Positions 1 through 64,000 of a stretch of 64,000 bases of DNA are shown here, one piece after another; positions within the stretch are counted from its first letter, which is position 1, and each line of letters starts with the position of its first letter. The DNA comes from Thermoanaerobaculia bacterium. Lineage in GTDB: Bacteria > Acidobacteriota > Thermoanaerobaculia > Multivoradales > Multivoraceae. Position numbers and translations under genes: made by a program. The notes below the pieces were generated by a model. The model was not told the DNA's origin and searched no databases. It saw nothing but the letters and a program-made list of their open reading frames with translations. The stretch spans positions 1,729,450 through 1,793,449 of the forward strand of contig OZ220482.1 in NCBI GenBank assembly GCA_965116145.1, given 5' to 3'.

Positions 1-146
1 ATGTCCGGTGTCGCGCTCGAACTCCGCCGCCAGCGACCCCACCGCCTCCGCCCCGTTCGCCGCCGCCGCCACCGTCGCCTCTCCGGCAAAGGCGCCGGCG
101 GCGGCAAGGGCAAGCAGTCCGTGGCAAAGGCCTTGCAGCACTGCCC

Positions 147-1928
147 TCAACCGGCGGCCGCCTGCGCCGTGCGCCGCGGGTCGCCGCAGGCGACGGCGGC
201 GCCGTCGGCCTCGATCAGAACCCCCTCGAACGAACCGCATAGCCAGTTCCAGGGGTTCACCAACTCGACCGCGGCGCCGGTCTCGCGCAGAAGGTCCGCC
301 GGAGCGCCTGCCAGATCGGCTTCGACGATCAGCGCACCGGGAACGTTCATCGATGTGCCGCCGAACCGCGGCTTGTGGACCGAGCTCTCGAGGTCGAGGC
401 CGAAGTCGAGCAGGTTCGTCGTGTTCTGGACGATGTTCTCGGTCAGGGACACGCTCGGCGAGCCGGAGGCCAGCACCGGGCGGCCGTCCCGGGTGAAGAT
501 GTTCGGGCAGATGCGGGCGTGGGCGCGTCCGCCCGGTTCGACCGGACCGGAGCCGAGGTGGACGCCGGAGGCGCAGGCATAGACGCCGTCGACGTAGATG
601 CCGGTCCGGAACGGCATCGACATGACCGAGTGCAGCACGGTGGCGACGTTGCCTTCGGCGTCGACCACCGTGACGTGGTTCGAGCCCGGCGGAGGCGGCA
701 CGACGCCCAGCGCCTCGAAGCGGTCGTACGGACTGGCCGGCCTGCCGCCGAGCGCCGCGAACCGCTCGGCGGCGTACTCCTTGGAGATCGCCCGCTCGAC
801 GTCTGGCAGCGTGCCGTCGAAACGGCCTCCGATCGCGTCGGCGTAGACCCGGCCGATGATCTGCATCATCCTGAGACTCGTCTCGCCGGACTCGAACGCC
901 GGACCGGTCTGCTGCAGATCGAGCAGCTCGACCATGTTCATGATCTCGACCAGGGCCTGGCCGCCGAAGTCGGGCGCCGGCGAGCCGACCACGCCGTAGC
1001 CGCGGTAAGTGCCCTGGACCGGTTCGTCCCAGGACGCCTCGTAGGCCGCCATGTCCGCCGGCGTGATCAGGCCGCCCCGGGCCTGGACCGTCTCCGCGTA
1101 GCGGCGGCCGAACTCGCCTCGGTAGAAGTGGTCGCCGCCTTCTTCGGCGAGCCGTTCCAGGGTGTCCGCGAGCTCGCTCTGAACGAGCATCTCGCCGATG
1201 TCACGCAGCGTCCTGCCCTTGAAGTAGATCTCCCGGCTGAACGGCTCCCGGCCCAGCACCGCCGCCTCGACGAACATCTCGCCCCACAGGAAGGGGTGGA
1301 TCTCGAAGCCATGGCGGGCGTAGTGGATTGCCGGCGCCATGACGGTCGCCCGCGGCAGCCGGCCGTGGCGGTCGTGCCCGGCCTCGAAGCCGCCCCAGAA
1401 GCCCGGCACGAAGCACAGGGTGCCGTCCGTCTTCGCCATCAGCGCACCGAACGCCGCCGGGTCCATTGCCCGCACGTCCGGCACTGCCTGCGGCGCCGCC
1501 ATCATCCCGTTCACGTAGCTGTACTCACCCGAGGCGGCGTCGTAACAGAGCATCGACAGACAGCCCGAGAGGGTCGTCATGTGCGGCTCGACCACGGCCT
1601 GCGCCATGCTGGCCGCGAGCACGCCGTCGCAGGCGTTGCCGCCCATGGCGAGCATGTCGGCGGCGGCAGCGGAGGCCAGCGGATGGGTGCAGACCGCAAT
1701 CCCCGACCTGCTCCGGACCGCCTGCTTGGGCCCGAAGCGCGCCGTCGCCACGAGCGCCCTGCGCCGCTCCTCGCCCGGCGGCGTCCAGCCGTTCAGCGCC
1801 GCCGCCGGCGGGTCCGAGGGCGCCGATCCCGTACCGCAGCCCATCGCCATCGCCGCACCCCCGGCCGCCGCCAGCAGGGCCCGGCGATCCAGTGTCAGGT
1901 CCGGCGCTTCCTCCACATTCCTGCCCAT
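147..1928 (-). CDS. ggt: gamma-glutamyltransferase (Tat-signal lipoprotein-like N-terminus)
   Basis: GGT-family sequence throughout. The twin-arginine motif LDRRALLAAAGG followed by a Cys suggests the start at the ATG ending at 1928 rather than the 2123 ORF start. Confidence 0.8.
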   Translation of the reverse strand: MGRNVEEAPDLTLDRRALLAAAGGAAMAMGCGTGSAPSDPPAAALNGWTPPGEERRRALVATARFGPKQAVRSRSGIAVCTHPLASAAAADMLAMGGNACDGVLAASMAQAVVEPHMTTLSGCLSMLCYDAASGEYSYVNGMMAAPQAVPDVRAMDPAAFGALMAKTDGTLCFVPGFWGGFEAGHDRHGRLPRATVMAPAIHYARHGFEIHPFLWGEMFVEAAVLGREPFSREIYFKGRTLRDIGEMLVQSELADTLERLAEEGGDHFYRGEFGRRYAETVQARGGLITPADMAAYEASWDEPVQGTYRGYGVVGSPAPDFGGQALVEIMNMVELLDLQQTGPAFESGETSLRMMQIIGRVYADAIGGRFDGTLPDVERAISKEYAAERFAALGGRPASPYDRFEALGVVPPPPGSNHVTVVDAEGNVATVLHSVMSMPFRTGIYVDGVYACASGVHLGSGPVEPGGRAHARICPNIFTRDGRPVLASGSPSVSLTENIVQNTTNLLDFGLDLESSVHKPRFGGTSMNVPGALIVEADLAGAPADLLRETGAAVELVNPWNWLCGSFEGVLIEADGAAVACGDPRRTAQAAAG

Positions 1929-2153
1929 CGCTGCTTGCCCTCCGTCGCGTGTGGTGGAGAGGTTACCCCGCACCGGACCGCCCCATCGACGAACGCCTCG
2001 CCGGCATCCGAGCCCGCGGCCGCGTACAGTCCGAGTCCGCCCGTCAGCCCTCCGCCTGCGGAGGAGAGGTTGCCTCGCGCAAGGCGGCTCCCGGCTGTAT
2101 GCTTGATTCAACATGTGCCCCATGTGGAGTCACTGGCAGCATGAGGGCAGACG

Positions 2154-2387
2154 ATGAGCACGACCGACACACTGCGAACGGCTGAGACCCTGCGCGAGGC
2201 CGGAGTGCCGGAACGGCAGGCCGCGGCGCACGCACGGGCGATCGACGAGGCCGTAGGCGACGGGCACAACGAACTCGCTACGCGCACCGACCTGGCAAGA
2301 CTGGAATCCCGCATCTACCGTGCCCTGCTGATTCAGACCGCCGCCATCGTCGGTGCAATGGTCGCCCTGATGCGGCTGATCCCGTAA
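2154..2387 (+). CDS. small DUF1640-like coiled-coil protein with C-terminal TM helix (paralog 1 of 4)
   Basis: 77 aa with a helical N-terminus (TLREAGVPERQAAAHARAIDEA), a conserved LATRTDLARLESRIY motif and a hydrophobic C-terminus. Paralogous to the ORFs at 11672, 13979 and 43964. Confidence 0.6.
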   Translation: MSTTDTLRTAETLREAGVPERQAAAHARAIDEAVGDGHNELATRTDLARLESRIYRALLIQTAAIVGAMVALMRLIP

Positions 2388-2700
2388 GCGCCCGTCGCAG
2401 TCCGAGCAGCCGCGGGCCTCGCGGACCTTGCCCATTCCGTCTGCGCTGTACGCCGGGCCTCTGTCGGTCCCTGGCCGTCCCGGAAGCAAGGAGCAGGGCC
2501 TGTAGCCGCGCCGAACCCGCGGGGTCGCCGCCATCCACGTCGCCCGGGCCGTCACCTTGGTAGACGGACACGGTCGCGAACGGAGAACAGGCCTGGAGCC
2601 GATGGACACCTGAACGTCGTTGATGCCACGACACGGACAAACAACGAGCGAATTTTGCGGATACCAGTTACAATCAGCCTTCTGATTCGAGGAGGCCGGG

Positions 2701-3975
2701 ATGCTCGTTGCGTTCGCCTTGACCAACAGTAGCTGCTTCCGGGACCGCCAGGAGCTCAGCATGGAGGCCGTCGGCGGCACCGGCGGCGCCTTCGCGTTCG
2801 ACTCGGGCGTGCGCTACGCGCCCCGGCTGAACCGGGTCGCGGCGATCTACGGCCCGAACGGCAGCGGCAAGTCCCGGTTGGTGGACGGCCTCACCTTCGC
2901 CCAGCACTTCGTCCTGGACTCGTCCAAGGGAAGGCAGGCCGGCGAGAAAATCCCCTGCGACCCCTTCCTGTTCCGGGAGGACACTCGCAAGAGCCCCAGC
3001 ACGTTCGACGTAGCCTTCGTCGAAGGCGGCACCCTGTACGAGTACGGGTTCGCCGTGGACTCGGAGCGCGTCCACCAGGAGTGGCTTCTGGCCTGCCCGC
3101 CGGGCGGGCGGATGCGCCGACTGCTGGACCGCTCCTTCGACGCCGACACTCGCGAGGAGCACTGGAAGTTCGGGCCTTCTGTCCGCGGCTCGAAGCAGCT
3201 CTGGCGCGAGAACACGAGACCCGACGCCCTGCTCGTGTCCACTGCCGCCCAGTTGAACAGCGAGACATTCGGGCCTGTGGTCGACTGGTTCGGCCGACTG
3301 CGCGTCCTTGGAACTGAGGGACCGCCACCGATCTACACGGCCAAGGCAATCAACGAGAACGACCGGATGAAGCGGAGCGTCCTGATGCTCATGAAGGAGG
3401 CCGACATCACCGTCGCCGACGTTGCGGTCGATGAAGCCAGTGATTCCCTGGAGGAGCTGAAGGACGAACTGCCTCCCAAGGTGTTCGCAAGGACGATCAA
3501 GCACTCTCCCACGTTCGACTGGCCCCGCGTCGGCTTCGTCCACGAGCCCCGGGACAGCGACTCTCAGCGGATCGACCTCGAGCGCGAATCGGACGGCACA
3601 CAGCGCTACTTCAGTCTTGCGTTTCCCTGGCTGGAAGTCCTGGCGAACAACCGAGTGCTGGTGGTCGACGAACTGGACCGCAGCCTCCATCCGCTGCTCG
3701 TCGCGTCCCTGATCCAGCGCTTCAACCGTGAACCGGAAGACAGCAGCTCCAGCCATGCTCAACTGATCGCGACGATGCACGACGTCACGCTCCTCCAGGA
3801 GACTCTGGATCGCGGACAGGTGTGGTTCACCGAGAAGGACCGGCAGACCGAGGCGGCAAGCCTCATCGCCCTCTCCGACTACCGCCCGCGCAAGAACGAG
3901 GCGCTCATGCGCGGCTACCTGGGCGGCAGATACGGCGCGATCCCCGTCGTCGTTCCGCCCGACGCACTTGACTGA
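2701..3975 (+). CDS. AAA_21-type ATPase (ABC-like NTPase), first gene of the defence operon
   Basis: Walker A YGPNGSGKS and Walker B-like VLVVDELDRSLHP are present. The SD sequence GAGGAGG lies upstream. The tail SDYRPRKNEALMRGYLGGRYG is typical of this ATPase family. Confidence 0.8.
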   Translation: MLVAFALTNSSCFRDRQELSMEAVGGTGGAFAFDSGVRYAPRLNRVAAIYGPNGSGKSRLVDGLTFAQHFVLDSSKGRQAGEKIPCDPFLFREDTRKSPSTFDVAFVEGGTLYEYGFAVDSERVHQEWLLACPPGGRMRRLLDRSFDADTREEHWKFGPSVRGSKQLWRENTRPDALLVSTAAQLNSETFGPVVDWFGRLRVLGTEGPPPIYTAKAINENDRMKRSVLMLMKEADITVADVAVDEASDSLEELKDELPPKVFARTIKHSPTFDWPRVGFVHEPRDSDSQRIDLERESDGTQRYFSLAFPWLEVLANNRVLVVDELDRSLHPLLVASLIQRFNREPEDSSSSHAQLIATMHDVTLLQETLDRGQVWFTEKDRQTEAASLIALSDYRPRKNEALMRGYLGGRYGAIPVVVPPDALD

Positions 3976-4199
3976 CCGAAGCCGCAAGCAGGCCAGGCAG
4001 TCGAGAACTGCAAACGGCTCGACCCGACACAACGAGCTCCCGCCACAGACGTATGGAGGCTCATCGAGCGGCTGCGCGATCTCCGCGAGCGAGACAAGGC
4101 CGGGTAGTGACCGGCGCCTCGCGCGAGGCGCCGGAGCAAGCCACGGGCACCACATCGCCCTGACCGCCGGGGCCGTACCGGGGCTGGTACGTTACGCCG

Positions 4200-7100
4200 A
4201 TGCGGCTTGAGGATCTTCAGCCCCGTTGCACGGTGCGCGGCGTGCATCCCGACGGGGCGGTGGAGGTCGTCAATGTCGAGTGGTTCGGGTCGGAGGCGGT
4301 CGAACTGACGTTCAAGGCGCCGGACGGGGGCGTCATGAACCAGCTTCTCTACCGCGACGACGAGGCCGGGCTGAAGCTGGTCGAGCGGGGGCGGGCGTGG
4401 TCCTTCGACGGGGATGGCGCCCTGTTCCGGCTGGTGTCGGAAGCGCAGCGCATCCGGCTCGCGCATCTGTTCGATCCGGTGCTGGCGGTGCATACGTCCG
4501 TGGTCGAGCCGCTGCCCCACCAGATCACGGCGGTCTACGAGGCGATGCTGCCGCGCCAGCCGCTCCGCTTCCTGCTCGCCGACGACCCGGGCGCCGGCAA
4601 GACGATCATGGCGGGACTGCTGATCAAGGAGCTGATGGCCCGCGGCGATCTCGAGCGCTGCCTGGTGGTCTGTCCGGGCGCCCTGGCCGAGCAGTGGCAG
4701 GACGAGCTCTACCGGCGGTTCCACCTGCCGTTCGAGATCCTGACGAACGACCGGCTGGACGCCGCGCGCACCCGCAACTGGTTCCTGGAAGCGAACCTGG
4801 TCATCGCCCGGTTGGACAAGCTGTCGCGCGACGACGACGTGCAGCAGAAGCTGCAGGCGCCCGGCGCCGAGTGGGACCTCGTCGTCTGCGACGAAGCGCA
4901 CAAGTTCTCGGCGACGTACTTCGGGCACGAGATCAAGTTCACGAAGCGCTACAGGCTGGGCCGGCTTCTCTCCGGCCTGACCCGCAACTTCCTGCTGATG
5001 ACGGCAACCCCTCACAACGGCAAGGAGGCGGATTTCCAGCTCTTCATGGCGCTGCTCGACGACGACCGGTTCGAGGGCCGCTTCCGCGACGGCGTGCACA
5101 CCGTGGATGTGTCCGACCTGATGCGGCGCATGGTCAAGGAACGGCTGCTCAGGTTCGACGGCAGGCCGCTCTTTCCCGAGCGCATCGCCTACACCGTCCC
5201 GTTCGAACTGTCCGACGAAGAAGCCCGTCTCTACGGGGAGGTCACGAGCTACGTCCGCGAGCAGTTCAATCGCGCCGAGGCGCTTGCCAACAGGAAGCGG
5301 ACGAGCGCCGTCGGTTTCGCCCTGACCATCCTGCAGCGGCGGCTGGCGTCCTCGCCGGAGGCCATCTACCGCTCCTTGCGGCGCCGGCGGGAACGGCTGG
5401 AAGGACGCCTGCGCGAACTCGAGGTCCTCCAGAAGGGCGGCCAGCACTCCCTGGTCGTTCAGTTCCTGGCGCCGGAACTCGACGAGGACGATGTCCAGGA
5501 TCTCGCCGACGCCCCGGAGGAGGAGATCGAGGACACCGAGGCGAAGGTCCTCGACCAGGCCACGGCCGCGCAGTCGATCGCCGAGCTGAGGGCCGAGATC
5601 GAGTCCCTGAAGCGACTCGAGGCGCTGGCGCTTGAAGTGCGCCGCGGCGGCCAGGACACGAAGTGGCGCGAACTTGCCAGCCTGCTGAACGAGATCTTCA
5701 GCCCCTCCGGCCGGGCCGACCGGATCGGAGAACGCACGACGCCCACCGGGACCGGTCCGGCGCCGCGGCCGGTCACGTCACCGGGGCAGAAACTCGTGCT
5801 GTTCACCGAGCACCGCGACACGCTGAGCTACCTGCACGAGCGGATCGGCACGCTGCTCGGCCGCGAAGGCTCGGTGGTCGTCATCCACGGCGGCATCGGC
5901 CGCGAGCAGCGCCTGGGCATCCAGGAGGCCTTCCTGTACGACCCGGAGGTCCAGGTGCTGCTGGCGACCGACGCCGCCGGTGAGGGCATCAACCTGCAAC
6001 GGGCGCATCTGATGGTCAACTACGACCTGCCGTGGAACCCGAACCGGCTGGAGCAGCGCTTCGGCCGCATTCACCGGATCGGCCAGCGGGAGGTCTGCCA
6101 TCTCTGGAATCTGGTCGCCAGGGAGACCCGGGAGGGCGATGTCTACCACCGGCTCCTGGAGAAGCTGAACCAGGCCCGCGAGGCGCTCGGAGGACAGGTC
6201 TTCGACGTGCTCGGCAAGCTGGAGTTCGAAGGCCGTCCGCTGCGGGAGCTGCTGCTGCGGGCCATCCGCTACGGCGAGCAGCCCGAGGTACGGGCCCGGC
6301 TCGACACCGCCGTCGACCATGCCCTGGACCACGGTGCGCTGCAGGAGCTGCTCGAAGACCGGCAGCTCGCGCACGACGCGATGGACGCCTCGCGCGTCCG
6401 GCGGGTCCGCGAGGACATGGAACGTGCCGAAGCACGCCGCCTGCAGCCGCACTACATCCGGTCCTTCTTCTTGGCCGCGTTCAGGCGGCTCGGCGGCAGA
6501 CTGCGCGAGCGGGAGCCGGGCCGCTTCGAGGTGACGAAGGTGCCGGCAGCCGTCCGCCGACGCAGCCGGCTGATAGGGACCGGCGCGCCGGTGCTGGGCC
6601 GCTACGAGCGGATCGCGTTCGAGAAACCGCTGGTGGCGCCGCAGGGCCAGCCGCTCGCCGACTTCTTCTGCCCCGGCCATCCCCTGCTGGACACGGTCAC
6701 CGATCTGACCCTCGAAGATCATCGCGGCCTGCTGCGGCGCGGCGCCGTCCTGGTCGACGAACGCGACCACGGCACGGCGCCGCGGGTGCTGTTTTCGATC
6801 GAGCACGCCCTGCAGGACGGCAACACCACCCGCAGCGGCGACCGGAAGGTCGTCTCCCGGCGCATGCTGTACGTGGAACTCGGCGCCGACGGCGATCCGC
6901 GCCACCTGCACTACGCGCCGTATCTCGACTACCGGCCGCTGACCGGCGACGAGCCGAGCGTCGACGACATCCTCGAGCGGCCCGAGTGCCGTTGGATCGA
7001 CCGCGGCCTCGAGCAGAAGGCGCAGGGGTACGCGGTCGCCAACGTCGTGCCCGAACATCTCAAGGAGGTGCGCGACGCGCGGCTCGACCTGCTCGCACGC

Positions 7101-7784
7101 ACCGAGGCGGCGGTCAAGGAGCGCCTGACCAAGGAGATCAGTCACTGGGACCACCGTGCCGCTCAGCTCAGGCTCGACGAAGAAGCCGGGAAGGCCGGCG
7201 CCCGACTCAACTCGGCCGAAGCGCGGCGACGGGCGGAGACCCTGAACGAGCGCCTCAGGAAGCGTCTGACCGAGCTGGAGCGGGATCGGCAGATCTCGCC
7301 CCGACCGCCGATCGTGCTCGGCGGCCTCCTGGTCGTCCCCCGCGGCCTGATCGACACGATGACGGGCGGAACCGGCTCCACCAACGCCGCCGCCGCCGCG
7401 ACCGACACCCAGGCGGCAGCCGCCGAAGCCCGCAACATCGTCATGGCAGCGGAGCGCCGGCTCGGCTTCGAACCCGTCGACCGGGAGTTCGAGAAGCTGG
7501 GCTACGACGTCGAGAGCCGGGACCCGGCCACCGGCAGGCTCCGGTTCATCGAAGTCAAGGGACGACGCAGCGACGCCCCGACGGTCACCGTCACCAGGAA
7601 CGAGATCCTGTATTCCCTGAACAAGCCGGACGACTTCATCCTCGCCATCGTCCTCTTCGACGACAGCGACAGCCCGCCGGTCCGCTACGTGCGGCAGCCG
7701 TTCGGGAAGGAACCCGACTTCGCGGCCGAGAGCGTCAACTACGCCCTGCGGGAACTCCTCGCACGGGCCGAGGACCCGAATTGA
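4200..7784 (+). CDS. SNF2-family helicase with C-terminal DUF3883 (restriction-endonuclease-like) domain
   Basis: SNF2 motifs are present: DDPGAGKT (I), DEAHKF (II), TATPHNG (III) and QRFGRIHRIGQ (VI). The C-terminus GYDVES...RFIEVKG...TRNE matches the DUF3883/NOV-C PD-(D/E)xK fold. Confidence 0.9.
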   Translation: MRLEDLQPRCTVRGVHPDGAVEVVNVEWFGSEAVELTFKAPDGGVMNQLLYRDDEAGLKLVERGRAWSFDGDGALFRLVSEAQRIRLAHLFDPVLAVHTSVVEPLPHQITAVYEAMLPRQPLRFLLADDPGAGKTIMAGLLIKELMARGDLERCLVVCPGALAEQWQDELYRRFHLPFEILTNDRLDAARTRNWFLEANLVIARLDKLSRDDDVQQKLQAPGAEWDLVVCDEAHKFSATYFGHEIKFTKRYRLGRLLSGLTRNFLLMTATPHNGKEADFQLFMALLDDDRFEGRFRDGVHTVDVSDLMRRMVKERLLRFDGRPLFPERIAYTVPFELSDEEARLYGEVTSYVREQFNRAEALANRKRTSAVGFALTILQRRLASSPEAIYRSLRRRRERLEGRLRELEVLQKGGQHSLVVQFLAPELDEDDVQDLADAPEEEIEDTEAKVLDQATAAQSIAELRAEIESLKRLEALALEVRRGGQDTKWRELASLLNEIFSPSGRADRIGERTTPTGTGPAPRPVTSPGQKLVLFTEHRDTLSYLHERIGTLLGREGSVVVIHGGIGREQRLGIQEAFLYDPEVQVLLATDAAGEGINLQRAHLMVNYDLPWNPNRLEQRFGRIHRIGQREVCHLWNLVARETREGDVYHRLLEKLNQAREALGGQVFDVLGKLEFEGRPLRELLLRAIRYGEQPEVRARLDTAVDHALDHGALQELLEDRQLAHDAMDASRVRRVREDMERAEARRLQPHYIRSFFLAAFRRLGGRLREREPGRFEVTKVPAAVRRRSRLIGTGAPVLGRYERIAFEKPLVAPQGQPLADFFCPGHPLLDTVTDLTLEDHRGLLRRGAVLVDERDHGTAPRVLFSIEHALQDGNTTRSGDRKVVSRRMLYVELGADGDPRHLHYAPYLDYRPLTGDEPSVDDILERPECRWIDRGLEQKAQGYAVANVVPEHLKEVRDARLDLLARTEAAVKERLTKEISHWDHRAAQLRLDEEAGKAGARLNSAEARRRAETLNERLRKRLTELERDRQISPRPPIVLGGLLVVPRGLIDTMTGGTGSTNAAAAATDTQAAAAEARNIVMAAERRLGFEPVDREFEKLGYDVESRDPATGRLRFIEVKGRRSDAPTVTVTRNEILYSLNKPDDFILAIVLFDDSDSPPVRYVRQPFGKEPDFAAESVNYALRELLARAEDPN

Positions 7785-7976
7785 CCGGTCGCGCCGCCGA
7801 TCGCCCTGCCGATCGCCCCGCCGGTCATCGCCGGACGGCGCCCTCCCCCGAGGCTCTCCCTGCCCGCAGTTCCCGGCGATCGGCGGCGGCGGCCGCGGAT
7901 TCGCCCGCTGTAGGATGCCCGGCGATGCCCCGACCGACGCACGGCAACCCCGGCCACTAGCTGGACCCGCGCCCCG

Positions 7977-10900
7977 ATGGCCGCAACGAATCACGAGCGC
8001 GTCGGCAAGGCGCTCGAGCTCCTGAGGGCAGGCCTGGCCCCCTTCGTCGACCGCGAGATGAAGCGCGCGGTCAGGAACGGACGGCTCGACCGCAGCGTCC
8101 TGGACTCCTTCAACGATCCCAGGCTGCATCAGCGCCCCCTGGTCGAATGGGACGCCGCGGCGTTGCTCAAGCTGATGTGGGACCACTGGAACAGCGTCTT
8201 CCGGGATGTCCTCGGGCCGGCCGAGCGCAGCTTCGTCGGCGAGCTGCGCGGGCACCGGAACCGCTGGGCGCACCAGGAGGCCTTCTCCGGCGACGACGCG
8301 TACCGAGCGCTCGACACGGCGGGCCGCCTGCTGACCGCGGTTGGCGCGACGAAGGAAGCGGCCGAGGTCGACCAGTCGAAGACGGAGCTTCTGCGGGAAC
8401 GTTACGACCAGCAGACGCGCAACCAGCGGCGGCGCCAGGCGACCCTCTCCATCAAGAGCACGGCGAGCCTCAAGCCGTGGCGGCAGGTCGTGACACCGCA
8501 CCGGGACGTGGCAAGCGGCGGCTACCAGCAGGCCGAGTTCGCCGCCGACCTGTGGCAGGCCTCGCACGGCGAAGGCGCCGAGGAGTACCGCGACCCGGCG
8601 GAGTTCTTCCGCCGCACCCACCTGACCGAGAGCCTCAGGCGGATGCTCGCCGGCGCCGCGCAGCGACTCGCCGGCCAGGGCGGCGATCCGGTCGTCCAGT
8701 TGCAGACGAACTTCGGCGGCGGCAAGACCCACTCGATGCTCGCTCTCTACCACCTGTGCTCGGGTGCGGCGTTCACCGAGCTGCCCGGTGTCGAGGACCT
8801 CATGCGGGAGAGCGGGGCGCCGGACCTGCCGGCGGTCAGGCGGGTCGTGCTGGTCGGCAATCGCATCTCGCCGGGGAATCCGGTGACCAAGGCGGACGGC
8901 ACGGTGGTGCGGACGCTCTGGGGCGAACTCGCCTGGCAGCTCGGCGGCGCCGAGGCTTTCGCCCGCATCGCGGCGGACGACCTGAACGCCACCAACCCCG
9001 GCGATGTCCTGCGGCAGCTTCTCGTCGAGTTCGGTCCCTGCCTGATCCTGATCGACGAATGGGTCGCCTATGCCCGCCAGCTTCACGACCAGGGCGACAT
9101 CCCCGGCGGCAGCTTCGAGACCCAGTTCACGTTCGCGCAGGCGCTGACCGAATCCGCCAAGGTAGCCGGCAACTGCCTGCTGGTGGTCAGCCTGCCGGCC
9201 TCCGACACCGCCAGCTCCCAGGCCGACGACGTCGAGGTCGGCGGTCAGCGCGGCCGCCAGGCTCTCAACCGGCTGCGCAACGTGATCGGGCGCATCGAAT
9301 CGTCCTGGCGCCCGGCCAGCGCGGAGGAGGGCTTCGAGATCGTGCGCCGGCGGCTGTTCGAGCCGTTCGCCGACCCGGAGAAGTTCCGGGACCGCGACGT
9401 TGTCGCCCGGGCGTTCGCCGACCTCTACCGGGACCGGTCTCACGAGTTTCCGCCGGACTGCCGGGACGCCGACTACGAGCAGCGGCTGAAGGCGGCCTAT
9501 CCGATCCACCCGGAGATCTTCGACCGCCTCTACTCGGACTGGTCGACCCTGGTGACGTTCCAGCGCACCCGCGGCGTGCTGCGACTGATGGCCGCGGTGA
9601 TCCACAGCCTCTGGCAGAAGGGCGACAGCAGCCCGCTCATCCTGCCGGCGAGCCTGTCGATCGACGACCCTCAGGTGCAGTTCGAGCTGACCCGCTACCT
9701 GCCTGCGCCCTGGGTGCCAGTGATCGAGAAGGACGTCGACGGCCCGCAGTCCCTGCCGCAGCAGATCGAGAGCGAAGTCACGAACCTGGGCAAGTACTCC
9801 GCCTGCCGACGAGTGGCCCGCACCGTGTATCTCGGTTCTGCTCCGAGCGCCGGCTCGGCACAGCGCGGACTCGAGGATCGCCGGATCAAGCTGGGCTGCG
9901 TCCTTCCCGGCGAGCCCCCCAGGGTCTTCGAGGACGCGCTGCGGCGGCTGGCGTCCCGCGCGACCCACCTCTACCAGGACGGCAGCCGCTACTGGTACGA
10001 CACGCGGCCGACCGTGACGAAGCTGGCCCAGGATCGCGCCGAGCAGCTTCGCCGCGAGCCGGACCAGGTGTCCCAGGCGATCGACGCGAACCTGCGCGCC
10101 GCCCTGCGCGAACGGGCCGGATTCAGCCGCATCCACATCGCGCCGCAGTCCGGCCACGACGTACCGGACGAACGCGATGTCCGTCTCGTCGTCCTCGGCG
10201 CCCGGCACGAGCACCGGCAGGAACCGGACTCCCCTGCCCAGGCCGCAGCAGCGGCCATCCTCGACTCCCGAGGCGCCTCGCCCCGGCTCTACCGCAACAC
10301 CCTCGTCTTCCTGGCGCCGGACCAGACGCGGCTGCAGGACCTCGAAGAGGCCGTCCGCCACCGCCTCGCGTGGGAGTCCATCCTCGCCGAGCGGGAGTCG
10401 CTGGATCTCTCGCCGCACCAGGTCAAGCAGGCGGATACCCAGCTCCAGGCAGCCGCCGAGTCCGTCAACGTCCGCCTGCCCGAGACCTACCGCTGGCTGC
10501 TCGTACCCGTCCAGGACGACCCGGCGGCGGCCGTGACCTGGAACGCCGCCCGACTCTCGGGCCACGCCGATCTCGCCGTCCGTGCCGCCAACCGCCTGAA
10601 GAGCGACGACCGGCTGGCCGCGGCGCTCTCCGGCACCCGGCTGCGGATGGAGCTCGACCGGATTCCGCTGTGGCGCGGTAACCACGTGCCGCTGCCGCAG
10701 CTCGTTGAGGACTTCGCGCAGTACCTCTACCTGCAGCGGCTGCAGAACCCGTCCGTGCTGCTGCGCGCGGTGGCGGACGGGGTCGGGCTGCTGACCTGGG
10801 AACAGGACGCCTTCGCCTGGGCCGACAGCTTCGACGAGACCGGCGGCGGCGCGGTGGCCTCCGGCAGTTCCAGCGGAGCCGGCGGCGCTGCCGTCGACGG

Positions 10901-11462
10901 GGCTGACGGCAGGACCAGCGCCGACGGTCCGGCCGAGACGTCCGGTCGGTACCCCGGCCTCCGCGCCGGCCAGGTGATCTCCCTGACGGACCCGGCGGCC
11001 CCGGGGCTCCTGGTCAAGCCGGACGTTGCACGCCGCCAACTGGAGGCGGAAAGCGCCCCGCCGCCGAGCGCCGCCGGCCCCGCCGCTGCGGCCGGCGCCG
11101 CGACCGACCAGACCGGCTCCGGCAAGACAGCGGCCGGCGCCGCCGCGGGGGCCGCTGCCGGACAGACCCCTCCGCAGGCGCCGGGCCCCAACCGGTTCGA
11201 CGGCGCCGTCTCACTGGACGCCACGCGCGCCGGGTACGAAGCGAGCCGGATCGCCGACGAGGTCATCACCCACCTGGCCAGCCTCGTCGGCTCCAGGGTC
11301 ACCGTGACCCTGGAGATCGAGGCCGAGTTCCCGGACGGGCCGCCTGACCGACCGGACGGGGCAACGGATCGCCCGGGCGGTGCACCGGACCACGTCGTCC
11401 GCACCGTGACCGAAAACTGCCGGACCCTGAAGTTCAGAAGCCACGGCTTCACGCGCGAGTAG
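7977..11462 (+). CDS. DUF499 P-loop ATPase with N-terminal Swt1-like HEPN domain
   Basis: The N-terminus carries the HEPN Rx4H motif (RNRWAHQ). The DUF499 hallmark P-loop FGGGKTH is present. A long Ala/Pro/Gly low-complexity linker precedes a roughly 90-aa C-terminal domain. Confidence 0.85.
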   Translation: MAATNHERVGKALELLRAGLAPFVDREMKRAVRNGRLDRSVLDSFNDPRLHQRPLVEWDAAALLKLMWDHWNSVFRDVLGPAERSFVGELRGHRNRWAHQEAFSGDDAYRALDTAGRLLTAVGATKEAAEVDQSKTELLRERYDQQTRNQRRRQATLSIKSTASLKPWRQVVTPHRDVASGGYQQAEFAADLWQASHGEGAEEYRDPAEFFRRTHLTESLRRMLAGAAQRLAGQGGDPVVQLQTNFGGGKTHSMLALYHLCSGAAFTELPGVEDLMRESGAPDLPAVRRVVLVGNRISPGNPVTKADGTVVRTLWGELAWQLGGAEAFARIAADDLNATNPGDVLRQLLVEFGPCLILIDEWVAYARQLHDQGDIPGGSFETQFTFAQALTESAKVAGNCLLVVSLPASDTASSQADDVEVGGQRGRQALNRLRNVIGRIESSWRPASAEEGFEIVRRRLFEPFADPEKFRDRDVVARAFADLYRDRSHEFPPDCRDADYEQRLKAAYPIHPEIFDRLYSDWSTLVTFQRTRGVLRLMAAVIHSLWQKGDSSPLILPASLSIDDPQVQFELTRYLPAPWVPVIEKDVDGPQSLPQQIESEVTNLGKYSACRRVARTVYLGSAPSAGSAQRGLEDRRIKLGCVLPGEPPRVFEDALRRLASRATHLYQDGSRYWYDTRPTVTKLAQDRAEQLRREPDQVSQAIDANLRAALRERAGFSRIHIAPQSGHDVPDERDVRLVVLGARHEHRQEPDSPAQAAAAAILDSRGASPRLYRNTLVFLAPDQTRLQDLEEAVRHRLAWESILAERESLDLSPHQVKQADTQLQAAAESVNVRLPETYRWLLVPVQDDPAAAVTWNAARLSGHADLAVRAANRLKSDDRLAAALSGTRLRMELDRIPLWRGNHVPLPQLVEDFAQYLYLQRLQNPSVLLRAVADGVGLLTWEQDAFAWADSFDETGGGAVASGSSSGAGGAAVDGADGRTSADGPAETSGRYPGLRAGQVISLTDPAAPGLLVKPDVARRQLEAESAPPPSAAGPAAAAGAATDQTGSGKTAAGAAAGAAAGQTPPQAPGPNRFDGAVSLDATRAGYEASRIADEVITHLASLVGSRVTVTLEIEAEFPDGPPDRPDGATDRPGGAPDHVVRTVTENCRTLKFRSHGFTRE

Positions 11463-11671
11463 GCGGCAACCAGGCGCCGGGGGAGGGCCGGAGCGAGGTT
11501 CCGCAACGCGGACCCGAGGCCCGCTGCGGAGGGCCGACCGAAGCCGAGTCGTCCGGATTGCCAAACGAAGGATCATCCTGATAGCTTCTTGAGCACCGAG
11601 ACACTGCCCCGCGTTCCGTCCAGCAGCGCCTCCGTACCAGATCATCTTGGGTGCCCCAAGAGGGGAAACCC

Positions 11672-11905
11672 ATGACCGACACACTTCTTGTCGCCCGCAA
11701 CCTCGAAGGGGCAGGAATGCACACCGAGCAGGCCGAAGCCGTCGCCGAGGCCAGCCGTGACGCCGTGACCGAGAACAGCGCCACCAGGGCCGACCTTCTC
11801 GACCTGGAACTGCGCCTCACCCGGCGCCTCTACGCGCTCGCGATAGCCCAGGCCGCCGCCACCGCAACGCTCACCGTCACCCTGCTACGCCTGCTGGCAA
11901 CGTAG
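11672..11905 (+). CDS. small DUF1640-like coiled-coil/TM protein (paralog 2)
   Basis: MTDTLLVARNLEGAGMHTEQAEAVAEA...RADLLDLELRLTRRLY followed by a hydrophobic tail. The SD sequence AGAGGGG precedes the ATG at 11672. Confidence 0.55.
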   Translation: MTDTLLVARNLEGAGMHTEQAEAVAEASRDAVTENSATRADLLDLELRLTRRLYALAIAQAAATATLTVTLLRLLAT

Positions 11906-12081
11906 CCAAGACCGCAGTCGACGCCGCCTTGGCACCGCGGCTACGCCCGCGCCGCCTCCTGATCGGGGCGCCATGCGGTCCTGCGCCGACCCACGTTGTG
12001 GTCAACGTCTGTCAACTGCCGTGCTACGCTGACCACAGCCACAGCCGCCCACGACCGGCGGCGCAACCGGGAGTCACCGAC

Positions 12082-12342
12082 ATGGCCGACACCGACAGCC
12101 GCCCAGGGGCGATGTCCCTCTCCGACGAGAAGGCCACGCCCATGAGGGTCTACAGCTCTTTGCGAGAGGCGGAGGTAGCCGCCGCGCGCCAGTACCTGGC
12201 TGCGTCAGGCACTGCCAGGTCGAAGTTCGTGACGCGCGTCGAGCGGGCCCCATTTGGCAAGGGGTACGTAGTGCGCTCCGTCCCCGCCAGCTTCGTGCTC
12301 AACCCGCACCTGCGACGATTGCTCAGGCCGAGAATGTCATAG
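12082..12342 (+). CDS. hypothetical small protein
   Basis: ORF with a GGGAG SD-like sequence before the ATG at 12082. No recognisable domain. Confidence 0.3.
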   Translation: MADTDSRPGAMSLSDEKATPMRVYSSLREAEVAAARQYLAASGTARSKFVTRVERAPFGKGYVVRSVPASFVLNPHLRRLLRPRMS

Positions 12343-12445
12343 AGGTCGAAGACAAGAGCCAATAGCGGCCTGCCCTACGGAACTAGACCCTCGTCGCGCA
12401 CAAAGAAAGAGGGAAGAAGCCAACGACAAAAAGGAGAGCGTAAAC

Positions 12446-12643
12446 GTGAAATCTCGAGTGGAGAGAGGGAGTCAAAGAACCAAGTACGTCGTAATTGACT
12501 TGAATGCCACGAAAGAACTGCAGGACTGGATTCAGAGCGACAGCGTCAATCGTATCCTCAAGTTCGCGGAGACGGCAGAAAAAAACCTGGGCTTGAGGAC
12601 GGCCGGAAAGGACTCTTCGCATCGCACCAACAATGACGGCTGA
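12446..12643 (+). CDS. hypothetical 65-aa protein, first gene of the low-GC cassette
   Basis: GTG start with a strong SD (AAAAGGAGAG). Local GC is far below the genomic background. Its stop overlaps the next start. Confidence 0.45.
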   Translation: MKSRVERGSQRTKYVVIDLNATKELQDWIQSDSVNRILKFAETAEKNLGLRTAGKDSSHRTNNDG

Positions 12644-13334
12644 CCTGCTGGGCTCCCTGTCCCTGAGCGGCGTCGCGGGTTACGTTTTTCTTCGTTGGTC
12701 ATGCCTCAAACGGTTTGATATCCGACGTGCAACAGGAGAACATGTCGTCTTCTGTTCAGTAATCGCGGGAATTTCGTTTGTCGTGCTGGGGCACGGCGTT
12801 CCTGTGCCGGAGATGACGCAACTGGGTTTCCTGAAGCCATACTGGACCCCGCTGCTGGCAGTAGTGTCGGCGGCCGTACTGGCACCAACACTCAACGTGG
12901 TTTCCCGCATTGCGCATCACTTCGGGACTTCAAACCCATTGATTTTCCCTTCATGGGCTGCGTTTGAGCGTGATGCGATCATTCAAGAAGATCCTTTTGT
13001 TGAGGTTCTCAGTTCCCGAGAACCTCTCGAGCTCACCCTACGGGACGGTAAGACGTACATCGGCTTCGTCGTCGCGACCAGTACTCCCCGATCAGGTGTA
13101 TCCCGCGCCTCGAAGATCGTCTGTTATGTGGTGCCAGTACTGAGCGGCTACAGAGATGGACAGACTCAGCAATTGAAGCTCACAACGGGATACGCAGCAC
13201 TCTTGCAAGACGAGGAAAACTGGCACCGTCTGGAGATCGTCATTCCACGGTCGGAGATCACTCGTGCTCGCTTGTTTGACCTCGGCTTGCACGTTGAAGG
13301 CGGGTTCGTGTCGCTGTCCGGTCCCAGCGAGTGA
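12633..13334 (+). CDS. membrane protein (3 predicted TM helices) with soluble C-terminal domain, low-GC cassette
   Basis: Hydrophobic helices in the first 90 aa. The start overlaps the upstream stop and the stop overlaps the macro gene start, so the three genes read as an operon. Confidence 0.6.
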   Translation: MTADLLGSLSLSGVAGYVFLRWSCLKRFDIRRATGEHVVFCSVIAGISFVVLGHGVPVPEMTQLGFLKPYWTPLLAVVSAAVLAPTLNVVSRIAHHFGTSNPLIFPSWAAFERDAIIQEDPFVEVLSSREPLELTLRDGKTYIGFVVATSTPRSGVSRASKIVCYVVPVLSGYRDGQTQQLKLTTGYAALLQDEENWHRLEIVIPRSEITRARLFDLGLHVEGGFVSLSGPSE

Positions 13335-13828
13335 AGTCGCGACGAGAGGCGCTGATCTCCTTCAGGACCGGCGACCTCCTTGATGAGGACGCAGAGGCGT
13401 TGATCAACCCCGTCAACTGCGTCGGGGTCATGGGACGCGGGATTGCACTTCAGTTCAAGAAGAAGTACCCCGGTAACTTTCGGGCCTACGTCGCGGCCTG
13501 CAAGCGGAAGGAGATCGTTCCCGGACGCATGTTCGTCTTCGAGACCGGTGCGCTCCTGTACCCCCGTTTCATCGTGAACTTCCCGACCAAGCGTCACTGG
13601 CGTGGCAAGAGTCGACTCCGGGACATCGAGGACGGGTTGGAGGACCTTGCCAGGCTGATCCGCGAGCGCAGGATCCGCTCCATCGCTGTGCCGGCGCTCG
13701 GCAGCGGACTCGGCGGACTGGACTGGAGCGACGTGCGGCCGCGCATCGAGGAGACCCTGCGCGGCTTCGACGATCTGGACGCGGTCATCTTCGAACCGGG
13801 CAGCGCGCTGGAGGCAAGGAGCGCCTGA
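13331..13828 (+). CDS. TARG1/DarG-like macro domain protein (ADP-ribose hydrolase family)
   Basis: NCVGVMGRGIALQFKKKYPG and PALGSGLGGLDWSDVRPRIEE align with TARG1 motifs (CRMGAGIAVLFKKKFGG; PRIGCGLDRLQWENV). Confidence 0.8.
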   Translation: MKSRREALISFRTGDLLDEDAEALINPVNCVGVMGRGIALQFKKKYPGNFRAYVAACKRKEIVPGRMFVFETGALLYPRFIVNFPTKRHWRGKSRLRDIEDGLEDLARLIRERRIRSIAVPALGSGLGGLDWSDVRPRIEETLRGFDDLDAVIFEPGSALEARSA

Positions 13829-13978
13829 GGTTGCCGGCTCTCTGGCGGCCACCTGCGGCTGAACGCATAGCCCAATCAAGCGCGCAGCCAAGCCTCCCGG
13901 CTCGGTGATCGCCGTGGCCATCTCATGGAGTACGACACGCGACCGACTTGCGCCGTCCGTTGCTCTCCGCGAGGCTCC

Positions 13979-14218
13979 TCAGGCGAACAGGCGCAGGCCG
14001 AGCAGCAGTGCCGCCATCGTGGTGCCGTGAATCAACAAGGACCGGTACAAGGTCGCCTTCATCTCGGCGACCGCCACGTCCAGGTCGGCCTTCGTTGCTC
14101 CGCCCTCGACAACCGCCACACGGCGGGTTTCGACCACGGCGTCCGCTTGCGGTGCGTCCATGCCGGCGGCTTCCAGGGCGCGCGCTGCGGCGAGCGTGTC
14201 GAACGTGGCTGTGTTCAT
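13979..14218 (-). CDS. small DUF1640-like coiled-coil/TM protein (paralog 3)
   Basis: MNTATFDTLAAARALEAAGMDAPQADAVVE...KADLDVAVAEMKATLYRSLL followed by a hydrophobic tail. The ATG at 14218 was chosen by paralog alignment. Confidence 0.55.
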   Translation of the reverse strand: MNTATFDTLAAARALEAAGMDAPQADAVVETRRVAVVEGGATKADLDVAVAEMKATLYRSLLIHGTTMAALLLGLRLFA

Positions 14219-14285
14219 GCTGGAGCAGCGCATCAACTGCGTTGTTGTCGATGCGCGCTCAGGCCCATTGCGGCGGGGAACGAGA

Positions 14286-17200
14286 TCAACTGTCCTCGCC
14301 CTCATCGTCGTCGTCATCATCATCGTCGTCGAAGAGTCCGGGGGTCTCCGGCCGGTCGGGGGTGCGGGCGAGGCGGGTGATCTCCGGCCAGCTCTGGACC
14401 AGGCTGTTGTAGGACAGGGCTTCGGCGGCGCGCTTCTTTCGTTCGCATACCGTGTAGAGCCGATAGCAGAGTTCGCGGGCTGTCTCCGCCCGGCTTCCGA
14501 GGCGCTTCACCAGGTCGGCGGCGCCCTGTTCGCCGCCCGATTCGAGCACCCGAATCAGGTGATGGACTGCCTCCCAGGCAGTGAGGCGCGTGTCCGTCTT
14601 CGGGTCCCAGTCCTCGGGTAGTTCCTTCGGCGCCAGCAGGCGGACCCGGCCGCCTCGGGACTCGACGACCCCTGCCTCGACCATGCCCTCTACGCTGGTG
14701 TTCTTGGCCTTGGACAGGGTCTCCGCGATGCCGAAGTCGCCCTCGTCGAAGCCGTTCTGCTCGAACCAGGCCAGCGCCCAGCGGCTGTCCGCGTCGAAGT
14801 CGCCTTCCTGTTCAGCCAGCACCTCGTCGAGGATCTCGTTGATGAGCGCCAGAGCCTCACGGACAGACATCGCGTTGCCGGCGGCGTCAAGCACCCTCTC
14901 GTGGCGCGTGTATGCCGCCATGCCCGGTCCGATCGCGGCCTGGGCGAGGTCCACCGGCGCGACGTTGCCGGACTGCAGCAGCCGCAGCGCCTTCGGCAGC
15001 TCGGCGCGCAGCGCGGTCAGGAACTCGCGGCGGGTGGCCACCGGAGCGTCGGCAGGCCGGCGGCGGCAGACGAGGACGATGCTGGAGGCCAGGGCGTTCG
15101 TCCTCATGCCGACCATCCGGTTGCTGAGCTCGGTGCGCATCGGCCAGGTGCCGGTGATCGCGAAACCGGACCGGATCGCGGCGTCCAGGAAGGTCTCCCA
15201 ACCGGTGCTCGCCACCCCCGTGTCGCCCTTGCGTTCGGACTGCTTGAAGGCGTAGTAGATCGTGACCGGAAAGCCGGGATGCGCCTGTTCGGCAAGCCGC
15301 TGCAGCGCGTCCGTCATGCCCGAGAGAAAGAAGGTCTCTGCGGCGGCCTTGTTGCCGTGCCGGTAGGGCGTCGCCACCAGTTCCTCGGCCTTCGGCACGG
15401 CCATCGTTGCGAACAGATCCGGAAACACCGGTCTCAGCGAGCGGCGTAACCAGACGTAGAAGAAGTCCGACAGGTCCGCGTAGCCGATGTTGTCGTAGTA
15501 CGGCGGATCGGTGGAGATGACCTTGTCGATGCTCAGGTTCTGAGTGCCCGCATCCGCAAGAGCCGCACTGCCGGCAGTGCTTGTCTGTGATTGGGCCAGA
15601 ATCTTGACGATCCAGCCGCACATGGAAATCCAATTGCCGCTGGACGTGCTCAGGGGATTCGCTTCGGCGTGGTCCCATGTCATCGGGATCGCTTGCCGCG
15701 CAAACGTGTTTCGTATCTTCGTGAACCCGATATCCCAAGTGCAGATCGAGGAGGAACGATCGGCCAAACGGTCCACCGCGAGGCCCAGATACAGGCCGAC
15801 CGCCTCGGCATACGCCGTCGCCCCCACACCGCCGTCGCGGAGCGGCCGTCCGTCGTCGGCGAGACCTGCCGCCGCGGCGTCCTGGCGGACCCGCTCCATC
15901 GCCTCGGCGACGAGATCGGAGAAGGTCGTCAGCGCAACGAGCTGGCGGGAGGTGAACAGGTCACACCAGCGGAGCATCCCGTACTCCTGCACGCGAAAGC
16001 CGAGTGCCCGCTGCGGCAGGTCGGTCTCGGGTGCCCACTCGGGGCTTGCGTTGATCGCCGTGAGCTCCTGGCTGGCCGACGCGTCAAGGTAGAGGCGTTG
16101 CCTGTCTCCTTCCGCGACAACTGCGAGGAGACGAGAACCCAGTCGGCCTGCCTTGCCCTCCGCTCGCAGGTAGTCAAACGGCATCGGTGACCCGGACATC
16201 AGGCACAGAAAGGGGCTGCCGCTGCCGCCGGACTTCGTCCCCCGCTTCGTCGCCTCGGGATCCGGCGGCGGTCCGACCCTTACCTCGAACCGGTACCCCC
16301 GCCCCTCGATCACCGGCTCGACGTACGCCTCCTTGCCCTTCTTCGTCGACAGCATGAACGTCGACGCCAGGGGCACCTCCACCTCCGCAAACGCCGGATT
16401 CGGACTCCGCACCGTCCGCGCCCACAGCCACGCGATCACCGTCAGCTTCCGGCCAGCGTACGGCGCCAGGTCCGGACGAGCCCGCGCCATCGCAGGAGCC
16501 ACCTCCACCTGCGGGTACAGATGGCCGATCCGACGCTTCACCTCGTCCCGCATCCAGCGGCCGTAGCGCCGCACATCTTCCGCCAGCCCCTGCGCACCGC
16601 GCCAGTCCCCGGCCAGCAACCGGGACTCACCCCGGGCCGCCGGATGCACCGGCGCCTTCCCGGCAAACTTCGGCGGCACCTCGATCATCGCCTTGTTGAT
16701 CAGCACCGCCACCGGGTTCAGGTCACTGGCATGGGACAGAAGCCCCAGACGCTGCGCTTCCAGCGGCAACGCCCCGCCCCCCGCAAACGGATCATGAAAC
16801 CCCGGCAACACCCCCGGATCGAACAGCTCCGCCTGCCCGCGGATGACCCGTGTTCGCCGCACAGGTCCGCTCCCAGCTCGCCCTGATCTCGGCCCGAGCC
16901 CGATCGAGCAACGCCTCGTTGGACGTGTTCTCCCACAGCACCAACTCCTCCAGCAACCTGAACAGACGCTCTCGCTCCTGCGCCGCCGCGATCTCCGCCA
17001 GCTCCCGCCTGTCGCGGGAGGCGTCCACCTCCGTCTCGCCGCCCGCACCCGGCTTCTCGCCCGCCGCCCGGCGCAGCCCGAGCGCACGCTCGGCCGCTCG
17101 TCGTCTGGCCGGATCCGACAGCAGCACATCGACGTACTCCTGGGGATCGTCGAGCATCTGGGCGAAGATCACCGCCCGCGCCACGGCGAGCGGCTTGCGC

Positions 17201-17322
17201 GACCACCACAGGTGAAGGGTCGAGGGGTGGCCATGGCGAATGGACTTCTCCCGAGCGCCGGCGACGTTGATCGCATCGAGTGGCAACGCCACCTCGATGA
17301 GCTTCCTGCGATGGGGGTTCAC
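14286..17322 (-). pseudogene. DUF1156-type DNA methyltransferase, copy 1 (full length but frameshifted near codon 165)
   Basis: N-terminus [19 protein letters not shown]...[17 protein letters not shown] is the DUF1156 hallmark. A 1-bp insertion relative to copy 2 (caggcggagc vs caggggagc, at about 16832) splits the reading frame into ORFs 16792..17322 and 14286..17129. The C-terminus is intact and ends in a poly-Asp tail. Confidence 0.8.
14911..16827. repeat. inverted repeat, left arm (identical 1.92-kb core of the methylase paralogs)
   Basis: The encoded protein segment ELFDPG...AAYTRH is 100% identical to the copy-2 segment. The DNA is identical by direct comparison of sampled regions. Duplicated antisense ORFs (e.g. 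15591..16190 and 32520..33119) confirm the repeat. Confidence 0.85.
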
Positions 17323-17437
17323 TTGCGACTCCGTTGCAGTTTCAGGTGTGTCCGGCGCGCGAACGAGGCCCGACCTCGGGATGCGGAGGGCCGTCCTCCC
17401 TTCGGCTGGCGCCTACCCCGGCCGTCGGACCGGACAG

Positions 17438-17632
17438 TCACGACCGCAGGTCAAACCGTCCATCCGCTGTCGTTCCGCCGGCGTCCCAGTCGAAAAAGCG
17501 CTCGCGATAGTCCTTCAGGCTGACCAGGGCGGCCGCCGGAGTCTGCCGCCGACAGATCAGAACCGGCCCACCGCCTCGTTCAAGCTGGTCCAGGACGCTG
17601 CCAAGCGACCGGCGGAGATCAACGGTGTTCAT
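17438..17632 (-). other. Phd/YefM-like antitoxin-type module (64 aa), in frame with integrase 1
   Basis: MNTVDLRRSLGSVLDQLERGGGPVLICRRQTPAAALVSLKDYRERF resembles Phd/YefM antitoxins. It has its own ATG at 17632. No partner toxin lies downstream. Confidence 0.45.
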
Positions 17633-18655
17633 TATCTTCCTGGATTCGGTCACCCTTTCAGCCGGGCTGCCAGGTGTCAACCCTGACGAGGCCCCTGACG
17701 AGGTCGCCGACAGCGTCGTTGGCATGGACCCTGACGTGTCGTCAGAAGGCGCGTCCGAGGCGCCGTGGCCCTCCGTTGCCGGCGCCGCCAGAAGGGCGGC
17801 CATGGCGCCTCCGATCCGCTCGGCCGCCGCTTCGGTGTCCTTGTCGCTGACGTGAGCGTAGCGGAGCGTCATTCGTGCCTGCGAATGGCCGAGCAGCCGC
17901 GAGACCACGGGCAGGGGCACGGACCGCATCACCGCGTGGCTGGCGAACGTGTGCCGGAGATCGTGCAGGCGTGCGTCGGCGATTCCAGCCTCGCGGCGCA
18001 CCTTCCGCCACAGCGACAGCTCATCGGAGCGGCTCGTGGAAGGATCGGTCAGCGAGGGAAACACGTACGGACTTCTGGTTCGGGGCTGACGGGCAAGGAC
18101 GGCGCGTGCCGGCGCGTTCAGGACGACGGTGCGCGGCCCGGTCTTGGTGTCGTTCAGGCGCAGCGAATCCCCGTCGACCTCCGACCAGCGGAGGCGCACG
18201 ATTTCGCCCTTCCGACAGCCTGTCCACAGCAGCAGCCGGATGATCTCCGCCTGCTGCCTGCCCGAGCCGCGGCCGCGGTGAGCGTCCAGAGCGGCGTGCA
18301 GACGTTCGACTTCCGCCCTGGACAGAAAGCGGGTCGGCTTCGGGCGCCGGTTGCGGTGAATGCCGCGGGTGGGATTGGTGGTGATGTGACCGCATGCCAT
18401 CGCGTGGTGGAAGATCTGGCGCAGCACGTCCAGTGTGCGGTTCGCGCCGGCCGGGGCGGACCGGCTGTAGCGGTCGAACCAGGCATTCACCGCCTTGCGG
18501 TCGATTCGGTCGAGCCGCCGCGGCCCGAACGTTGGCAACAACTGGGTGCGCAAGGCGCTGTCCATCCGCTTGCGGGTCGACGGCTTGCAGCGGGCATAGC
18601 TCACTGTCCTCCAGACGCCGGAAACGAACTTCCTGAACGTGGGGGGCCGAGTCAT
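17438..18655 (-). CDS. tyrosine recombinase/integrase 1, read in-frame into a C-terminal Phd/YefM-like module
   Basis: Catalytic region HDLRHTFASH...LGHSQARMTLRYAHV. Start at MTRPPTF (ATG at 18655) overlaps the integrase 2 stop (ATGA). There is no stop before the MNTVDL... module at 17632. Confidence 0.75.
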   Translation of the reverse strand: MTRPPTFRKFVSGVWRTVSYARCKPSTRKRMDSALRTQLLPTFGPRRLDRIDRKAVNAWFDRYSRSAPAGANRTLDVLRQIFHHAMACGHITTNPTRGIHRNRRPKPTRFLSRAEVERLHAALDAHRGRGSGRQQAEIIRLLLWTGCRKGEIVRLRWSEVDGDSLRLNDTKTGPRTVVLNAPARAVLARQPRTRSPYVFPSLTDPSTSRSDELSLWRKVRREAGIADARLHDLRHTFASHAVMRSVPLPVVSRLLGHSQARMTLRYAHVSDKDTEAAAERIGGAMAALLAAPATEGHGASDAPSDDTSGSMPTTLSATSSGASSGLTPGSPAERVTESRKIMNTVDLRRSLGSVLDQLERGGGPVLICRRQTPAAALVSLKDYRERFFDWDAGGTTADGRFDLRS

Positions 18656-19554
18656 CGCCCGGCGTCCAGCGCCGCCCCGACCGCCTCGGCGGCGCCCCGC
18701 ACGAAGGGGTCGGCAACGTGCACGTACTTCAGCGTCGTGGACGGGTCGCGGTGGCCCAGCAGGCGTCCGATCGTCAGCACCGTCTCGCCCTGGCGAAGTG
18801 CGAAACTGGCGTAGGTGTGGCGCAGATCGTGCAGTCGGACGCCGGGAATTCCTGCGGCCGCGCGCAGGGTCCGCCAGCACCTGTAGAGCGTTTCGGTCGG
18901 CATCGGCCCCGGCTTCTCGGCCGCCGGGAACACCCAGCGCCCGTTGCGCGGTATGCGGTCGAGCGCGGCCCGCGCCGCGGTCGAGAGCCAGACGGTGCGC
19001 GGCCCCGACTTGCTGTCGCGCAGGAACAGGTGACCCTCCCGATACTCGGACCACTTCAGTGTGCGGATCTCGCTCTGACGGCAGCCGGTGAGCAACAGCA
19101 GCCGGACGACGGCGACCGCGCAAGGTGCGACGGGTTCGTGGCCAGCCAGCGCGGCGCCCAGCCTGTGGACCTCCGCGGGCGTGAGGTGCCGCTCCCGGCT
19201 CCGCTCGGCGTACCGGTGAATCCCCACGCAGGGGTTGCTGTTCTCCCGGCGGTAGCCGTAGAGCTCGGCCTGCGCCATGATCACCGAGAGGACCGGAAGC
19301 GACCTGTTGGCGGCGGCCGGCGTGGCGCGCAGCGAAGCGAACCAGCTCGACACGTCGTCCCGCGTGATCCCGCCGATTTGCCGGCCGTTGAACCAGGGAC
19401 CGATCTGGTTTCGAAGATAGGACCGGTTGACGTGAAGGGTGCGTGGCTTCCAGCGGCGTCCGTAGCGGCGGAACACCTCTTCTGTCACGACTTCGAACCG
19501 TCTGCCGGCACCGCCATTGGAGGCGTTGGTCTCGGGTACTCGGCTTGCTGGCAT
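18652..19554 (-). CDS. tyrosine recombinase/integrase 2
   Basis: HDLRHTYASF...LGHRDPSTTLKYVHV. SD sequence GAGAGGAA before the ATG at 19554. Translationally coupled to integrase 1. Confidence 0.8.
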   Translation of the reverse strand: MPASRVPETNASNGGAGRRFEVVTEEVFRRYGRRWKPRTLHVNRSYLRNQIGPWFNGRQIGGITRDDVSSWFASLRATPAAANRSLPVLSVIMAQAELYGYRRENSNPCVGIHRYAERSRERHLTPAEVHRLGAALAGHEPVAPCAVAVVRLLLLTGCRQSEIRTLKWSEYREGHLFLRDSKSGPRTVWLSTAARAALDRIPRNGRWVFPAAEKPGPMPTETLYRCWRTLRAAAGIPGVRLHDLRHTYASFALRQGETVLTIGRLLGHRDPSTTLKYVHVADPFVRGAAEAVGAALDAGR

Positions 19555-20000
19555 CTGCTGTTCCTCTCTGGAGGGTCGGCACGGCTGTTCGGAGGGCCGA
19601 ACGCGGCTTCGGCGCGTCCCCGTCTCGTGCCGCACCCTCGGTATCGGCGGCCGCGCTACGGGGGCATGGCGGCAGCGCGGCGGCTACGCCTCGGGCTCGC
19701 GCGCTTGCCGGATCTGCGGCGCCGGTGGACTGTTAGAGTGCCCGAAGACTGGCGCCCCTGGACCGGAGTCCGGCCATTCGTACATTCGAGTGCGTCGCAT
19801 CGGCGCTCCCGCGTTCGGGGGCCGCGGCGAGAGGTCGGCGGTCGGCTGCAGAGGCCGGCCTGCCAGCCTGCAGTTCTCGGCGACTCGCCGCCGGATCGCG
19901 GCCGGGGCACCGGGCGGCGAGCCTCCTGCCAAGCGTCCTCCTGAGCGCTGCCGCCGTCTCCGTTGGGCCGTCACCGGGCACCGCGCAGCCGGAGTCCGGC

Positions 20001-23000
20001 ATGGACGAGCCGGCCTGGTGCCGTGTCTTCCCGAGCGTTCCGGGCTCAGAGAGTCCCGCGATGTCGGCGGACATCGTTGGCGCGAGGGCGCCAGAGGCAC
20101 AAGCGCTGCATTCGGCACAGACGGTCGGCAGCACCGGGACGGGGAAAACCAGCGAGATCACGATCTACTTCTTCTATACGCAGCAATTCGAGGATCAGAT
20201 GGCGTCCGGCCTGTCGTACGGCAGCGGCGCCGCCGCCAGGAAGGCCGGCGTGACCGGCGAGGTCGAGAAATCCGTCGCTCTGACCAACGAGGCCTTTCGC
20301 AACAGTGGGGTCAACGCCAGGCTGGTCATGGTGGGCATCGAGAAGAGCCTGGACCTGCCCGACAGCGTCTGGAAGGCGCGGGACTGGATCCGCGACAGCG
20401 CCTACGCCAAGGCCGTCCGCAACGCCCGGGCCGCCGATCTGGTCTACGCGCTGATCGATGACGACAACCGGAGCTACGGCGGCTACGCGTGCCGGCACTA
20501 CCCGCAGCGGTATGGCTGGCAGAACGACTTCAATCGCGACGACTGCTTCATGGGCATGATCAACTCCCTGAGAGACCACCACCGTGGCCGGATCGCGAAC
20601 TGGCGGACGATCCTGCGGCACGAGGTGGGCCACAACCTGGGCCTTCAGCACCCACCGGAGGAAATCGGCGGCGGGCCGCGAGATTCCTATCCCGGTGGCC
20701 GCGGCTACCGGAGCCCGTCGTCCTGGCCCGGCCGCGCGTACGGCACGGTGATGTCCCAGTTGACGGTCGTGTCCCAGCGCGTGTCGCGCTTCTCTTCGTC
20801 GACGGAGCGGTGGAGGGACCTGGTCATTGGCAAGAAGGGGATCCACGAGGCGTCGTCGGTTCTCAGGCAGACCGTCGGCTACGTCAGCGAGTACCGGTTC
20901 GACGACCTGGCGGTGCCGAAGGTGACCTGGACGCGCGAGTCGCTGGTTGCCGTGGTCCGGGTCGCCGCCAGTACCGCGTTCGGTCAGGAGGTGGTGTTCA
21001 ACGTGGCCTACGGCGGCGCCGCCGACACTGCGGTCGGCGCCAGCAACCCGGCCCGAGCCGACTACGACAACGACGCCGTGACCTCGGTCACGTTCTCGCC
21101 CACCGACACGTCGAAGACCTTCTTGATTCCGATCACCGACGACAAGGAAGACGAGGACGGCGAGACGTTCACGGTGACCCTCGTGCCGGCAGAGGCCCTG
21201 CCGGAAGGGTTCTCGTTCGGCAACATGAGCACGACCGTGAGCATCGCGGACGATGACCATTCGCCGCTGCTGCGGCCGATCGACGCCGTCCAGGTGCGAG
21301 TCGGAGAGACGGTCGACGTCAGGGCGCATGCGACGGACTGGGACGGCGACGCCATCTCCTACCGCTGGACCCGCAAGGCCGGCGAGACGGTGCCGGCCCT
21401 CCCCGCCGGTACGCGGCAGAACCGCGCCCGGCTCAGGTTCACCCCTCCCGGACCCGGCGTCTACACGATGACGGTGAGAGCCTCGGACCGCAACGGCAAC
21501 GTCGACCGCGAGGAGGTGGTCATCACGGTCGGCACGGTCGCCGGGGGCAACTCCCCGCCGGTGCTGGCGCCGCTGACGGACCGGACGGTGAAGGTCGGCC
21601 AGACGGTGGACATCACTGCGGCGGCGACGGACGCGGACAACGACGCGATCGGCTACGCCTGGACGCGCGATGCGAGCGAGACATCGCCGGCAATTCCGGG
21701 CGGCACGGCGCTGGACCAGGCACGACTGACGTTCCGGGCATCGGCGGTGGGCACGTACACGATGACGGTGACGGCATCGGACGGTAACGGCAACTCGGAC
21801 ACCGAGGAGGTCGTGGTCACGGTGGGCAGTGCCGACACGGTGTCGTTGTCGTCGTCGCTGTCGGTGGCCGAGTCTGCGGGCAGCGCGACGGTGAGGGTGA
21901 CGGTGGCGGCGGCGCTGGGCAGGTCGGTGACCTTCACCTTGACGTACGGCGGGTCGGCGACGGGCGCTGCGAGTCCGGGGGACGGCGACGACTACGACAA
22001 CGATGCGGTGACGCTGGTGACGTTCGGCCCCGCCGACACGGCGAAGGCGATCGCGATACCGATCAGGGACGACGGTCTCGACGAGGACAGCGAGACGATC
22101 GAGGTGACGATCGCGGTGGCGGACGGCGGCACACTGCCGGCGGGCTTCGAGCTGGGCGCCACGACGACAACGGTGACGATCACGGACGACGACGAGTCCC
22201 CCGTGTTGTCGCGGCTGGCGGACCGGACAGTGAAGGTCGGCCAGACGGTGGACATCACGGCCGTGGCGACAGACGGCGACAACGACACGATCGGCTACGC
22301 CTGGACGCGCGATGCGAGAGAGACATCGCCGGCAATTCCGGGCGGCACGGCGCTGGACCAGGCACGACTGACGTTCACGGCATCGGCGGTGGGCACGTAC
22401 ACGATGACGGTGACGGCATCGGACGGCAACGGCAACTCGGACACCGAGGAGGTCGTGGTCACTGTGAGGCCGGCAGACCCGGTGGGCGATGACTCCGGCG
22501 GAGGCGACGGTTCGCCGGGCGGCAACCCGGGTAGCAACGACGGCAACGACGGCGGTGGCACGGGCGGGAATGACGGCTCCAGCGGCGGCGGTCCCGGCCC
22601 ACCTGACGACCCGGGCGGCAACGATGGCGGCAACGGCGCCCCGGGCGGGAACAACGGCAGCGACGGTGGTCCTGCCGGGGCTGACAACGGTCCAGGCGGA
22701 AACAGCGGCGGCCCGGGCTTTGGTGGCGGCTCGGGTGGCGGCGGCACGAACGACGATGACGGTGCGGCCGACGACGGTGATGACGACGACGATCGCGGTG
22801 GCCCAGGCGGTAACGATGACGATTCCGGTGACGGCGACTGGTCAGGCGATGCGGGCGGGGCCGTGCGCGCCTCCTTCACCCTGGACGCTCCCTGCGCCGA
22901 TGGCCTCTGCCGCGCCCGGACCGGCGTCCGCGTGTCGTTCCGGGACACGAGCAGCGGCGCCGTGACCTCGCGGACCTGGAACCTCGGGGACGGCGCGACA

Positions 23001-23999
23001 TCCGGCAGCCGGTCGCTGGAGCATGCCTGGTCCGTGCCCGGGTTCTACACGGTGTCGCTGAGGGTCAGCGGCCGGGGTCCTTCCTCGACCGTGTCGCGCA
23101 AGGTGCTGGTCGTGGCGGCCGACCCGGTCGGTACCTGCGCGGCGGACGGCGAGACGCTGTGCCTTCAGGACTCCCGGTTCTCGGTGAAGATGGACTGGTG
23201 GACCGAGGACGGGACGGGAGGCAGGCGCGGGGCAGGCAAGGTGGTCCGCGAGGGGACGAACGACTCGGGGCTGTTCTGGTTCTTCTCGGCGGTGAACTGG
23301 GAGCTGCTGGTCAAGGTGCTCGACGGCTGCTCGGTTAACGGCCGGATGTGGGTGTACGGCGCCTCGGCGACGACGCTGGGTTACTCACTGACGGTGACGG
23401 ACACGGTGACAGGCGCGGCGCAGGAGTACCGGAACGAACCGGGCAGGCAGGCTGAGGCGTTCACCGACAGCGCGGCCTTCCCCGGAAGCTGCACCGATAC
23501 CGCGACGGCGGCTGCGGCAGCGGCCGCGGACGCCAGCGCCTTGCCACTGGTGGCCGAACCGTTGCCCGAACCGGCGCCGGCGGTGCACCATCTCGCCGTC
23601 GCCACTGTCTCGGTCGCCGCGCCGGCGGAGGACGACGTCTGCACCGACACGGCAACCGCGATGTGCCTCCAGAGGGGCCGCTACGAGGTGACCGTGGCGT
23701 GGTCGAACCTTGACGGCATGAGCGGCAAAGGCCGCACGGCCGGTCCGCGGACGGACGATTCCGGCCTGTTCCACTTCTTCTCGCCGGCGAACTGGGAGAT
23801 CCTGGTCAAGGTGCTCGACGGCTGCAGCTTCAACGACCACCACTGGGTGTTCGCTGCCTCCGCCACGGACGTCGGCTTCGATCTGCGGGTGCGGGACACG
23901 GCGACCGGTCGGACCCGGCGATACACCAGGCAGCCAGGCAAGCCGGCCCGGGCCCTGGTCGACATCTCCGCGTTTCCGCACGCCTGTCAGCGTCGGTAG
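20001..23999 (+). CDS. giant metzincin-type zinc metalloprotease with Calx-beta, cadherin/Ig-like (He_PIG-like), PKD domains and two C-terminal copies of an uncharacterised domain (paralog 1)
   Basis: HEVGHNLGLQH (HExxHxxGxxH) is present. Calx-beta-like units match (DYDNDAVTSVTF...DDKEDEDGETFTV). There are Gly/Asp-rich linkers and a poly-Asp run. No signal peptide is evident at the annotated start. Confidence 0.8.
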   Translation: MDEPAWCRVFPSVPGSESPAMSADIVGARAPEAQALHSAQTVGSTGTGKTSEITIYFFYTQQFEDQMASGLSYGSGAAARKAGVTGEVEKSVALTNEAFRNSGVNARLVMVGIEKSLDLPDSVWKARDWIRDSAYAKAVRNARAADLVYALIDDDNRSYGGYACRHYPQRYGWQNDFNRDDCFMGMINSLRDHHRGRIANWRTILRHEVGHNLGLQHPPEEIGGGPRDSYPGGRGYRSPSSWPGRAYGTVMSQLTVVSQRVSRFSSSTERWRDLVIGKKGIHEASSVLRQTVGYVSEYRFDDLAVPKVTWTRESLVAVVRVAASTAFGQEVVFNVAYGGAADTAVGASNPARADYDNDAVTSVTFSPTDTSKTFLIPITDDKEDEDGETFTVTLVPAEALPEGFSFGNMSTTVSIADDDHSPLLRPIDAVQVRVGETVDVRAHATDWDGDAISYRWTRKAGETVPALPAGTRQNRARLRFTPPGPGVYTMTVRASDRNGNVDREEVVITVGTVAGGNSPPVLAPLTDRTVKVGQTVDITAAATDADNDAIGYAWTRDASETSPAIPGGTALDQARLTFRASAVGTYTMTVTASDGNGNSDTEEVVVTVGSADTVSLSSSLSVAESAGSATVRVTVAAALGRSVTFTLTYGGSATGAASPGDGDDYDNDAVTLVTFGPADTAKAIAIPIRDDGLDEDSETIEVTIAVADGGTLPAGFELGATTTTVTITDDDESPVLSRLADRTVKVGQTVDITAVATDGDNDTIGYAWTRDARETSPAIPGGTALDQARLTFTASAVGTYTMTVTASDGNGNSDTEEVVVTVRPADPVGDDSGGGDGSPGGNPGSNDGNDGGGTGGNDGSSGGGPGPPDDPGGNDGGNGAPGGNNGSDGGPAGADNGPGGNSGGPGFGGGSGGGGTNDDDGAADDGDDDDDRGGPGGNDDDSGDGDWSGDAGGAVRASFTLDAPCADGLCRARTGVRVSFRDTSSGAVTSRTWNLGDGATSGSRSLEHAWSVPGFYTVSLRVSGRGPSSTVSRKVLVVAADPVGTCAADGETLCLQDSRFSVKMDWWTEDGTGGRRGAGKVVREGTNDSGLFWFFSAVNWELLVKVLDGCSVNGRMWVYGASATTLGYSLTVTDTVTGAAQEYRNEPGRQAEAFTDSAAFPGSCTDTATAAAAAAADASALPLVAEPLPEPAPAVHHLAVATVSVAAPAEDDVCTDTATAMCLQRGRYEVTVAWSNLDGMSGKGRTAGPRTDDSGLFHFFSPANWEILVKVLDGCSFNDHHWVFAASATDVGFDLRVRDTATGRTRRYTRQPGKPARALVDISAFPHACQRR
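22860..23999. repeat. direct repeat copy A: near-identical 1.14-kb 3' end of the metalloprotease genes
   Basis: Pairs with 27752..28885. Antisense ORFs 23381..23650 and 28273..28536 are also near-identical. Confidence 0.8.
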
Positions 24000-24229
24000 C
24001 TTGCGCCTCGGAATTCGCGACCGACCCGACAACGGTCCTGTGGCCGCCAGGCCTCCGTCTGGAGCAGATGCGGTGGCGCAGATGGACAGAGGGGCCGCTC
24101 ATGGGCTAGCGTCTGCCCTCTCCCTACAAGCACCGGCGAACAGAACGTGCTTGCGAGCGTCGCGAGGCTGTTCCGATGGCCGATCTGCGAGTCCGGCGCA
24201 AGTGAGTTCTCAGGCATGAGACGTCTGCC

Positions 24230-27200
24230 GTGAAGAGCGCCCCCCTCATCCCGTGGCCAGCGAGATGCAGTTGCGTTCTCGGTTGTCTGCTGGCTGCCGG
24301 TCTGCTGGCGGCGCCTGCTGGATCGCAGCAGCCGGCCGACCACCGGGGACATGGTTGGTGCACCGTCGGTTCCGAGCCGGAGCGCTCCGGGCTCGTTGAC
24401 GTGGCCAGCAGGTCACAAGGACGCGGCAGCCTGCTCCTTCCTCCGGTGGAACTTGTTGCGGAGCAGACCGCAACAGGTTCCTCCGAGATCACGATCCTGT
24501 TCTTCTACACGCAGGAATTCCTGGATGCGGCACGGGGCGCCGATGCCGCCGCCAGGCGGAAGACGATCCGAACGCAGATCAGGAAATCGGTCGACCTTGC
24601 AAACGAGGCGCTGCGCAACAGCGACATCGACGCGACGGTGAGAACGGTGGGGCTCGAGAAGAACCTCGATCTGCCCAACGGCAGGGACGCGGCAATCGAC
24701 TGGATCAGGAACAACAAGTTCGCGAAGAAGCGAAGGAACCAGAAGGCTGCCGACCTAGTGTACGGGCTGGTGCACTCCCGCGAGTCTTTCGGATACGCCT
24801 GTCTTCCCGATCGTGAGGAAGGAAGACGGTGGCATTCCGAGATGTGCCACTACGGGCTTCTCATGTCGGAACGCGGGGTGTACGGCGCAGAGCGCTGGCC
24901 GACCCTTCTCCGACACGAGATCGGCCACAACCTGGGGATAATGCACCAGCTCGGCGCTCCGGTCTACAAGCGGTACAAGGGCCTTGCGGCCGGGGCCCGC
25001 GCCTACCTGAGCCCGCGGGGCAGCTCCAGGTGGGGGACGATCATGACCTCGTGGGCTTCCGACTACCTCGAAGTGCCGCGTTACTCCACGTCCAGGGCGC
25101 GTTGGCAAGGACGGGTGATCGGGCACAGGGGTGTCCATGAAGCGTCTTCGGTCATGCGGCAGACCGTGAAGTACGTGAGCACGTACCGTTCCGCCGCGGC
25201 AGCGGGCGGCGTCCGTACCGTGCCGAAGGTCTCGCTGCCGACGAGTCTCTCGGTGGAGGAAGGGGACGACGTCGAGGTCGAGGTCACGCTCGACCTCGCG
25301 TTCGGTGAGCCGGTGACGTTCAACGTGATCTACGGGGGCAGCGCAAGCGGCGCCAGCAGTCCGGCGGACGGCGACTACGACAACGACGAGGTGACCTCCG
25401 TCACGTTCCTGACGATCGAAACGTCGAAGACGATCAGGATCCCGATCACCGACGACGACGAGGACGAGAGCGACGAGACGATCACCGTGACGATTGTTCC
25501 ATCCGGAACTCTGCCGACCGGTTACGGCCTGGGCAACCTGAAGACAACGGTGACGATCACGGACAACGACGGACTGGTCCTGGGCGACCTCGCCGATGTG
25601 ACGGTCCGGCCGGGCGACACGGTGGACATCACCGCCCAGGCGACGGACGACGACAACGACCCGATCAGCTACGCCTGGACGCGCAAGCCCGGCGAGACGT
25701 CGCCGGCGATTCCGCAGGGTACGGCCCTGGACCGGGCGCGCCTGACGTTCACGGCATCGGCCGTGGGCACGTACACCATGACGGTGACGGCTTCCGACAG
25801 CGCCGGTGACAAGGCCACCGAGAACGTGACGATCACGGTGAGAGCCGCGCCGCCCGCCCCGCCGACGGGCCTGACCGCGACAGCGGCCAGCGGGCAGGTC
25901 ACGCTGGCGTGGACGGAACCGACCGATGAGGGCATCACCGGCTACAAGATGCGCTACGGCAGGACGAGCGCACGAGACAGCGCTGCCTGGGCCTCCATCT
26001 CCGGTTCCGGCGCCGGCACGACAAGCCACACGGTAGCGGGGCTCGACAACGGCTCCGAGTACAGCTTCCAGGTGCGCGCGGCGAATGCGGACGGCGACGG
26101 CGACGCCACGGACTGGGTGAAGGCGACGCCGATCGCAGTCTCGCTGCGCATCGCGGATGTGACGGCGGCCGAGGGCGGGACGTTCGCCTTCGTGGTGACG
26201 GCGGATCCTGTGCCGGCGGCGGATGTGAGCTTCAGCTACACGGTGACGGCGGAGTCCGGTGACACTGCGACGGCCGATACAGATTTCACCGCGGTGACAA
26301 GGGCGAAGGCGGTGATCGCGACCGGCGAGACCAGCACGTCGATCACGGTCGCGGTGACGGACGACGGTCTCGACGAGCCGGACGAGACGTTCACGGTGAC
26401 GCTATCGGCGCCGTCCGACGGAGCGACGATCGGGGCGGCCACGGCGACGGGCACGATCACGGACGACGATGCCTCACCGGTGCTGTCGCTGATCGCGGAC
26501 CGGACGGTGAAGGTCGGCCAGGCGGTGACCATCACGGCGGTGGCGACGGACGGCGACAACGACCCGATCGGCTACGCCTGGACGCGCGCTGCCAGCGAAA
26601 CGCTGCCGCCGCTGCCGGGCGGCACGGCGCTGGACCGGGCGAGGCTGACGTTCACGGCGCCGGCCGTGGGCACGTACACGATGACGGTGACGGCGAACGA
26701 CGGCAACGGCAATGAAGACACCGAGGAGGTGACGATCACGGTAGGCACCGCGGACACGGTGTCGTTGCCGTCGTCGCTGTCGGTGACGGAGGGGACGGAC
26801 AGCAGCGCGGCGTTGCGGATCACGGCGTCCGCGGCGCTCGGGGAGTCGGTGACGCTGAGCGTGACGTACAGCGACACGACGGCGACGGGCGCTGCCGATC
26901 CTGCAGCGGGCGACTACGGCAGCAACGCGGTGAGATCGGTGCCGTTCGGCCCAGCCGACACGGTTCAGGACATCGCGATTCCGATCACGGACGACGATCT
27001 GGACGAGCCCGCCGAGACCTTCACGGTGACGATCTCGGTCTCGGGTGAGCTGCCCGAGGGCTTCATCCTGGGCAACGCGGCGACGACGGTGACGATCGTG
27101 GACGACGACGAGTCACCGGTGCTGTCGCCGATCACGGACCTGGCGGTCACGGTCGGCCAGGTCGTGGACATCACGGCGGCGGCGAGGGACGGCGACAACG

Positions 27201-28885
27201 ATCCGATCGCCTACGCCTGGGCACGCAAGGCCGACGAGCCGTCGCCTGCGCTGCCGGGCGGCACAGCTCTGAACCAGGCGCGTCTGACGTTCACGACGGC
27301 GGCGCCGGGCACGTACACGATGACGGTGACGGCATCGGACGGCAACGGCAACGCGGACACCGAGGAGGTCGTCGTCACGGTGAGGCAGGCAAACCCGGTT
27401 GGCGACGGTTCCGGCGGAGGCGGTAACGGTCCGCCGGTCAATCCGGGCGGCAATGGCGGGGGCAGCAGCGGCGGTGGCGGTCCGGGCGGAAACGACGGTT
27501 CCAGCGGCGGCGGGTCCGGCCCACCTGGCGACCCGGGCGGGAATGGCGGCGGCAACGGTGGTCCTGCCGGGGGTGGAAGCGGTTCAGGTGGAAACGGCGG
27601 CGCCACGGGCGCTGGCAGCGGTGGCGCTGGCGGCGGCACGAACGATGACAGTGACAATGACGATGACGACGACGATGATGATGACGACCGCGCTGGCCCA
27701 GGCGGCAACGGCGCCGGCGGTTCCGGCGGCGGTTCAGGCGGTGCCGGCGAGGCCGTGCGCGCCTCCTTCACCCTGGACGCTCCCTGCGCCGATGGCCTCT
27801 GCCGTGCGCGGACCGGCGTCCCCCTGTCGTTCCTGGACAGAAGCAGCGGGGCGGTGACCTCGCGGACCTGGAACCTCGGGGACGGCACGACGTCCCGCAG
27901 CCGTTCGCTGGAGCACGCCTGGTCCGTGCCCGGGTTCTACACGGTGTCGCTGACCGTCAGCGGTCAGGGTCCTTCCTCGACCGTATCCCGCAAGGTGCTG
28001 GTCGAGGCGGCCGACCCGGTCGGCGCCTGCGCGGCGGACGGCGAGACGCTGTGCCTTCAGGACTCCCGGTTCTCGGTGAAGATGGACTGGTGGACCGAGC
28101 ACGGTGCGGACGGCGAGCGTGGGGCGGGCAAGGTGGTCCACGAGGGGACGAACGACTCGGGGCTGTTCTGGTTCTTCTCGGCGGTGAACTGGGAGCTGCT
28201 GGTCAAGGTGCTCGACGGCTGCTCGGTCAACGGCCGCATGTGGGTGTACGGCGCCTCGGCGACGACCCTGGGCTATTCACTCAAGGTGACGGACACGGTG
28301 ACGGGCGCGGTGCAGGAGTACCGGAACGAACCGGGCAGGCAGGCTGAAGCGTTCACCGACAGCGCGGCCTTCCCCGGAAGCTGCACCGCGCCCGCGGCGG
28401 CGACTGCGGCCGCGGACGCCAGCGCCTTGCCACTGGTGGCCGAGCCGTTGCCCGAACCGGCGCCGGCGGTGCACCATCTCGCCGTCGCCACTGTCTCGGT
28501 CGCCGCGCCGGCGGAGGACGACGGCTGCACCGACACGGCAACCGCGATGTGCCTCCAGAAGGGCCGCTACGAGGTGACTGTTACGTGGTCGAACCTTGAC
28601 GGCAGGAGCGGCAAAGGCCGCACGGCCGGTCCGCGGACGGACGATTCCGGCCTGTTCCACCTCTTCTCGTCGGCGAACTGGGAGATCCTGGTCAAGGTGC
28701 TCGACGGCTGCAGCTTCAACGATCACCACTGGGTGTTCGCCGCCTCCGCCACGGACGTCGGCTTCGACCTGCGGGTCCGCGACACGGCGACCGGCCGGAC
28801 CCGGCAGTACACCAAGCAGCCAGGCAAGCCGGCCCGTGCGCTGGTCGACGTGTCCGCGTTCCCGGACGCGTGCCGGCAGCAGTAG
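24230..28885 (+). CDS. giant metzincin-type zinc metalloprotease with Calx-beta, Ig-like, FN3, PKD domains and duplicated C-terminal domain (paralog 2)
   Basis: Signal peptide MKSAPLIPWPARCSCVLGCLLAAGLLAAPAGS. HEIGHNLGIMHQ is present. FN3 (LTATAASGQVTLAWTEP...YSFQVRAANADGDGD) is present. A poly-Asp DDDDDDDDDD run is present. The C-terminal 375 aa are about 94% identical to paralog 1. Confidence 0.85.
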   Translation: MKSAPLIPWPARCSCVLGCLLAAGLLAAPAGSQQPADHRGHGWCTVGSEPERSGLVDVASRSQGRGSLLLPPVELVAEQTATGSSEITILFFYTQEFLDAARGADAAARRKTIRTQIRKSVDLANEALRNSDIDATVRTVGLEKNLDLPNGRDAAIDWIRNNKFAKKRRNQKAADLVYGLVHSRESFGYACLPDREEGRRWHSEMCHYGLLMSERGVYGAERWPTLLRHEIGHNLGIMHQLGAPVYKRYKGLAAGARAYLSPRGSSRWGTIMTSWASDYLEVPRYSTSRARWQGRVIGHRGVHEASSVMRQTVKYVSTYRSAAAAGGVRTVPKVSLPTSLSVEEGDDVEVEVTLDLAFGEPVTFNVIYGGSASGASSPADGDYDNDEVTSVTFLTIETSKTIRIPITDDDEDESDETITVTIVPSGTLPTGYGLGNLKTTVTITDNDGLVLGDLADVTVRPGDTVDITAQATDDDNDPISYAWTRKPGETSPAIPQGTALDRARLTFTASAVGTYTMTVTASDSAGDKATENVTITVRAAPPAPPTGLTATAASGQVTLAWTEPTDEGITGYKMRYGRTSARDSAAWASISGSGAGTTSHTVAGLDNGSEYSFQVRAANADGDGDATDWVKATPIAVSLRIADVTAAEGGTFAFVVTADPVPAADVSFSYTVTAESGDTATADTDFTAVTRAKAVIATGETSTSITVAVTDDGLDEPDETFTVTLSAPSDGATIGAATATGTITDDDASPVLSLIADRTVKVGQAVTITAVATDGDNDPIGYAWTRAASETLPPLPGGTALDRARLTFTAPAVGTYTMTVTANDGNGNEDTEEVTITVGTADTVSLPSSLSVTEGTDSSAALRITASAALGESVTLSVTYSDTTATGAADPAAGDYGSNAVRSVPFGPADTVQDIAIPITDDDLDEPAETFTVTISVSGELPEGFILGNAATTVTIVDDDESPVLSPITDLAVTVGQVVDITAAARDGDNDPIAYAWARKADEPSPALPGGTALNQARLTFTTAAPGTYTMTVTASDGNGNADTEEVVVTVRQANPVGDGSGGGGNGPPVNPGGNGGGSSGGGGPGGNDGSSGGGSGPPGDPGGNGGGNGGPAGGGSGSGGNGGATGAGSGGAGGGTNDDSDNDDDDDDDDDDRAGPGGNGAGGSGGGSGGAGEAVRASFTLDAPCADGLCRARTGVPLSFLDRSSGAVTSRTWNLGDGTTSRSRSLEHAWSVPGFYTVSLTVSGQGPSSTVSRKVLVEAADPVGACAADGETLCLQDSRFSVKMDWWTEHGADGERGAGKVVHEGTNDSGLFWFFSAVNWELLVKVLDGCSVNGRMWVYGASATTLGYSLKVTDTVTGAVQEYRNEPGRQAEAFTDSAAFPGSCTAPAAATAAADASALPLVAEPLPEPAPAVHHLAVATVSVAAPAEDDGCTDTATAMCLQKGRYEVTVTWSNLDGRSGKGRTAGPRTDDSGLFHLFSSANWEILVKVLDGCSFNDHHWVFAASATDVGFDLRVRDTATGRTRQYTKQPGKPARALVDVSAFPDACRQQ
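27752..28885. repeat. direct repeat copy B: near-identical 1.14-kb 3' end of the metalloprotease genes
   Basis: Pairs with 22860..23999. Confidence 0.8.
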
Positions 28886-28971
28886 CTCAGCCGGACGGCC
28901 ACTCCCTGACCTCGACTGCCGCCATCGGGTAGTCCTTCACGTCGGCAGTGGCCGCGGCAATCGCCCCGGGA

Positions 28972-29220
28972 TCAGCCTGAACGCCGCCGGTCGCCGCGCC
29001 GCTGGCTCCGCACCCACTCGGCCGGGTCGTCGTCCCAGTCGCGGCCTGTGTCCGGAATGCCGCCAAGTGCCGCTTCGATGTCGTCCCAACGCCGCTGGTC
29101 GTCGAGTCCGTCAAGTCCTCGCTGAATCAACTGCACGATGAAGGCGCTGCGCTGCCCGGGACCGGCAAGCCGGTCGACTTCGGCAACAAGCTCGTCGCCC
29201 AAGGCGATACGCAAGCGCAT
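28972..29220 (-). CDS. ribbon-helix-helix (CopG/antitoxin-like) DNA-binding protein
   Basis: MRLRIALGDELVAEVDRLAG...RSAFIVQLIQRGL is a classic RHH N-terminus. Divergent from the ATPase operon across a 174-bp intergenic region. Confidence 0.6.
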   Translation of the reverse strand: MRLRIALGDELVAEVDRLAGPGQRSAFIVQLIQRGLDGLDDQRRWDDIEAALGGIPDTGRDWDDDPAEWVRSQRRGDRRRSG

Positions 29221-29394
29221 GGATCCAAGCTACCACTCCCCGTTCGGTCTCTCGACCCGGCGCCAGCGACGGCGTGGAAGACCGGTCCACCAGAGGACGA
29301 ATCCCCGGGCACGGGGTGCTATCTTCCGTCGCGTGACCGTCAACTTGGACGATCCGTCGCCCTGCCCGCTGCCAGCCGTTGGCGAGCATGGTCG

Positions 29395-30948
29395 ATGACA
29401 GGCCAGCAGCCCATCCGGCCTCGACCGGGCGACTATCGGATCGCGGTCAAGAACTTCGGGCCGATCGTGACGGCCGAAGTCGACGTGCGGCCGCTGACGA
29501 TCTTCGTGGGCCCCAGCAACACGGGCAAGTCCTACCTGGCCGTTCTGCTCTACGTGCTGCACCGCTGTCTCGGCCGTGGGGTTCCTTACGGCTATGGCGC
29601 TGCCGGGTTCCCGGGACGCCGGGGCCGGTCCCTTGACTTCTCGGACACTCCGGCCCGGCAAGCGGTCCACCAGAGCCTGGACGAGTGGATTGCAGCAGTC
29701 CTGAGATCGGAAGCGCCGCAGGACCTGCCGGCCGATGTCGCCGCGCACCTGCATTCCGCACTCCAGGCAGCGGAGGGACTCGAAGGCAGTGTCACGTATG
29801 AGCTGAAACGCTGCTTCGGTGTCGAGGATGTCGGGGTCCTGGTTCGAAGGGCGGGGAAGGCCGCGCTGACGCACGTCTGCCTGGGCGTGCCTTGGCGGGC
29901 CGATTCCGAGGCGCGCTACGACATCGAACTCGGCTCGGAAGTGTCTCGGCTGACCGGCCGGTTTCCTCGTGTGACTTCGCTGCAGCACGACGCCACCGTC
30001 GGCGCCGCCGATTGGATCCAGCACCTGTTGCGGAGCACGCCCGCCCGCCAGGAGACTTCGTTCGCCCTTGAGAGGGTGCTCCGCTTCCTGATGGACAGGG
30101 TGGCAGCGTCCGTTCTGGGACCGTTGTACCGCAACGCATACTACCTGCCGGCGGATCGCACCGGGGTCATGCACAGTCACCAGGTTGTGGTCAGCACGAT
30201 CGTGCAGAGCGCATCCACGACCGGTCTGCGGCCTTCTCCCGACGTTCCGATGCTCTCCGGGGTGCTGACCGACTTCCTGGACCAGTTGATCGGGATCGGC
30301 GATCGCACTCGAAGACGCCGGAGCCGGTCCGGTCCTCGCGGCGGCAGAGTCCGTGCCGGCAACCTGGCCGACCTGCTGGAAGAGAACGTTCTCGAGGGAG
30401 CGGTCGTCACGGAGCGGAGCGAGACCGGCTATCCGACGTTCGCCTATCGACCGCGCGGATGGCGGGACGACATCGCACTGATGCGGGCCTCCTCCATGGT
30501 CTCGGAGCTCGCCCCCGTCGTGTTGTACCTGAGATACGTCGTGCAACCGGGAGACCTGCTGATCATCGAGGAACCGGAGGCCCATCTGCACCCGGCCATG
30601 CAGACCGCGTTCGCCCGAGAGCTGGCGCGGCTGGTTCATGCCGGTGTCCGCGTGGTCATGACCACGCACAGCGAGTGGTTCCTCGAGCAGATCGGCAACC
30701 TGGTCAGGGCTGGCACACTCCCCAGAAAGAAACGAACGAGGATTCCAGGCGCGGAGTTCGCCCTGGATCCCGGGCAGGTGGGCGCCTGGCTCTTCAGACC
30801 CTCCAAACGGCCACGGGGGTCGATCGTTGAAGAGGTCCGGTTCGACCCTGAGTCCGGTCTCTTCCCCACCGACTACGACCAGGTAAGCGAAGCGCTGTAC
30901 AACGAAAGCGCTCTCATGTTCAACAGCTTGCAGGAAGCCGGCCAGTGA
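29395..30948 (+). CDS. AAA_15/AAA_21-type ATPase (OLD/Septu PtuA-like) with C-terminal extension
   Basis: Walker A GPSNTGKSY and Walker B LLIIEEPEAHLHP are present. The roughly 90-aa C-terminal tail resembles the DUF3696-type tails seen on some AAA_21 proteins (uncertain). Confidence 0.75.
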   Translation: MTGQQPIRPRPGDYRIAVKNFGPIVTAEVDVRPLTIFVGPSNTGKSYLAVLLYVLHRCLGRGVPYGYGAAGFPGRRGRSLDFSDTPARQAVHQSLDEWIAAVLRSEAPQDLPADVAAHLHSALQAAEGLEGSVTYELKRCFGVEDVGVLVRRAGKAALTHVCLGVPWRADSEARYDIELGSEVSRLTGRFPRVTSLQHDATVGAADWIQHLLRSTPARQETSFALERVLRFLMDRVAASVLGPLYRNAYYLPADRTGVMHSHQVVVSTIVQSASTTGLRPSPDVPMLSGVLTDFLDQLIGIGDRTRRRRSRSGPRGGRVRAGNLADLLEENVLEGAVVTERSETGYPTFAYRPRGWRDDIALMRASSMVSELAPVVLYLRYVVQPGDLLIIEEPEAHLHPAMQTAFARELARLVHAGVRVVMTTHSEWFLEQIGNLVRAGTLPRKKRTRIPGAEFALDPGQVGAWLFRPSKRPRGSIVEEVRFDPESGLFPTDYDQVSEALYNESALMFNSLQEAGQ

Positions 30949-31415
30949 GCGGGCCGGTGGAGGCGGTCGCCAATGCGGTCCCGCACGAATGTCACACCAG
31001 AAGCTGTCGGAGGCACGGGTGCTCCGTCTCGATGAGCGGGGCGCCGAAGCGCCGTGTGGTCATCGACCTCGACTGCGAGACGCTCTGCCTCGATGCGCAG
31101 GCACACTGTGACCTGCTGTTCGTCGGGGAAGACGAGGACGTGAGTTGGGTGGCGCCGGTCGAACTCAAGAGCGGGCATGTCAACGGCACGGCGACTGCCG
31201 CGCAGCTCCAGGGCGGCGCCAGTGTCGCAGAGGCGTGGCTTGCGAACGTTGGAGCGTTCCGGTTCGTTCCGATCCTCGTCCACGGCGGGGGAATCCACAG
31301 GGCCGAGCAGAAAAAACTGCGCCGAGCCAGGATCACGTTGCGCGGGCATTCCAGGCAGCCCGTGCTGATCCGCTGCGGCGCCCCGATCACGGCGGCGTTC
31401 ACGATGGGTACCTGA
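30945..31415 (+). CDS. small Cys/His-rich protein with putative PD-(D/E)xK nuclease core, translationally coupled to the ATPase
   Basis: GTG start overlaps the ATPase stop (GTGA). N-terminal HECHTRSCRRHGC cluster. VVIDLD...CDLLFVGEDEDVSWVAPVELK fits the D...ExK spacing. Confidence 0.5.
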   Translation: MSGPVEAVANAVPHECHTRSCRRHGCSVSMSGAPKRRVVIDLDCETLCLDAQAHCDLLFVGEDEDVSWVAPVELKSGHVNGTATAAQLQGGASVAEAWLANVGAFRFVPILVHGGGIHRAEQKKLRRARITLRGHSRQPVLIRCGAPITAAFTMGT

Positions 31416-31505
31416 CGTGACGGTCGATTCGTGCGGCGGACGCTTGCAGGCCAAGACGGCCGGAGCACCCGGCGAGCGGTCTGTCCAGGACACGCTCCAG
31501 ACCTG

Positions 31506-34130
31506 ATGGGCAAGGCTCTGATGGGCGAGCCCAGGAAACTGATCGAGGTGGCGTTGCCGCTCGATGCGATCAACGCTGCGTCGGCGCGGGAGAAGTCGAT
31601 TCGCCACGGGCATCCCTCCACCTTGCACCTGTGGTGGGCTCGGCGGCCGCTGGCGGCGGCGCGGGCGGTGATCTTCGCGCAGATGGTGGACGATCCGGGG
31701 TCCTGGATCGACGACCCCGAGGCGGCGGCGCAGGAGCGGAAACGCCTGTTTGACTTGCTCGAGAAGTTGGTGCTGTGGGAGAACACGTCCAACGAGGCGT
31801 TGCTCGATCTTGCTCGGGCCGAGATCAGGGCGAGCTGGGAGCGGACGTGTGCGGCGAACACGGGTCATCCGCGGGCAGGGGAGCTGTTCGATCCGGGGGT
31901 GTTGCCGGGGTTTCATGATCCGTTTGCGGGGGGCGGGGCGTTGCCGCTGGAAGCGCAGCGTCTGGGGCTTCTGTCCCATGCCAGTGACCTGAACCCGGTG
32001 GCGGTGCTGATCAACAAGGCGATGATCGAGGTGCCGCCGAAGTTTGCCGGGAAGGCGCCGGTGCATCCGGCGGCCCGGGGTGAGTCCCGGTTGCTGGCCG
32101 GGGACTGGCGCGGTGCGCAGGGGCTGGCGGAAGATGTGCGGCGCTACGGCCGCTGGATGCGGGACGAGGTGAAGCGTCGGATCGGCCATCTGTACCCGCA
32201 GGTGGAGGTGGCTCCTGCGATGGCGCGGGCTCGTCCGGACCTGGCGCCGTACGCTGGCCGGAAGCTGACGGTGATCGCGTGGCTGTGGGCGCGGACGGTG
32301 CGGAGTCCGAATCCGGCGTTTGCGGAGGTGGAGGTGCCCCTGGCGTCGACGTTCATGCTGTCGACGAAGAAGGGCAAGGAGGCGTACGTCGAGCCGGTGA
32401 TCGAGGGGCGGGGGTACCGGTTCGAGGTAAGGGTCGGACCGCCGCCGGATCCCGAGGCGACGAAGCGGGGGACGAAGTCCGGCGGCAGCGGCAGCCCCTT
32501 TCTGTGCCTGATGTCCGGGTCACCGATGCCGTTTGACTACCTGCGAGCGGAGGGCAAGGCAGGCCGACTGGGTTCTCGTCTCCTCGCAGTTGTCGCGGAA
32601 GGAGACAGGCAACGCCTCTACCTTGACGCGTCGGCCAGCCAGGAGCTCACGGCGATCAACGCAAGCCCCGAGTGGGCACCCGAGACCGACCTGCCGCAGC
32701 GGGCACTCGGCTTTCGCGTGCAGGAGTACGGGATGCTCCGCTGGTGTGACCTGTTCACCTCCCGCCAGCTCGTTGCGCTGACGACCTTCTCCGATCTCGT
32801 CGCCGAGGCGATGGAGCGGGTCCGCCAGGACGCCGCGGCGGCAGGTCTCGCCGACGACGGACGGCCGCTCCGCGACGGCGGTGTGGGGGCGACGGCGTAT
32901 GCCGAGGCGGTCGGCCTGTATCTGGGCCTCGCGGTGGACCGTTTGGCCGATCGTTCCTCCTCGATCTGCACTTGGGATATCGGGTTCACGAAGATACGAA
33001 ACACGTTTGCGCGGCAAGCGATCCCGATGACATGGGACCACGCCGAAGCGAATCCCCTGAGCACGTCCAGCGGCAATTGGATTTCCATGTGCGGCTGGAT
33101 CGTCAAGATTCTGGCCCAATCACAGACAAGCACTGCCGGCAGTGCGGCTCTTGCGGATGCGGGCACTCAGAACCTGAGCATCGACAAGGTCATCTCCACC
33201 GATCCGCCGTACTACGACAACATCGGCTACGCGGACCTGTCGGACTTCTTCTACGTCTGGTTACGCCGCTCGCTGAGACCGGTGTTTCCGGATCTGTTCG
33301 CAACGATGGCCGTGCCGAAGGCCGAGGAACTGGTGGCGACGCCCTACCGGCACGGCAACAAGGCCGCCGCAGAGACCTTCTTTCTCTCGGGCATGACGGA
33401 CGCGCTGCAGCGGCTTGCCGAACAGGCGCATCCCGGCTTTCCGGTCACGATCTACTACGCCTTCAAGCAGTCCGAACGCAAGGGCGACACGGGGGTGGCG
33501 AGCACCGGTTGGGAGACCTTCCTGGACGCCGCGATCCGGTCCGGTTTCGCGATCACCGGCACCTGGCCGATGCGCACCGAGCTCAGCAACCGGATGGTCG
33601 GCATGAGGACGAACGCCCTGGCCTCCAGCATCGTCCTCGTCTGCCGCCGCCGGCCTGCCGACGCTCCGGTGGCCACCCGCCGCGAGTTCCTGACCGCGCT
33701 GCGCGCCGAGCTGCCGAAGGCGCTGCGGCTGCTGCAGTCCGGCAACGTCGCGCCGGTGGACCTCGCCCAGGCCGCGATCGGACCGGGCATGGCGGCATAC
33801 ACGCGCCACGGGCCGTTGTCGGGCCCGGCTCGAAGTTCTCGCCGATCTCCGCGATGTACGCGGATCCAGCCGCTGCAATGGGGCCAGAGCGTCTTTCCCG
33901 GCGCTGTGCCGCCGGCGAGTTCCTGCACGGACTCACGCGCGGCGCGAAGACAGCGCTGCAGGCAAGGACACCGAGGCTGCCGGCACCCGGTCGCGGCGTC
34001 GCGGGTGATCGCCGGAGCAGAACAGCGTCGCGGCGTCCGGTCGGCGTTGCTTCGGCGGCCTCGGTGTCGGACCACCGGACCGGCGGCGCGTGTGCGCACC
34101 GGAGCTGAGCAGGCGCACGCCGGATCATGA
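31506..34130 (+). pseudogene. DUF1156-type DNA methyltransferase, copy 2 (intact divergent N-terminus and identical core, but C-terminally truncated after codon ...AAYTRH)
   Basis: [43 protein letters not shown]. Identity to copy 1 ends at 33811, after which the frame reads non-homologous low-complexity sequence up to 34130. Confidence 0.75.
31884..33811. repeat. inverted repeat, right arm (identical core of methylase copy 2)
   Basis: See left arm 14911..16827. Boundaries are defined by the first mismatches on both sides. Confidence 0.85.
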
Positions 34131-35674
34131 GCCAGCACACTCCGGTTCTCGTCGGCGTTGCGCAGGTTCTGCAGCGCGCCGACGACCCGGCAGCGGCGCA
34201 GGCGCCGATCGCGCTGATGATCGACGCGGTCCGGGACGCCCTGGCGGACGCCGAAGCGCCGGGCCTGCGCGGGCGCATCGATTCGGTGCGGGCGATGAAG
34301 GGCGTCTGGGGCTACCGGAACCCTGCGCTCAGGGTGGCCGAGGCGCTGGACATGTCCGGCGTCGAAACCGGGCTCTCGGTGATCGGCGGCAACCAGGTGC
34401 AGGCGGTGCTCAACCGGACCGCACTCGACATCCAGAGCGGCCGCCGCGAGGCGGTCGTCCTCTGTTCGGCCGAGTGCGGCCGGACGATGGGGCGGGCGGC
34501 GAAGGCGGGTCTGGAGCTCGACTGGCTCCAGGACGACGATCCGCCCGCGCTCCCCCACGCGAGCTACGGCGACGGCCGCTGGACCCGGCACGAAATGGAG
34601 ATGGCGCTCGGCCTCCGGCAGGCGGTGCAGTACTACTCGCTGTTCGAGATCGCGCTGCGGCGCCGGAACGGCGAGACGGTGGACGGACACCGCGCCCGCA
34701 TCGCCGAGCTCTGGGCGGGCTTCAGCAGAGTGGCGCAGGACAACCCGAATGCCTGGATCCGGAAGCCGTTCACCGCCGCCGAGATCGGCACGGTGTCTCC
34801 GGGCAACCGCGCCGTCACGTTCCCCTACACGAAGCTGATGAACGCGAACATGCGGGTCGACATGGCGGCGGCGCTGGTTGTCTGTTCGCTGGAGCGAGCA
34901 CGGGCGCTCGGTGTGCCAGGGGAGAAGATGGTCTTCCCGCTGAGCGGCGCCGACGCGGTCGACCACTACTTCGTGTCCGAGCGCGACAACCTGCACTCCT
35001 CGCCGGCGATCCGACTGGCCGGGCGCCGAGCGCTGGAACTCGCCGACATCGAGGCGGCGGACCTCGACTTCATCGATGTCTACAGCTGCTTCCCCAGTGC
35101 GGTGCAGGTTGCGGCAAGGGAACTCGACCTGGACCTGGCAGACCGTCCGCTGACGGTGACCGGCGGCCTGACATTCGGCGGCGGGCCGCTGAACAGCTAC
35201 GTGATGCACTCGATCGCCCGAACGGTCGAGCTGCTTCGGGGCAGCGACGGCGGCCGCGCCCTGGTGACCGCCAACGGCGGCATGCTGACCAAGCACTCCC
35301 TCGGCGTCTACGGTTCCGCAGAACCCGACCGGGCCTACAGCCACGAGGACCTGACCCTGGAAGTCCAGGCACTGCCGAAACGCGCCGCCGCCTTCGACGC
35401 CGCCGGACCGGCCGAGATCGAATCCTGCGCGGTGATGTTCGGCGGCGGCGCCGCCGGCGACGGCAGGTCGTCCGCTTCGTTCCGTGACGTCTACGGCAAG
35501 CGGGCGGCCCCGACCGCCGAACCGTCCGTCGCCCACCTGGCCTGCCGACTGCCGGACGGCCGCAGGACCTGGGCCAACGTCGACGATCCCGATACCCTGA
35601 ACGCAATGTGCCAACAGGAGTTCTGCGGCCGACCCGTCCACCTCGACGGCGCCGGGGCCGCCGTGTGCCGGTGA
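34127..35674 (+). CDS. thiolase-like (SCP-x/lipid-transfer-type) protein with C-terminal OB-fold/DUF35-like extension
   Basis: Thiolase-like layout with a Cys-containing N-terminal half and a Gly-rich C-terminal catalytic region. 515 aa with an extra C-terminal roughly 100 aa. Confidence 0.6.
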
Positions 35675-37422
35675 TCCTTCGGTTCGGCACCGCCGCGGTT
35701 GCCGCCCTCGCCCTCGCCGCCCTGCTGCTGACGGGCTGCCTGGGCCATCCCCCCAGCCCGGCGCGCAGCGCGATGTTCGACTACGACCCGGGTACGGATC
35801 CGATCTCGAACCCTGAAGCGCTGTTCGCTCCGTTCGATCCCGAACGGGCCGACACGGACGCCACGATCAATCGCTACTCGCTCGACCAGCCGACCTCGCT
35901 GAATCCGCTCTTCATCCGCGCCTGGACGGACGGGTTCCTCTACCGCCTGCTGTTCGACCCGATCGCCCACCGGAACTCGGAACTGACCGCGGAGTGGAAT
36001 CCGGCGATGGTGGATGAGGTCGAGGAACTCGAGGACGGCCGCGTCCACCGCATCCGGCTCCACGCGGGGCTGCGCTGGCACGACGGAGCGCCGCTCACGT
36101 CCGAGGACGTCCGCTTTTCCTGGGAAGCGATCGCGGACGACAACGTGCCGGCGGTCGACTACAAGTACAAGGCCGCCGAGATCGAGGAAGTCCGCGTCAT
36201 CGACGACATCACCTTCGACGTCGTCCATCGGCAGGTGTCGGCGTTACGGATCGACAACCTCTACTTCCCCATCGTTCCGGCGCACATCCTGAACCACCCC
36301 GAAGAGCGGGCGGCAGACCCGACCCTGCGCACCAGCGCCTACTACAACCGCTACCTGCGGGAGCTCGGCATCGGCAACGGGCCGTACCGGTTCGTCGAGT
36401 GGGTCCACGCCGACCGGGTGGTCGTCGAACGCTGGGAGGACTACCCGTTCGAGCAGCCGCCGACCCGGCGCCAGGCGATCACCACGCACAGCGACCGAAA
36501 CGCCGCCCTGCTCCAGTTCCGCAAGGGGCAGCTCGACGACATCTGGCTGACCGTCCAGCAGCACGGCAGCCAGACGAACGACGACGAGTTCCGCGCCGTC
36601 GGCGTCAAGGCCTGGGGACCTCGGTGGATGCAGGCCTACATCGGCTGGCAGCAGGGCGGCAACAACCCGTTCTTCGGAGATGTCCGGGTGCGGCGGGCGA
36701 TGGCCCACGCCTACGACGCCGAGCGGGTCCTGCGGCAGGTGAGCTGGAACGTCTACACCCCCTCGAACGGCATGTTCCCGCCGAGCCACTGGAGCCACAA
36801 CCCGCAGATCGAACCGCTCGAGTACGACCTCGACAAGGCGGCAGTGCTGCTGGACGAGGCCGGTTGGCGGACCAGCCCGGACGACGGCTGGCGCTACAAG
36901 GAGATCGACGGTCGGAAGGTTCGCTTCCACTTCATGATGAATCTGCCGCAGTCCTTCGTCGACGCCCGCCGCATGGTCGACATCTACCGCGACGACCTGC
37001 GCCGGATCGGCGTCTCCTTCGACACCGAGATCCAGGAGAACGCAAGCCGCTCGCCGCTCCTGATCCAGCACGAGATGATCGCCCACGTCGACACCTTCCA
37101 GGTCTTCGCCGACCCAGATGTCTGGCGCAACTTCTTCCACAGCGAAGCGATCGACAACGGCCGCAACTACGACAGCTACAGCAATCCCAGGGTCGACGAG
37201 CTGTTCGACCGGTCGCGCCTCGAACTCGATCCCCAGCGCCGCGCCGAGCTGCTGCGCGAGCTGCAGGCCCGCATTCAGGCCGACCAGCCCGCCCTGTTCC
37301 TGTGGAACTACAGCACCACCTGGGGCTTCAGCAAGCGGATGCGCGGCGTCGAGCTCGGGCCGTCAGGCGTCACGGCGTTCGTTCCCGGCACGCGCAACTG
37401 GTGGGTCGAGCGGGCAGAGTAG
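35665..37422 (+). CDS. ABC transporter substrate-binding protein, family 5 (peptide/nickel type), lipoprotein
   Basis: Signal/lipobox AALALAALLLTGCLG. SBP_bac_5-like core. GTG start inferred near 35665. Confidence 0.75.
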   Translation: MPVILRFGTAAVAALALAALLLTGCLGHPPSPARSAMFDYDPGTDPISNPEALFAPFDPERADTDATINRYSLDQPTSLNPLFIRAWTDGFLYRLLFDPIAHRNSELTAEWNPAMVDEVEELEDGRVHRIRLHAGLRWHDGAPLTSEDVRFSWEAIADDNVPAVDYKYKAAEIEEVRVIDDITFDVVHRQVSALRIDNLYFPIVPAHILNHPEERAADPTLRTSAYYNRYLRELGIGNGPYRFVEWVHADRVVVERWEDYPFEQPPTRRQAITTHSDRNAALLQFRKGQLDDIWLTVQQHGSQTNDDEFRAVGVKAWGPRWMQAYIGWQQGGNNPFFGDVRVRRAMAHAYDAERVLRQVSWNVYTPSNGMFPPSHWSHNPQIEPLEYDLDKAAVLLDEAGWRTSPDDGWRYKEIDGRKVRFHFMMNLPQSFVDARRMVDIYRDDLRRIGVSFDTEIQENASRSPLLIQHEMIAHVDTFQVFADPDVWRNFFHSEAIDNGRNYDSYSNPRVDELFDRSRLELDPQRRAELLRELQARIQADQPALFLWNYSTTWGFSKRMRGVELGPSGVTAFVPGTRNWWVERAE

Positions 37423-37576
37423 GCTTCGGAGAGGCTCGGTGCCCGAGAGCCGCTGAGACCGACGGCGTCCATTCCGCAGCAGGGTCAGCCGCCACGGGCA
37501 TCCCATCGGATCGCCGGACGCGCGCCTGTAGTCTTGCCCGGCCCTGTGATCCGGACAGCAAGGCGAGGAGGCTGCC

Positions 37577-38290
37577 ATGAACCACCGACCGACGGCCGGC
37601 ACAAACGGTCGGCTCATCCTTGATCGACCGACCTACAACGCCTCGGAAGCCGGCCGACTTGCCGGCCTGAAGCCCGATCGGGTGCGCCGCTGGCTCCGCG
37701 GCTACATCTTCCGGCATGCAGGCGGTGCACGCCGACAGGAGCCGCTCGTTCGTCGCTCCGACCCGAAGCAGCCCGCGAACTACGCGTCCTTCCTCGAACT
37801 CGTGGATCTCCTGTTCGTCAAGGAGTTCCTCGATGAAGGCGTCTCCTTGCAGCAGCTCCGCCGAGCGCTGGCCGAAGCAGCGGAGCTTCTCGACATCACC
37901 CACTTCGCCCGGCAGGTCTTCTTCACCGAAGGCAAGAGAATCCACCTTCAGATCCGCGAAAAGGGCGGGAAGGCGCTTCTGCAGCTTCAGTCCGGCGGGC
38001 AGTGGGTCATCGCTCCGGTCATCCTTGAGCTGGCCAAGCGGATCGAATTCGACGATGCCAGCGAACTCGCCACCCGCTGGTACCCGCGCGGACCGACAGG
38101 GCGTATCGTCGTGGATCCGGCAGTTGCCTTCGGCCAGCCGACCATTGAGCGCCACGGAGTCGCCACCGCCAACGTCCTCGACCTCTACGAGGCAGAAGGC
38201 AAGAGCATCGAAGCGGTTTGCAGATGGTGGGGGCTGGCTCCCGAAGACGCCGAGGCTGCCATCGAGTTCGAGCGCAGCCTCGTCGCATGA
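37577..38290 (+). CDS. DUF433-containing protein (antitoxin-like partner of a PIN-like protein)
   Basis: C-terminal VDPAVAFGQPTIERHGVATANVLDLYEAEGKSIEAV is a DUF433 motif. The stop overlaps the next start (ATGA). Confidence 0.7.
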   Translation: MNHRPTAGTNGRLILDRPTYNASEAGRLAGLKPDRVRRWLRGYIFRHAGGARRQEPLVRRSDPKQPANYASFLELVDLLFVKEFLDEGVSLQQLRRALAEAAELLDITHFARQVFFTEGKRIHLQIREKGGKALLQLQSGGQWVIAPVILELAKRIEFDDASELATRWYPRGPTGRIVVDPAVAFGQPTIERHGVATANVLDLYEAEGKSIEAVCRWWGLAPEDAEAAIEFERSLVA

Positions 38291-38667
38291 CGTTCTTCAT
38301 CGACGCCAACCTCGGAGAGCAGATCGCGCGTGGGATGCAGGGGTTCGGCGAGGATGTCGTCCACCTGAAGGACTGCTTCGACGAGGGCGAAGCCGATGAA
38401 GTCTGGCTGAAGCACATCGGCGCGAAGGGCTGGTTCCTCCTGACGCGGGACGAACGGATTCGCTGGAAGCCGGCAGAAAGAGCGGCGCTCAGGACGCACA
38501 ACATCGGCGCCTTCTTCCTCGGAGGCAAGAATCTGAAGCGATGGCAGCTCATCGAGCAGGTCGTTCGGAACTGGACTCGCATTCAGCAACTCGCCAGGTC
38601 GACCCAGCCTCCCTTCGCGTACCGCGTCCCACCGCACGGAACGAAGATCAACGCCCTGGAACTTTGA
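38287..38667 (+). CDS. DUF5615-type PIN-like domain protein (toxin-like)
   Basis: MTFFIDANLGEQIARGMQGFGEDVVHLKD is a typical DUF5615/Mut7-C-like N-terminus. Confidence 0.7.
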   Translation: MTFFIDANLGEQIARGMQGFGEDVVHLKDCFDEGEADEVWLKHIGAKGWFLLTRDERIRWKPAERAALRTHNIGAFFLGGKNLKRWQLIEQVVRNWTRIQQLARSTQPPFAYRVPPHGTKINALEL

Positions 38668-38692
38668 ACGACACGTCCGTTCGCAGGCAACG

Positions 38693-38830
38693 ATGCTGGA
38701 CTTCCCGCACCGGCTGGCGGCTGGTGCGCGGCTGACTCTCAGCAGAGCTCTCCGTCCCACAGGCGTCGGACGAACGTCTCGGCCGGCAGGATCTCGATGC
38801 CGTCACCGTGATGCGCGACCGGGGCTCGAG
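38693..38830. repeat. direct repeat copy 1 (about 130 bp, decayed copy of DUF4411 3' end plus DUF4143-ATPase 3' end)
   Basis: About 95% identical to 40985..41110 by direct alignment, with one indel and a few substitutions. Confidence 0.8.
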
Positions 38831-39066
38831 TCAAGCTCGGGGCGGCGGGCGTCACCACGTTCTTGTTTGTCGATCACCGCGGCGGCAACCGTTCACGCCT
38901 GCCACCGCAAGGCCGCCAAGGGAGCGTTCGCTCCCGGGACGCGGAACCGGTGTGGGTCGAGCGGCAGTGACGGGGCTACGACCCGCGGAGCCGGACCCCG
39001 GATAGGCTCGGGCGGAACGGGCCGGCGTGGACAGCGCCGACCCCGAGTTCACGCAACGTCGCGAGA

Positions 39067-39339
39067 GTGCCGCCAATGGTCCTGCTGGTTCGAAACCGGG
39101 TCAAGGACATGGCCCGCTGGAAGCGGGTCTTCGACGAGCAGGAGGCGGCGGGACTGGCCGCCGGCCTCTCGGTGCGGCGCGTATGGCGTTCCGCCGACCG
39201 GGATGACGAGGTGTTCTTCCTCCTCGGCGTCGAAGACCGCGCGCGGGCCGAGGCATACATGGCGACACCCGAGGCCGCCGCGGTCGGCGAGCAGGCCGGC
39301 GCCATCGACGGCGAGTACTGGTTCCTGGAGAGACTGTAG
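39067..39339 (+). CDS. hypothetical small protein
   Basis: ORF whose stop overlaps the GTG start of the HTH-ImmA gene. No clear domain. Confidence 0.35.
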   Translation: MPPMVLLVRNRVKDMARWKRVFDEQEAAGLAAGLSVRRVWRSADRDDEVFFLLGVEDRARAEAYMATPEAAAVGEQAGAIDGEYWFLERL

Positions 39340-40505
39340 TGCCGGCCGTGAACCCGGATGTCCTCTGCTGGGCACGGGACTCGGCCGGGCTGACGAAGGA
39401 AGAGGCCGCGGCCAGGCTCCAGTTCAGGGACGCGAGCAGCAGGAGCGCCATCGAACGGCTGGAGCAGCTCGAGTCCGGCGCCGTTCTTCCGTCCCGGTCG
39501 GTGCTGGCGAGGATGGCAAGGCAGTATCGAAGACCGCTGGTCGCGCTCTACCTGGCCGAACCGCCGCCGCCCGGCGACCGGAGCACGGACTTCCGCACCC
39601 TGGACGGAGCGCCGGCGCCCGCCGACGATGCTGCGGTTCAGACGCTGGTCCGCCAGATCCTTGCCAGTCAAAGTACGGTGCGCGAGGTGCTGCTGGAGGA
39701 GGAGGCGGACGAGGTCGACCTGGTCGGCTCGCTGACCTTGGAAGACGGCCGCGCCGTTGCCATCGATCATCTCGAACAGCTGATCGGGGCTGCCCATCCG
39801 CGCAGCGCGCCCAACCCGGAAAGGGCCTTTCGGAAATTGCGGTCCGCAGTACACGAACAGCGCGTGTTCGTACTGCTCAAGGGCGACCTCGGAAGCCATC
39901 ACACGGCGGTCACCACGGAGCAGTTCCGGGGCTTCGCGCTGGCGGACCGGGTGGCGCCGTTCATCGTGGTCAATCCCAACGACGCAAGAGCCGCATGGTC
40001 GTTCACGCTCGTCCACGAACTGGTTCATCTCCTGCTCGGCAACAGCGGCATCAGTGCGCTTGGCGCAGACAACGAGGTGGAACGCTTCTGCAATGGCGCC
40101 GCCGCCGAGTACCTGCTTCCGCTTGACGCCATCGAGGATCTGGCGCCGCCGCGGCTCGGCTTCCCGGAACTGGTCGCCGCCATCGACGCAGCCGCCAACA
40201 CGAACAACGTCAGCCGCCCGGTCGTGGCCTACCGGCTGCGTCAGGTCAACCGCATCGACGGCGCACAGTTGCGAAGACTGCTCAGCCATTTTCGCCAGCA
40301 GTGGCTGAGCAGCCGGACGGACAGGAGCGAAGTGAAGGCCGAGCGCGTACCGATTTCGCCTTACAGAGTAAAACGGCACCGCGCCGGCGAGGCGCTGCTC
40401 GACCTGGTGCGGCGCGCACACGGAGAAGGTGCGCTGCCGACGACCCGCGCCGCGGTCGCGCTCGGCGTGAAGTCCACGCAGGTCCGACAGATGCTGGACA
40501 GCTAG
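39339..40505 (+). CDS. HTH (XRE-like) + ImmA/IrrE-family zinc metallopeptidase fusion
   Basis: HEXXH motif LVHELVHLLLG. The N-terminal region is consistent with an XRE-like HTH regulator. GTG start. Confidence 0.75.
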   Translation: MPAVNPDVLCWARDSAGLTKEEAAARLQFRDASSRSAIERLEQLESGAVLPSRSVLARMARQYRRPLVALYLAEPPPPGDRSTDFRTLDGAPAPADDAAVQTLVRQILASQSTVREVLLEEEADEVDLVGSLTLEDGRAVAIDHLEQLIGAAHPRSAPNPERAFRKLRSAVHEQRVFVLLKGDLGSHHTAVTTEQFRGFALADRVAPFIVVNPNDARAAWSFTLVHELVHLLLGNSGISALGADNEVERFCNGAAAEYLLPLDAIEDLAPPRLGFPELVAAIDAAANTNNVSRPVVAYRLRQVNRIDGAQLRRLLSHFRQQWLSSRTDRSEVKAERVPISPYRVKRHRAGEALLDLVRRAHGEGALPTTRAAVALGVKSTQVRQMLDS

Positions 40506-40519
40506 CGAGAAAGGCCTGC

Positions 40520-41023
40520 TTGCGCTACCTGCTGGACGCGAACGTCCTGATCGACGCAGAGCGTGACTACCAACCCCTTGACCGCGTTCCGGAGTTCTGG
40601 GAATGGCTGCTCCATCTCGCCGAGCAAGGACGCATCAAGGTGCCGCGGGAGGTGTACGACGAAGTTGCGCAGGGCAAGGACGACGCCTTGGCCAAGTGGA
40701 TCAAGGCGAACAGGGCGCTGCTCCTGGAGACCTCGGAACCGGACGTGGAAGCTGTGCGCCATGTGACGACGAATGGCTACGCTCCTGACCTCACGGAGGA
40801 CGAACTCGAAACACTCCGGGCCGACCCGCTGCTTGTTGCCTACGCGTTCGTCGCGCCCCGCTTGATCGCCGTGGTGACAATGGAGCGAAGCAAGCCGAGG
40901 CGGGAACGTGCCAACCGCCACCTGCCCGATGTCTGCGGCGACCTGGGCGTCACCTGCATCGACACGTTCGAACTGCTTCGCCGTCTGGACTTCCGCACCG
41001 GCTGGCGGCAGGTGCGCGGCTGA
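40520..41023 (+). CDS. DUF4411-type PIN-like protein (toxin-like partner of ImmA/IrrE)
   Basis: LRYLLDANVLIDAERDY... is typical of the DUF4411 N-terminus. The start codon is uncertain (TTG near 40520), downstream of a GAAAGG sequence. Confidence 0.6.
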   Translation: MRYLLDANVLIDAERDYQPLDRVPEFWEWLLHLAEQGRIKVPREVYDEVAQGKDDALAKWIKANRALLLETSEPDVEAVRHVTTNGYAPDLTEDELETLRADPLLVAYAFVAPRLIAVVTMERSKPRRERANRHLPDVCGDLGVTCIDTFELLRRLDFRTGWRQVRG

Positions 41024-41110
41024 CTCTCAGCAGAGCTCTCCGTCCCACAGGCGTCGGACGAACGTCTCGGCCGGCAGGATCTCGATGCCGTCGTCCGTGA
41101 TGCGGGACCG
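40985..41110. repeat. direct repeat copy 2 (functional 3' ends of DUF4411 and DUF4143-ATPase genes)
   Basis: Pairs with 38693..38830. Confidence 0.8.
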
Positions 41111-42235
41111 GGGCTCGAGGCTGACGACGATCCGGCGGCCGGTCTTCGGGTGATCCTGCACCAGACTGCGGAGCCCCTTCAGGTGCTGACGTCCGATCTG
41201 GCGGACTGCCTTCGCCTCCACGGCGAGCTCCATGTCCCCGAGCACGAAGTCGACCTCGGTGCCGCCGGCCAGACGCCAGAAGGACAGGGCCTCGTCACGC
41301 TCCCGGTAACTGACAAAGGCGGCAAGCTCGTGGTGGATCCAGTTCTCGAAGGCGTGGCCGTAGGCCTCGGACCCTCGTTCCAGCCGTTGTCGACGCGCGA
41401 GCCGATTCACGATCCCGACATCCGCGAAGTAGAACTTCGGCGCCTGGATCACCCTGCGCTTCGGCCGCTTGCGGTAGGCCGGGAGCCAGCTTCCGAGCAG
41501 CGTGTCCTCGAGAATGCCGAACCAGGCCCGCACCGTGTGACCCGAGATGCCGCAGTCGCGCGCGATGTTCGAGAAGTTGACGATGCCCCCGTCGCTCAGC
41601 GCGGCAGCGTCCAGGAACTCAGCGAAGACGGGAAGAGACCGCACGGCGCCTTCTGCCGCGACCTCTTCCCGCAGGTAGTCGCCGACATAGGCGTCGAGCA
41701 ACCGCAGCGGCCGCCGACTCCGATACACGGGCGGCAGGAAACCGTGGTTCAACAGCCGGTCGAGGTCGAGGTCTGCTCCCAGCTCGTACGCGACGAGCCC
41801 CCGCAGCTCGTACCTCAGGGCCCTGCCGCCCAGCAGATTGGCCGCACCGCGCCGCATCTTGCGGGCGCTCGATCCGCAGAGAGCAAAGCGCAGGCCGCGG
41901 TTCTCGATCAGCCAGTGGACTTCGTCCAGCAGCGCCGGCGCCTTCTGGATCTCGTCGATCACGACCTGCCGGGACGGGTCCGCGCCCACCGCCTCGATCT
42001 CCTGCCGCAGCAGTTCGGGTCGACTCGCGTAGCGGCGGTACTCGTCCGCCTTCAGCAGGTCGATCCAGCGGCCATCGGGATAGGCCGAGTGCAGCAAGGT
42101 GCTCTTGCCTGTCTGCCGAGGCCCCCAGAGGAAGAACGTCTCGCGTCCAGAGGGCGGCAATTCCAGCGCACGCCTGAACATGTAGCGCAAACTATCATGA
42201 TCATCGGAAGTGGCGCTGCACATGCGCATGCGCAC
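41027..42235 (-). CDS. AAA ATPase with DUF4143 domain (AAA_14 family)
   Basis: P-loop GPRQTGKSTL. The family architecture is typical. The true start is possibly at MFRRALE (42181). Confidence 0.75.
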   Translation of the reverse strand: MRMRMCSATSDDHDSLRYMFRRALELPPSGRETFFLWGPRQTGKSTLLHSAYPDGRWIDLLKADEYRRYASRPELLRQEIEAVGADPSRQVVIDEIQKAPALLDEVHWLIENRGLRFALCGSSARKMRRGAANLLGGRALRYELRGLVAYELGADLDLDRLLNHGFLPPVYRSRRPLRLLDAYVGDYLREEVAAEGAVRSLPVFAEFLDAAALSDGGIVNFSNIARDCGISGHTVRAWFGILEDTLLGSWLPAYRKRPKRRVIQAPKFYFADVGIVNRLARRQRLERGSEAYGHAFENWIHHELAAFVSYRERDEALSFWRLAGGTEVDFVLGDMELAVEAKAVRQIGRQHLKGLRSLVQDHPKTGRRIVVSLEPRSRITDDGIEILPAETFVRRLWDGELC

Positions 42236-42325
42236 CCGAGGCGTCGCCGCGCCAGCCTCACGGTCCCCGTCGCGAGGTGCCAGCCAGCGCCCAAGAACTG
42301 TGTTGCGTTCTGCGGCGCAGGGTCC

Positions 42326-43864
42326 TCAGTTGAACTGCTCCCGCAGCAGGCGCTTCAGGATCTTGCCCGACGGGTTGCGGGGCAACTGGTCAATGAAGTG
42401 GACAGCCACGGGTTGCTTGAAGCGGGCCAGCTTGTCCTGGCAGAACTCGAGGATCTCCTCGCCCTCGAGGCTGTCGTCGGAGCGAACGACGATGGCGACC
42501 GGGGACTCGCCCCACGTTTCGTTCTCGCGACCGATGACTCCGACTTCGAGGATCTTGGGGTGGCGGCCGATGACCTCTTCAAGCTCGGCCGGATAGACGT
42601 TCTCACCGCCGGAGATGATCATGTCCTTCAGCCGGTCCTGAATGTAGACGAAGCCGTCCTCGTCCATCACTGCGCCGTCGCCGGTGCGGAGCCAGCCGTC
42701 GACGATCGCCTCGGCTGTGGCCTCGGGACGGTTCCAGTACTCCTTCATCAGGTGGCGGCCGGCGACCAGCACCTCACCGGCGTCGCCGGGGGCGCAGTCG
42801 TTGCCCTCGTTGTCGACGACGCGAACGGAGGTGTGGAAGAACGCCTTGCCGGTGGAGCCCGCCTTGCGGATCGCGTCCTCGGGCGAGATCAGGCAGGCCG
42901 GCCCGCAGGTCTCGGTCAGGCCGTAGACCTGGTGGATCTCGATGCCGAGCTTCTCGTAGGCCTCGATCAGGTTGACCGGCACCGGCGCCGCGCCGCTCAT
43001 GCACCAGCGCAGCCGTTCGTGCCGGCAACGCTCCGGATCGTGAGCCTGGAGCATGAAGTTGAGCATCGCCGGCACCTTCAGCATGACGTCGATGTTCTCT
43101 TCGTCGATCAGTTGCCAGGTGCGTACGGGATCGAACGAGCGCATGACGATGCTGGTGCTGCCGCGGTGGACGTTGCCGGTCGCCGGGGTCAGTGCGCCGA
43201 CGTGGAAGAGCGGCAGGGAGACGAGGTAGCGGTCGCCGTACCGGGTGTCGGCGGTCGTCATGATCGTCAGGCAGGCCCACAGCGCCGACTCGTGGGTGTG
43301 GACCGCGCCCTTGGGCAGCCCGGTCGTGCCCGAGGTGTACATGATGTAGAGCAGATCGCTGTCCGCCGCTGCGATCCCGGGCTCCGCCTCGCTCGCCGCG
43401 GCCGTCGCGTCGAGGTACGAAAGGCAGCCCTCCGGACGCTGTTCGTCCGGACCGACGTGCACCCACCTGGTGACACCCGTGCCGTTCTCGCCGCCGCCGC
43501 GCGCCATCAGATCCAGCACCTGGGCCCGGAACTCGTCGCCGAAGATCAGGGCGCCGGCGCCGGCATCGCGGATGATGAAGGCAAGCTCCTCGGGCGTCAG
43601 CCGCCAGTTGAGCGGCACGCAGACGGCGCCGATCTTGGCGATCGCGAAGAAGGACTCCATGTACTCGACGCTGTTCATCAGGAGCAGCGCGACCCGGTCG
43701 CCCTTGCCGACGCCCAGGCCGCGGAGCGCATGGGCGGTCCGGTTCGAGCGCAGGTTCCACTCGGCAAACGTGAACCGGCGCTCCGTTTCGATGTCGACGA
43801 AGCCCTCCAGGTCCGGCGACAGGGAGGCGCGCTTGGTCAGGATGAGTCCGACGTTGTCCTGCAT
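42326..43864 (-). CDS. acyl-CoA synthetase (AMP-binding, long/medium-chain fatty-acid--CoA ligase)
   Basis: AMP-binding motifs YTSGTTGLPKG and GYGLTE, plus the C-terminal PSGKILKR. Confidence 0.9.
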   Translation of the reverse strand: MQDNVGLILTKRASLSPDLEGFVDIETERRFTFAEWNLRSNRTAHALRGLGVGKGDRVALLLMNSVEYMESFFAIAKIGAVCVPLNWRLTPEELAFIIRDAGAGALIFGDEFRAQVLDLMARGGGENGTGVTRWVHVGPDEQRPEGCLSYLDATAAASEAEPGIAAADSDLLYIMYTSGTTGLPKGAVHTHESALWACLTIMTTADTRYGDRYLVSLPLFHVGALTPATGNVHRGSTSIVMRSFDPVRTWQLIDEENIDVMLKVPAMLNFMLQAHDPERCRHERLRWCMSGAAPVPVNLIEAYEKLGIEIHQVYGLTETCGPACLISPEDAIRKAGSTGKAFFHTSVRVVDNEGNDCAPGDAGEVLVAGRHLMKEYWNRPEATAEAIVDGWLRTGDGAVMDEDGFVYIQDRLKDMIISGGENVYPAELEEVIGRHPKILEVGVIGRENETWGESPVAIVVRSDDSLEGEEILEFCQDKLARFKQPVAVHFIDQLPRNPSGKILKRLLREQFN

Positions 43865-43963
43865 GGTCTCCTTCTCCTCAGACGTTCGGCACCCGGCGTT
43901 CGGTCAACGACAGCACCGGCTGGAAGTCCGGATGCTAACCCGCAGATCAGGCCTTCCTGCGCT

Positions 43964-44326
43964 ATGCTCCACGCCATGGCGGTTGCGGAGCCCATACCAC
44001 CCGGCGCGTCGGAGGCGGTGACCCGCTCCGACCTGGACCTCCTGCGCGCCGACATCCGTGCGGACATTGCCGAGCATCGCGGCGAGACCCGCGGTGACAT
44101 CGGTGAACTGCGCGGGGATGTCGGCGAACTGCGCGGAGCCGTCAGCGAACTGCGCGGCACCGTCGGTGAACTGCGCGGCGGCCAGGAAAAACTGCGCGCC
44201 GACATGAGCGATCTGCGCACCGACATGGGCGAACTGCGAGGTGAAGTCCGCGCCATGCGCTGGACCGTCTCACTGGTCGGTGTCGGCGTGGCGGCGCTGA
44301 TGCTGCTGTTGCGCCTGCTCGGCTGA
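43964..44326 (+). CDS. DUF1640-like coiled-coil/TM protein with expanded ELRG heptad-like repeats (paralog 4)
   Basis: MLHAMAVAE...SDLDLLRADIRADIAEHRGETRGDIGELRGDVGELRGAVSELRGTVGELRG...TVSLVGVGVAALMLLLRLLG. The ATG at 43964 lies in the tail of a spurious 1058-aa ORF. Confidence 0.55.
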   Translation: MLHAMAVAEPIPPGASEAVTRSDLDLLRADIRADIAEHRGETRGDIGELRGDVGELRGAVSELRGTVGELRGGQEKLRADMSDLRTDMGELRGEVRAMRWTVSLVGVGVAALMLLLRLLG

Positions 44327-44392
44327 CGCCGGGCCGTTCCGGCCTCGCCCGGGCAGTCCGCGGCCCGCAGGACCGAGTCGTACCCGGAGCGG

Positions 44393-45520
44393 TCAGACGG
44401 AGCGCTCGGCCAGCCACTCCTCGAGCCGCGGCCACAGCCGGCGGACGGCGTTTCGGCCGGCGACCAGGCTGACGTGGCCGCCCTTCAGCACGACCTCCTG
44501 ACGATCCTCGGAGCCGACCATGCCGACCAGATCGCGGGCCGCCGCGTAAGGCACGATGTGGTCGTGCTCCGCCACGACGTGGATGAAGGGCGCCCGGATG
44601 TTCGACAGGTCGACGAGCCGGCCGTCCAGCCGGAACTCGCCCTTCATCAGCAGATTCTGCTGCTGAAGCTCCTTGGTCGTCTGACGGAAGCACTCGCCGG
44701 GGAACGGAATCTGGTCTTCTGCCCAACGCTGGAGCCGACGGTACGAGGTGACGAACTCGTCGTTCCACAGGTTGTCCCAGAGCCGCATCCGGTCCGCGAC
44801 CCGGGAGACCGGCCGCAGCGCGTTGAACGAGGCGTAGAGCAGTTGCGGCGGGACGTTTCCCAGCCGGTCGACGATCCGGTCGACGTCGAAGTGGGCCGGA
44901 TCGGTCCAGGTCCTGAACAGGCCCATCCCGTCGTAGTTGACCGGCGTCGTGAAGCAGGCCAGGTTGCGCAGCCTCCCGCCGGCCGACACGTCCGGATGAA
45001 GCGCCGCATGCAGCGCGGCCAGCAGGCCGCCCATGCAGTAGCCGACCATCGACACGTCGGGCTCGCCGCTCCGCTCGTGAACGACCTCGACGCACTCGGG
45101 AAGGAAGTCGAGAACGTAGTCCTCGAGGCGCAACCGCCTGTCTTCGGGCCGGGGCGTGCCCCAGTCGATCAGATAGACGTCAAAGCCGCGGTCGAGCAGA
45201 AACTCGATCAGGCTGTGGCCCGGCGCGAGGTCAAGGATGTACGGCTTGCTGATCAGGGACATGACCAGCAGGATCGGCGTCCGGTACACCTCGTCGACCC
45301 GGGCACGGTAGTGATGGAGCCGGAGCGTGCCGCGGCTGTGCACGGTCTCCTTCGGCGTCAGACCGACGCCCGGATCCCCGGTCGAAAGGTACTTGAAGCT
45401 CTTGAGCGGGCGGCGGAGAGCGCGCTCCACCTCGCGCCGCACACTGCCCGCCACGTCGACGGCTGCGCCCACGACCGGCGCCGTGCCGCGCTCCGGCCGA
45501 GCGGCCGCTCGGGTCGTCAC
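44393..45520 (-). CDS. phaC: class III poly(3-hydroxyalkanoate) synthase catalytic subunit
   Basis: Lipase box GYCMGG. Length of about 375 aa is typical of class III/IV PhaC. Follows phaE with a 4-bp overlap. Confidence 0.85.
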   Translation of the reverse strand: MTTRAAARPERGTAPVVGAAVDVAGSVRREVERALRRPLKSFKYLSTGDPGVGLTPKETVHSRGTLRLHHYRARVDEVYRTPILLVMSLISKPYILDLAPGHSLIEFLLDRGFDVYLIDWGTPRPEDRRLRLEDYVLDFLPECVEVVHERSGEPDVSMVGYCMGGLLAALHAALHPDVSAGGRLRNLACFTTPVNYDGMGLFRTWTDPAHFDVDRIVDRLGNVPPQLLYASFNALRPVSRVADRMRLWDNLWNDEFVTSYRRLQRWAEDQIPFPGECFRQTTKELQQQNLLMKGEFRLDGRLVDLSNIRAPFIHVVAEHDHIVPYAAARDLVGMVGSEDRQEVVLKGGHVSLVAGRNAVRRLWPRLEEWLAERSV

Positions 45521-45981
45521 GCCGGGTCCGCCCCTTCCTCGGCCGCCGGAACCTCGTCAACCGGCTTCCCGCCGGCCTCCGGCGCCGGCGGCGCCTCGGA
45601 CTTCTGCCGGGAAGGCGGGCGGCGGGTGCGCGCCGGCCTGGACGCCGGCGTCGCCGCGCCCTTGCGGCCGATCGCTTCGGCGAGCAGGCCCTCGATCCGC
45701 AGCAGCCGTTCCTCGATCGCGGTCAGGCGCTCCGCCAGCTCGCCGAGATCCGTTCGCGTCGGGAGATTCACGGCCTGCATGTAGCGCTGGGCGCCTTCGT
45801 TCATCGTCTGCTGGAACATGGTCATCGCCTCGATCCAGCCGCCGGAAGCGCGCGCGAACTGCTCGGTCCCCATCATGTCGTTGAACGCCTTGTTCAACTG
45901 GTGCTCGGAGCGGGTCACCCACTCGCGCCAGGCGTCGAAGGGGTCGAGAGACGGGCTCGAGGGATGACGGTCATCGGCCAT
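45517..45981 (-). CDS. phaE: PHA synthase subunit PhaE
   Basis: PhaE-like N-terminal region with a charged C-terminal tail. Immediately upstream of phaC. Confidence 0.7.
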   Translation of the reverse strand: MADDRHPSSPSLDPFDAWREWVTRSEHQLNKAFNDMMGTEQFARASGGWIEAMTMFQQTMNEGAQRYMQAVNLPTRTDLGELAERLTAIEERLLRIEGLLAEAIGRKGAATPASRPARTRRPPSRQKSEAPPAPEAGGKPVDEVPAAEEGADPA

Positions 45982-46351
45982 GGCGGCAGTCCTGGCAGTC
46001 GTTGCGGTCGGTGGAACAGGTTACACCAGGCGCCGAGCACAGCCAGGCGGCCGTCCGGCAGGGCACTGCAGGTGAGCATACCGGGCGGCTTCAGCCGAAC
46101 GGCCGAAGAACCGGACGGGGCGTTCCACGGACGACTGCACGCGGCGCAACGTGCACCCGTCGCCCGAACCCGGCCGCGCGCCATGGCCGCCGTCACGCTT
46201 CGATTCGACGAGTGGTCCGAAACGCGACCGAAGCCGGTCTGAACCAAACGCGCCCGATTCCCGGGTGAATCCCGGAAACCGGGCTGTCGGCGGCGGGCCA
46301 CGGACGGCGGCCGGCCGCCCCCGGCCTGATCAGCGGCCGATCTGCGGCGGT

Positions 46352-46690
46352 CTACGACTCCTCCGCCTGCGCGGAGAGCGAGTCGAGGTAGCTGTTCGCC
46401 AGGCCGAAGCTCGCCTCGACCGCCGAGCGGTACGCGCCGCGGCGATCCTGGAACAGACGGATCCACTCCTGCACCAGGCCCTTGGCCTCGACCGGCAGCC
46501 GCTCCGAGTTCTCGGTCCACCGGGTGATCGCGTCTTCGCGGCGCTCCTGCAGCGACGCGACCATGTCGAAGCTCGTGTCGAAGACGCGCTTCTGAAGGTC
46601 GAGCGCCCGCCGGTTGGCGTCGATGAGCGGGCCGCTCCAGGCCCGGGCCGGGCTCTTCGGCGCCGTGGTCGTGGTCGTGCTGGTCGTCAT
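46352..46690 (-). CDS. phasin-like PHA granule-associated protein
   Basis: 112-aa helical protein with an AGGAGA SD before the ATG at 46690. Sits in the PHA cluster. Confidence 0.55.
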   Translation of the reverse strand: MTTSTTTTTAPKSPARAWSGPLIDANRRALDLQKRVFDTSFDMVASLQERREDAITRWTENSERLPVEAKGLVQEWIRLFQDRRGAYRSAVEASFGLANSYLDSLSAQAEES

Positions 46691-46862
46691 CTGAGGTCTC
46701 CTGAATGGTAGGCTCCGCAGTCCGGATGGCCCACGCGGTTTCGGCTCGGAAGCCTGGTTGGACGGTTGCGACGGCGGCCCCGGTTCGATCGACGAAGGCC
46801 TTTCTTGTGCAACGCAGCAAGAATCCTGCACGCTATGCTGCACTGTGTCAACCCCCTTGCGC

Positions 46863-47468
46863 ATGACCGACCCGATCGTCATCAGGAAGTACGAGAACCG
46901 CCGGCTGTACGACACCCACAACAGCCGCCACGTGAACCTCGACGGCGTCGCGGAGCTGGTCCGCGCCGGCCGGGACGTCCAGGTCATCGACTCGAAGTCG
47001 GGAGAAGACGTCACCCGCCACGTGCTGGCGCAGATCATCGTGGAAGACGCAAAGCACCCGGAGCACGGGCCGCCGCTCGAGTTCCTCCGCGACCTGGTGC
47101 GGGCCCGCGACCAGGCCGGGCGGGATTTCCTGCAGTGGTACCTGAAGAGCGCCGGCGAGGTTTACGCACGGGTGCGCGAGACGATGCGCGGCAACCCGTT
47201 CGCACCGGACCCGTCCTGGATGCGCCTGTGGGATCCCCGCGCCATCGCCGAGGCGATGCACACGCAGATGACCCGGCAGCGCGGGCGGGCATTCGGCAGC
47301 ACCAGCAAGACCGCCGACGGCGCCGGGGCTGCGCAGCCTCCGGCTCCCCGCAAGGCAGCCGCCCGGCCGCAGGAAGCAGGCGGCAGCGGCGCCGCCCGCG
47401 CCGAACTCGACGAACTGAGGCAACGGCTCCAGGATCTCGAACGCCGTCTCACGGACGCCGCGGATTGA
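46863..47468 (+). CDS. phaR: PHA synthesis repressor PhaR
   Basis: MTDPIVIRKYENRRLYDTHNSRHVNLDGVAELVRAGRDVQVIDSKSGEDVTRHVLAQII matches the PhaR N-terminal DNA-binding domain. Confidence 0.85.
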   Translation: MTDPIVIRKYENRRLYDTHNSRHVNLDGVAELVRAGRDVQVIDSKSGEDVTRHVLAQIIVEDAKHPEHGPPLEFLRDLVRARDQAGRDFLQWYLKSAGEVYARVRETMRGNPFAPDPSWMRLWDPRAIAEAMHTQMTRQRGRAFGSTSKTADGAGAAQPPAPRKAAARPQEAGGSGAARAELDELRQRLQDLERRLTDAAD

Positions 47469-47491
47469 GCCGACGCGGAACGCCCGACCCC

Positions 47492-48367
47492 ATGCCTCTC
47501 TCCACCGCCGCGGCCGGCAGCGAACTCGAGCCCGCGACGCGCGAAATCACCGTGCGAGACGTGCTGGCCTACGCCGCCGGCATCGGCGACACCGGCGAGT
47601 CCGTGTTCGACGACGCTCGCGGCGGCGGCATCGCGGCGCCGCCTTCGTACTGCGTGTCTCTCGAGTGGCCCGTTGTCAGCGACGGCCGCGGGTCGGAGCT
47701 CCTCGGCGGCACGCCCCAGGAGCGGAGACGCGGCGTCCACGCCAGCCAGGACTCACACTTCCACCGTCCGGTCCGGCCCGGCGATTCGCTGACGACCCGC
47801 GGCCGCTACATCGGCATCCGGGGCACGCGCGCCGGCGTGCTGCTGACCACCCGCCTCGACACCGTGGACGAGCAGGGTCGGCCCGTCACGACGTCCTGGT
47901 CGCGTTCAATCTTCCGTGGCGTTGATACGGCGGGCCCCGACGCAGAGACCGAGCCTGCTCCCGAACCGCCAAGACCGAGGCTTGACGAAGCCACCCGGAC
48001 GCGGAGCGCCGTCTTCGTACCGCGGGAGATGCCCCACGTATACACGGAATGCGCGCGGATCTGGAATCCGATCCACACGGAGCGCGCGACCGCGTTGGCC
48101 GCCGGTCTGCCGGACATCATCCTTCACGGCACGGCGACCTGGGCTCTTGCCGGGCGCGAAGTGCTGCGCGCCTGCGGCGGCGGTGATCCGCTCCGGCTCG
48201 TGCGGCTCCACGGCCGGTTCAGCGCGATGGTCATTCCCGGCAGCACGATCACCGTGGAACACGCGCCCGCCGGCCCGGCGGAAGGCGGCGGACACCTAGT
48301 CGCCTTCCGGGTGCTCAACACGGACGGGCAGGAGGCGGTGAGCCATGGCGTCGCGGTCGTCGCGTAG
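47492..48367 (+). CDS. MaoC-like (R)-specific enoyl-CoA hydratase / double hot-dog dehydratase (PhaJ-like)
   Basis: Hot-dog fold signatures are present. Sits in the PHA cluster. Confidence 0.65.
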   Translation: MPLSTAAAGSELEPATREITVRDVLAYAAGIGDTGESVFDDARGGGIAAPPSYCVSLEWPVVSDGRGSELLGGTPQERRRGVHASQDSHFHRPVRPGDSLTTRGRYIGIRGTRAGVLLTTRLDTVDEQGRPVTTSWSRSIFRGVDTAGPDAETEPAPEPPRPRLDEATRTRSAVFVPREMPHVYTECARIWNPIHTERATALAAGLPDIILHGTATWALAGREVLRACGGGDPLRLVRLHGRFSAMVIPGSTITVEHAPAGPAEGGGHLVAFRVLNTDGQEAVSHGVAVVA

Positions 48368-48580
48368 ACTACCGACCCGAACCTGGCGGCCCGTGGCAGA
48401 CTCGCGCTGCGTTCGTCAGAGCCGTGTATCCGTCCGGCGGCGTTGCTCTTCGCTCACATACCCCCAACGTGCTCACCTGTACGCCGTGCCGGACGGGTGC
48501 CTGACCGCTCTCGGCGCGACACGCATTTCGCCACGGGCTGCCAGGCAGGACCAGTGACCAACCGACGGAGACAGCAGGAG

Positions 48581-49489
48581 ATGGGCATTCTCGAGGGCAG
48601 GACGGCAATCGTCACCGGCGCCGGCCGAGGCATCGGCAAGGGCATCGCGCTCAGGTTCGCGGAAGAAGGCGCCAACGTGGTGGTCAACGACCTTGGCGGC
48701 GCGACCGACGGCACGGGAGGATCGAGGATCGCCGACGACGTTGTCGAGGAGATCCGCGCCGCCGGCGGATCGGCAGCGCCGAACCACGACTCGGTGGCCA
48801 CGGTCGAGGGCGGCCGGAACATCTTCCAGACCGCGCTCGACGAGTTTGGAGGTCTGGACATCCTGGTCAACAACGCCGGCATCCTGCGCGATCGGACCAT
48901 CTTCAACCTCGAAGAGGCCGACTGGGACGCGGTGCTCGACGTTCATCTGAAGGGGCACTACTGCTGCAGCCGGCCGTTCGCCTGCTACATCCGGGAGACG
49001 AACCGTCCGAATTGCCGGATCATCAACTTCTCCTCGGTGTCGGGCCTATACGGCAACTTCGGCCAGTCGAACTACGCGGCGGCCAAGGCCGGCATCGCCG
49101 GCCTCTCCCGCGTGCTGGCCCTGGAGCTTGCCAAGTACGGCTGCACGGTGAACACGATCTCGCCGGGCGCCACCACCCGGATGACGGCGGATCTTCGCGC
49201 TTCGCGCGGCATGGAGGTCGACGAGGACGCGCCGGAGCAGAGCCCGAATCAGATCGCGCCGGTCTGCGCCTGGCTGGCCTCGGACGCCGGCCGGGACATG
49301 ACCGCCCAGATCATCGACGTGATGCGGGGCTGGGTCGGGATCATGCAGCAGCCCAAGGTGATCCGGAAGTTCAGCAAGGACGGCATGTGGGACAACCGCG
49401 ACATCGATCTGATCATGCCGCAGCTTCTCAAGGCGAAGCAGGAACACGACGCCGCGGTCGACGCCGGCGCCGAACCGACGCCGGTCTGA
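48581..49489 (+). CDS. SDR-family oxidoreductase (acetoacetyl-CoA reductase-like) with C-terminal extension
   Basis: TGAGRGIGKGIA Rossmann motif, NNAG, and a Yx3K region. The ATG at 48581 has a GCAGGAG SD. Confidence 0.85.
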   Translation: MGILEGRTAIVTGAGRGIGKGIALRFAEEGANVVVNDLGGATDGTGGSRIADDVVEEIRAAGGSAAPNHDSVATVEGGRNIFQTALDEFGGLDILVNNAGILRDRTIFNLEEADWDAVLDVHLKGHYCCSRPFACYIRETNRPNCRIINFSSVSGLYGNFGQSNYAAAKAGIAGLSRVLALELAKYGCTVNTISPGATTRMTADLRASRGMEVDEDAPEQSPNQIAPVCAWLASDAGRDMTAQIIDVMRGWVGIMQQPKVIRKFSKDGMWDNRDIDLIMPQLLKAKQEHDAAVDAGAEPTPV

Positions 49490-49511
49490 GATCCTCTGCT
49501 GCGAACAGCGG

Positions 49512-49748
49512 TCAGCTCAGCCAGCGCACATACCAGGGCGCACCGTCGGCCCTGAGCTGTTCCTTGAAGCGCTGGCGCTCCAGCCGCCGCAGCCAGGCTT
49601 CGCCCTGGTCGAAGTGGCAGTCCTTGTACTTCCGACCGCTGCCGCAGGGACACGCTTCGTTGCGCTGCACCTTGCTGAAGCTCCGCGGCGCGGTCACCAC
49701 CGACTTGCGGCCGGCGATCGCGTTGCTCAGTCGTCTTCCGCTCTTCAT
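49512..49748 (-). CDS. SEC-C motif small metal-binding protein (YchJ-like)
   Basis: CPCGSGRKYKDCH SEC-C motif. 78 aa. Lies at the low-coordinate end of an otherwise antisense 599-aa ORF. Confidence 0.6.
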   Translation of the reverse strand: MKSGRRLSNAIAGRKSVVTAPRSFSKVQRNEACPCGSGRKYKDCHFDQGEAWLRRLERQRFKEQLRADGAPWYVRWLS

Positions 49749-49826
49749 CCCGTTCGCCCCACCGTGTCCCGCCCGTGTCCCGCTTCGAGCCGCTGCCCCG
49801 GACCGGGGAAGCGACGCGCTCCGATC

Positions 49827-49842
49827 GCTGTTATATAACAGC
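49827..49842. promoter_or_regulatory. 16-bp perfect AT-rich palindrome GCTGTTATATAACAGC between the divergent SEC-C and ugd genes
   Basis: Read directly. The TTATATAA core stands out in a 70% GC genome. Candidate operator or -10-like element. Confidence 0.4.
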
Positions 49843-49940
49843 CGGACTGCTCCGGGGCGATGCGGGCGACGGAACGTGACGCTTCCGGGCCCGGACCTGC
49901 GGCCCGGACAAGATGACCGCCACGAGCAACCGAGGCTGAC

Positions 49941-51362
49941 ATGAGAATCTGCGTCGTCGGGTCCGGCTACGTCGGCCTGGTCACCGGGGCCTGTCTTGCC
50001 GATTTCGGCATGGATGTCGTCTGTGTCGACCAGGACGAATCCAAGATCGCGCAGCTCAAGGCTGGAGATCTCCCGATCTACGAGCCCGGACTCAGGACCC
50101 TGGCGGCGAAGAACGAGGAGGCCGGCCGGCTGAGCTTCACGACCGACCTCGGACCGGCGCTCGAGTCCGCGATCGCCGTTTTCATCGCGGTCGGCACACC
50201 GCCCCGCGAGGACGGATCCTCCGACCTGCGCTATGTCCGCGATGTGGCGCATGCCATCTCCGACCGGCTCGGCGGCTACAAGGCGATCGTGACGAAGAGC
50301 ACGGTGCCGGTCGGCACCGGCCGGATGATCGAGGAGATCGTGGGCGCCGGCGCCGGCCGCAGCTTCTCCGTCGTCAGCAACCCCGAGTTCCTGCGCGAAG
50401 GCTCGGCGATCGAGGACTTCATGCGCCCGGACCGGCTGGTCATCGGCAGCAGGGACCAGCGCGCGACGGAGATCATGCTGGAGATCTACTCTCCGCTGCG
50501 CGCGCGCGGCGTGCCGATCGTGGTCACCGATGTCGAGACGGCGGAGATGATCAAGTACGCCTCGAACAGCTTCCTCGCCACTCGCATCTCCTTCATCAAC
50601 GAGGTGGCCGAGCTGTGCGAACGGACCGGCGCCGATGTCCAGGTGGTCGCCCGCGGGATGGGCCTGGACCGCCGGATCGGACCGTTGTTCCTGCGGCCGG
50701 GACCGGGCTTCGGCGGCTCCTGCTTCCCCAAGGACACCCGCGCCATGGTGTCGATGGCCCGGAACGCGGGCGCCCGGGCACGGATCGTCGAGGCGACCCT
50801 CGAGGCGAACCGACACGTCCAGGAACGGATGCTGGAGAAGATCGAGTCGGTGCTGGGCGACCCCGACGGCCGGACCGTTGCCCTGCTCGGGCTTTCGTTC
50901 AAGCCCGACACCGACGACATCCGGGAATCGCCGGCCCTGTTCGTGCTGGATCGGCTTCTTGCCCGCGGCGCCGCCGTGCAGGCATACGATCCGGCAGCAA
51001 TGGAAAACGCTCGGCGCCTCCGTCCCGACGCGGTCTACTGCGGCGACCCCTACGAAGCTGCCGAAGGCGCCGACCTGCTGGTCATCCTCACCGAGTGGAA
51101 CCAGTTCCGGGCGCTCGAGTTCGACCGGCTGCGCGGACTGCTGCGAACGCCGTCGATCGTCGACCTCCGCAATCTCTACGAGCCGGAACGCGCCGCCGCA
51201 GCCGGCTTCCGCTACGCCTCGCTCGGCAGAGTCGACGCGGCGCCCGGCCGTCCGCGGCGCACGGCCTCGACCCGATCTGCCGCCGGTTCGGGGCGCCGAC
51301 GACCGGATCACGAGGCCGGGACAGGTGAACCGGCGGCCGCTGCCGGATCGGGGGCGGGATGA
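49941..51362 (+). CDS. ugd: UDP-glucose 6-dehydrogenase
   Basis: N-terminal GSGYVG Rossmann motif and the catalytic GGSCFPKD motif. Confidence 0.9.
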
Positions 51363-52321
51363 GCCGCCCGCATTCCGTCGTCACCGGGGGCGCCGGCTTC
51401 ATCGGCTCCCACCTCTGCGAACGGCTGCTCGGCGAAGGCCACCGTGTCTCCTGCATCGACAACTTCATCACCGGCAACCCGGCGAACATCGAGCATCTTC
51501 GCGGCAACAGGCGCTTCACCCTGATCGAGCACGACGTCAGCACGCCGGTCTACGTCGGGCCGCAGGTTGACAACGTCCTCCACTTCGCCTCCCCGGCCAG
51601 CCCGGTCGACTACCTGGAGCTCCCGATCCAGACCCTGAAGGTGGGTTCGCTCGGCACCCACAACTCGCTCGGACTGGCCAAGCACCACGGCGCCCGCTAT
51701 CTGCTCGCCTCCACCTCGGAGGTCTACGGCGATCCCCTGGTCCACCCGCAACCGGAGTCCTACTGGGGCAACGTGAACCCCGTCGGCCCGCGCGGCGTCT
51801 ACGACGAGGCGAAGCGGTTCGCCGAGGCGATGGTCATGGCCTACCACCGGATCCACGGCCTGGACACCCGGATCGTCCGTATCTTCAACACCTACGGACC
51901 GCGGATGCGGCTGCGGGATGGCCGGGTCGTGCCGAATTTCATCCGTCAGGCCCTCTCCGGCAAGGCCCTCACCGTCTACGGAGACGGCAGCCAGACCCGT
52001 TCCTTCTGCCACATCGACGATCTGGTCGAAGGCGTCTGGCGGCTTCTCGACTCCTCGGAGACGGATCCGGTCAACGTTGGCAACCCCAGCGAGATGACCG
52101 TGCTCGAGTTCGCCCGGATCATCAAGGACATCACCGGCAGCCGCAGCGAAATCGACTTCCTGCCCCTGCCGGTCGACGATCCGAAGACACGGCAGCCGGA
52201 CATCTCCCGTGCGGCGGATCTGCTGGGATGGAAGCCCCGGGTGGATCTGAAGACCGGCCTCGGCCGGACGATCCGATACTTCGAGGAGCTGCTGGGCAGG
52301 CAGGAGCGCTCGGGACGGTAG
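51359..52321 (+). CDS. uxs: UDP-glucuronate decarboxylase (UDP-xylose synthase)
   Basis: [16 protein letters not shown] and the UXS-typical region. Overlaps the ugd stop. Confidence 0.85.
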
Positions 52322-52405
52322 GATCGGGAGTCTCCCGAACGACTGCAGGCGGGCAGGGCGCCGGCAGATCCCCTCTGTCGACGACGTCTGCCGAGAGGAG
52401 GATCC

Positions 52406-52984
52406 ATGGCCAGGTCAGCAACCACCGAATCCAACGTCAGGCGCCCGCCCGGCGCGCGGCACGCGGCAGCGATCGCGGCTATCGCGCCGAGCGCGGTCCT
52501 CTCGATCGCCATGTTCGGGGCGTCGCCGCTGGCAGCCGCAAACCCGGAATTCGCCGGCATCTGGCAGCTGGACGTCGACCGCAGCGATTCGATCAGCCGC
52601 GGCCGCCCCGACCAGGAACAACCACCAGTCGATGTCGAGATCGAGATCGGACTGGACGGCGAGGACCTCGACATGGTCTTCACGATGCGTCGGGACGATT
52701 GGGCGGCGCCGGCCCGGGTTTCCCAGCGCGTCACCACGAACGGCAAGCCTCACCAGGTCCCGAATCTGCGCGGGGACATGCGCACCGTGCGTGCGAAGTG
52801 GCGCAAGGCCAGGTTGTCGCTTTCCTATACCGCACGGCTGCCGTACGGCGAGTTCGACATCACCGAGACCTGGCAACTGTCCAGGGACGGCAGCGAACTC
52901 CAGGTGACGATGCATACCCGGATCCCGGACCGGCGCCCGGACATCCGCAAGTTCATCTACACACGCGCCACGACGGTCCAGTAA
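52406..52984 (+). CDS. secreted hypothetical protein (signal peptide)
   Basis: AAIAAIAPSAVLSIAMFGASPLAAA signal-like N-terminus. No known domain recognised. Confidence 0.5.
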   Translation: MARSATTESNVRRPPGARHAAAIAAIAPSAVLSIAMFGASPLAAANPEFAGIWQLDVDRSDSISRGRPDQEQPPVDVEIEIGLDGEDLDMVFTMRRDDWAAPARVSQRVTTNGKPHQVPNLRGDMRTVRAKWRKARLSLSYTARLPYGEFDITETWQLSRDGSELQVTMHTRIPDRRPDIRKFIYTRATTVQ

Positions 52985-53018
52985 CCGGGCCGCGACCGAA
53001 GGAGGGACCCAAGGGACC

Positions 53019-54074
53019 ATGCGGACAGCAATCGGCATCGGCAGCGCATACGCCTCCGGCACGAACTGGGACGCCCTGACGGAGTACGTCGTCGAGGCGG
53101 ACCGCATGGGCATCGACGACGTCTGGTCGGCCGAGGCCTGGGGGACCGACGCGGTCACCCCTCTCGCCTTCCTCGCCGGCAGGACCGAGCGCATCCGCCT
53201 CGGCACCGGCATCATGCAGATCTCGGCTCGGGCGCCGTCGATGACCGCGATGACCGCGATGTCGCTGGCGTCGATGTCGAAGGACCGCTTCGTCCTCGGA
53301 CTCGGCGTCTCCGGCCCGCAGGTTGTCGAAGGCCTGCACGGCGTGCCCTTCGCCATGCCGCTCGGCCGGCTGCGCGAGTACGTCGACATCCTGAAGATCG
53401 CCCTGTCGGGGGAGAAGGTCGCCTACCGCGGCAGGCATTACACCCTGCCCCGGCCGGGCGGCGAGGGCAAAGCGATCCGCATGTCGCAGCCACCCCGGCC
53501 CGACCTGCCGATCTACCTCGCGACCCTCGGCCCGAAGTCGCTCGAGTACACCGGCGAGGTTGCCGACGGCTGGCTCGGCACGTCGTTCATGCCCGAACAC
53601 AGCGACGCCTTCTTTCCGTCGCTCCGGACCGGCGCGGAACGGACCGGCAGGTCTCTCGCCGACATTGACGTCCAGGTCGGCGGTGACGTCGAGTTCGGCG
53701 ACGATCTGGAACAGATGGTGAACCGCCGCAAGCCGGCGATGGCCTTCACCCTCGGCGCCATGGGCTCGGCGCAGACGAACTTCTACAACGACGCGTACCG
53801 CCGCGCCGGCTTCGTGGACGCGGCCCGGGAGGTGCAGGCGCTCTGGATCGCCGGCAAGCGCGACGAGGCAGCGGCGCGGGTTCCCGACGAGATGGTGCTC
53901 GCGACCACCCTGGTCGGCAACGAGGCCCGCCTCCGGGAGCGTATCCGCGCCTACCGGACGGCCGGCGTCACCACCTTGCGGCTCAGCCCGGCCGGGGCCA
54001 CGGTCCGTGAACGGCTGGACACCCTGGGACGGTTCCTCGAACTGGTCCGCCTGGAGGCCCCTGCCGCCGGATGA
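53019..54074 (+). CDS. LLM-class F420-dependent (luciferase-like) oxidoreductase
   Basis: Luciferase-like monooxygenase fold motifs throughout. Confidence 0.8.
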   Translation: MRTAIGIGSAYASGTNWDALTEYVVEADRMGIDDVWSAEAWGTDAVTPLAFLAGRTERIRLGTGIMQISARAPSMTAMTAMSLASMSKDRFVLGLGVSGPQVVEGLHGVPFAMPLGRLREYVDILKIALSGEKVAYRGRHYTLPRPGGEGKAIRMSQPPRPDLPIYLATLGPKSLEYTGEVADGWLGTSFMPEHSDAFFPSLRTGAERTGRSLADIDVQVGGDVEFGDDLEQMVNRRKPAMAFTLGAMGSAQTNFYNDAYRRAGFVDAAREVQALWIAGKRDEAAARVPDEMVLATTLVGNEARLRERIRAYRTAGVTTLRLSPAGATVRERLDTLGRFLELVRLEAPAAG

Positions 54075-54751
54075 GCTTTCCGGCCCGGCACGGCCCGGAG
54101 CTCCACGACCACGCGGAACGGAACCTCGGGCGGTTCGACCAACGGGCGATCGATCCGGAGGAGGCGGCGACGCGGGCCGCCGAGGCCTCGGGCCGCACCG
54201 GCGCGGCGCCGGCCAACGCGCACGCCGCGGTCGCGATGACGTTGCTCCCCGATCGCGGCGGCCGCGGCTGCTTCCTGCTCACGCGGCGCTCGCTCCGGCT
54301 GCGCCGGCACCGCGGCCAGTGGGCTCTCCCGGGCGGCCGGATCGACGCCGGGGAAACCCCCGAGCAGGCGGCGCTCCGCGAGCTCCAGGAAGAGGTCGGC
54401 CTGGACCTCACCCCGTCGGCCGCCCTCGGTCGCCTGGACGACTTCGGCACCCGCTCGGGCTTCGTCATCACTCCGGTCGTCCTCTGGTGCGGCGAATACC
54501 GCGACCTGGAGCCCAACCCGGACGAGGTCCACAAGGCCTACCGCATCCCCCTGATCGATCTCGACCGCCCCGACGTACCGGTGCTGCGGGACATCCCCGA
54601 AAGCGACCACCCGGTGCTGTCGATGCCGATCCGCGGCGGCCTCGTCCACGCGCCCACCGCGGCGATCGTGTACCAGATGCTCGAGGTCGTGCTGCGCGGC
54701 AACGATGTCCGCGTCGCCCACTACGAGCAACCTGTCTTCGCCTGGCGCTGA
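54071..54751 (+). CDS. NUDIX hydrolase (CoA pyrophosphatase-like)
   Basis: Nudix box GQWALPGGRIDAGETPEQAALRELQEEVGL. Confidence 0.85.
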   Translation: MSFPARHGPELHDHAERNLGRFDQRAIDPEEAATRAAEASGRTGAAPANAHAAVAMTLLPDRGGRGCFLLTRRSLRLRRHRGQWALPGGRIDAGETPEQAALRELQEEVGLDLTPSAALGRLDDFGTRSGFVITPVVLWCGEYRDLEPNPDEVHKAYRIPLIDLDRPDVPVLRDIPESDHPVLSMPIRGGLVHAPTAAIVYQMLEVVLRGNDVRVAHYEQPVFAWR

Positions 54752-54794
54752 CCCGGGGAGTGCGGGCCGACGCTGGCCCGCACGTCTCACCGCG

Positions 54795-55682
54795 TCACCG
54801 AAGCGCGTGACCGGACACCAGGGAGATCCAGATCAGAGGCAGCACAACGAGGGAACCCAGGAAGACGGCCCTGGCGCGGGCGGGGCTGCGGTCCACGACG
54901 AAGCCCAGGGCGGCCACAGCAAGGAGCGCGCCGAAGCCCGCGGCCGCGGCGGCAAAGACCGGAGGCGTGAGGCCGACGGCGGCCGCGAGCAGACTCAGCC
55001 CGGCGAGCAGAACGGCCCAGACCAACGAGTGGACCGCGGTGCGGCGCCCGTCCGCGTCGGCAACCGCCAGCACCTTGAACCCGGCCCGGGCGTAGTCGTC
55101 GCGGTAGAGCCAGGCCAGGGAGTGGAAGTGCGGGAGCTGCCAGGCGAAGACGATCCCGAAGAGCAGCCAGGCCTCGACGGTCAACGCGCCCGCCGCCGCG
55201 GCCCAGCCGATCACCGGCGGCAGCGCGCCCGGCACCGCGCCGACAAGGACAGCCCAGGACGTTCGGCGCTTGAGCGGCGTGTAGATCCAGGCGTAGCTGA
55301 CCAGGGTCGCAAGCGCGACGACGGCAGCAAGCAGGTTCGCGCCGACGACCAGGACGACCAGCCCCGCAACGCTCAGCACGGCGGCGACGAGCCGGGCCGC
55401 TGCCGGCGAAACGCTGCCCAGGGGCAGCGGACGGCTCCGCGTGCGCGCCATCAGAGCATCGAGATCGCGCTCCGAGACCTGGTTGAACGCCGCACCGCCG
55501 CCCGCCACCAGGGCAGCGCCGATGAGGACGGACAGCAGCACGCCCAGGTCGAACTCGGCGGCTCCCAGGTAGTAGCCGATACCGACAGTGGCGACCGCCA
55601 GGGCGTTGAGACGCGGCTTGACCAGCGCCAGCATCAGGGCGGCGCGTTTGGGGCGGGCCGCAACCGCGGCCGGCCGGGTCAC
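54795..55682 (-). CDS. ctaB: protoheme IX farnesyltransferase (heme O synthase)
   Basis: UbiA-family polytopic membrane protein with the typical CyoE/CtaB sequence. Follows ctaA with a 4-bp overlap. Confidence 0.85.
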   Translation of the reverse strand: MTRPAAVAARPKRAALMLALVKPRLNALAVATVGIGYYLGAAEFDLGVLLSVLIGAALVAGGGAAFNQVSERDLDALMARTRSRPLPLGSVSPAAARLVAAVLSVAGLVVLVVGANLLAAVVALATLVSYAWIYTPLKRRTSWAVLVGAVPGALPPVIGWAAAAGALTVEAWLLFGIVFAWQLPHFHSLAWLYRDDYARAGFKVLAVADADGRRTAVHSLVWAVLLAGLSLLAAAVGLTPPVFAAAAAGFGALLAVAALGFVVDRSPARARAVFLGSLVVLPLIWISLVSGHALR

Positions 55683-56659
55683 GCCGGGATCCGCCCGGCG
55701 ACCCGGTCCGCGCGGTGCAATGCGCGGCCTGCCGGGCTCGCTTCCGCGTCGTCACGGAACCAGGCGCGGTGGACGCGCAGGGCCAGCGTCACGGCGACGA
55801 CCCACAGCAGCCCGCCGGTTGCCACGTGGGCTGTGTTGACATGCGGCTGCAGGCCGCTCCACACGGTCCAGGCGCCCAGGCCGACCTGAACGAGCAGCAC
55901 GCACCCCAGGAGCAGCGCCGGACGGACAAGTTCCGGACGCTCGCCGTGGCGGCGAACCACCCGCGCGATCAGTGCGACGGCGGCCGCGGTCACGGCCAGG
56001 GCGCCCAGTCGGTGCGCGAAGTGCAGGGCGATGCCCAGGCTCCACTCCGGCGGAACCAGCCGCCCGAACGCGAGCGGAAAGTCGGGAATCGCGAGCCCGG
56101 CGTCGTTGTGGCGCATCGTTGCGCCGAGCAGGATCTGGACGTACACCAGCACCGGGACGGCCAGGGCCAGCCTGGCAAGCATCGGGTCGGCAAGCGGCTC
56201 CGTCCGTCCGAAGCCCGACCGCCAGCCCGGCGACGTGAAGATGCCCAGGCTCACCACGAGCGCGAAGAAGAGCTGCGCCAGGCCGGCATGGCTGATCGAG
56301 ATCGGCCTCGGCAGGAGGTAGATCACGGTGAGACCGCCGAGCAGCCCCTGAAACACGACCGCCGCCAACGCCGTCCACGCCAGCCGCCGGACCCAGGCCC
56401 GGGTCTCGACGCGGGCGGTCCACACCGCCAGACCGATCGTCAGCAGGCCGACCACGCTGGCAATGAGCCGGTGCCCATGCTCGTAGAGGATGCCGCCCAC
56501 CATCTTCGAGAACGGGAAGGAGAACATGAAGTAGCCGTACGTGTTCGGCCAGTCGGGAACGGCCAGCCCCGAATCCGTGCTCGTCACCAGCCCGCCCGCC
56601 GCGATGAGCAGCAGGGACGCCGCGGCCAGCAACCGAACGTAGTAGTGCAGCCAGCGCAC
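55679..56659 (-). CDS. ctaA: heme A synthase (COX15/CtaA)
   Basis: Polytopic membrane protein with conserved His residues in the helices. Paired with ctaB. Confidence 0.8.
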   Translation of the reverse strand: MRWLHYYVRLLAAASLLLIAAGGLVTSTDSGLAVPDWPNTYGYFMFSFPFSKMVGGILYEHGHRLIASVVGLLTIGLAVWTARVETRAWVRRLAWTALAAVVFQGLLGGLTVIYLLPRPISISHAGLAQLFFALVVSLGIFTSPGWRSGFGRTEPLADPMLARLALAVPVLVYVQILLGATMRHNDAGLAIPDFPLAFGRLVPPEWSLGIALHFAHRLGALAVTAAAVALIARVVRRHGERPELVRPALLLGCVLLVQVGLGAWTVWSGLQPHVNTAHVATGGLLWVVAVTLALRVHRAWFRDDAEASPAGRALHRADRVAGRIPA

Positions 56660-56816
56660 GACCAGCCGACTCTATCCCGCCGACAGCAGTCCAGGGCGAA
56701 CACCGAGCTGAAAGCGAGCAGCCGGGCCGTGCTGCCCGCCTGCTCGCAACACGCCGCCGCCCAGCGGAGCTGCAGCGCGCAGTGACCGGATCCGAAGGCG
56801 GAAGGCGGCGCGCCTG

Positions 56817-59243
56817 CTACCGGCCGGACCGGGCCGGGATTCCCTGCCGGTACTGGTCGAGTCTCCGGTTCAGGAGGTCCAGGAGGCGCTGGCGGTCGGG
56901 CGGCGTTGCGGCTTGCCGGCTCTCGCTGTTGCCGACGATCTCGATGGCTTCTTCCACGGTGCTTGCGGCGGCCTCGAAGTCGCCGGTTTCGGCGTGGGCG
57001 GCGGCCAGGGTCTCCAGCAGGGCGGGCTCGGCGCCGCCGGCGACTGCGTTCAGTTCGAGGGCGATCAGAAGGGCGAGCTGGCCGTCCCGGCGGGCGGCGT
57101 CGCGGTGGGTCGCCAGGGCCCAGGCGATGTCGTTGCCTCGTTCCAGCAGGCGCCGATCTTCGAGGTAGGCGCGGCGCAGGTGTTCCGCGCCCTCCGCGGC
57201 ACCGGCCGGACCATTGCGGATCAGGGCCAGACCGAGCTCGTGGCGACCGGCCGCGTGGCGCGGGTCGTGGGAGAGCAGTGCCCGGTAGTTCTCGACCGCC
57301 CGATCCAGGCGGCCCGCTGCGGCGGCGGCCCGGGCCGCGCCGAGCAGGGCCTCCGCGTCCTGCGGCAGAACATCCAGGATGGCCCGATAGTGGGCCCAGG
57401 CGGCGCCGAGTTCATCGCTGCGGACGGCGGCGTCGGCCAGGATGCGATGCGCCTCGACGTGACGCGGATCGAGGGTGACGACCGCCGCGAACTGCTCCAT
57501 CGCTTCGCGAAGCCGCTCCGCCTTGCCGAGCAACTGGCCGAACAGGTAACGCAGCTCCGCGTCGCGCGGGCGCTGCTCGACGGCGCGGCCAAGCTCCCTC
57601 ACCGCCTCGTCGGTGCGGCCTTCCGTGTCGAGCAGCTCGGCCAGGCGCACTCTGGCGGCGATGTTGGTCGGGTCGGCAGCGAGCGCGGCCTCGGTCTGTG
57701 CCAGGACCGAACCGGTCTCGCCGGCATCGAGAAGCGCGTTCTGCCAGGCGGCCCGCACCGCCGGATCGTCCGGATCGACGTTGAGCGCGGCGCGCGCATG
57801 GCGGACGGCGGCTTCGCTGTTGCCGCGCCGGCTCTCCAGCACGGTCAGCCGCTTCAGGGATCCGAGCAGGCGGTCCCGCGCACCCTGCCGCTCGAACGAG
57901 CGTCGGTCGTCAAGGCCGAGGCGGTCGAGGCGCGCCCTCTCCACGTCGACCGAACGCTGCAGCAGGGCGACGGACTCGGCCGGATACCGCTCCTCGTACC
58001 AGCGCGCGTAGCTCGCGAGGGACACCTCGTCCGGGGGTTCGGTGTACCAGCGACCGGGAAGCGGCGTCGACGCCGCGCGCAGGTCGGCGTCCTGCGCGCC
58101 CAGGAGCTCGAGGTCCGCGAGGAGGTCGGCCGCTGTCACTCCTCCACGGTAGAGCGCGGCGACCCGCCCCTCGCCGTCGATCAGCAGGGAGAACGGCAGC
58201 GACAGCGGAAAGCGGCGGTCGAACAGCGACCGCTTGACGATCTCGACCTTGTCCAGCGTCTCCTCGGTCGCCATCCCGTGCAGGAACGGGAAGCCGATCT
58301 CGCCGATGAACTTCCTTGCCGCCTGCGGGGTGGTGCCCGGTGTGTCGCCCATGCCGTCGGTCGACAGGGCGGCGATCTCGAGCCCCGCCGCCCGCAGCGC
58401 GGCCTCCTCGGCCGTCAGGTCGCGCAGCTCGGAGCGGCAGGGGGCGCACCAGCTCGCCCAGATGTTGAGCAGCACCGGCCGGCCCCGCCCCACCTCGACC
58501 GCGACAGGTTCGGAGGCGTCGAAGGGACGAAGCGTCAACGAGGGCGACGGAGGCCTGGGCGAAAGCACCACGCGCGCGCCCGTGGTCGGCGCCGGGGGCT
58601 GCTGGTCACGCGGATCGAGCGCTGCCCGCCGCGCCGGCGCCGGCAGAGCCGCGGCCCGGCCGTTGCCCTGAACAAGACGGTAGCGGCCGCCGGGTTCGAC
58701 GCCGGCAAAGGTCTCGCGGCTGCCGCCAGGCCAATGGACACTCGGCGGACCTGAAAGCGCACTGTCGCCCAGGCCGAAGTGGAGCCAGCGGCTCGACTGC
58801 GAGAGGAAACCCTCGCCGGCGCGCACCGACCGCCGGAGGACGCCGGAGGAGGTCGGCAGTTCCACCCGCGCACCGACCGCGTCCCGGTTCGTCCCCGCGC
58901 CGTTGCCTTCGAGGCGCAGGGCGACGAACCGCTTCCCGGCCGGCAGTTCGTTGCGCATCAGCCGCAGACGCGGCGCCGTCCGGTTGCTGATCGCGACGTC
59001 CAGGTCGCCGTCACCCTCCAGATCGAAGAACGCAGCGCCTCGGCCGTCGTCCGGGAAGTCCAGGCCGCTGACCGCCGAGGCGTTGGCGAAGGCGCCGCCG
59101 GCCGCACCCGGGTTCAGGTAGACGCAGTTCCGTTCGCTGCCGCTGAACGAGAGCCCCTCGTCCAGCCGCTCATGAAGCGCCCGCAGCGACTCGAGATACG
59201 GCTCGAGCGACCGGTCATCCGGGGTCCGGGGCGCGCGCGGCAC
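56817..59243 (-). CDS. C-terminal part of CRTAC1-like protein: UnbV/ASPIC domain + TlpA-like thioredoxin (CAPC) + TPR repeats
   Basis: NRDAVGARVEL...GFLSQSSRWLHFGLG (UnbV_ASPIC). WASWCAPCRSE (redoxin). Multiple TPR-like helices. GTG start. In frame with the upstream FG-GAP ORF. Confidence 0.7.
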   Translation of the reverse strand: MPRAPRTPDDRSLEPYLESLRALHERLDEGLSFSGSERNCVYLNPGAAGGAFANASAVSGLDFPDDGRGAAFFDLEGDGDLDVAISNRTAPRLRLMRNELPAGKRFVALRLEGNGAGTNRDAVGARVELPTSSGVLRRSVRAGEGFLSQSSRWLHFGLGDSALSGPPSVHWPGGSRETFAGVEPGGRYRLVQGNGRAAALPAPARRAALDPRDQQPPAPTTGARVVLSPRPPSPSLTLRPFDASEPVAVEVGRGRPVLLNIWASWCAPCRSELRDLTAEEAALRAAGLEIAALSTDGMGDTPGTTPQAARKFIGEIGFPFLHGMATEETLDKVEIVKRSLFDRRFPLSLPFSLLIDGEGRVAALYRGGVTAADLLADLELLGAQDADLRAASTPLPGRWYTEPPDEVSLASYARWYEERYPAESVALLQRSVDVERARLDRLGLDDRRSFERQGARDRLLGSLKRLTVLESRRGNSEAAVRHARAALNVDPDDPAVRAAWQNALLDAGETGSVLAQTEAALAADPTNIAARVRLAELLDTEGRTDEAVRELGRAVEQRPRDAELRYLFGQLLGKAERLREAMEQFAAVVTLDPRHVEAHRILADAAVRSDELGAAWAHYRAILDVLPQDAEALLGAARAAAAAGRLDRAVENYRALLSHDPRHAAGRHELGLALIRNGPAGAAEGAEHLRRAYLEDRRLLERGNDIAWALATHRDAARRDGQLALLIALELNAVAGGAEPALLETLAAAHAETGDFEAAASTVEEAIEIVGNSESRQAATPPDRQRLLDLLNRRLDQYRQGIPARSGR

Positions 59244-59264
59244 GACCTGCCGCCAGAAGAAGCT

Positions 59265-61086
59265 TCACAGGTCGTCCGGGAGGGTCTGTGTCAGGTTGCC
59301 GTTGGCGATGACCAGATCCTCCCAGCCGTCGTTGTTGATGTCCGCGAACACGGACGACCAGGCCCACCTGCCCATCGTGACGCCGGCGTCGACGCTGCGG
59401 TCGACGAAGCCCCCGTCCGGTGCACCCGCGAACAGGGAGTTGCCGCGCGCCATCCGTTGCACGAAGGCCAGCGGACCGGTGCGCTGGCGGTCGCGCTCGA
59501 ACTTCCGCTGGTAGGTGATGCGGTTGCCGGCGGCGGAGAACATGTTGCCGACGTAGACATCCATCCGACCGTCCCGGTTGTAGTCGGCCCAGCTGACGGA
59601 CATGCCGGACGAGATGTCCTCGACGCCGGCCGCCTCCGCCACGTCGACGAACGTGCCGCCGTCGTTGCGGTACAGGTTGTTGCGGCCGTAGTCGTTCGCA
59701 ACGTAGAGGTCGGGGTCGCCGTCGCCGTCCATGTCCTCCCAGGACGCCGCCAGGCTGAACCGGCGGTTGTTCCGGTCGAGCCCGGTCTCGACTGTCGCGT
59801 CAACGAACTGGAAGCCGCCGTCGTTGCGCAGCAGCGCGTTCCGGCCGCCGTTGTTCGCGTCGTGGTAGGGCGCCGGACTCGCCACGCCGCGCTCGTCGTA
59901 GGCCCGGCGATAGGCACAGACGTAGAGGTCGAGGTCGCCGTCGCCGTCCATGTCCGCGGCCGACAGCGAGGTGCTGTCCGGGATGTGACCGGCGATGTGG
60001 CGAACCCGGGCGAAACGGCCGGCGCCGTCGTTCTCCAGCACGAGGACCGCGGGGCGGCTCGACAGAACGAGGTCCGGGTCGCCGTCGTTGTCGAGATCGA
60101 CGAACAGTCCGGCCAGAGCCCGCTCGAGGTAGTCGACCGCCGCCTCGACCGAGCGGTCGTCGAACGTGCCGTCCCGGTTCTGAACGTAGAGGCGATTCGG
60201 CAACCCGCCCTGCTCGGGCAGGAAGATGTCGTCGAGTCCGTCGCCGTCGACGTCCGCGACCGCAATGCCCTGCCAGCCGGTCTTGTTGTAGCCGGCCGCC
60301 TTCGGGATCCGGTTGAGCCAGGCGTCGGGCGGCTGCAGCAGTTGATCCCGGTAGCTCGGATTGCGGCCGAATGCGGCTTCGGTGACGTCGACGAACAACG
60401 GCCCGCCAACCGCCGCGGTCTCCTCGTGATCGGCAACGTCGACCGACCGCAGCAGCGGCTGGCCGCCTTCGGCAGAGGCCGGCGTCCAGGTGGTCGTCCA
60501 CAGCGCGTTCAACTGACGGACGCCCGCTGTCGTCGCCGCCGCAGCCTCGAACCAGGAGCGGGTCGTGAAGCCTGCAGCACCGCTCTCGATGGCAAACAGC
60601 TTGAAGGCCACGCGCGGTTCGCCTCGCAGCTCGTCGCTGCCGGCCAGCCGTGCCGCCAGTGGACCGAGCGACCGCACAAAGCCGCTGACGCCCCGATAGC
60701 CGGCGTTCCCGCGGGCCGCGGCGACGCCCCGTGCGACCGCGAACGTCCCGCCCGCGTAGCGCTCGGTCAGATCGCCGGGAACGAGGCCGCGGGTTTCGAA
60801 GTCGCCGTCGACCACCGCCGCCAGCTCGTCCGCGATGTCCGCATCCGTACCGCCGGACGCGAGTCGAACCAGCCAGCCGGCGACCAGCTTGAGCTGGGCC
60901 TCCGCCTGCTCGCTCCGGGCTTCGCTGTCCCAGCCGTCCGTCCGCGGATCGACCGCCGCGGCGAAGTCCTCCGCGGCGAAGGCAGGCGTCACGGCCGCAT
61001 CCCGAGCCGGCGACGCCTGGTGCTGCGCCGCAGCGGCCGGCACGAGCGCTGCGGCCAGACCGACGAATGCGGGCAGAATGCGCATG
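59265..61086 (-). CDS. N-terminal part of CRTAC1-like protein: signal peptide + FG-GAP/VCBS beta-propeller repeats
   Basis: MRILPAFVGLAAALVPAAAA signal. Repeated DxDGDGxxD Ca-binding FG-GAP motifs. Ends at a TGA that is in frame with 56817..59243. Confidence 0.7.
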
Positions 61087-61252
61087 TCCGGCAATTCTAC
61101 TGCCACGTCCGGCCGGCGCGCCCCTGCGCCGCGTGCCCGCCGGCATGGCGGTACGCCGCGGCCTGACCCGACGCCTGTTCGATTGACGATCCCGCAGGCT
61201 GGGCATAGGTTGACCGCGGGCGAGGTTGACCACCTCCGGGGAGGGTACAACC

Positions 61253-61288
61253 ATGAAGGACGAAACGATGAGAAGGACCGCACGGTGA
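61253..61288 (+). other. 11-codon leader uORF (MKDETMRRTAR) coupled to the gdh start
   Basis: Strong SD GGGGAGGG 7 nt before the ATG. Its TGA stop overlaps the in-frame GTG start of GDH (GTGA). Confidence 0.35.
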
Positions 61289-62736
61289 CCGTGGCGGCAG
61301 TCAGACCCGCGGTGGGCGAAGCCGCTTCACGACTGACTTTCTTCGAGCAGGTGAACGCCGCCTTCGACCTGGCGGCGAAGTACACGGATCACGATCCGAC
61401 CCTGCTGGAGCAGGTGAAGTGCGTGAATTCGGTCTACCGGACGAGCTTCCCGCTCCGGCGGGACGACGGCACGATCGAGGTCATCCACGCCTGGCGCGCC
61501 GAGCACAGCCATCACCGGCTGCCGACCAAGGGCGGTATCCGCTACGCGCTCAGCGTCAGCGAGGACGAGGTGATGGCACTGGCGGCGCTGATGACCTACA
61601 AGTGCGCCCTCGTCGACGTCCCCTTCGGCGGCGCCAAGGGCGGCGTCCGCGTCGACCGGCGGAAATACTCCAAGGGAGAACTGGAACGTCTGACGCGGCG
61701 CTACACCGCCGAACTCCAGCGCAAGTCGTTCATCGGGCCGGGCAAGGACGTGCCGGCCCCCGACTACGGAACCGGTGAACAGGAGATGGCCTGGATCGCC
61801 GACACCTACGCCCAGATCGAACACGGCGAGGTGAACGTCGCCGCCTGCGTCACCGGCAAGCCGGTCGAGCACGGCGGCATTCAGGGCCGCGCCGGAGCAA
61901 CCGGCCTGGGCGTCTTCTTCGGCATCCGCGAAGCCTGTTCGTTCGGGGACGACATGGCGAAGCTCGGGCTCGAACCGGGTGTGGCAGGCAAGCGAGTCGT
62001 GATCCAGGGACTCGGGAACGTCGGCTATCACGCCGCCAGGCACCTGCAGGACGCCGGCGCCCGGCTGGTCGGTCTCGCCGAGGTGGAGGGGGCGATCGCC
62101 TGCCCGGACGGGGTCGACATCGACGAAGTGGTCGAGCACCGAAGGCGCAACGGGTCGATCCTCGGCTTCCCGGGCGCCGCCGGCATCGAGCCGAGCCGCA
62201 AGGCGCTGGAGCTCGACTGCGACATCCTGGTGCCGGCCGCCCTCGAAGACCAGATCACCATGGAGAACATAGGTCGCCTCTCCTGCCGCATTCTGGCCGA
62301 GGCGGCGAACGGTCCGACCAGCGCCGCAGCCAGCGCCGAGGCAGCCAGGCGCGGCATCCTGGTGATTCCGGACGTGTACCTGAACGCCGGCGGCGTCACC
62401 GTGTCCTACTTCGAGTGGCTCAAGAATCTCTCCCATGTCCGGTTCGGACGGATGCAGAAGCGGTTCGAGGAAACCGTGCGCCGGGACCTCGTGCAGGCGA
62501 TGAGCGCGGCGACCGGCACCAGCTTCAGCCGGGACGAGATCAGGATTCTGGCCCGGGGAGCCGACGAGATCGATCTCGTGAACTCGGGCCTCGAAGAGAC
62601 GATGGCGACCGCCTACCACCACATCCGCCGCTACCGGGAGAAGCTCGGCCCCGGGGTCGACCTGCGTACGGCCGCGATGGTCCTGGCAATCGACAAGGTC
62701 GCCGCCTCCTACAGCACTGCGGGTATCTTCCCGTAG
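61285..62736 (+). CDS. gdhA: glutamate dehydrogenase (Glu/Leu/Phe/Val dehydrogenase family)
   Basis: Catalytic K region VPFGGAKGG. The NAD(P) Rossmann motif IQGLGNVG is present. GTG start inferred, with AAGGA 8 nt upstream. Confidence 0.85.
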   Translation: MTVAAVRPAVGEAASRLTFFEQVNAAFDLAAKYTDHDPTLLEQVKCVNSVYRTSFPLRRDDGTIEVIHAWRAEHSHHRLPTKGGIRYALSVSEDEVMALAALMTYKCALVDVPFGGAKGGVRVDRRKYSKGELERLTRRYTAELQRKSFIGPGKDVPAPDYGTGEQEMAWIADTYAQIEHGEVNVAACVTGKPVEHGGIQGRAGATGLGVFFGIREACSFGDDMAKLGLEPGVAGKRVVIQGLGNVGYHAARHLQDAGARLVGLAEVEGAIACPDGVDIDEVVEHRRRNGSILGFPGAAGIEPSRKALELDCDILVPAALEDQITMENIGRLSCRILAEAANGPTSAAASAEAARRGILVIPDVYLNAGGVTVSYFEWLKNLSHVRFGRMQKRFEETVRRDLVQAMSAATGTSFSRDEIRILARGADEIDLVNSGLEETMATAYHHIRRYREKLGPGVDLRTAAMVLAIDKVAASYSTAGIFP

Positions 62737-63719
62737 CCGCGCGCGCTACCGACTCGAAGACCGTCCTGATCTCCCTGCTTCAGATCGTTCTCGGGATTGC
62801 CGCGCTCTGGGCCGGCGGCGAAATCCTCGTGCGTTCGGTGACCGGCCTCGCCGCCGTGCTTCGGGTCAGTCCGACGGTGATCGGGCTGACGGTCGTCGCC
62901 TTCGGCACCTCGGCGCCGGAACTCGCGGCGGCAGTGTTCGCGGCGCTGCGGGACTCGCCCGGTCTGGTCTACGGCAACGTCGTCGGCTCGAACATCGCCA
63001 ATGTCGGACTGATCCTGGGCGTGTCGGCGCTGGTGGCGCCGCTGCTCAACAACGACGACGCGAGCGACCGCCAGGCGGTGCGGCTGGTCCGCCGCGAGCT
63101 GCCCTTTCTGCTCGCCACGTCGCTGCTCGTCCTGACCTTCACCGCGTTCGGCCGACTCGCCCGGTTCGAGGGCGCCGTGCTGCTCGCCCTGATGGCGTAC
63201 TTCCTCGTCGTGCTCGTCCGCGCCGGGCACGTCGAAGAACCGGAACCGCGGCCTGCCAACGGACTGAAGTCGGCCCTCGGCACGCTGGCGGGACTCGCAC
63301 TGCTCGTCGTCGGCGCGGCATGGCTGCTGGTGCCGGCGGCGGAAGACCTTGCCCGCGAGCTCGGGGTCAGCGAGCGGGTGATCGGCCTCACCGTCGTGGC
63401 CTTCGGCACCAGCGTGCCGGAGCTCGCGGCCTGCGCGGTGGCGGCGTACCGCAGGCACCACGGCATCGTGCTGGGCAACATCATCGGATCGAACGTGTTC
63501 AACATCCTGCTCATCCTGCCGACCGCGATGCTCATCCGGCCCTTCGAGACCACCTTCCGCGCCGAAGGGCTGGACGCGGCTGTCATGCTCGTCTTCAGCC
63601 TGCTGATGTTCCTCGCTGTCTACCTGCTCCGCCACGGCCGCATCATCGGCCGGGGCTGGAGCCTGCTTCTTCTGCTCGCCTACGGCGGCTACATCGTTCA
63701 ACTGGCTCTCGGGACATGA
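62737..63719 (+). CDS. CaCA-family sodium/calcium exchanger (YrbG-like); start codon unresolved
   Basis: Two alpha-repeats (GTSAPELAAAVFAA... and GTSVPELAACAVAA...). There is no ATG/GTG/TTG in frame between the gdh stop and the first TM helix. Confidence 0.65.
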
Positions 63720-64000
63720 CCGCCTCCGGACCCGCCGGCAACCGCACCGCCAGCGGTGAACTGCCCTTTGCCGACCGCCACATCGGGCCCCGCGCGGCCG
63801 ACGTTCGGCAGATGCTCGATGCACTCGGGCAGTCTTCGCTTGCCGGTCTGATCGACGCGGCCGTGCCGGCCGCGATCCGTGCGGACGGACCCGAAGACGG
63901 CCTGGCAGACCTGCCGCCGGCGGCTTCGGAAGCCGAGGCACTGGCAGAACTCGATGAGATCGCCGGCAGCAACCGCGTGCTGCGCAGTCTGATCGGCATG
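63716..64000 (+). CDS. gcvP: glycine dehydrogenase (decarboxylating), N-terminal fragment (runs off window)
   Basis: FADRHIGP...MLDALG...SLAGLIDAAVPAAIR...SEAEALAELDEIA matches the GcvP N-terminus. ATG overlaps the upstream stop (ATGA). Confidence 0.85.
   Translation, partial: MTASGPAGNRTASGELPFADRHIGPRAADVRQMLDALGQSSLAGLIDAAVPAAIRADGPEDGLADLPPAASEAEALAELDEIAGSNRVLRSLIGM

What the first reader, a model, noticed from the sequence alone, without database searches (positions are those of the whole stretch)
17438..19554. Two translationally coupled paralogous tyrosine recombinases, the second reading in frame into a Phd/YefM-like module, placed at one end of the putative invertible segment
Integrase 2 (18652..19554) and integrase 1 (start 18655) overlap by ATGA. 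Integrase 1 has no stop after its catalytic RY...HV region. It continues through a roughly 75-aa Ser/Thr/Gly-rich linker into a 64-aa Phd/YefM-like module (its own ATG is at 17632) and ends at 17438, about 115 bp upstream of the methylase copy-1 start. No cognate toxin gene (Doc, ParE or YoeB-like) follows. A fusion of a recombinase to a Phd-like DNA-binding module is unusual. The module could instead be a separate internally initiated regulator of the adjacent methylase or recombinase.
Basis: partly seen in the sequence, partly recalled or inferred. Interest (0 to 1): 0.6.

Follow-up and report, generated by a model that had tools for sequence, protein, structure and literature searches.

The report
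Recombinase pair flipping a defence methylase
Two back-to-back recombinase genes, one with an antitoxin domain built into its tail, are most likely the enzymes that flip a DNA segment to re-wire the methylase gene of an anti-phage (Hma) system, a layout that recurs in many soil-bacterial genomes and that I could not find described.

Summary
int2 (18652-19554, minus) and int1 (17438-18655, minus) overlap by ATGA. Both are complete tyrosine recombinases. int1 runs without a stop through a disordered linker into a Phd/YefM domain.

The fusion is not an error. It is conserved in 42 of the best 120 homologues. In related loci a PIN/VapC toxin gene follows it with a 4-nt overlap. The window has lost the toxin and about 20 aa of the antitoxin tail.

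The pair always sits between two divergent inverted copies of hmaB, the DUF1156 methylase of the Hma (HmaA/B/C) defence system. One HiFi metagenome contains both orientations of such a cassette, with a 6,910/6,910-identical flank. The crossover maps to a 28-nt core inside hmaB. The same position in 18 loci carries a conserved asymmetric site (GCCGAGGCGGT-N5-TGTATYTGG).

The recombinases are therefore most likely the invertases of a methylase-switching inverton. The window appears to be in an OFF-like state: the frameshifted 5' half is joined to the full 3' half, and the intact 5' half to the truncated 3' half.

I rate this a new variant of a known kind. The closest analogues are the pneumococcal tvr locus and BREX pglX inversions. 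The role of the fused antitoxin remains an inference.

The parts
18652..19554 (-). int2: 300-aa tyrosine recombinase, first gene of the pair
   Evidence: Pfam Phage_integrase 70 bits. Catalytic motifs TGCRQSE, DSKSGPR, HDLRHT, LLGH and KYVHV are readable in the translation. An RBS-like GAGAGGAA precedes the ATG. It is 60-73% identical to the upstream partner gene in 24 related loci.
18652..18655 (-). ATGA overlap (int2 stop / int1 start)
   Evidence: Sequence read directly. The same 4-nt overlap appears in the L001, L004 and L085 gene calls.
17786..18655 (-). int1 recombinase core (residues 1-290)
   Evidence: Pfam Phage_int_M plus Phage_integrase, 85.1 bits. R148, K171, H231, R234, H257 and Y266 are invariant in 22 homologues.
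17642..17785 (-). Ser/Thr/Gly/Ala-rich linker (residues 291-338)
   Evidence: AlphaFold2 pLDDT is below 50 for residues 291-338. Length and sequence vary among homologues, but the frame is kept.
17438..17641 (-). Phd/YefM-type antitoxin domain fused to int1 (its own ATG at 17632). The C-terminal toxin-binding tail is shortened by about 20 aa.
   Evidence: PF02604 31.4 bits alone. TIGR01552 24.2 bits against a cutoff of 20.8. The model has beta-alpha-alpha-beta-beta-alpha topology at residues 341-387. The tail deletion is seen against 21 homologues.
17323..17437 (-). 115-nt spacer where homologues carry a 136-aa PIN/VapC toxin gene
   Evidence: tblastn and local alignment find no PIN remnant. 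No terminator-like site lies between int1 and hmaB.
14286..17322 (-). hmaB copy 1 (DUF1156 adenine methylase). It has the full-length C-terminus, but a 1-nt insertion at 16831 breaks the frame after the DUF1156 domain.
   Evidence: PADLOC HmaB 1302 bits, model positions 131-955 of 967. DUF1156 lies in the ORF 16792-17322. The extra C at 16831 is seen relative to copy 2.
15785..15809 (-). Predicted recombination core in copy 1 (GCCGAGGCGGTCGGCCTGTATCTGG)
   Evidence: This position is homologous to the 28-nt crossover interval mapped in L001/L002. The consensus and synonymous-site conservation come from 39 copies.
32901..32925 (+). Predicted recombination core in copy 2
   Evidence: Same as for copy 1. 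It is the mirror position in the inverted repeat.
31431..34130 (+). hmaB copy 2. The N-terminus is intact. HmaB homology ends at residue 793 (nt 33810), followed by 106 unrelated residues.
   Evidence: PADLOC HmaB 1256 bits, model positions 7-781 of 967. Divergence begins after ...[10 protein letters not shown], the same boundary as the short copies in other loci.
14900..16830 (.). Inverted-repeat arm 1 (1,931 nt, 100% identical to 31880-33810)
   Evidence: the repeat finder I1.
31880..33810 (.). Inverted-repeat arm 2
   Evidence: the repeat finder I1.
4200..7784 (+). hmaA (SNF2 helicase with NOV_C nuclease-like C-terminus)
   Evidence: PADLOC HmaA 1628 bits. Pfam SNF2, Helicase_C and NOV_C.
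7977..11462 (+). hmaC (HEPN_Swt1 + DUF499 ATPase)
   Evidence: PADLOC HmaC 1091 bits. Pfam hits.

Best explanation
int2 and int1 are the paired, probably heteromeric, tyrosine invertases of a programmed inversion switch built into the Hma anti-phage system.

The cassette that encodes them lies between two divergent, inverted copies of the methylase gene hmaB. Both 5' halves face the cassette. One 3' half is full length and the other is a short variant ending near residue 800. Recombination at an asymmetric core inside hmaB (GCCGAGGCGGT-N5-TGTATYTGG, codons for AEAVxLYL at about residue 495) flips the cassette and swaps which 5' half, with its upstream operon, is joined to which 3' half. That produces alternative methylases or an ON/OFF change.

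The Phd/YefM module on int1 is the antitoxin (VapB-type) of a PIN/VapC toxin. In the family this toxin gene follows the fusion with a 4-nt overlap and directly precedes hmaB. Because the antitoxin is physically part of one invertase, recombinase supply, toxin neutralisation and probably operon autorepression are coupled.

In this window the toxin gene and about 20 aa of the antitoxin tail have been deleted. What remains is most likely a dimerising DNA-binding appendage or autorepressor. About 11.8 kb of cargo has been inserted into the cassette. The locus sits in an OFF-like arrangement that one inversion would repair.

Shown: the anatomy, conservation of the fusion, the toxin in homologues, both inversion isomers in one population, and the conserved core.
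Inferred: that int1 and int2 catalyse the inversion, that they work as a heteromer, what the fused antitoxin does, and that this particular locus still flips.
For: 1. Fusion is conserved. 42 of the best 120 homologues carry PF02604 on the same polypeptide. In the alignment of 22, the linker varies by indels but the Phd domain stays in frame. Source gene calls agree.

2. Toxin is present in homologues. A PIN gene overlaps the fusion's stop in L001-L004. A PIN136 homologue follows Phd in 7 of 9 distinct Phd-fused loci. Sister proteins whose recombinase core is almost the same carry an AbrB/MazE-type antitoxin domain instead and are also followed by PIN.

3. Link with hmaB. In 20 of 22 related loci long enough to judge, the pair is flanked by two inverted hmaB copies, with HmaA and HmaC nearby.

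4. Inversion is observed. L001 and L002 come from one HiFi metagenome. They share a cassette that is 6,302/6,303 identical and a flank that is 6,910/6,910 identical, in opposite relative orientation. A four-junction alignment confines the crossover to 28 nt.

5. The site is conserved.
- In 16 of 18 loci, similarity between the two copies collapses immediately 3' of this core.
- The 5-nt spacer is identical between partners in 18/18 loci but differs between loci.
- The Tyr codon in the core is TAT in 36/37 copies, against 22% TAT elsewhere in the same genes.
- Third-position conservation peaks at the two flanking blocks.

6. Both enzymes look competent. They have full catalytic sets. One homologue, P0060, is a single int2-int1 polypeptide.

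7. State of the window. Copy 1 is frameshifted at 16831 but has the full C-terminus. Copy 2 is intact to residue 793 only.

8. The short 3' halves keep at least 300 open codons and the DPPY motif in nearly all loci. This argues that they are maintained.
Against: - No read-level evidence shows that this genome inverts.
- In the window the arms are 100% identical over 1,931 nt. RecA-dependent inversion or gene conversion would explain the repeat equally well, and the switch cannot change specificity here.
- The inversion isomers come from metagenome contigs, not a clonal culture.
- Many related loci (L011, L013-L024) have no TA module at all. The antitoxin is therefore an accessory, not part of the core mechanism.
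- One homologue (P0096) is fused to a HigB-like toxin domain. This suggests the fusion may simply capture the first gene of whatever TA operon lies downstream.
- The AlphaFold2 confidence for the Phd module is only 58-69.
- The half-site assignment to int1 and int2 is untested.
Confidence: 0.75

Rival explanations
1. The recombinases are relics in this genome. The 1.9-kb perfect inverted repeat is maintained and flipped, if at all, by homologous recombination and gene conversion. The Phd-tailed int1 is a decaying leftover of a once complete recombinase-TA cassette.
For: The window has lost the PIN gene and part of the antitoxin tail. hmaB copy 1 is frameshifted. The two arms are homogenised to 100% for 1,931 nt, unlike the 57-86% amino-acid identity between the copies' halves in all but two of the other loci (L004: 86% N-half, 81% C-half). 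11.8 kb of unrelated cargo sits in the cassette.
Against: Both recombinase ORFs are intact, with all catalytic residues, high GC3 and the conserved ATGA coupling. Both core sites are intact.
Confidence: 0.25
2. The Phd module is also, or mainly, made as a separate 64-aa protein from the internal ATG at 17632. It acts as a free transcriptional regulator of the int2-int1-hmaB operon.
For: AGGAAG lies 3 nt upstream of ATG 17632. A Met at the domain start is kept in most homologues. The isolated 64 aa score above the Pfam cutoff.
Against: The Shine-Dalgarno-like element is specific to the window, and its spacing is short. Homologues have purine-rich stretches only 15-20 nt upstream. Several lack the Met: P0006, P0009, P0021 and P0080. 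The open frame across an indel-rich linker is conserved.
Confidence: 0.25
3. The pair belongs to an integrative mobile element that inserted into hmaB and duplicated part of it. The Phd module is the element's addiction antitoxin.
For: More distant relatives of the pair occur in several copies per genome without any Hma genes (Group B). A published survey read integrases near Hma as signs of mobility (PMC11232893).
Against: - The hmaB copies are inverted, not direct.
- Both are maintained as open frames with a catalytic motif across phyla.
- The crossover is at one fixed codon position in 18 loci.
- The two isomers differ by inversion, not by presence or absence.
Confidence: 0.07
4. The fusion is an assembly or sequencing artefact that removed a stop codon or shifted the frame between two genes.
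For: The window contains at least one 1-nt frame break nearby, at 16831.
Against: The same fused architecture is found in dozens of independent assemblies at 60-74% identity.
Confidence: 0.02

Closest known systems
Streptococcus pneumoniae tvr locus (SpnIV Type I R-M): tyrosine recombinase TvrR with the Phd-Doc homologues TvrAT (PMC6265443)
   Same: A tyrosine recombinase and a Phd-type TA module sit together in the centre of a phase-variable methylase-specificity locus. There the TA homologues lower the rearrangement rate by repressing recombinase transcription rather than acting as an addiction module. This is the best model for what the fused Phd domain does here.
   Different: - tvr has one recombinase, not two.
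- Its antitoxin is a separate protein.
- Its toxin partner is Doc, not PIN.
- It uses excision-reintegration on direct repeats, not inversion.
- Its target is hsdS of a Type I system, not the DUF1156 methylase of Hma.
Programmed inversions in BREX type 1 pglX and class 1 DISARM drmMI (Milman et al. 2023, PMC9881135; Goldfarb 2015 as cited there)
   Same: Intragenic inversion between a full methylase gene and a partial inverted copy next to a recombinase in an anti-phage system. Some states lack the methylase C-terminus, like the window's present arrangement.
   Different: - That paper does not mention DUF1156, DUF499 or antitoxins.
- Here the 5' halves and promoters are inside the invertible segment.
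- Two coupled recombinases are encoded.
- TA modules sit at the cassette ends.
Type I hsdS invertons (S. pneumoniae cod/ivr locus, invertase PsrA/CreX; PMC7096588 and PMC4948785, listed)
   Same: Tyrosine-recombinase-driven inversions between inverted repeats inside specificity-determining methylase genes create subpopulations with different methylomes.
   Different: Those systems use a single invertase and several repeat pairs, and they swap target-recognition domains of a separate S subunit.
XerC/XerD at dif (established knowledge; NCBIfam comparison)
   Same: Two paralogous tyrosine recombinases are encoded together and would act on an asymmetric core with two different half-sites around a short spacer. 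The best NCBIfam matches are Xer models.
   Different: Scores are 47-88 bits against equivalog cutoffs of 220-335, so these are not Xer orthologues. They perform inversion inside a gene, not chromosome dimer resolution. Heteromeric action here is inferred only.
VapBC type II toxin-antitoxin modules with Phd/YefM-type or AbrB-type VapB (established knowledge)
   Same: In homologues a Phd/YefM or AbrB antitoxin domain is immediately followed by a PIN toxin gene with a 4-nt overlap.
   Different: The antitoxin is the C-terminal domain of a recombinase. In the window the toxin is absent.
Hma system (Payne et al. 2021, PMC8565338; Halomonas study PMC11232893), also called type-1 BREX-related system (bioRxiv 10.1101/2025.10.09.681413)
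   Same: HmaA, HmaB and HmaC are all present with very high PADLOC scores.
   Different: None of these papers describes duplicated inverted hmaB, an inversion or recombinase-antitoxin fusions. The Halomonas paper read nearby integrases as mobility.

Membership tests
Tyrosine recombinase (Phage_integrase, PF00589) | Profile match above the curated cutoff | tested here: met
   int1 85.1 bits and int2 70 bits, against 27.1.
Tyrosine recombinase (Phage_integrase, PF00589) | Catalytic R-K-H-R-H/W-Y set | tested here: met
   int1: R148, K171, H231, R234, H257 and Y266 are invariant in alignment A2. int2: CRQSE, DSKSG, HDLRH, LLGH and KYVHV are read from the translation.
XerC/XerD orthologues | Score above the NCBIfam equivalog cutoff | tested here: not met
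   47-76 bits against cutoffs of about 330. These are Xer-like only in a general sense.
Phd/YefM antitoxin (PF02604 / TIGR01552) | Profile match above the curated cutoff | tested here: met
   PF02604 scores 31.4 bits for the 64-aa module (cutoff 29.8) but 28.3 bits in the whole protein. TIGR01552 scores 24.2 bits against 20.8. The weak direct match to E. coli YefM 2a6q has E 0.07.
Phd/YefM antitoxin (PF02604 / TIGR01552) | N-terminal beta-alpha-alpha-beta-beta-alpha dimerisation/DNA-binding fold | tested here: inconclusive
   The AlphaFold2 model has this topology at residues 341-387, but pLDDT is only 58-69.
Phd/YefM antitoxin (PF02604 / TIGR01552) | Cognate toxin gene adjacent in the same operon | tested here: not met
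   No toxin is found in the window. Homologues do have one: PIN overlaps the fusion's stop in L001-L004 and in 7 of 9 Phd-fused loci.
Phd/YefM antitoxin (PF02604 / TIGR01552) | Neutralises the toxin and represses its own promoter | not testable with these tools
   Needs co-expression, pull-down and EMSA experiments.
Programmed inversion switch (inverton / shufflon-type) | Inverted repeats bounding a segment, with a site-specific recombinase encoded at the locus | tested here: met
   1,931-nt inverted repeat. Two recombinases lie inside the segment.
Programmed inversion switch (inverton / shufflon-type) | Both orientations present in one population | tested here: inconclusive
   Met for the homologous cassette: L001 against L002/L003 has 100% identical flanks. 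No reads are available for the window's own genome.
Programmed inversion switch (inverton / shufflon-type) | Crossover at a defined short core shared by the two partners | tested here: met
   A 28-nt crossover interval in L001/L002. The same core, with a partner-identical spacer, occurs in 18/18 loci including the window. Synonymous-site constraint supports it.
Hma defence system (PADLOC) | HmaA helicase, HmaB methylase and HmaC ATPase encoded together | tested here: met
   1628, 1256/1302 and 1091 bits.
RIT (recombinase in trio) / BIM elements | Three tandem tyrosine recombinases (RIT), or one recombinase plus a conserved second non-recombinase protein (an SMC-domain protein, per the paper's supplementary-table caption) (BIM) | tested here: not met
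   Two recombinases and no third. BIM definition read in PMC3414803.

The most novel reading that the evidence does not exclude
Hma / BREX-related defence systems in Acidobacteriota, Gemmatimonadota and other phyla carry a so far undescribed kind of inverton. A two-recombinase cassette, working Xer-like on an asymmetric core inside the methylase gene, toggles alternative 5' halves of hmaB, which include most of the target-recognition insert. One recombinase is covalently joined to the antitoxin of a flanking VapC toxin. The flipping rate, and with it methylation specificity or ON/OFF state, would then be gated by toxin-antitoxin signalling, for example antitoxin proteolysis during phage attack or stress.
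Probability: 0.3. Interest if true: 0.8.

Novelty: new variant of a known kind. Interest (0 to 1): 0.62.

Why it matters
Hma, also called the type-1 BREX-related system, is reported in 26 phyla (PMC8565338), but how its methylase is controlled is unknown. If the explanation is right, three things follow.

1. Integrases seen next to Hma have been misread as signs of mobility. They are in fact a phase- or specificity-variation device. This would add Hma to Type I R-M, BREX and DISARM as defence systems that diversify by programmed inversion.

2. Paired, translationally coupled tyrosine recombinases acting on an asymmetric core would be a compact, Xer-like heteromeric invertase. That is of interest for recombinase biology and tool building.

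3. A recombinase that carries its own antitoxin domain is a direct physical link between toxin-antitoxin regulation and DNA rearrangement. In the pneumococcal tvr locus this link is made in trans. The fusion makes the link easy to test.

For annotation, such loci should not be called pseudogenised methylases or integrated elements.

Tried and rejected
- **Source contig.** An exact look-up of the window's own fusion protein to recover its contig found no record. Cluster look-up gave no names or accessions. The organism stays unknown. The nearest relatives are Acidobacteriota MAGs.
- **PIN or second TA remnant in the window.** tblastn with PIN136, PIN146 and the 80-aa antitoxin, plus local DNA alignment of the 115-nt spacer, found nothing.
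- **Exact L001 core in the window.** A search allowing up to 3 mismatches gave no match. The homologous site had to be located through the protein frame.
- **BIM bipartite modules (Van Houdt 2012).** Rejected after reading: BIM is one recombinase plus a second conserved non-recombinase protein (an SMC-domain protein in the supplementary-table caption) in beta-proteobacteria.
- **RIT elements.** Rejected because those have three recombinases. One RIT-like trio is merely inserted in L086.
- **Promoter and terminator scan of 17200-20100.** Nothing found. The scan is uninformative for this GC-rich organism.
- **Direct sequence search of the PDB with the antitoxin domain.** Only marginal hits (YefM E 0.07).
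- **Literature searches.** I searched DUF1156 with recombinase, recombinase-antitoxin fusions, and pglX with inversion. No description of this arrangement turned up in the held library, which lacks most subscription journals.
- **Dyad symmetry.** I looked for dyad symmetry between the two conserved blocks of the core by eye. None is apparent, hence the proposal of an asymmetric site.
Full report
**1. The observation**

The window is about 70% G+C. Two ORFs lie on the minus strand exactly as described.
- int2 is 18652-19554 (300 aa from the ATG at 19554). GAGAGGAA precedes the ATG, and the source's own gene call has the same length.
- int1 is 17438-18655 (405 aa).
- The sequence gggcgATGActcgg shows the int1 start and the int2 stop sharing ATGA.

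Pfam gives Phage_integrase for both, at 85.1 and 70 bits. For int1 it adds a C-terminal PhdYeFM_antitox match at residues 345-384. That match scores 28.3 bits in the whole protein and 31.4 bits for the 64-aa module alone, against a gathering score of 29.8. NCBIfam TIGR01552 (phd_fam) scores 24.2 bits against a cutoff of 20.8.

Third-position G+C stays high in the int1 frame through the linker. An AlphaFold2 model built on 22 homologues leaves residues 291-338 disordered (pLDDT below 50). It gives residues 341-387 the beta-alpha-alpha-beta-beta-alpha order of Phd/YefM N-domains, at modest confidence of 58-69.

Both enzymes have the full catalytic set. For int1, R148, K171, H231, R234, H257 and Y266 are invariant in the alignment. 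For int2, the same motifs are readable. The two are paralogues at about 40% identity (cross-matches).

No toxin gene follows. The fusion stops at 17438, and 115 nt later the GTG of the methylase begins.

**2. The fusion is real, and it has a toxin elsewhere**

A search of 5.8 billion proteins returned the window's own protein plus a large family. 42 of the best 120 hits carry PF02604 on the same chain as the integrase domains, at 59-74% identity and 344-444 aa.

In an alignment of 22 of them, the linker is riddled with indels yet the Phd domain is always in frame. The domain is well conserved (VNALELRQSLGKVLDQLERGGxPILVCRRRTPAAALVSLKDYRERFVDREAD). It is followed by a tail (RRREVVARLKKLKFESPxxGTTLDVLRDLRS). 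The window's protein has lost about 20 residues of that tail.

Gene neighbourhoods of homologues settle the missing-toxin question. The order in L001-L004 is:
- a 292-304-aa integrase;
- the 425-427-aa integrase-Phd fusion, with a 4-nt overlap;
- a 136-aa PIN-domain protein whose start overlaps the fusion's stop by 4 nt;
- a DUF1156 methylase.

Phd/YefM-type antitoxins paired with PIN/VapC toxins are a standard type II combination (established knowledge).

In my survey, a PIN136 homologue follows Phd in 7 of 9 distinct Phd-fused loci. The exceptions are the window and L010. tblastn and local alignment find no PIN remnant anywhere in the window.

Sister proteins (P0020, P0023, P0026, P0032) have recombinase cores nearly identical to the Phd-fused P0002. 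They diverge right after the last integrase helix and carry an AbrB/MazE-type antitoxin domain instead. They too are followed by PIN. Two unrelated antitoxin folds joined at the same point argue that the joined state is selected.

One caution: P0096 is joined to a HigB-like toxin domain. The rule may therefore be that the first gene of the downstream TA operon gets fused.

Wherever Phd is present in the surveyed loci, it is attached to int1. One case is frameshifted (L012) and one has an insertion (L009).

An internal Met at the domain start is common but not universal. No Shine-Dalgarno lies at a workable distance in homologues. The AGGAAG 3 nt before ATG 17632 is peculiar to the window.

**3. 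What the recombinases act on**

PADLOC models identify the following:
- window 4200-7784 as HmaA (1628 bits);
- window 7977-11462 as HmaC (1091 bits);
- both DUF1156 genes as HmaB (1302 and 1256 bits).

This is the Hma system of Payne et al. 2021 (PMC8565338). A 2025 preprint calls it a type-1 BREX-related system.

The two hmaB copies are inverted. Arms 14900-16830 and 31880-33810 are 1,931 nt at 100% complementarity, with the more 5' parts at 92% and 83%.
- Copy 1 (14286-17322, minus) lies directly downstream of int1. It has the complete C-terminus, but an extra C at 16831 breaks the frame just after the DUF1156 domain.
- Copy 2 (31431-34130, plus) has an intact N-terminus. It stops resembling HmaB at residue 793, exactly where the repeat ends.

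A scan of 185,579 species genomes with the family alignment returned 80 loci. I annotated them by tblastn. They fall into two groups.

Group A comprises L001-L024, plus L085, L086 and the window. The MAGs are Acidobacteriota, Gemmatimonadota, a Spirochaetia MAG and some Proteobacteria. Here the coupled pair lies between two divergent inverted hmaB copies whose 5' ends face the cassette, with HmaA and HmaC alongside. This holds in 20 of the 22 loci long enough to judge. L011 and L020 show only one copy.

In each locus one copy is long, with about 490-505 codons after the site and a conserved ...ITRLAR..EQ..LF tail. The other copy is short, with HmaB homology ending near residue 793-808 at ...GPGMAxYTR, as in the window. 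The short copies keep at least 300 open codons and the DPPY motif in nearly all loci. They are therefore maintained, not decaying.

**4. Inversion is observed, and the site is defined**

L001, L002 and L003 come from one HiFi metagenome (ERZ19489113).
- L001 6914-13215 equals L002 3080-9382, apart from a single 1-nt indel.
- The flanks are exchanged and inverted.
- The 6,910-nt flank carrying BatA, DUF4175 and the hmaB 3' half is 6,910/6,910 identical.

These are inversion isomers of one locus.

Aligning the four junctions confines the crossover to 28 nt: GCAAACGCCAAATACAGGGCTACCGCCT. This is the antisense of codons for ..EAVALYLAFA.., about residue 500 of HmaB. The arms are only about 80% identical at the DNA level. 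The exchange was therefore site-specific rather than homologous.

Anchoring on the protein frame, I extracted the same position from both copies in 18 loci.
- In 16 of them the copies are 67-100% identical 5' of the core and drop to 34-52% immediately 3' of it.
- The consensus over 39 copies is GCgTAtGCCGAGGCGGT-nnnnn-TGTATcTGG.
- The five-base spacer is identical between the two partners in 18/18 loci but takes at least 11 forms between loci. This is the behaviour expected of a strand-exchange overlap region.
- The Tyr codon inside the right block is TAT in 36 of 37 copies, against 22% TAT (134/608) for all other Tyr codons in the same gene stretches.
- Third-position conservation peaks at the two blocks, 0.82-1.00 against about 0.4-0.7.

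The two blocks are not inverted repeats of each other. An asymmetric core fits two different recombinases each reading one half-site, as XerC and XerD do at dif. That step is inference. It is supported only by the strict co-occurrence of the two genes, their conserved 4-nt overlap and one natural int2-int1 single-chain protein, P0060.

In the window the cores are at 15785-15809 (minus) and 32901-32925 (plus). They bound a segment of about 17.1 kb.

**5. How it most likely works**

Inversion exchanges which 5' half of hmaB, with the operon in front of it, is joined to the long or the short 3' half. The 5' half is about 495 aa. It covers the DUF1156 domain, motif I and most of the insert that the BREX-related preprint assigns to target recognition.

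In most loci the two 5' halves are 69-86% identical and the two 3' halves 57-81% identical. The full-length methylase therefore exists in two versions, plausibly with different specificity. Several loci have one crippled 5' half, which gives an ON/OFF character.

The window is a degenerate case. The halves are identical for 330 aa before and 298 aa after the core. The only consequences of flipping would be to join the intact 5' end of copy 2 to the complete 3' end of copy 1, next to hmaC and hmaA. The present arrangement looks OFF. L004 is in the same arrangement.

The cassette has also taken up 11.8 kb of cargo:
- two giant M12B/PKD/Calx-beta proteins;
- an AAA_15 ATPase.

TA modules sit at the cassette ends immediately upstream of the hmaB 5' halves in the acidobacterial branch:
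- Phd-PIN or AbrB-PIN on the int1 side;
- an 80-aa protein with PIN, or MNT with HepT, on the other side.

Many other loci have none. The TA modules are therefore an accessory layer.

The best experimental model is the pneumococcal tvr locus. There, Phd-Doc homologues next to the tyrosine recombinase TvrR do not behave as an addiction module. They repress recombinase transcription and slow shuffling (PMC6265443).

I therefore propose that the fused Phd domain is the VapB-type antitoxin and autorepressor of the int2-int1-vapC-hmaB operon. Fusion would tie recombinase dosage to TA regulation. In the window it survives without its toxin, as in L010, probably as a dimerising DNA-binding tail. This last part is inference.

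**6. Comparison and novelty**

Programmed inversions in defence methylases are known for Type I hsdS, BREX pglX and DISARM drmMI (PMC9881135). That survey does not mention DUF1156, DUF499 or antitoxins.
- The Hma papers do not describe duplicated hmaB or inversion.
- The Halomonas study noted integrases near 19.1% of hmaA loci and read them as mobility.
- The BREX-related preprint mentions no recombinase.
- My searches for recombinase-antitoxin fusions found nothing relevant in the held library. This library lacks most subscription journals.

I rate the finding a new variant of a known kind. The principle is familiar. The new features are the host system, the coupled two-recombinase cassette inside the invertible segment, the asymmetric intragenic core, and the recombinase-antitoxin fusion.

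**7. Limits**
- No read-level data exist for this genome.
- The perfect 1.9-kb repeat would also allow RecA-driven inversion or conversion.
- Catalysis by int1 and int2, their heteromeric action, and every functional statement about the Phd tail are untested.
- The frame break at 16831 could be a sequencing error, although it is not a simple homopolymer-length change.

Noticed in passing
window 20001-23999 and 24230-28885 (+): Two paralogous giant secreted proteins (1332 and 1551 aa). Each has an M12B/reprolysin-like metalloprotease head, PKD, Calx-beta and He_PIG/Ig repeats, and Gly/Asp-rich stretches. They lie inside the putative invertible segment as cargo. Many internal direct repeats link them (families D1-D14).
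   Followed up: partly
window 29395-30948 (+) and 2701-3975 (+): AAA_15/AAA_21 (AbiEii-like) ATPase genes flank the Hma locus. One lies directly upstream of hmaB copy 2 and one upstream of hmaA. This resembles the AAA_21 gene insertions reported inside Halomonas hma loci (PMC11232893).
   Followed up: no
window 12001-14000; ORF 13298-13828 (+): A low-GC patch (58-63% against about 70%) lies between hmaC and hmaB copy 1. It holds a Macro-domain ORF and two ORFs without Pfam matches. It is possibly another inserted defence or ADP-ribose-related gene.
   Followed up: no
window 38705-38804 and 40993-41092: A 100-nt direct repeat, 99% identical, brackets about 2.3 kb that contains a 477-aa ORF (38693-40126) with no Pfam match. 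It is possibly a small mobile element or a duplication.
   Followed up: no
window 16831; L001 11823 vs L002 7989: In both the window and L001, the hmaB 5' half that lies downstream of the int1-Phd operon carries a 1-nt frame break. The window has an inserted C. L001 has GG where its inversion isomer L002 has GGG. This could be coincidence, assembly error or a second layer of switching.
   Followed up: partly
loci L025-L084 (mostly alphaproteobacterial MAGs): More distant relatives of the same recombinase pair (55-64% identity) occur with a gap of about 300 nt between the genes and a longer N-terminus on the first gene. No Hma genes are nearby. There are several copies per genome, for example five in OZ243972.1, sharing a unit of about 2.4 kb at about 80% identity. 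This is possibly a small two-recombinase mobile element from which the Hma invertase pair derives.
   Followed up: partly
L086 2010-5172: Three tandem integrase genes (412, 311 and 331 aa, RIT-like) are inserted between the int2-like gene and the int1-AbrB fusion of an Hma cassette.
   Followed up: no
proteins P0060 and P0096: P0060 is a single 552-aa chain made of an int2-like recombinase followed by an int1-like recombinase. P0096 is an int1-like recombinase joined to a HigB/RelE-like toxin domain rather than an antitoxin.
   Followed up: partly
L085 8171-9080: The other end of an AbrB-type cassette carries a HepT/MNT (nucleotidyltransferase) TA pair directly upstream of the second hmaB copy. 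At least four TA families are therefore found at cassette ends.
   Followed up: no
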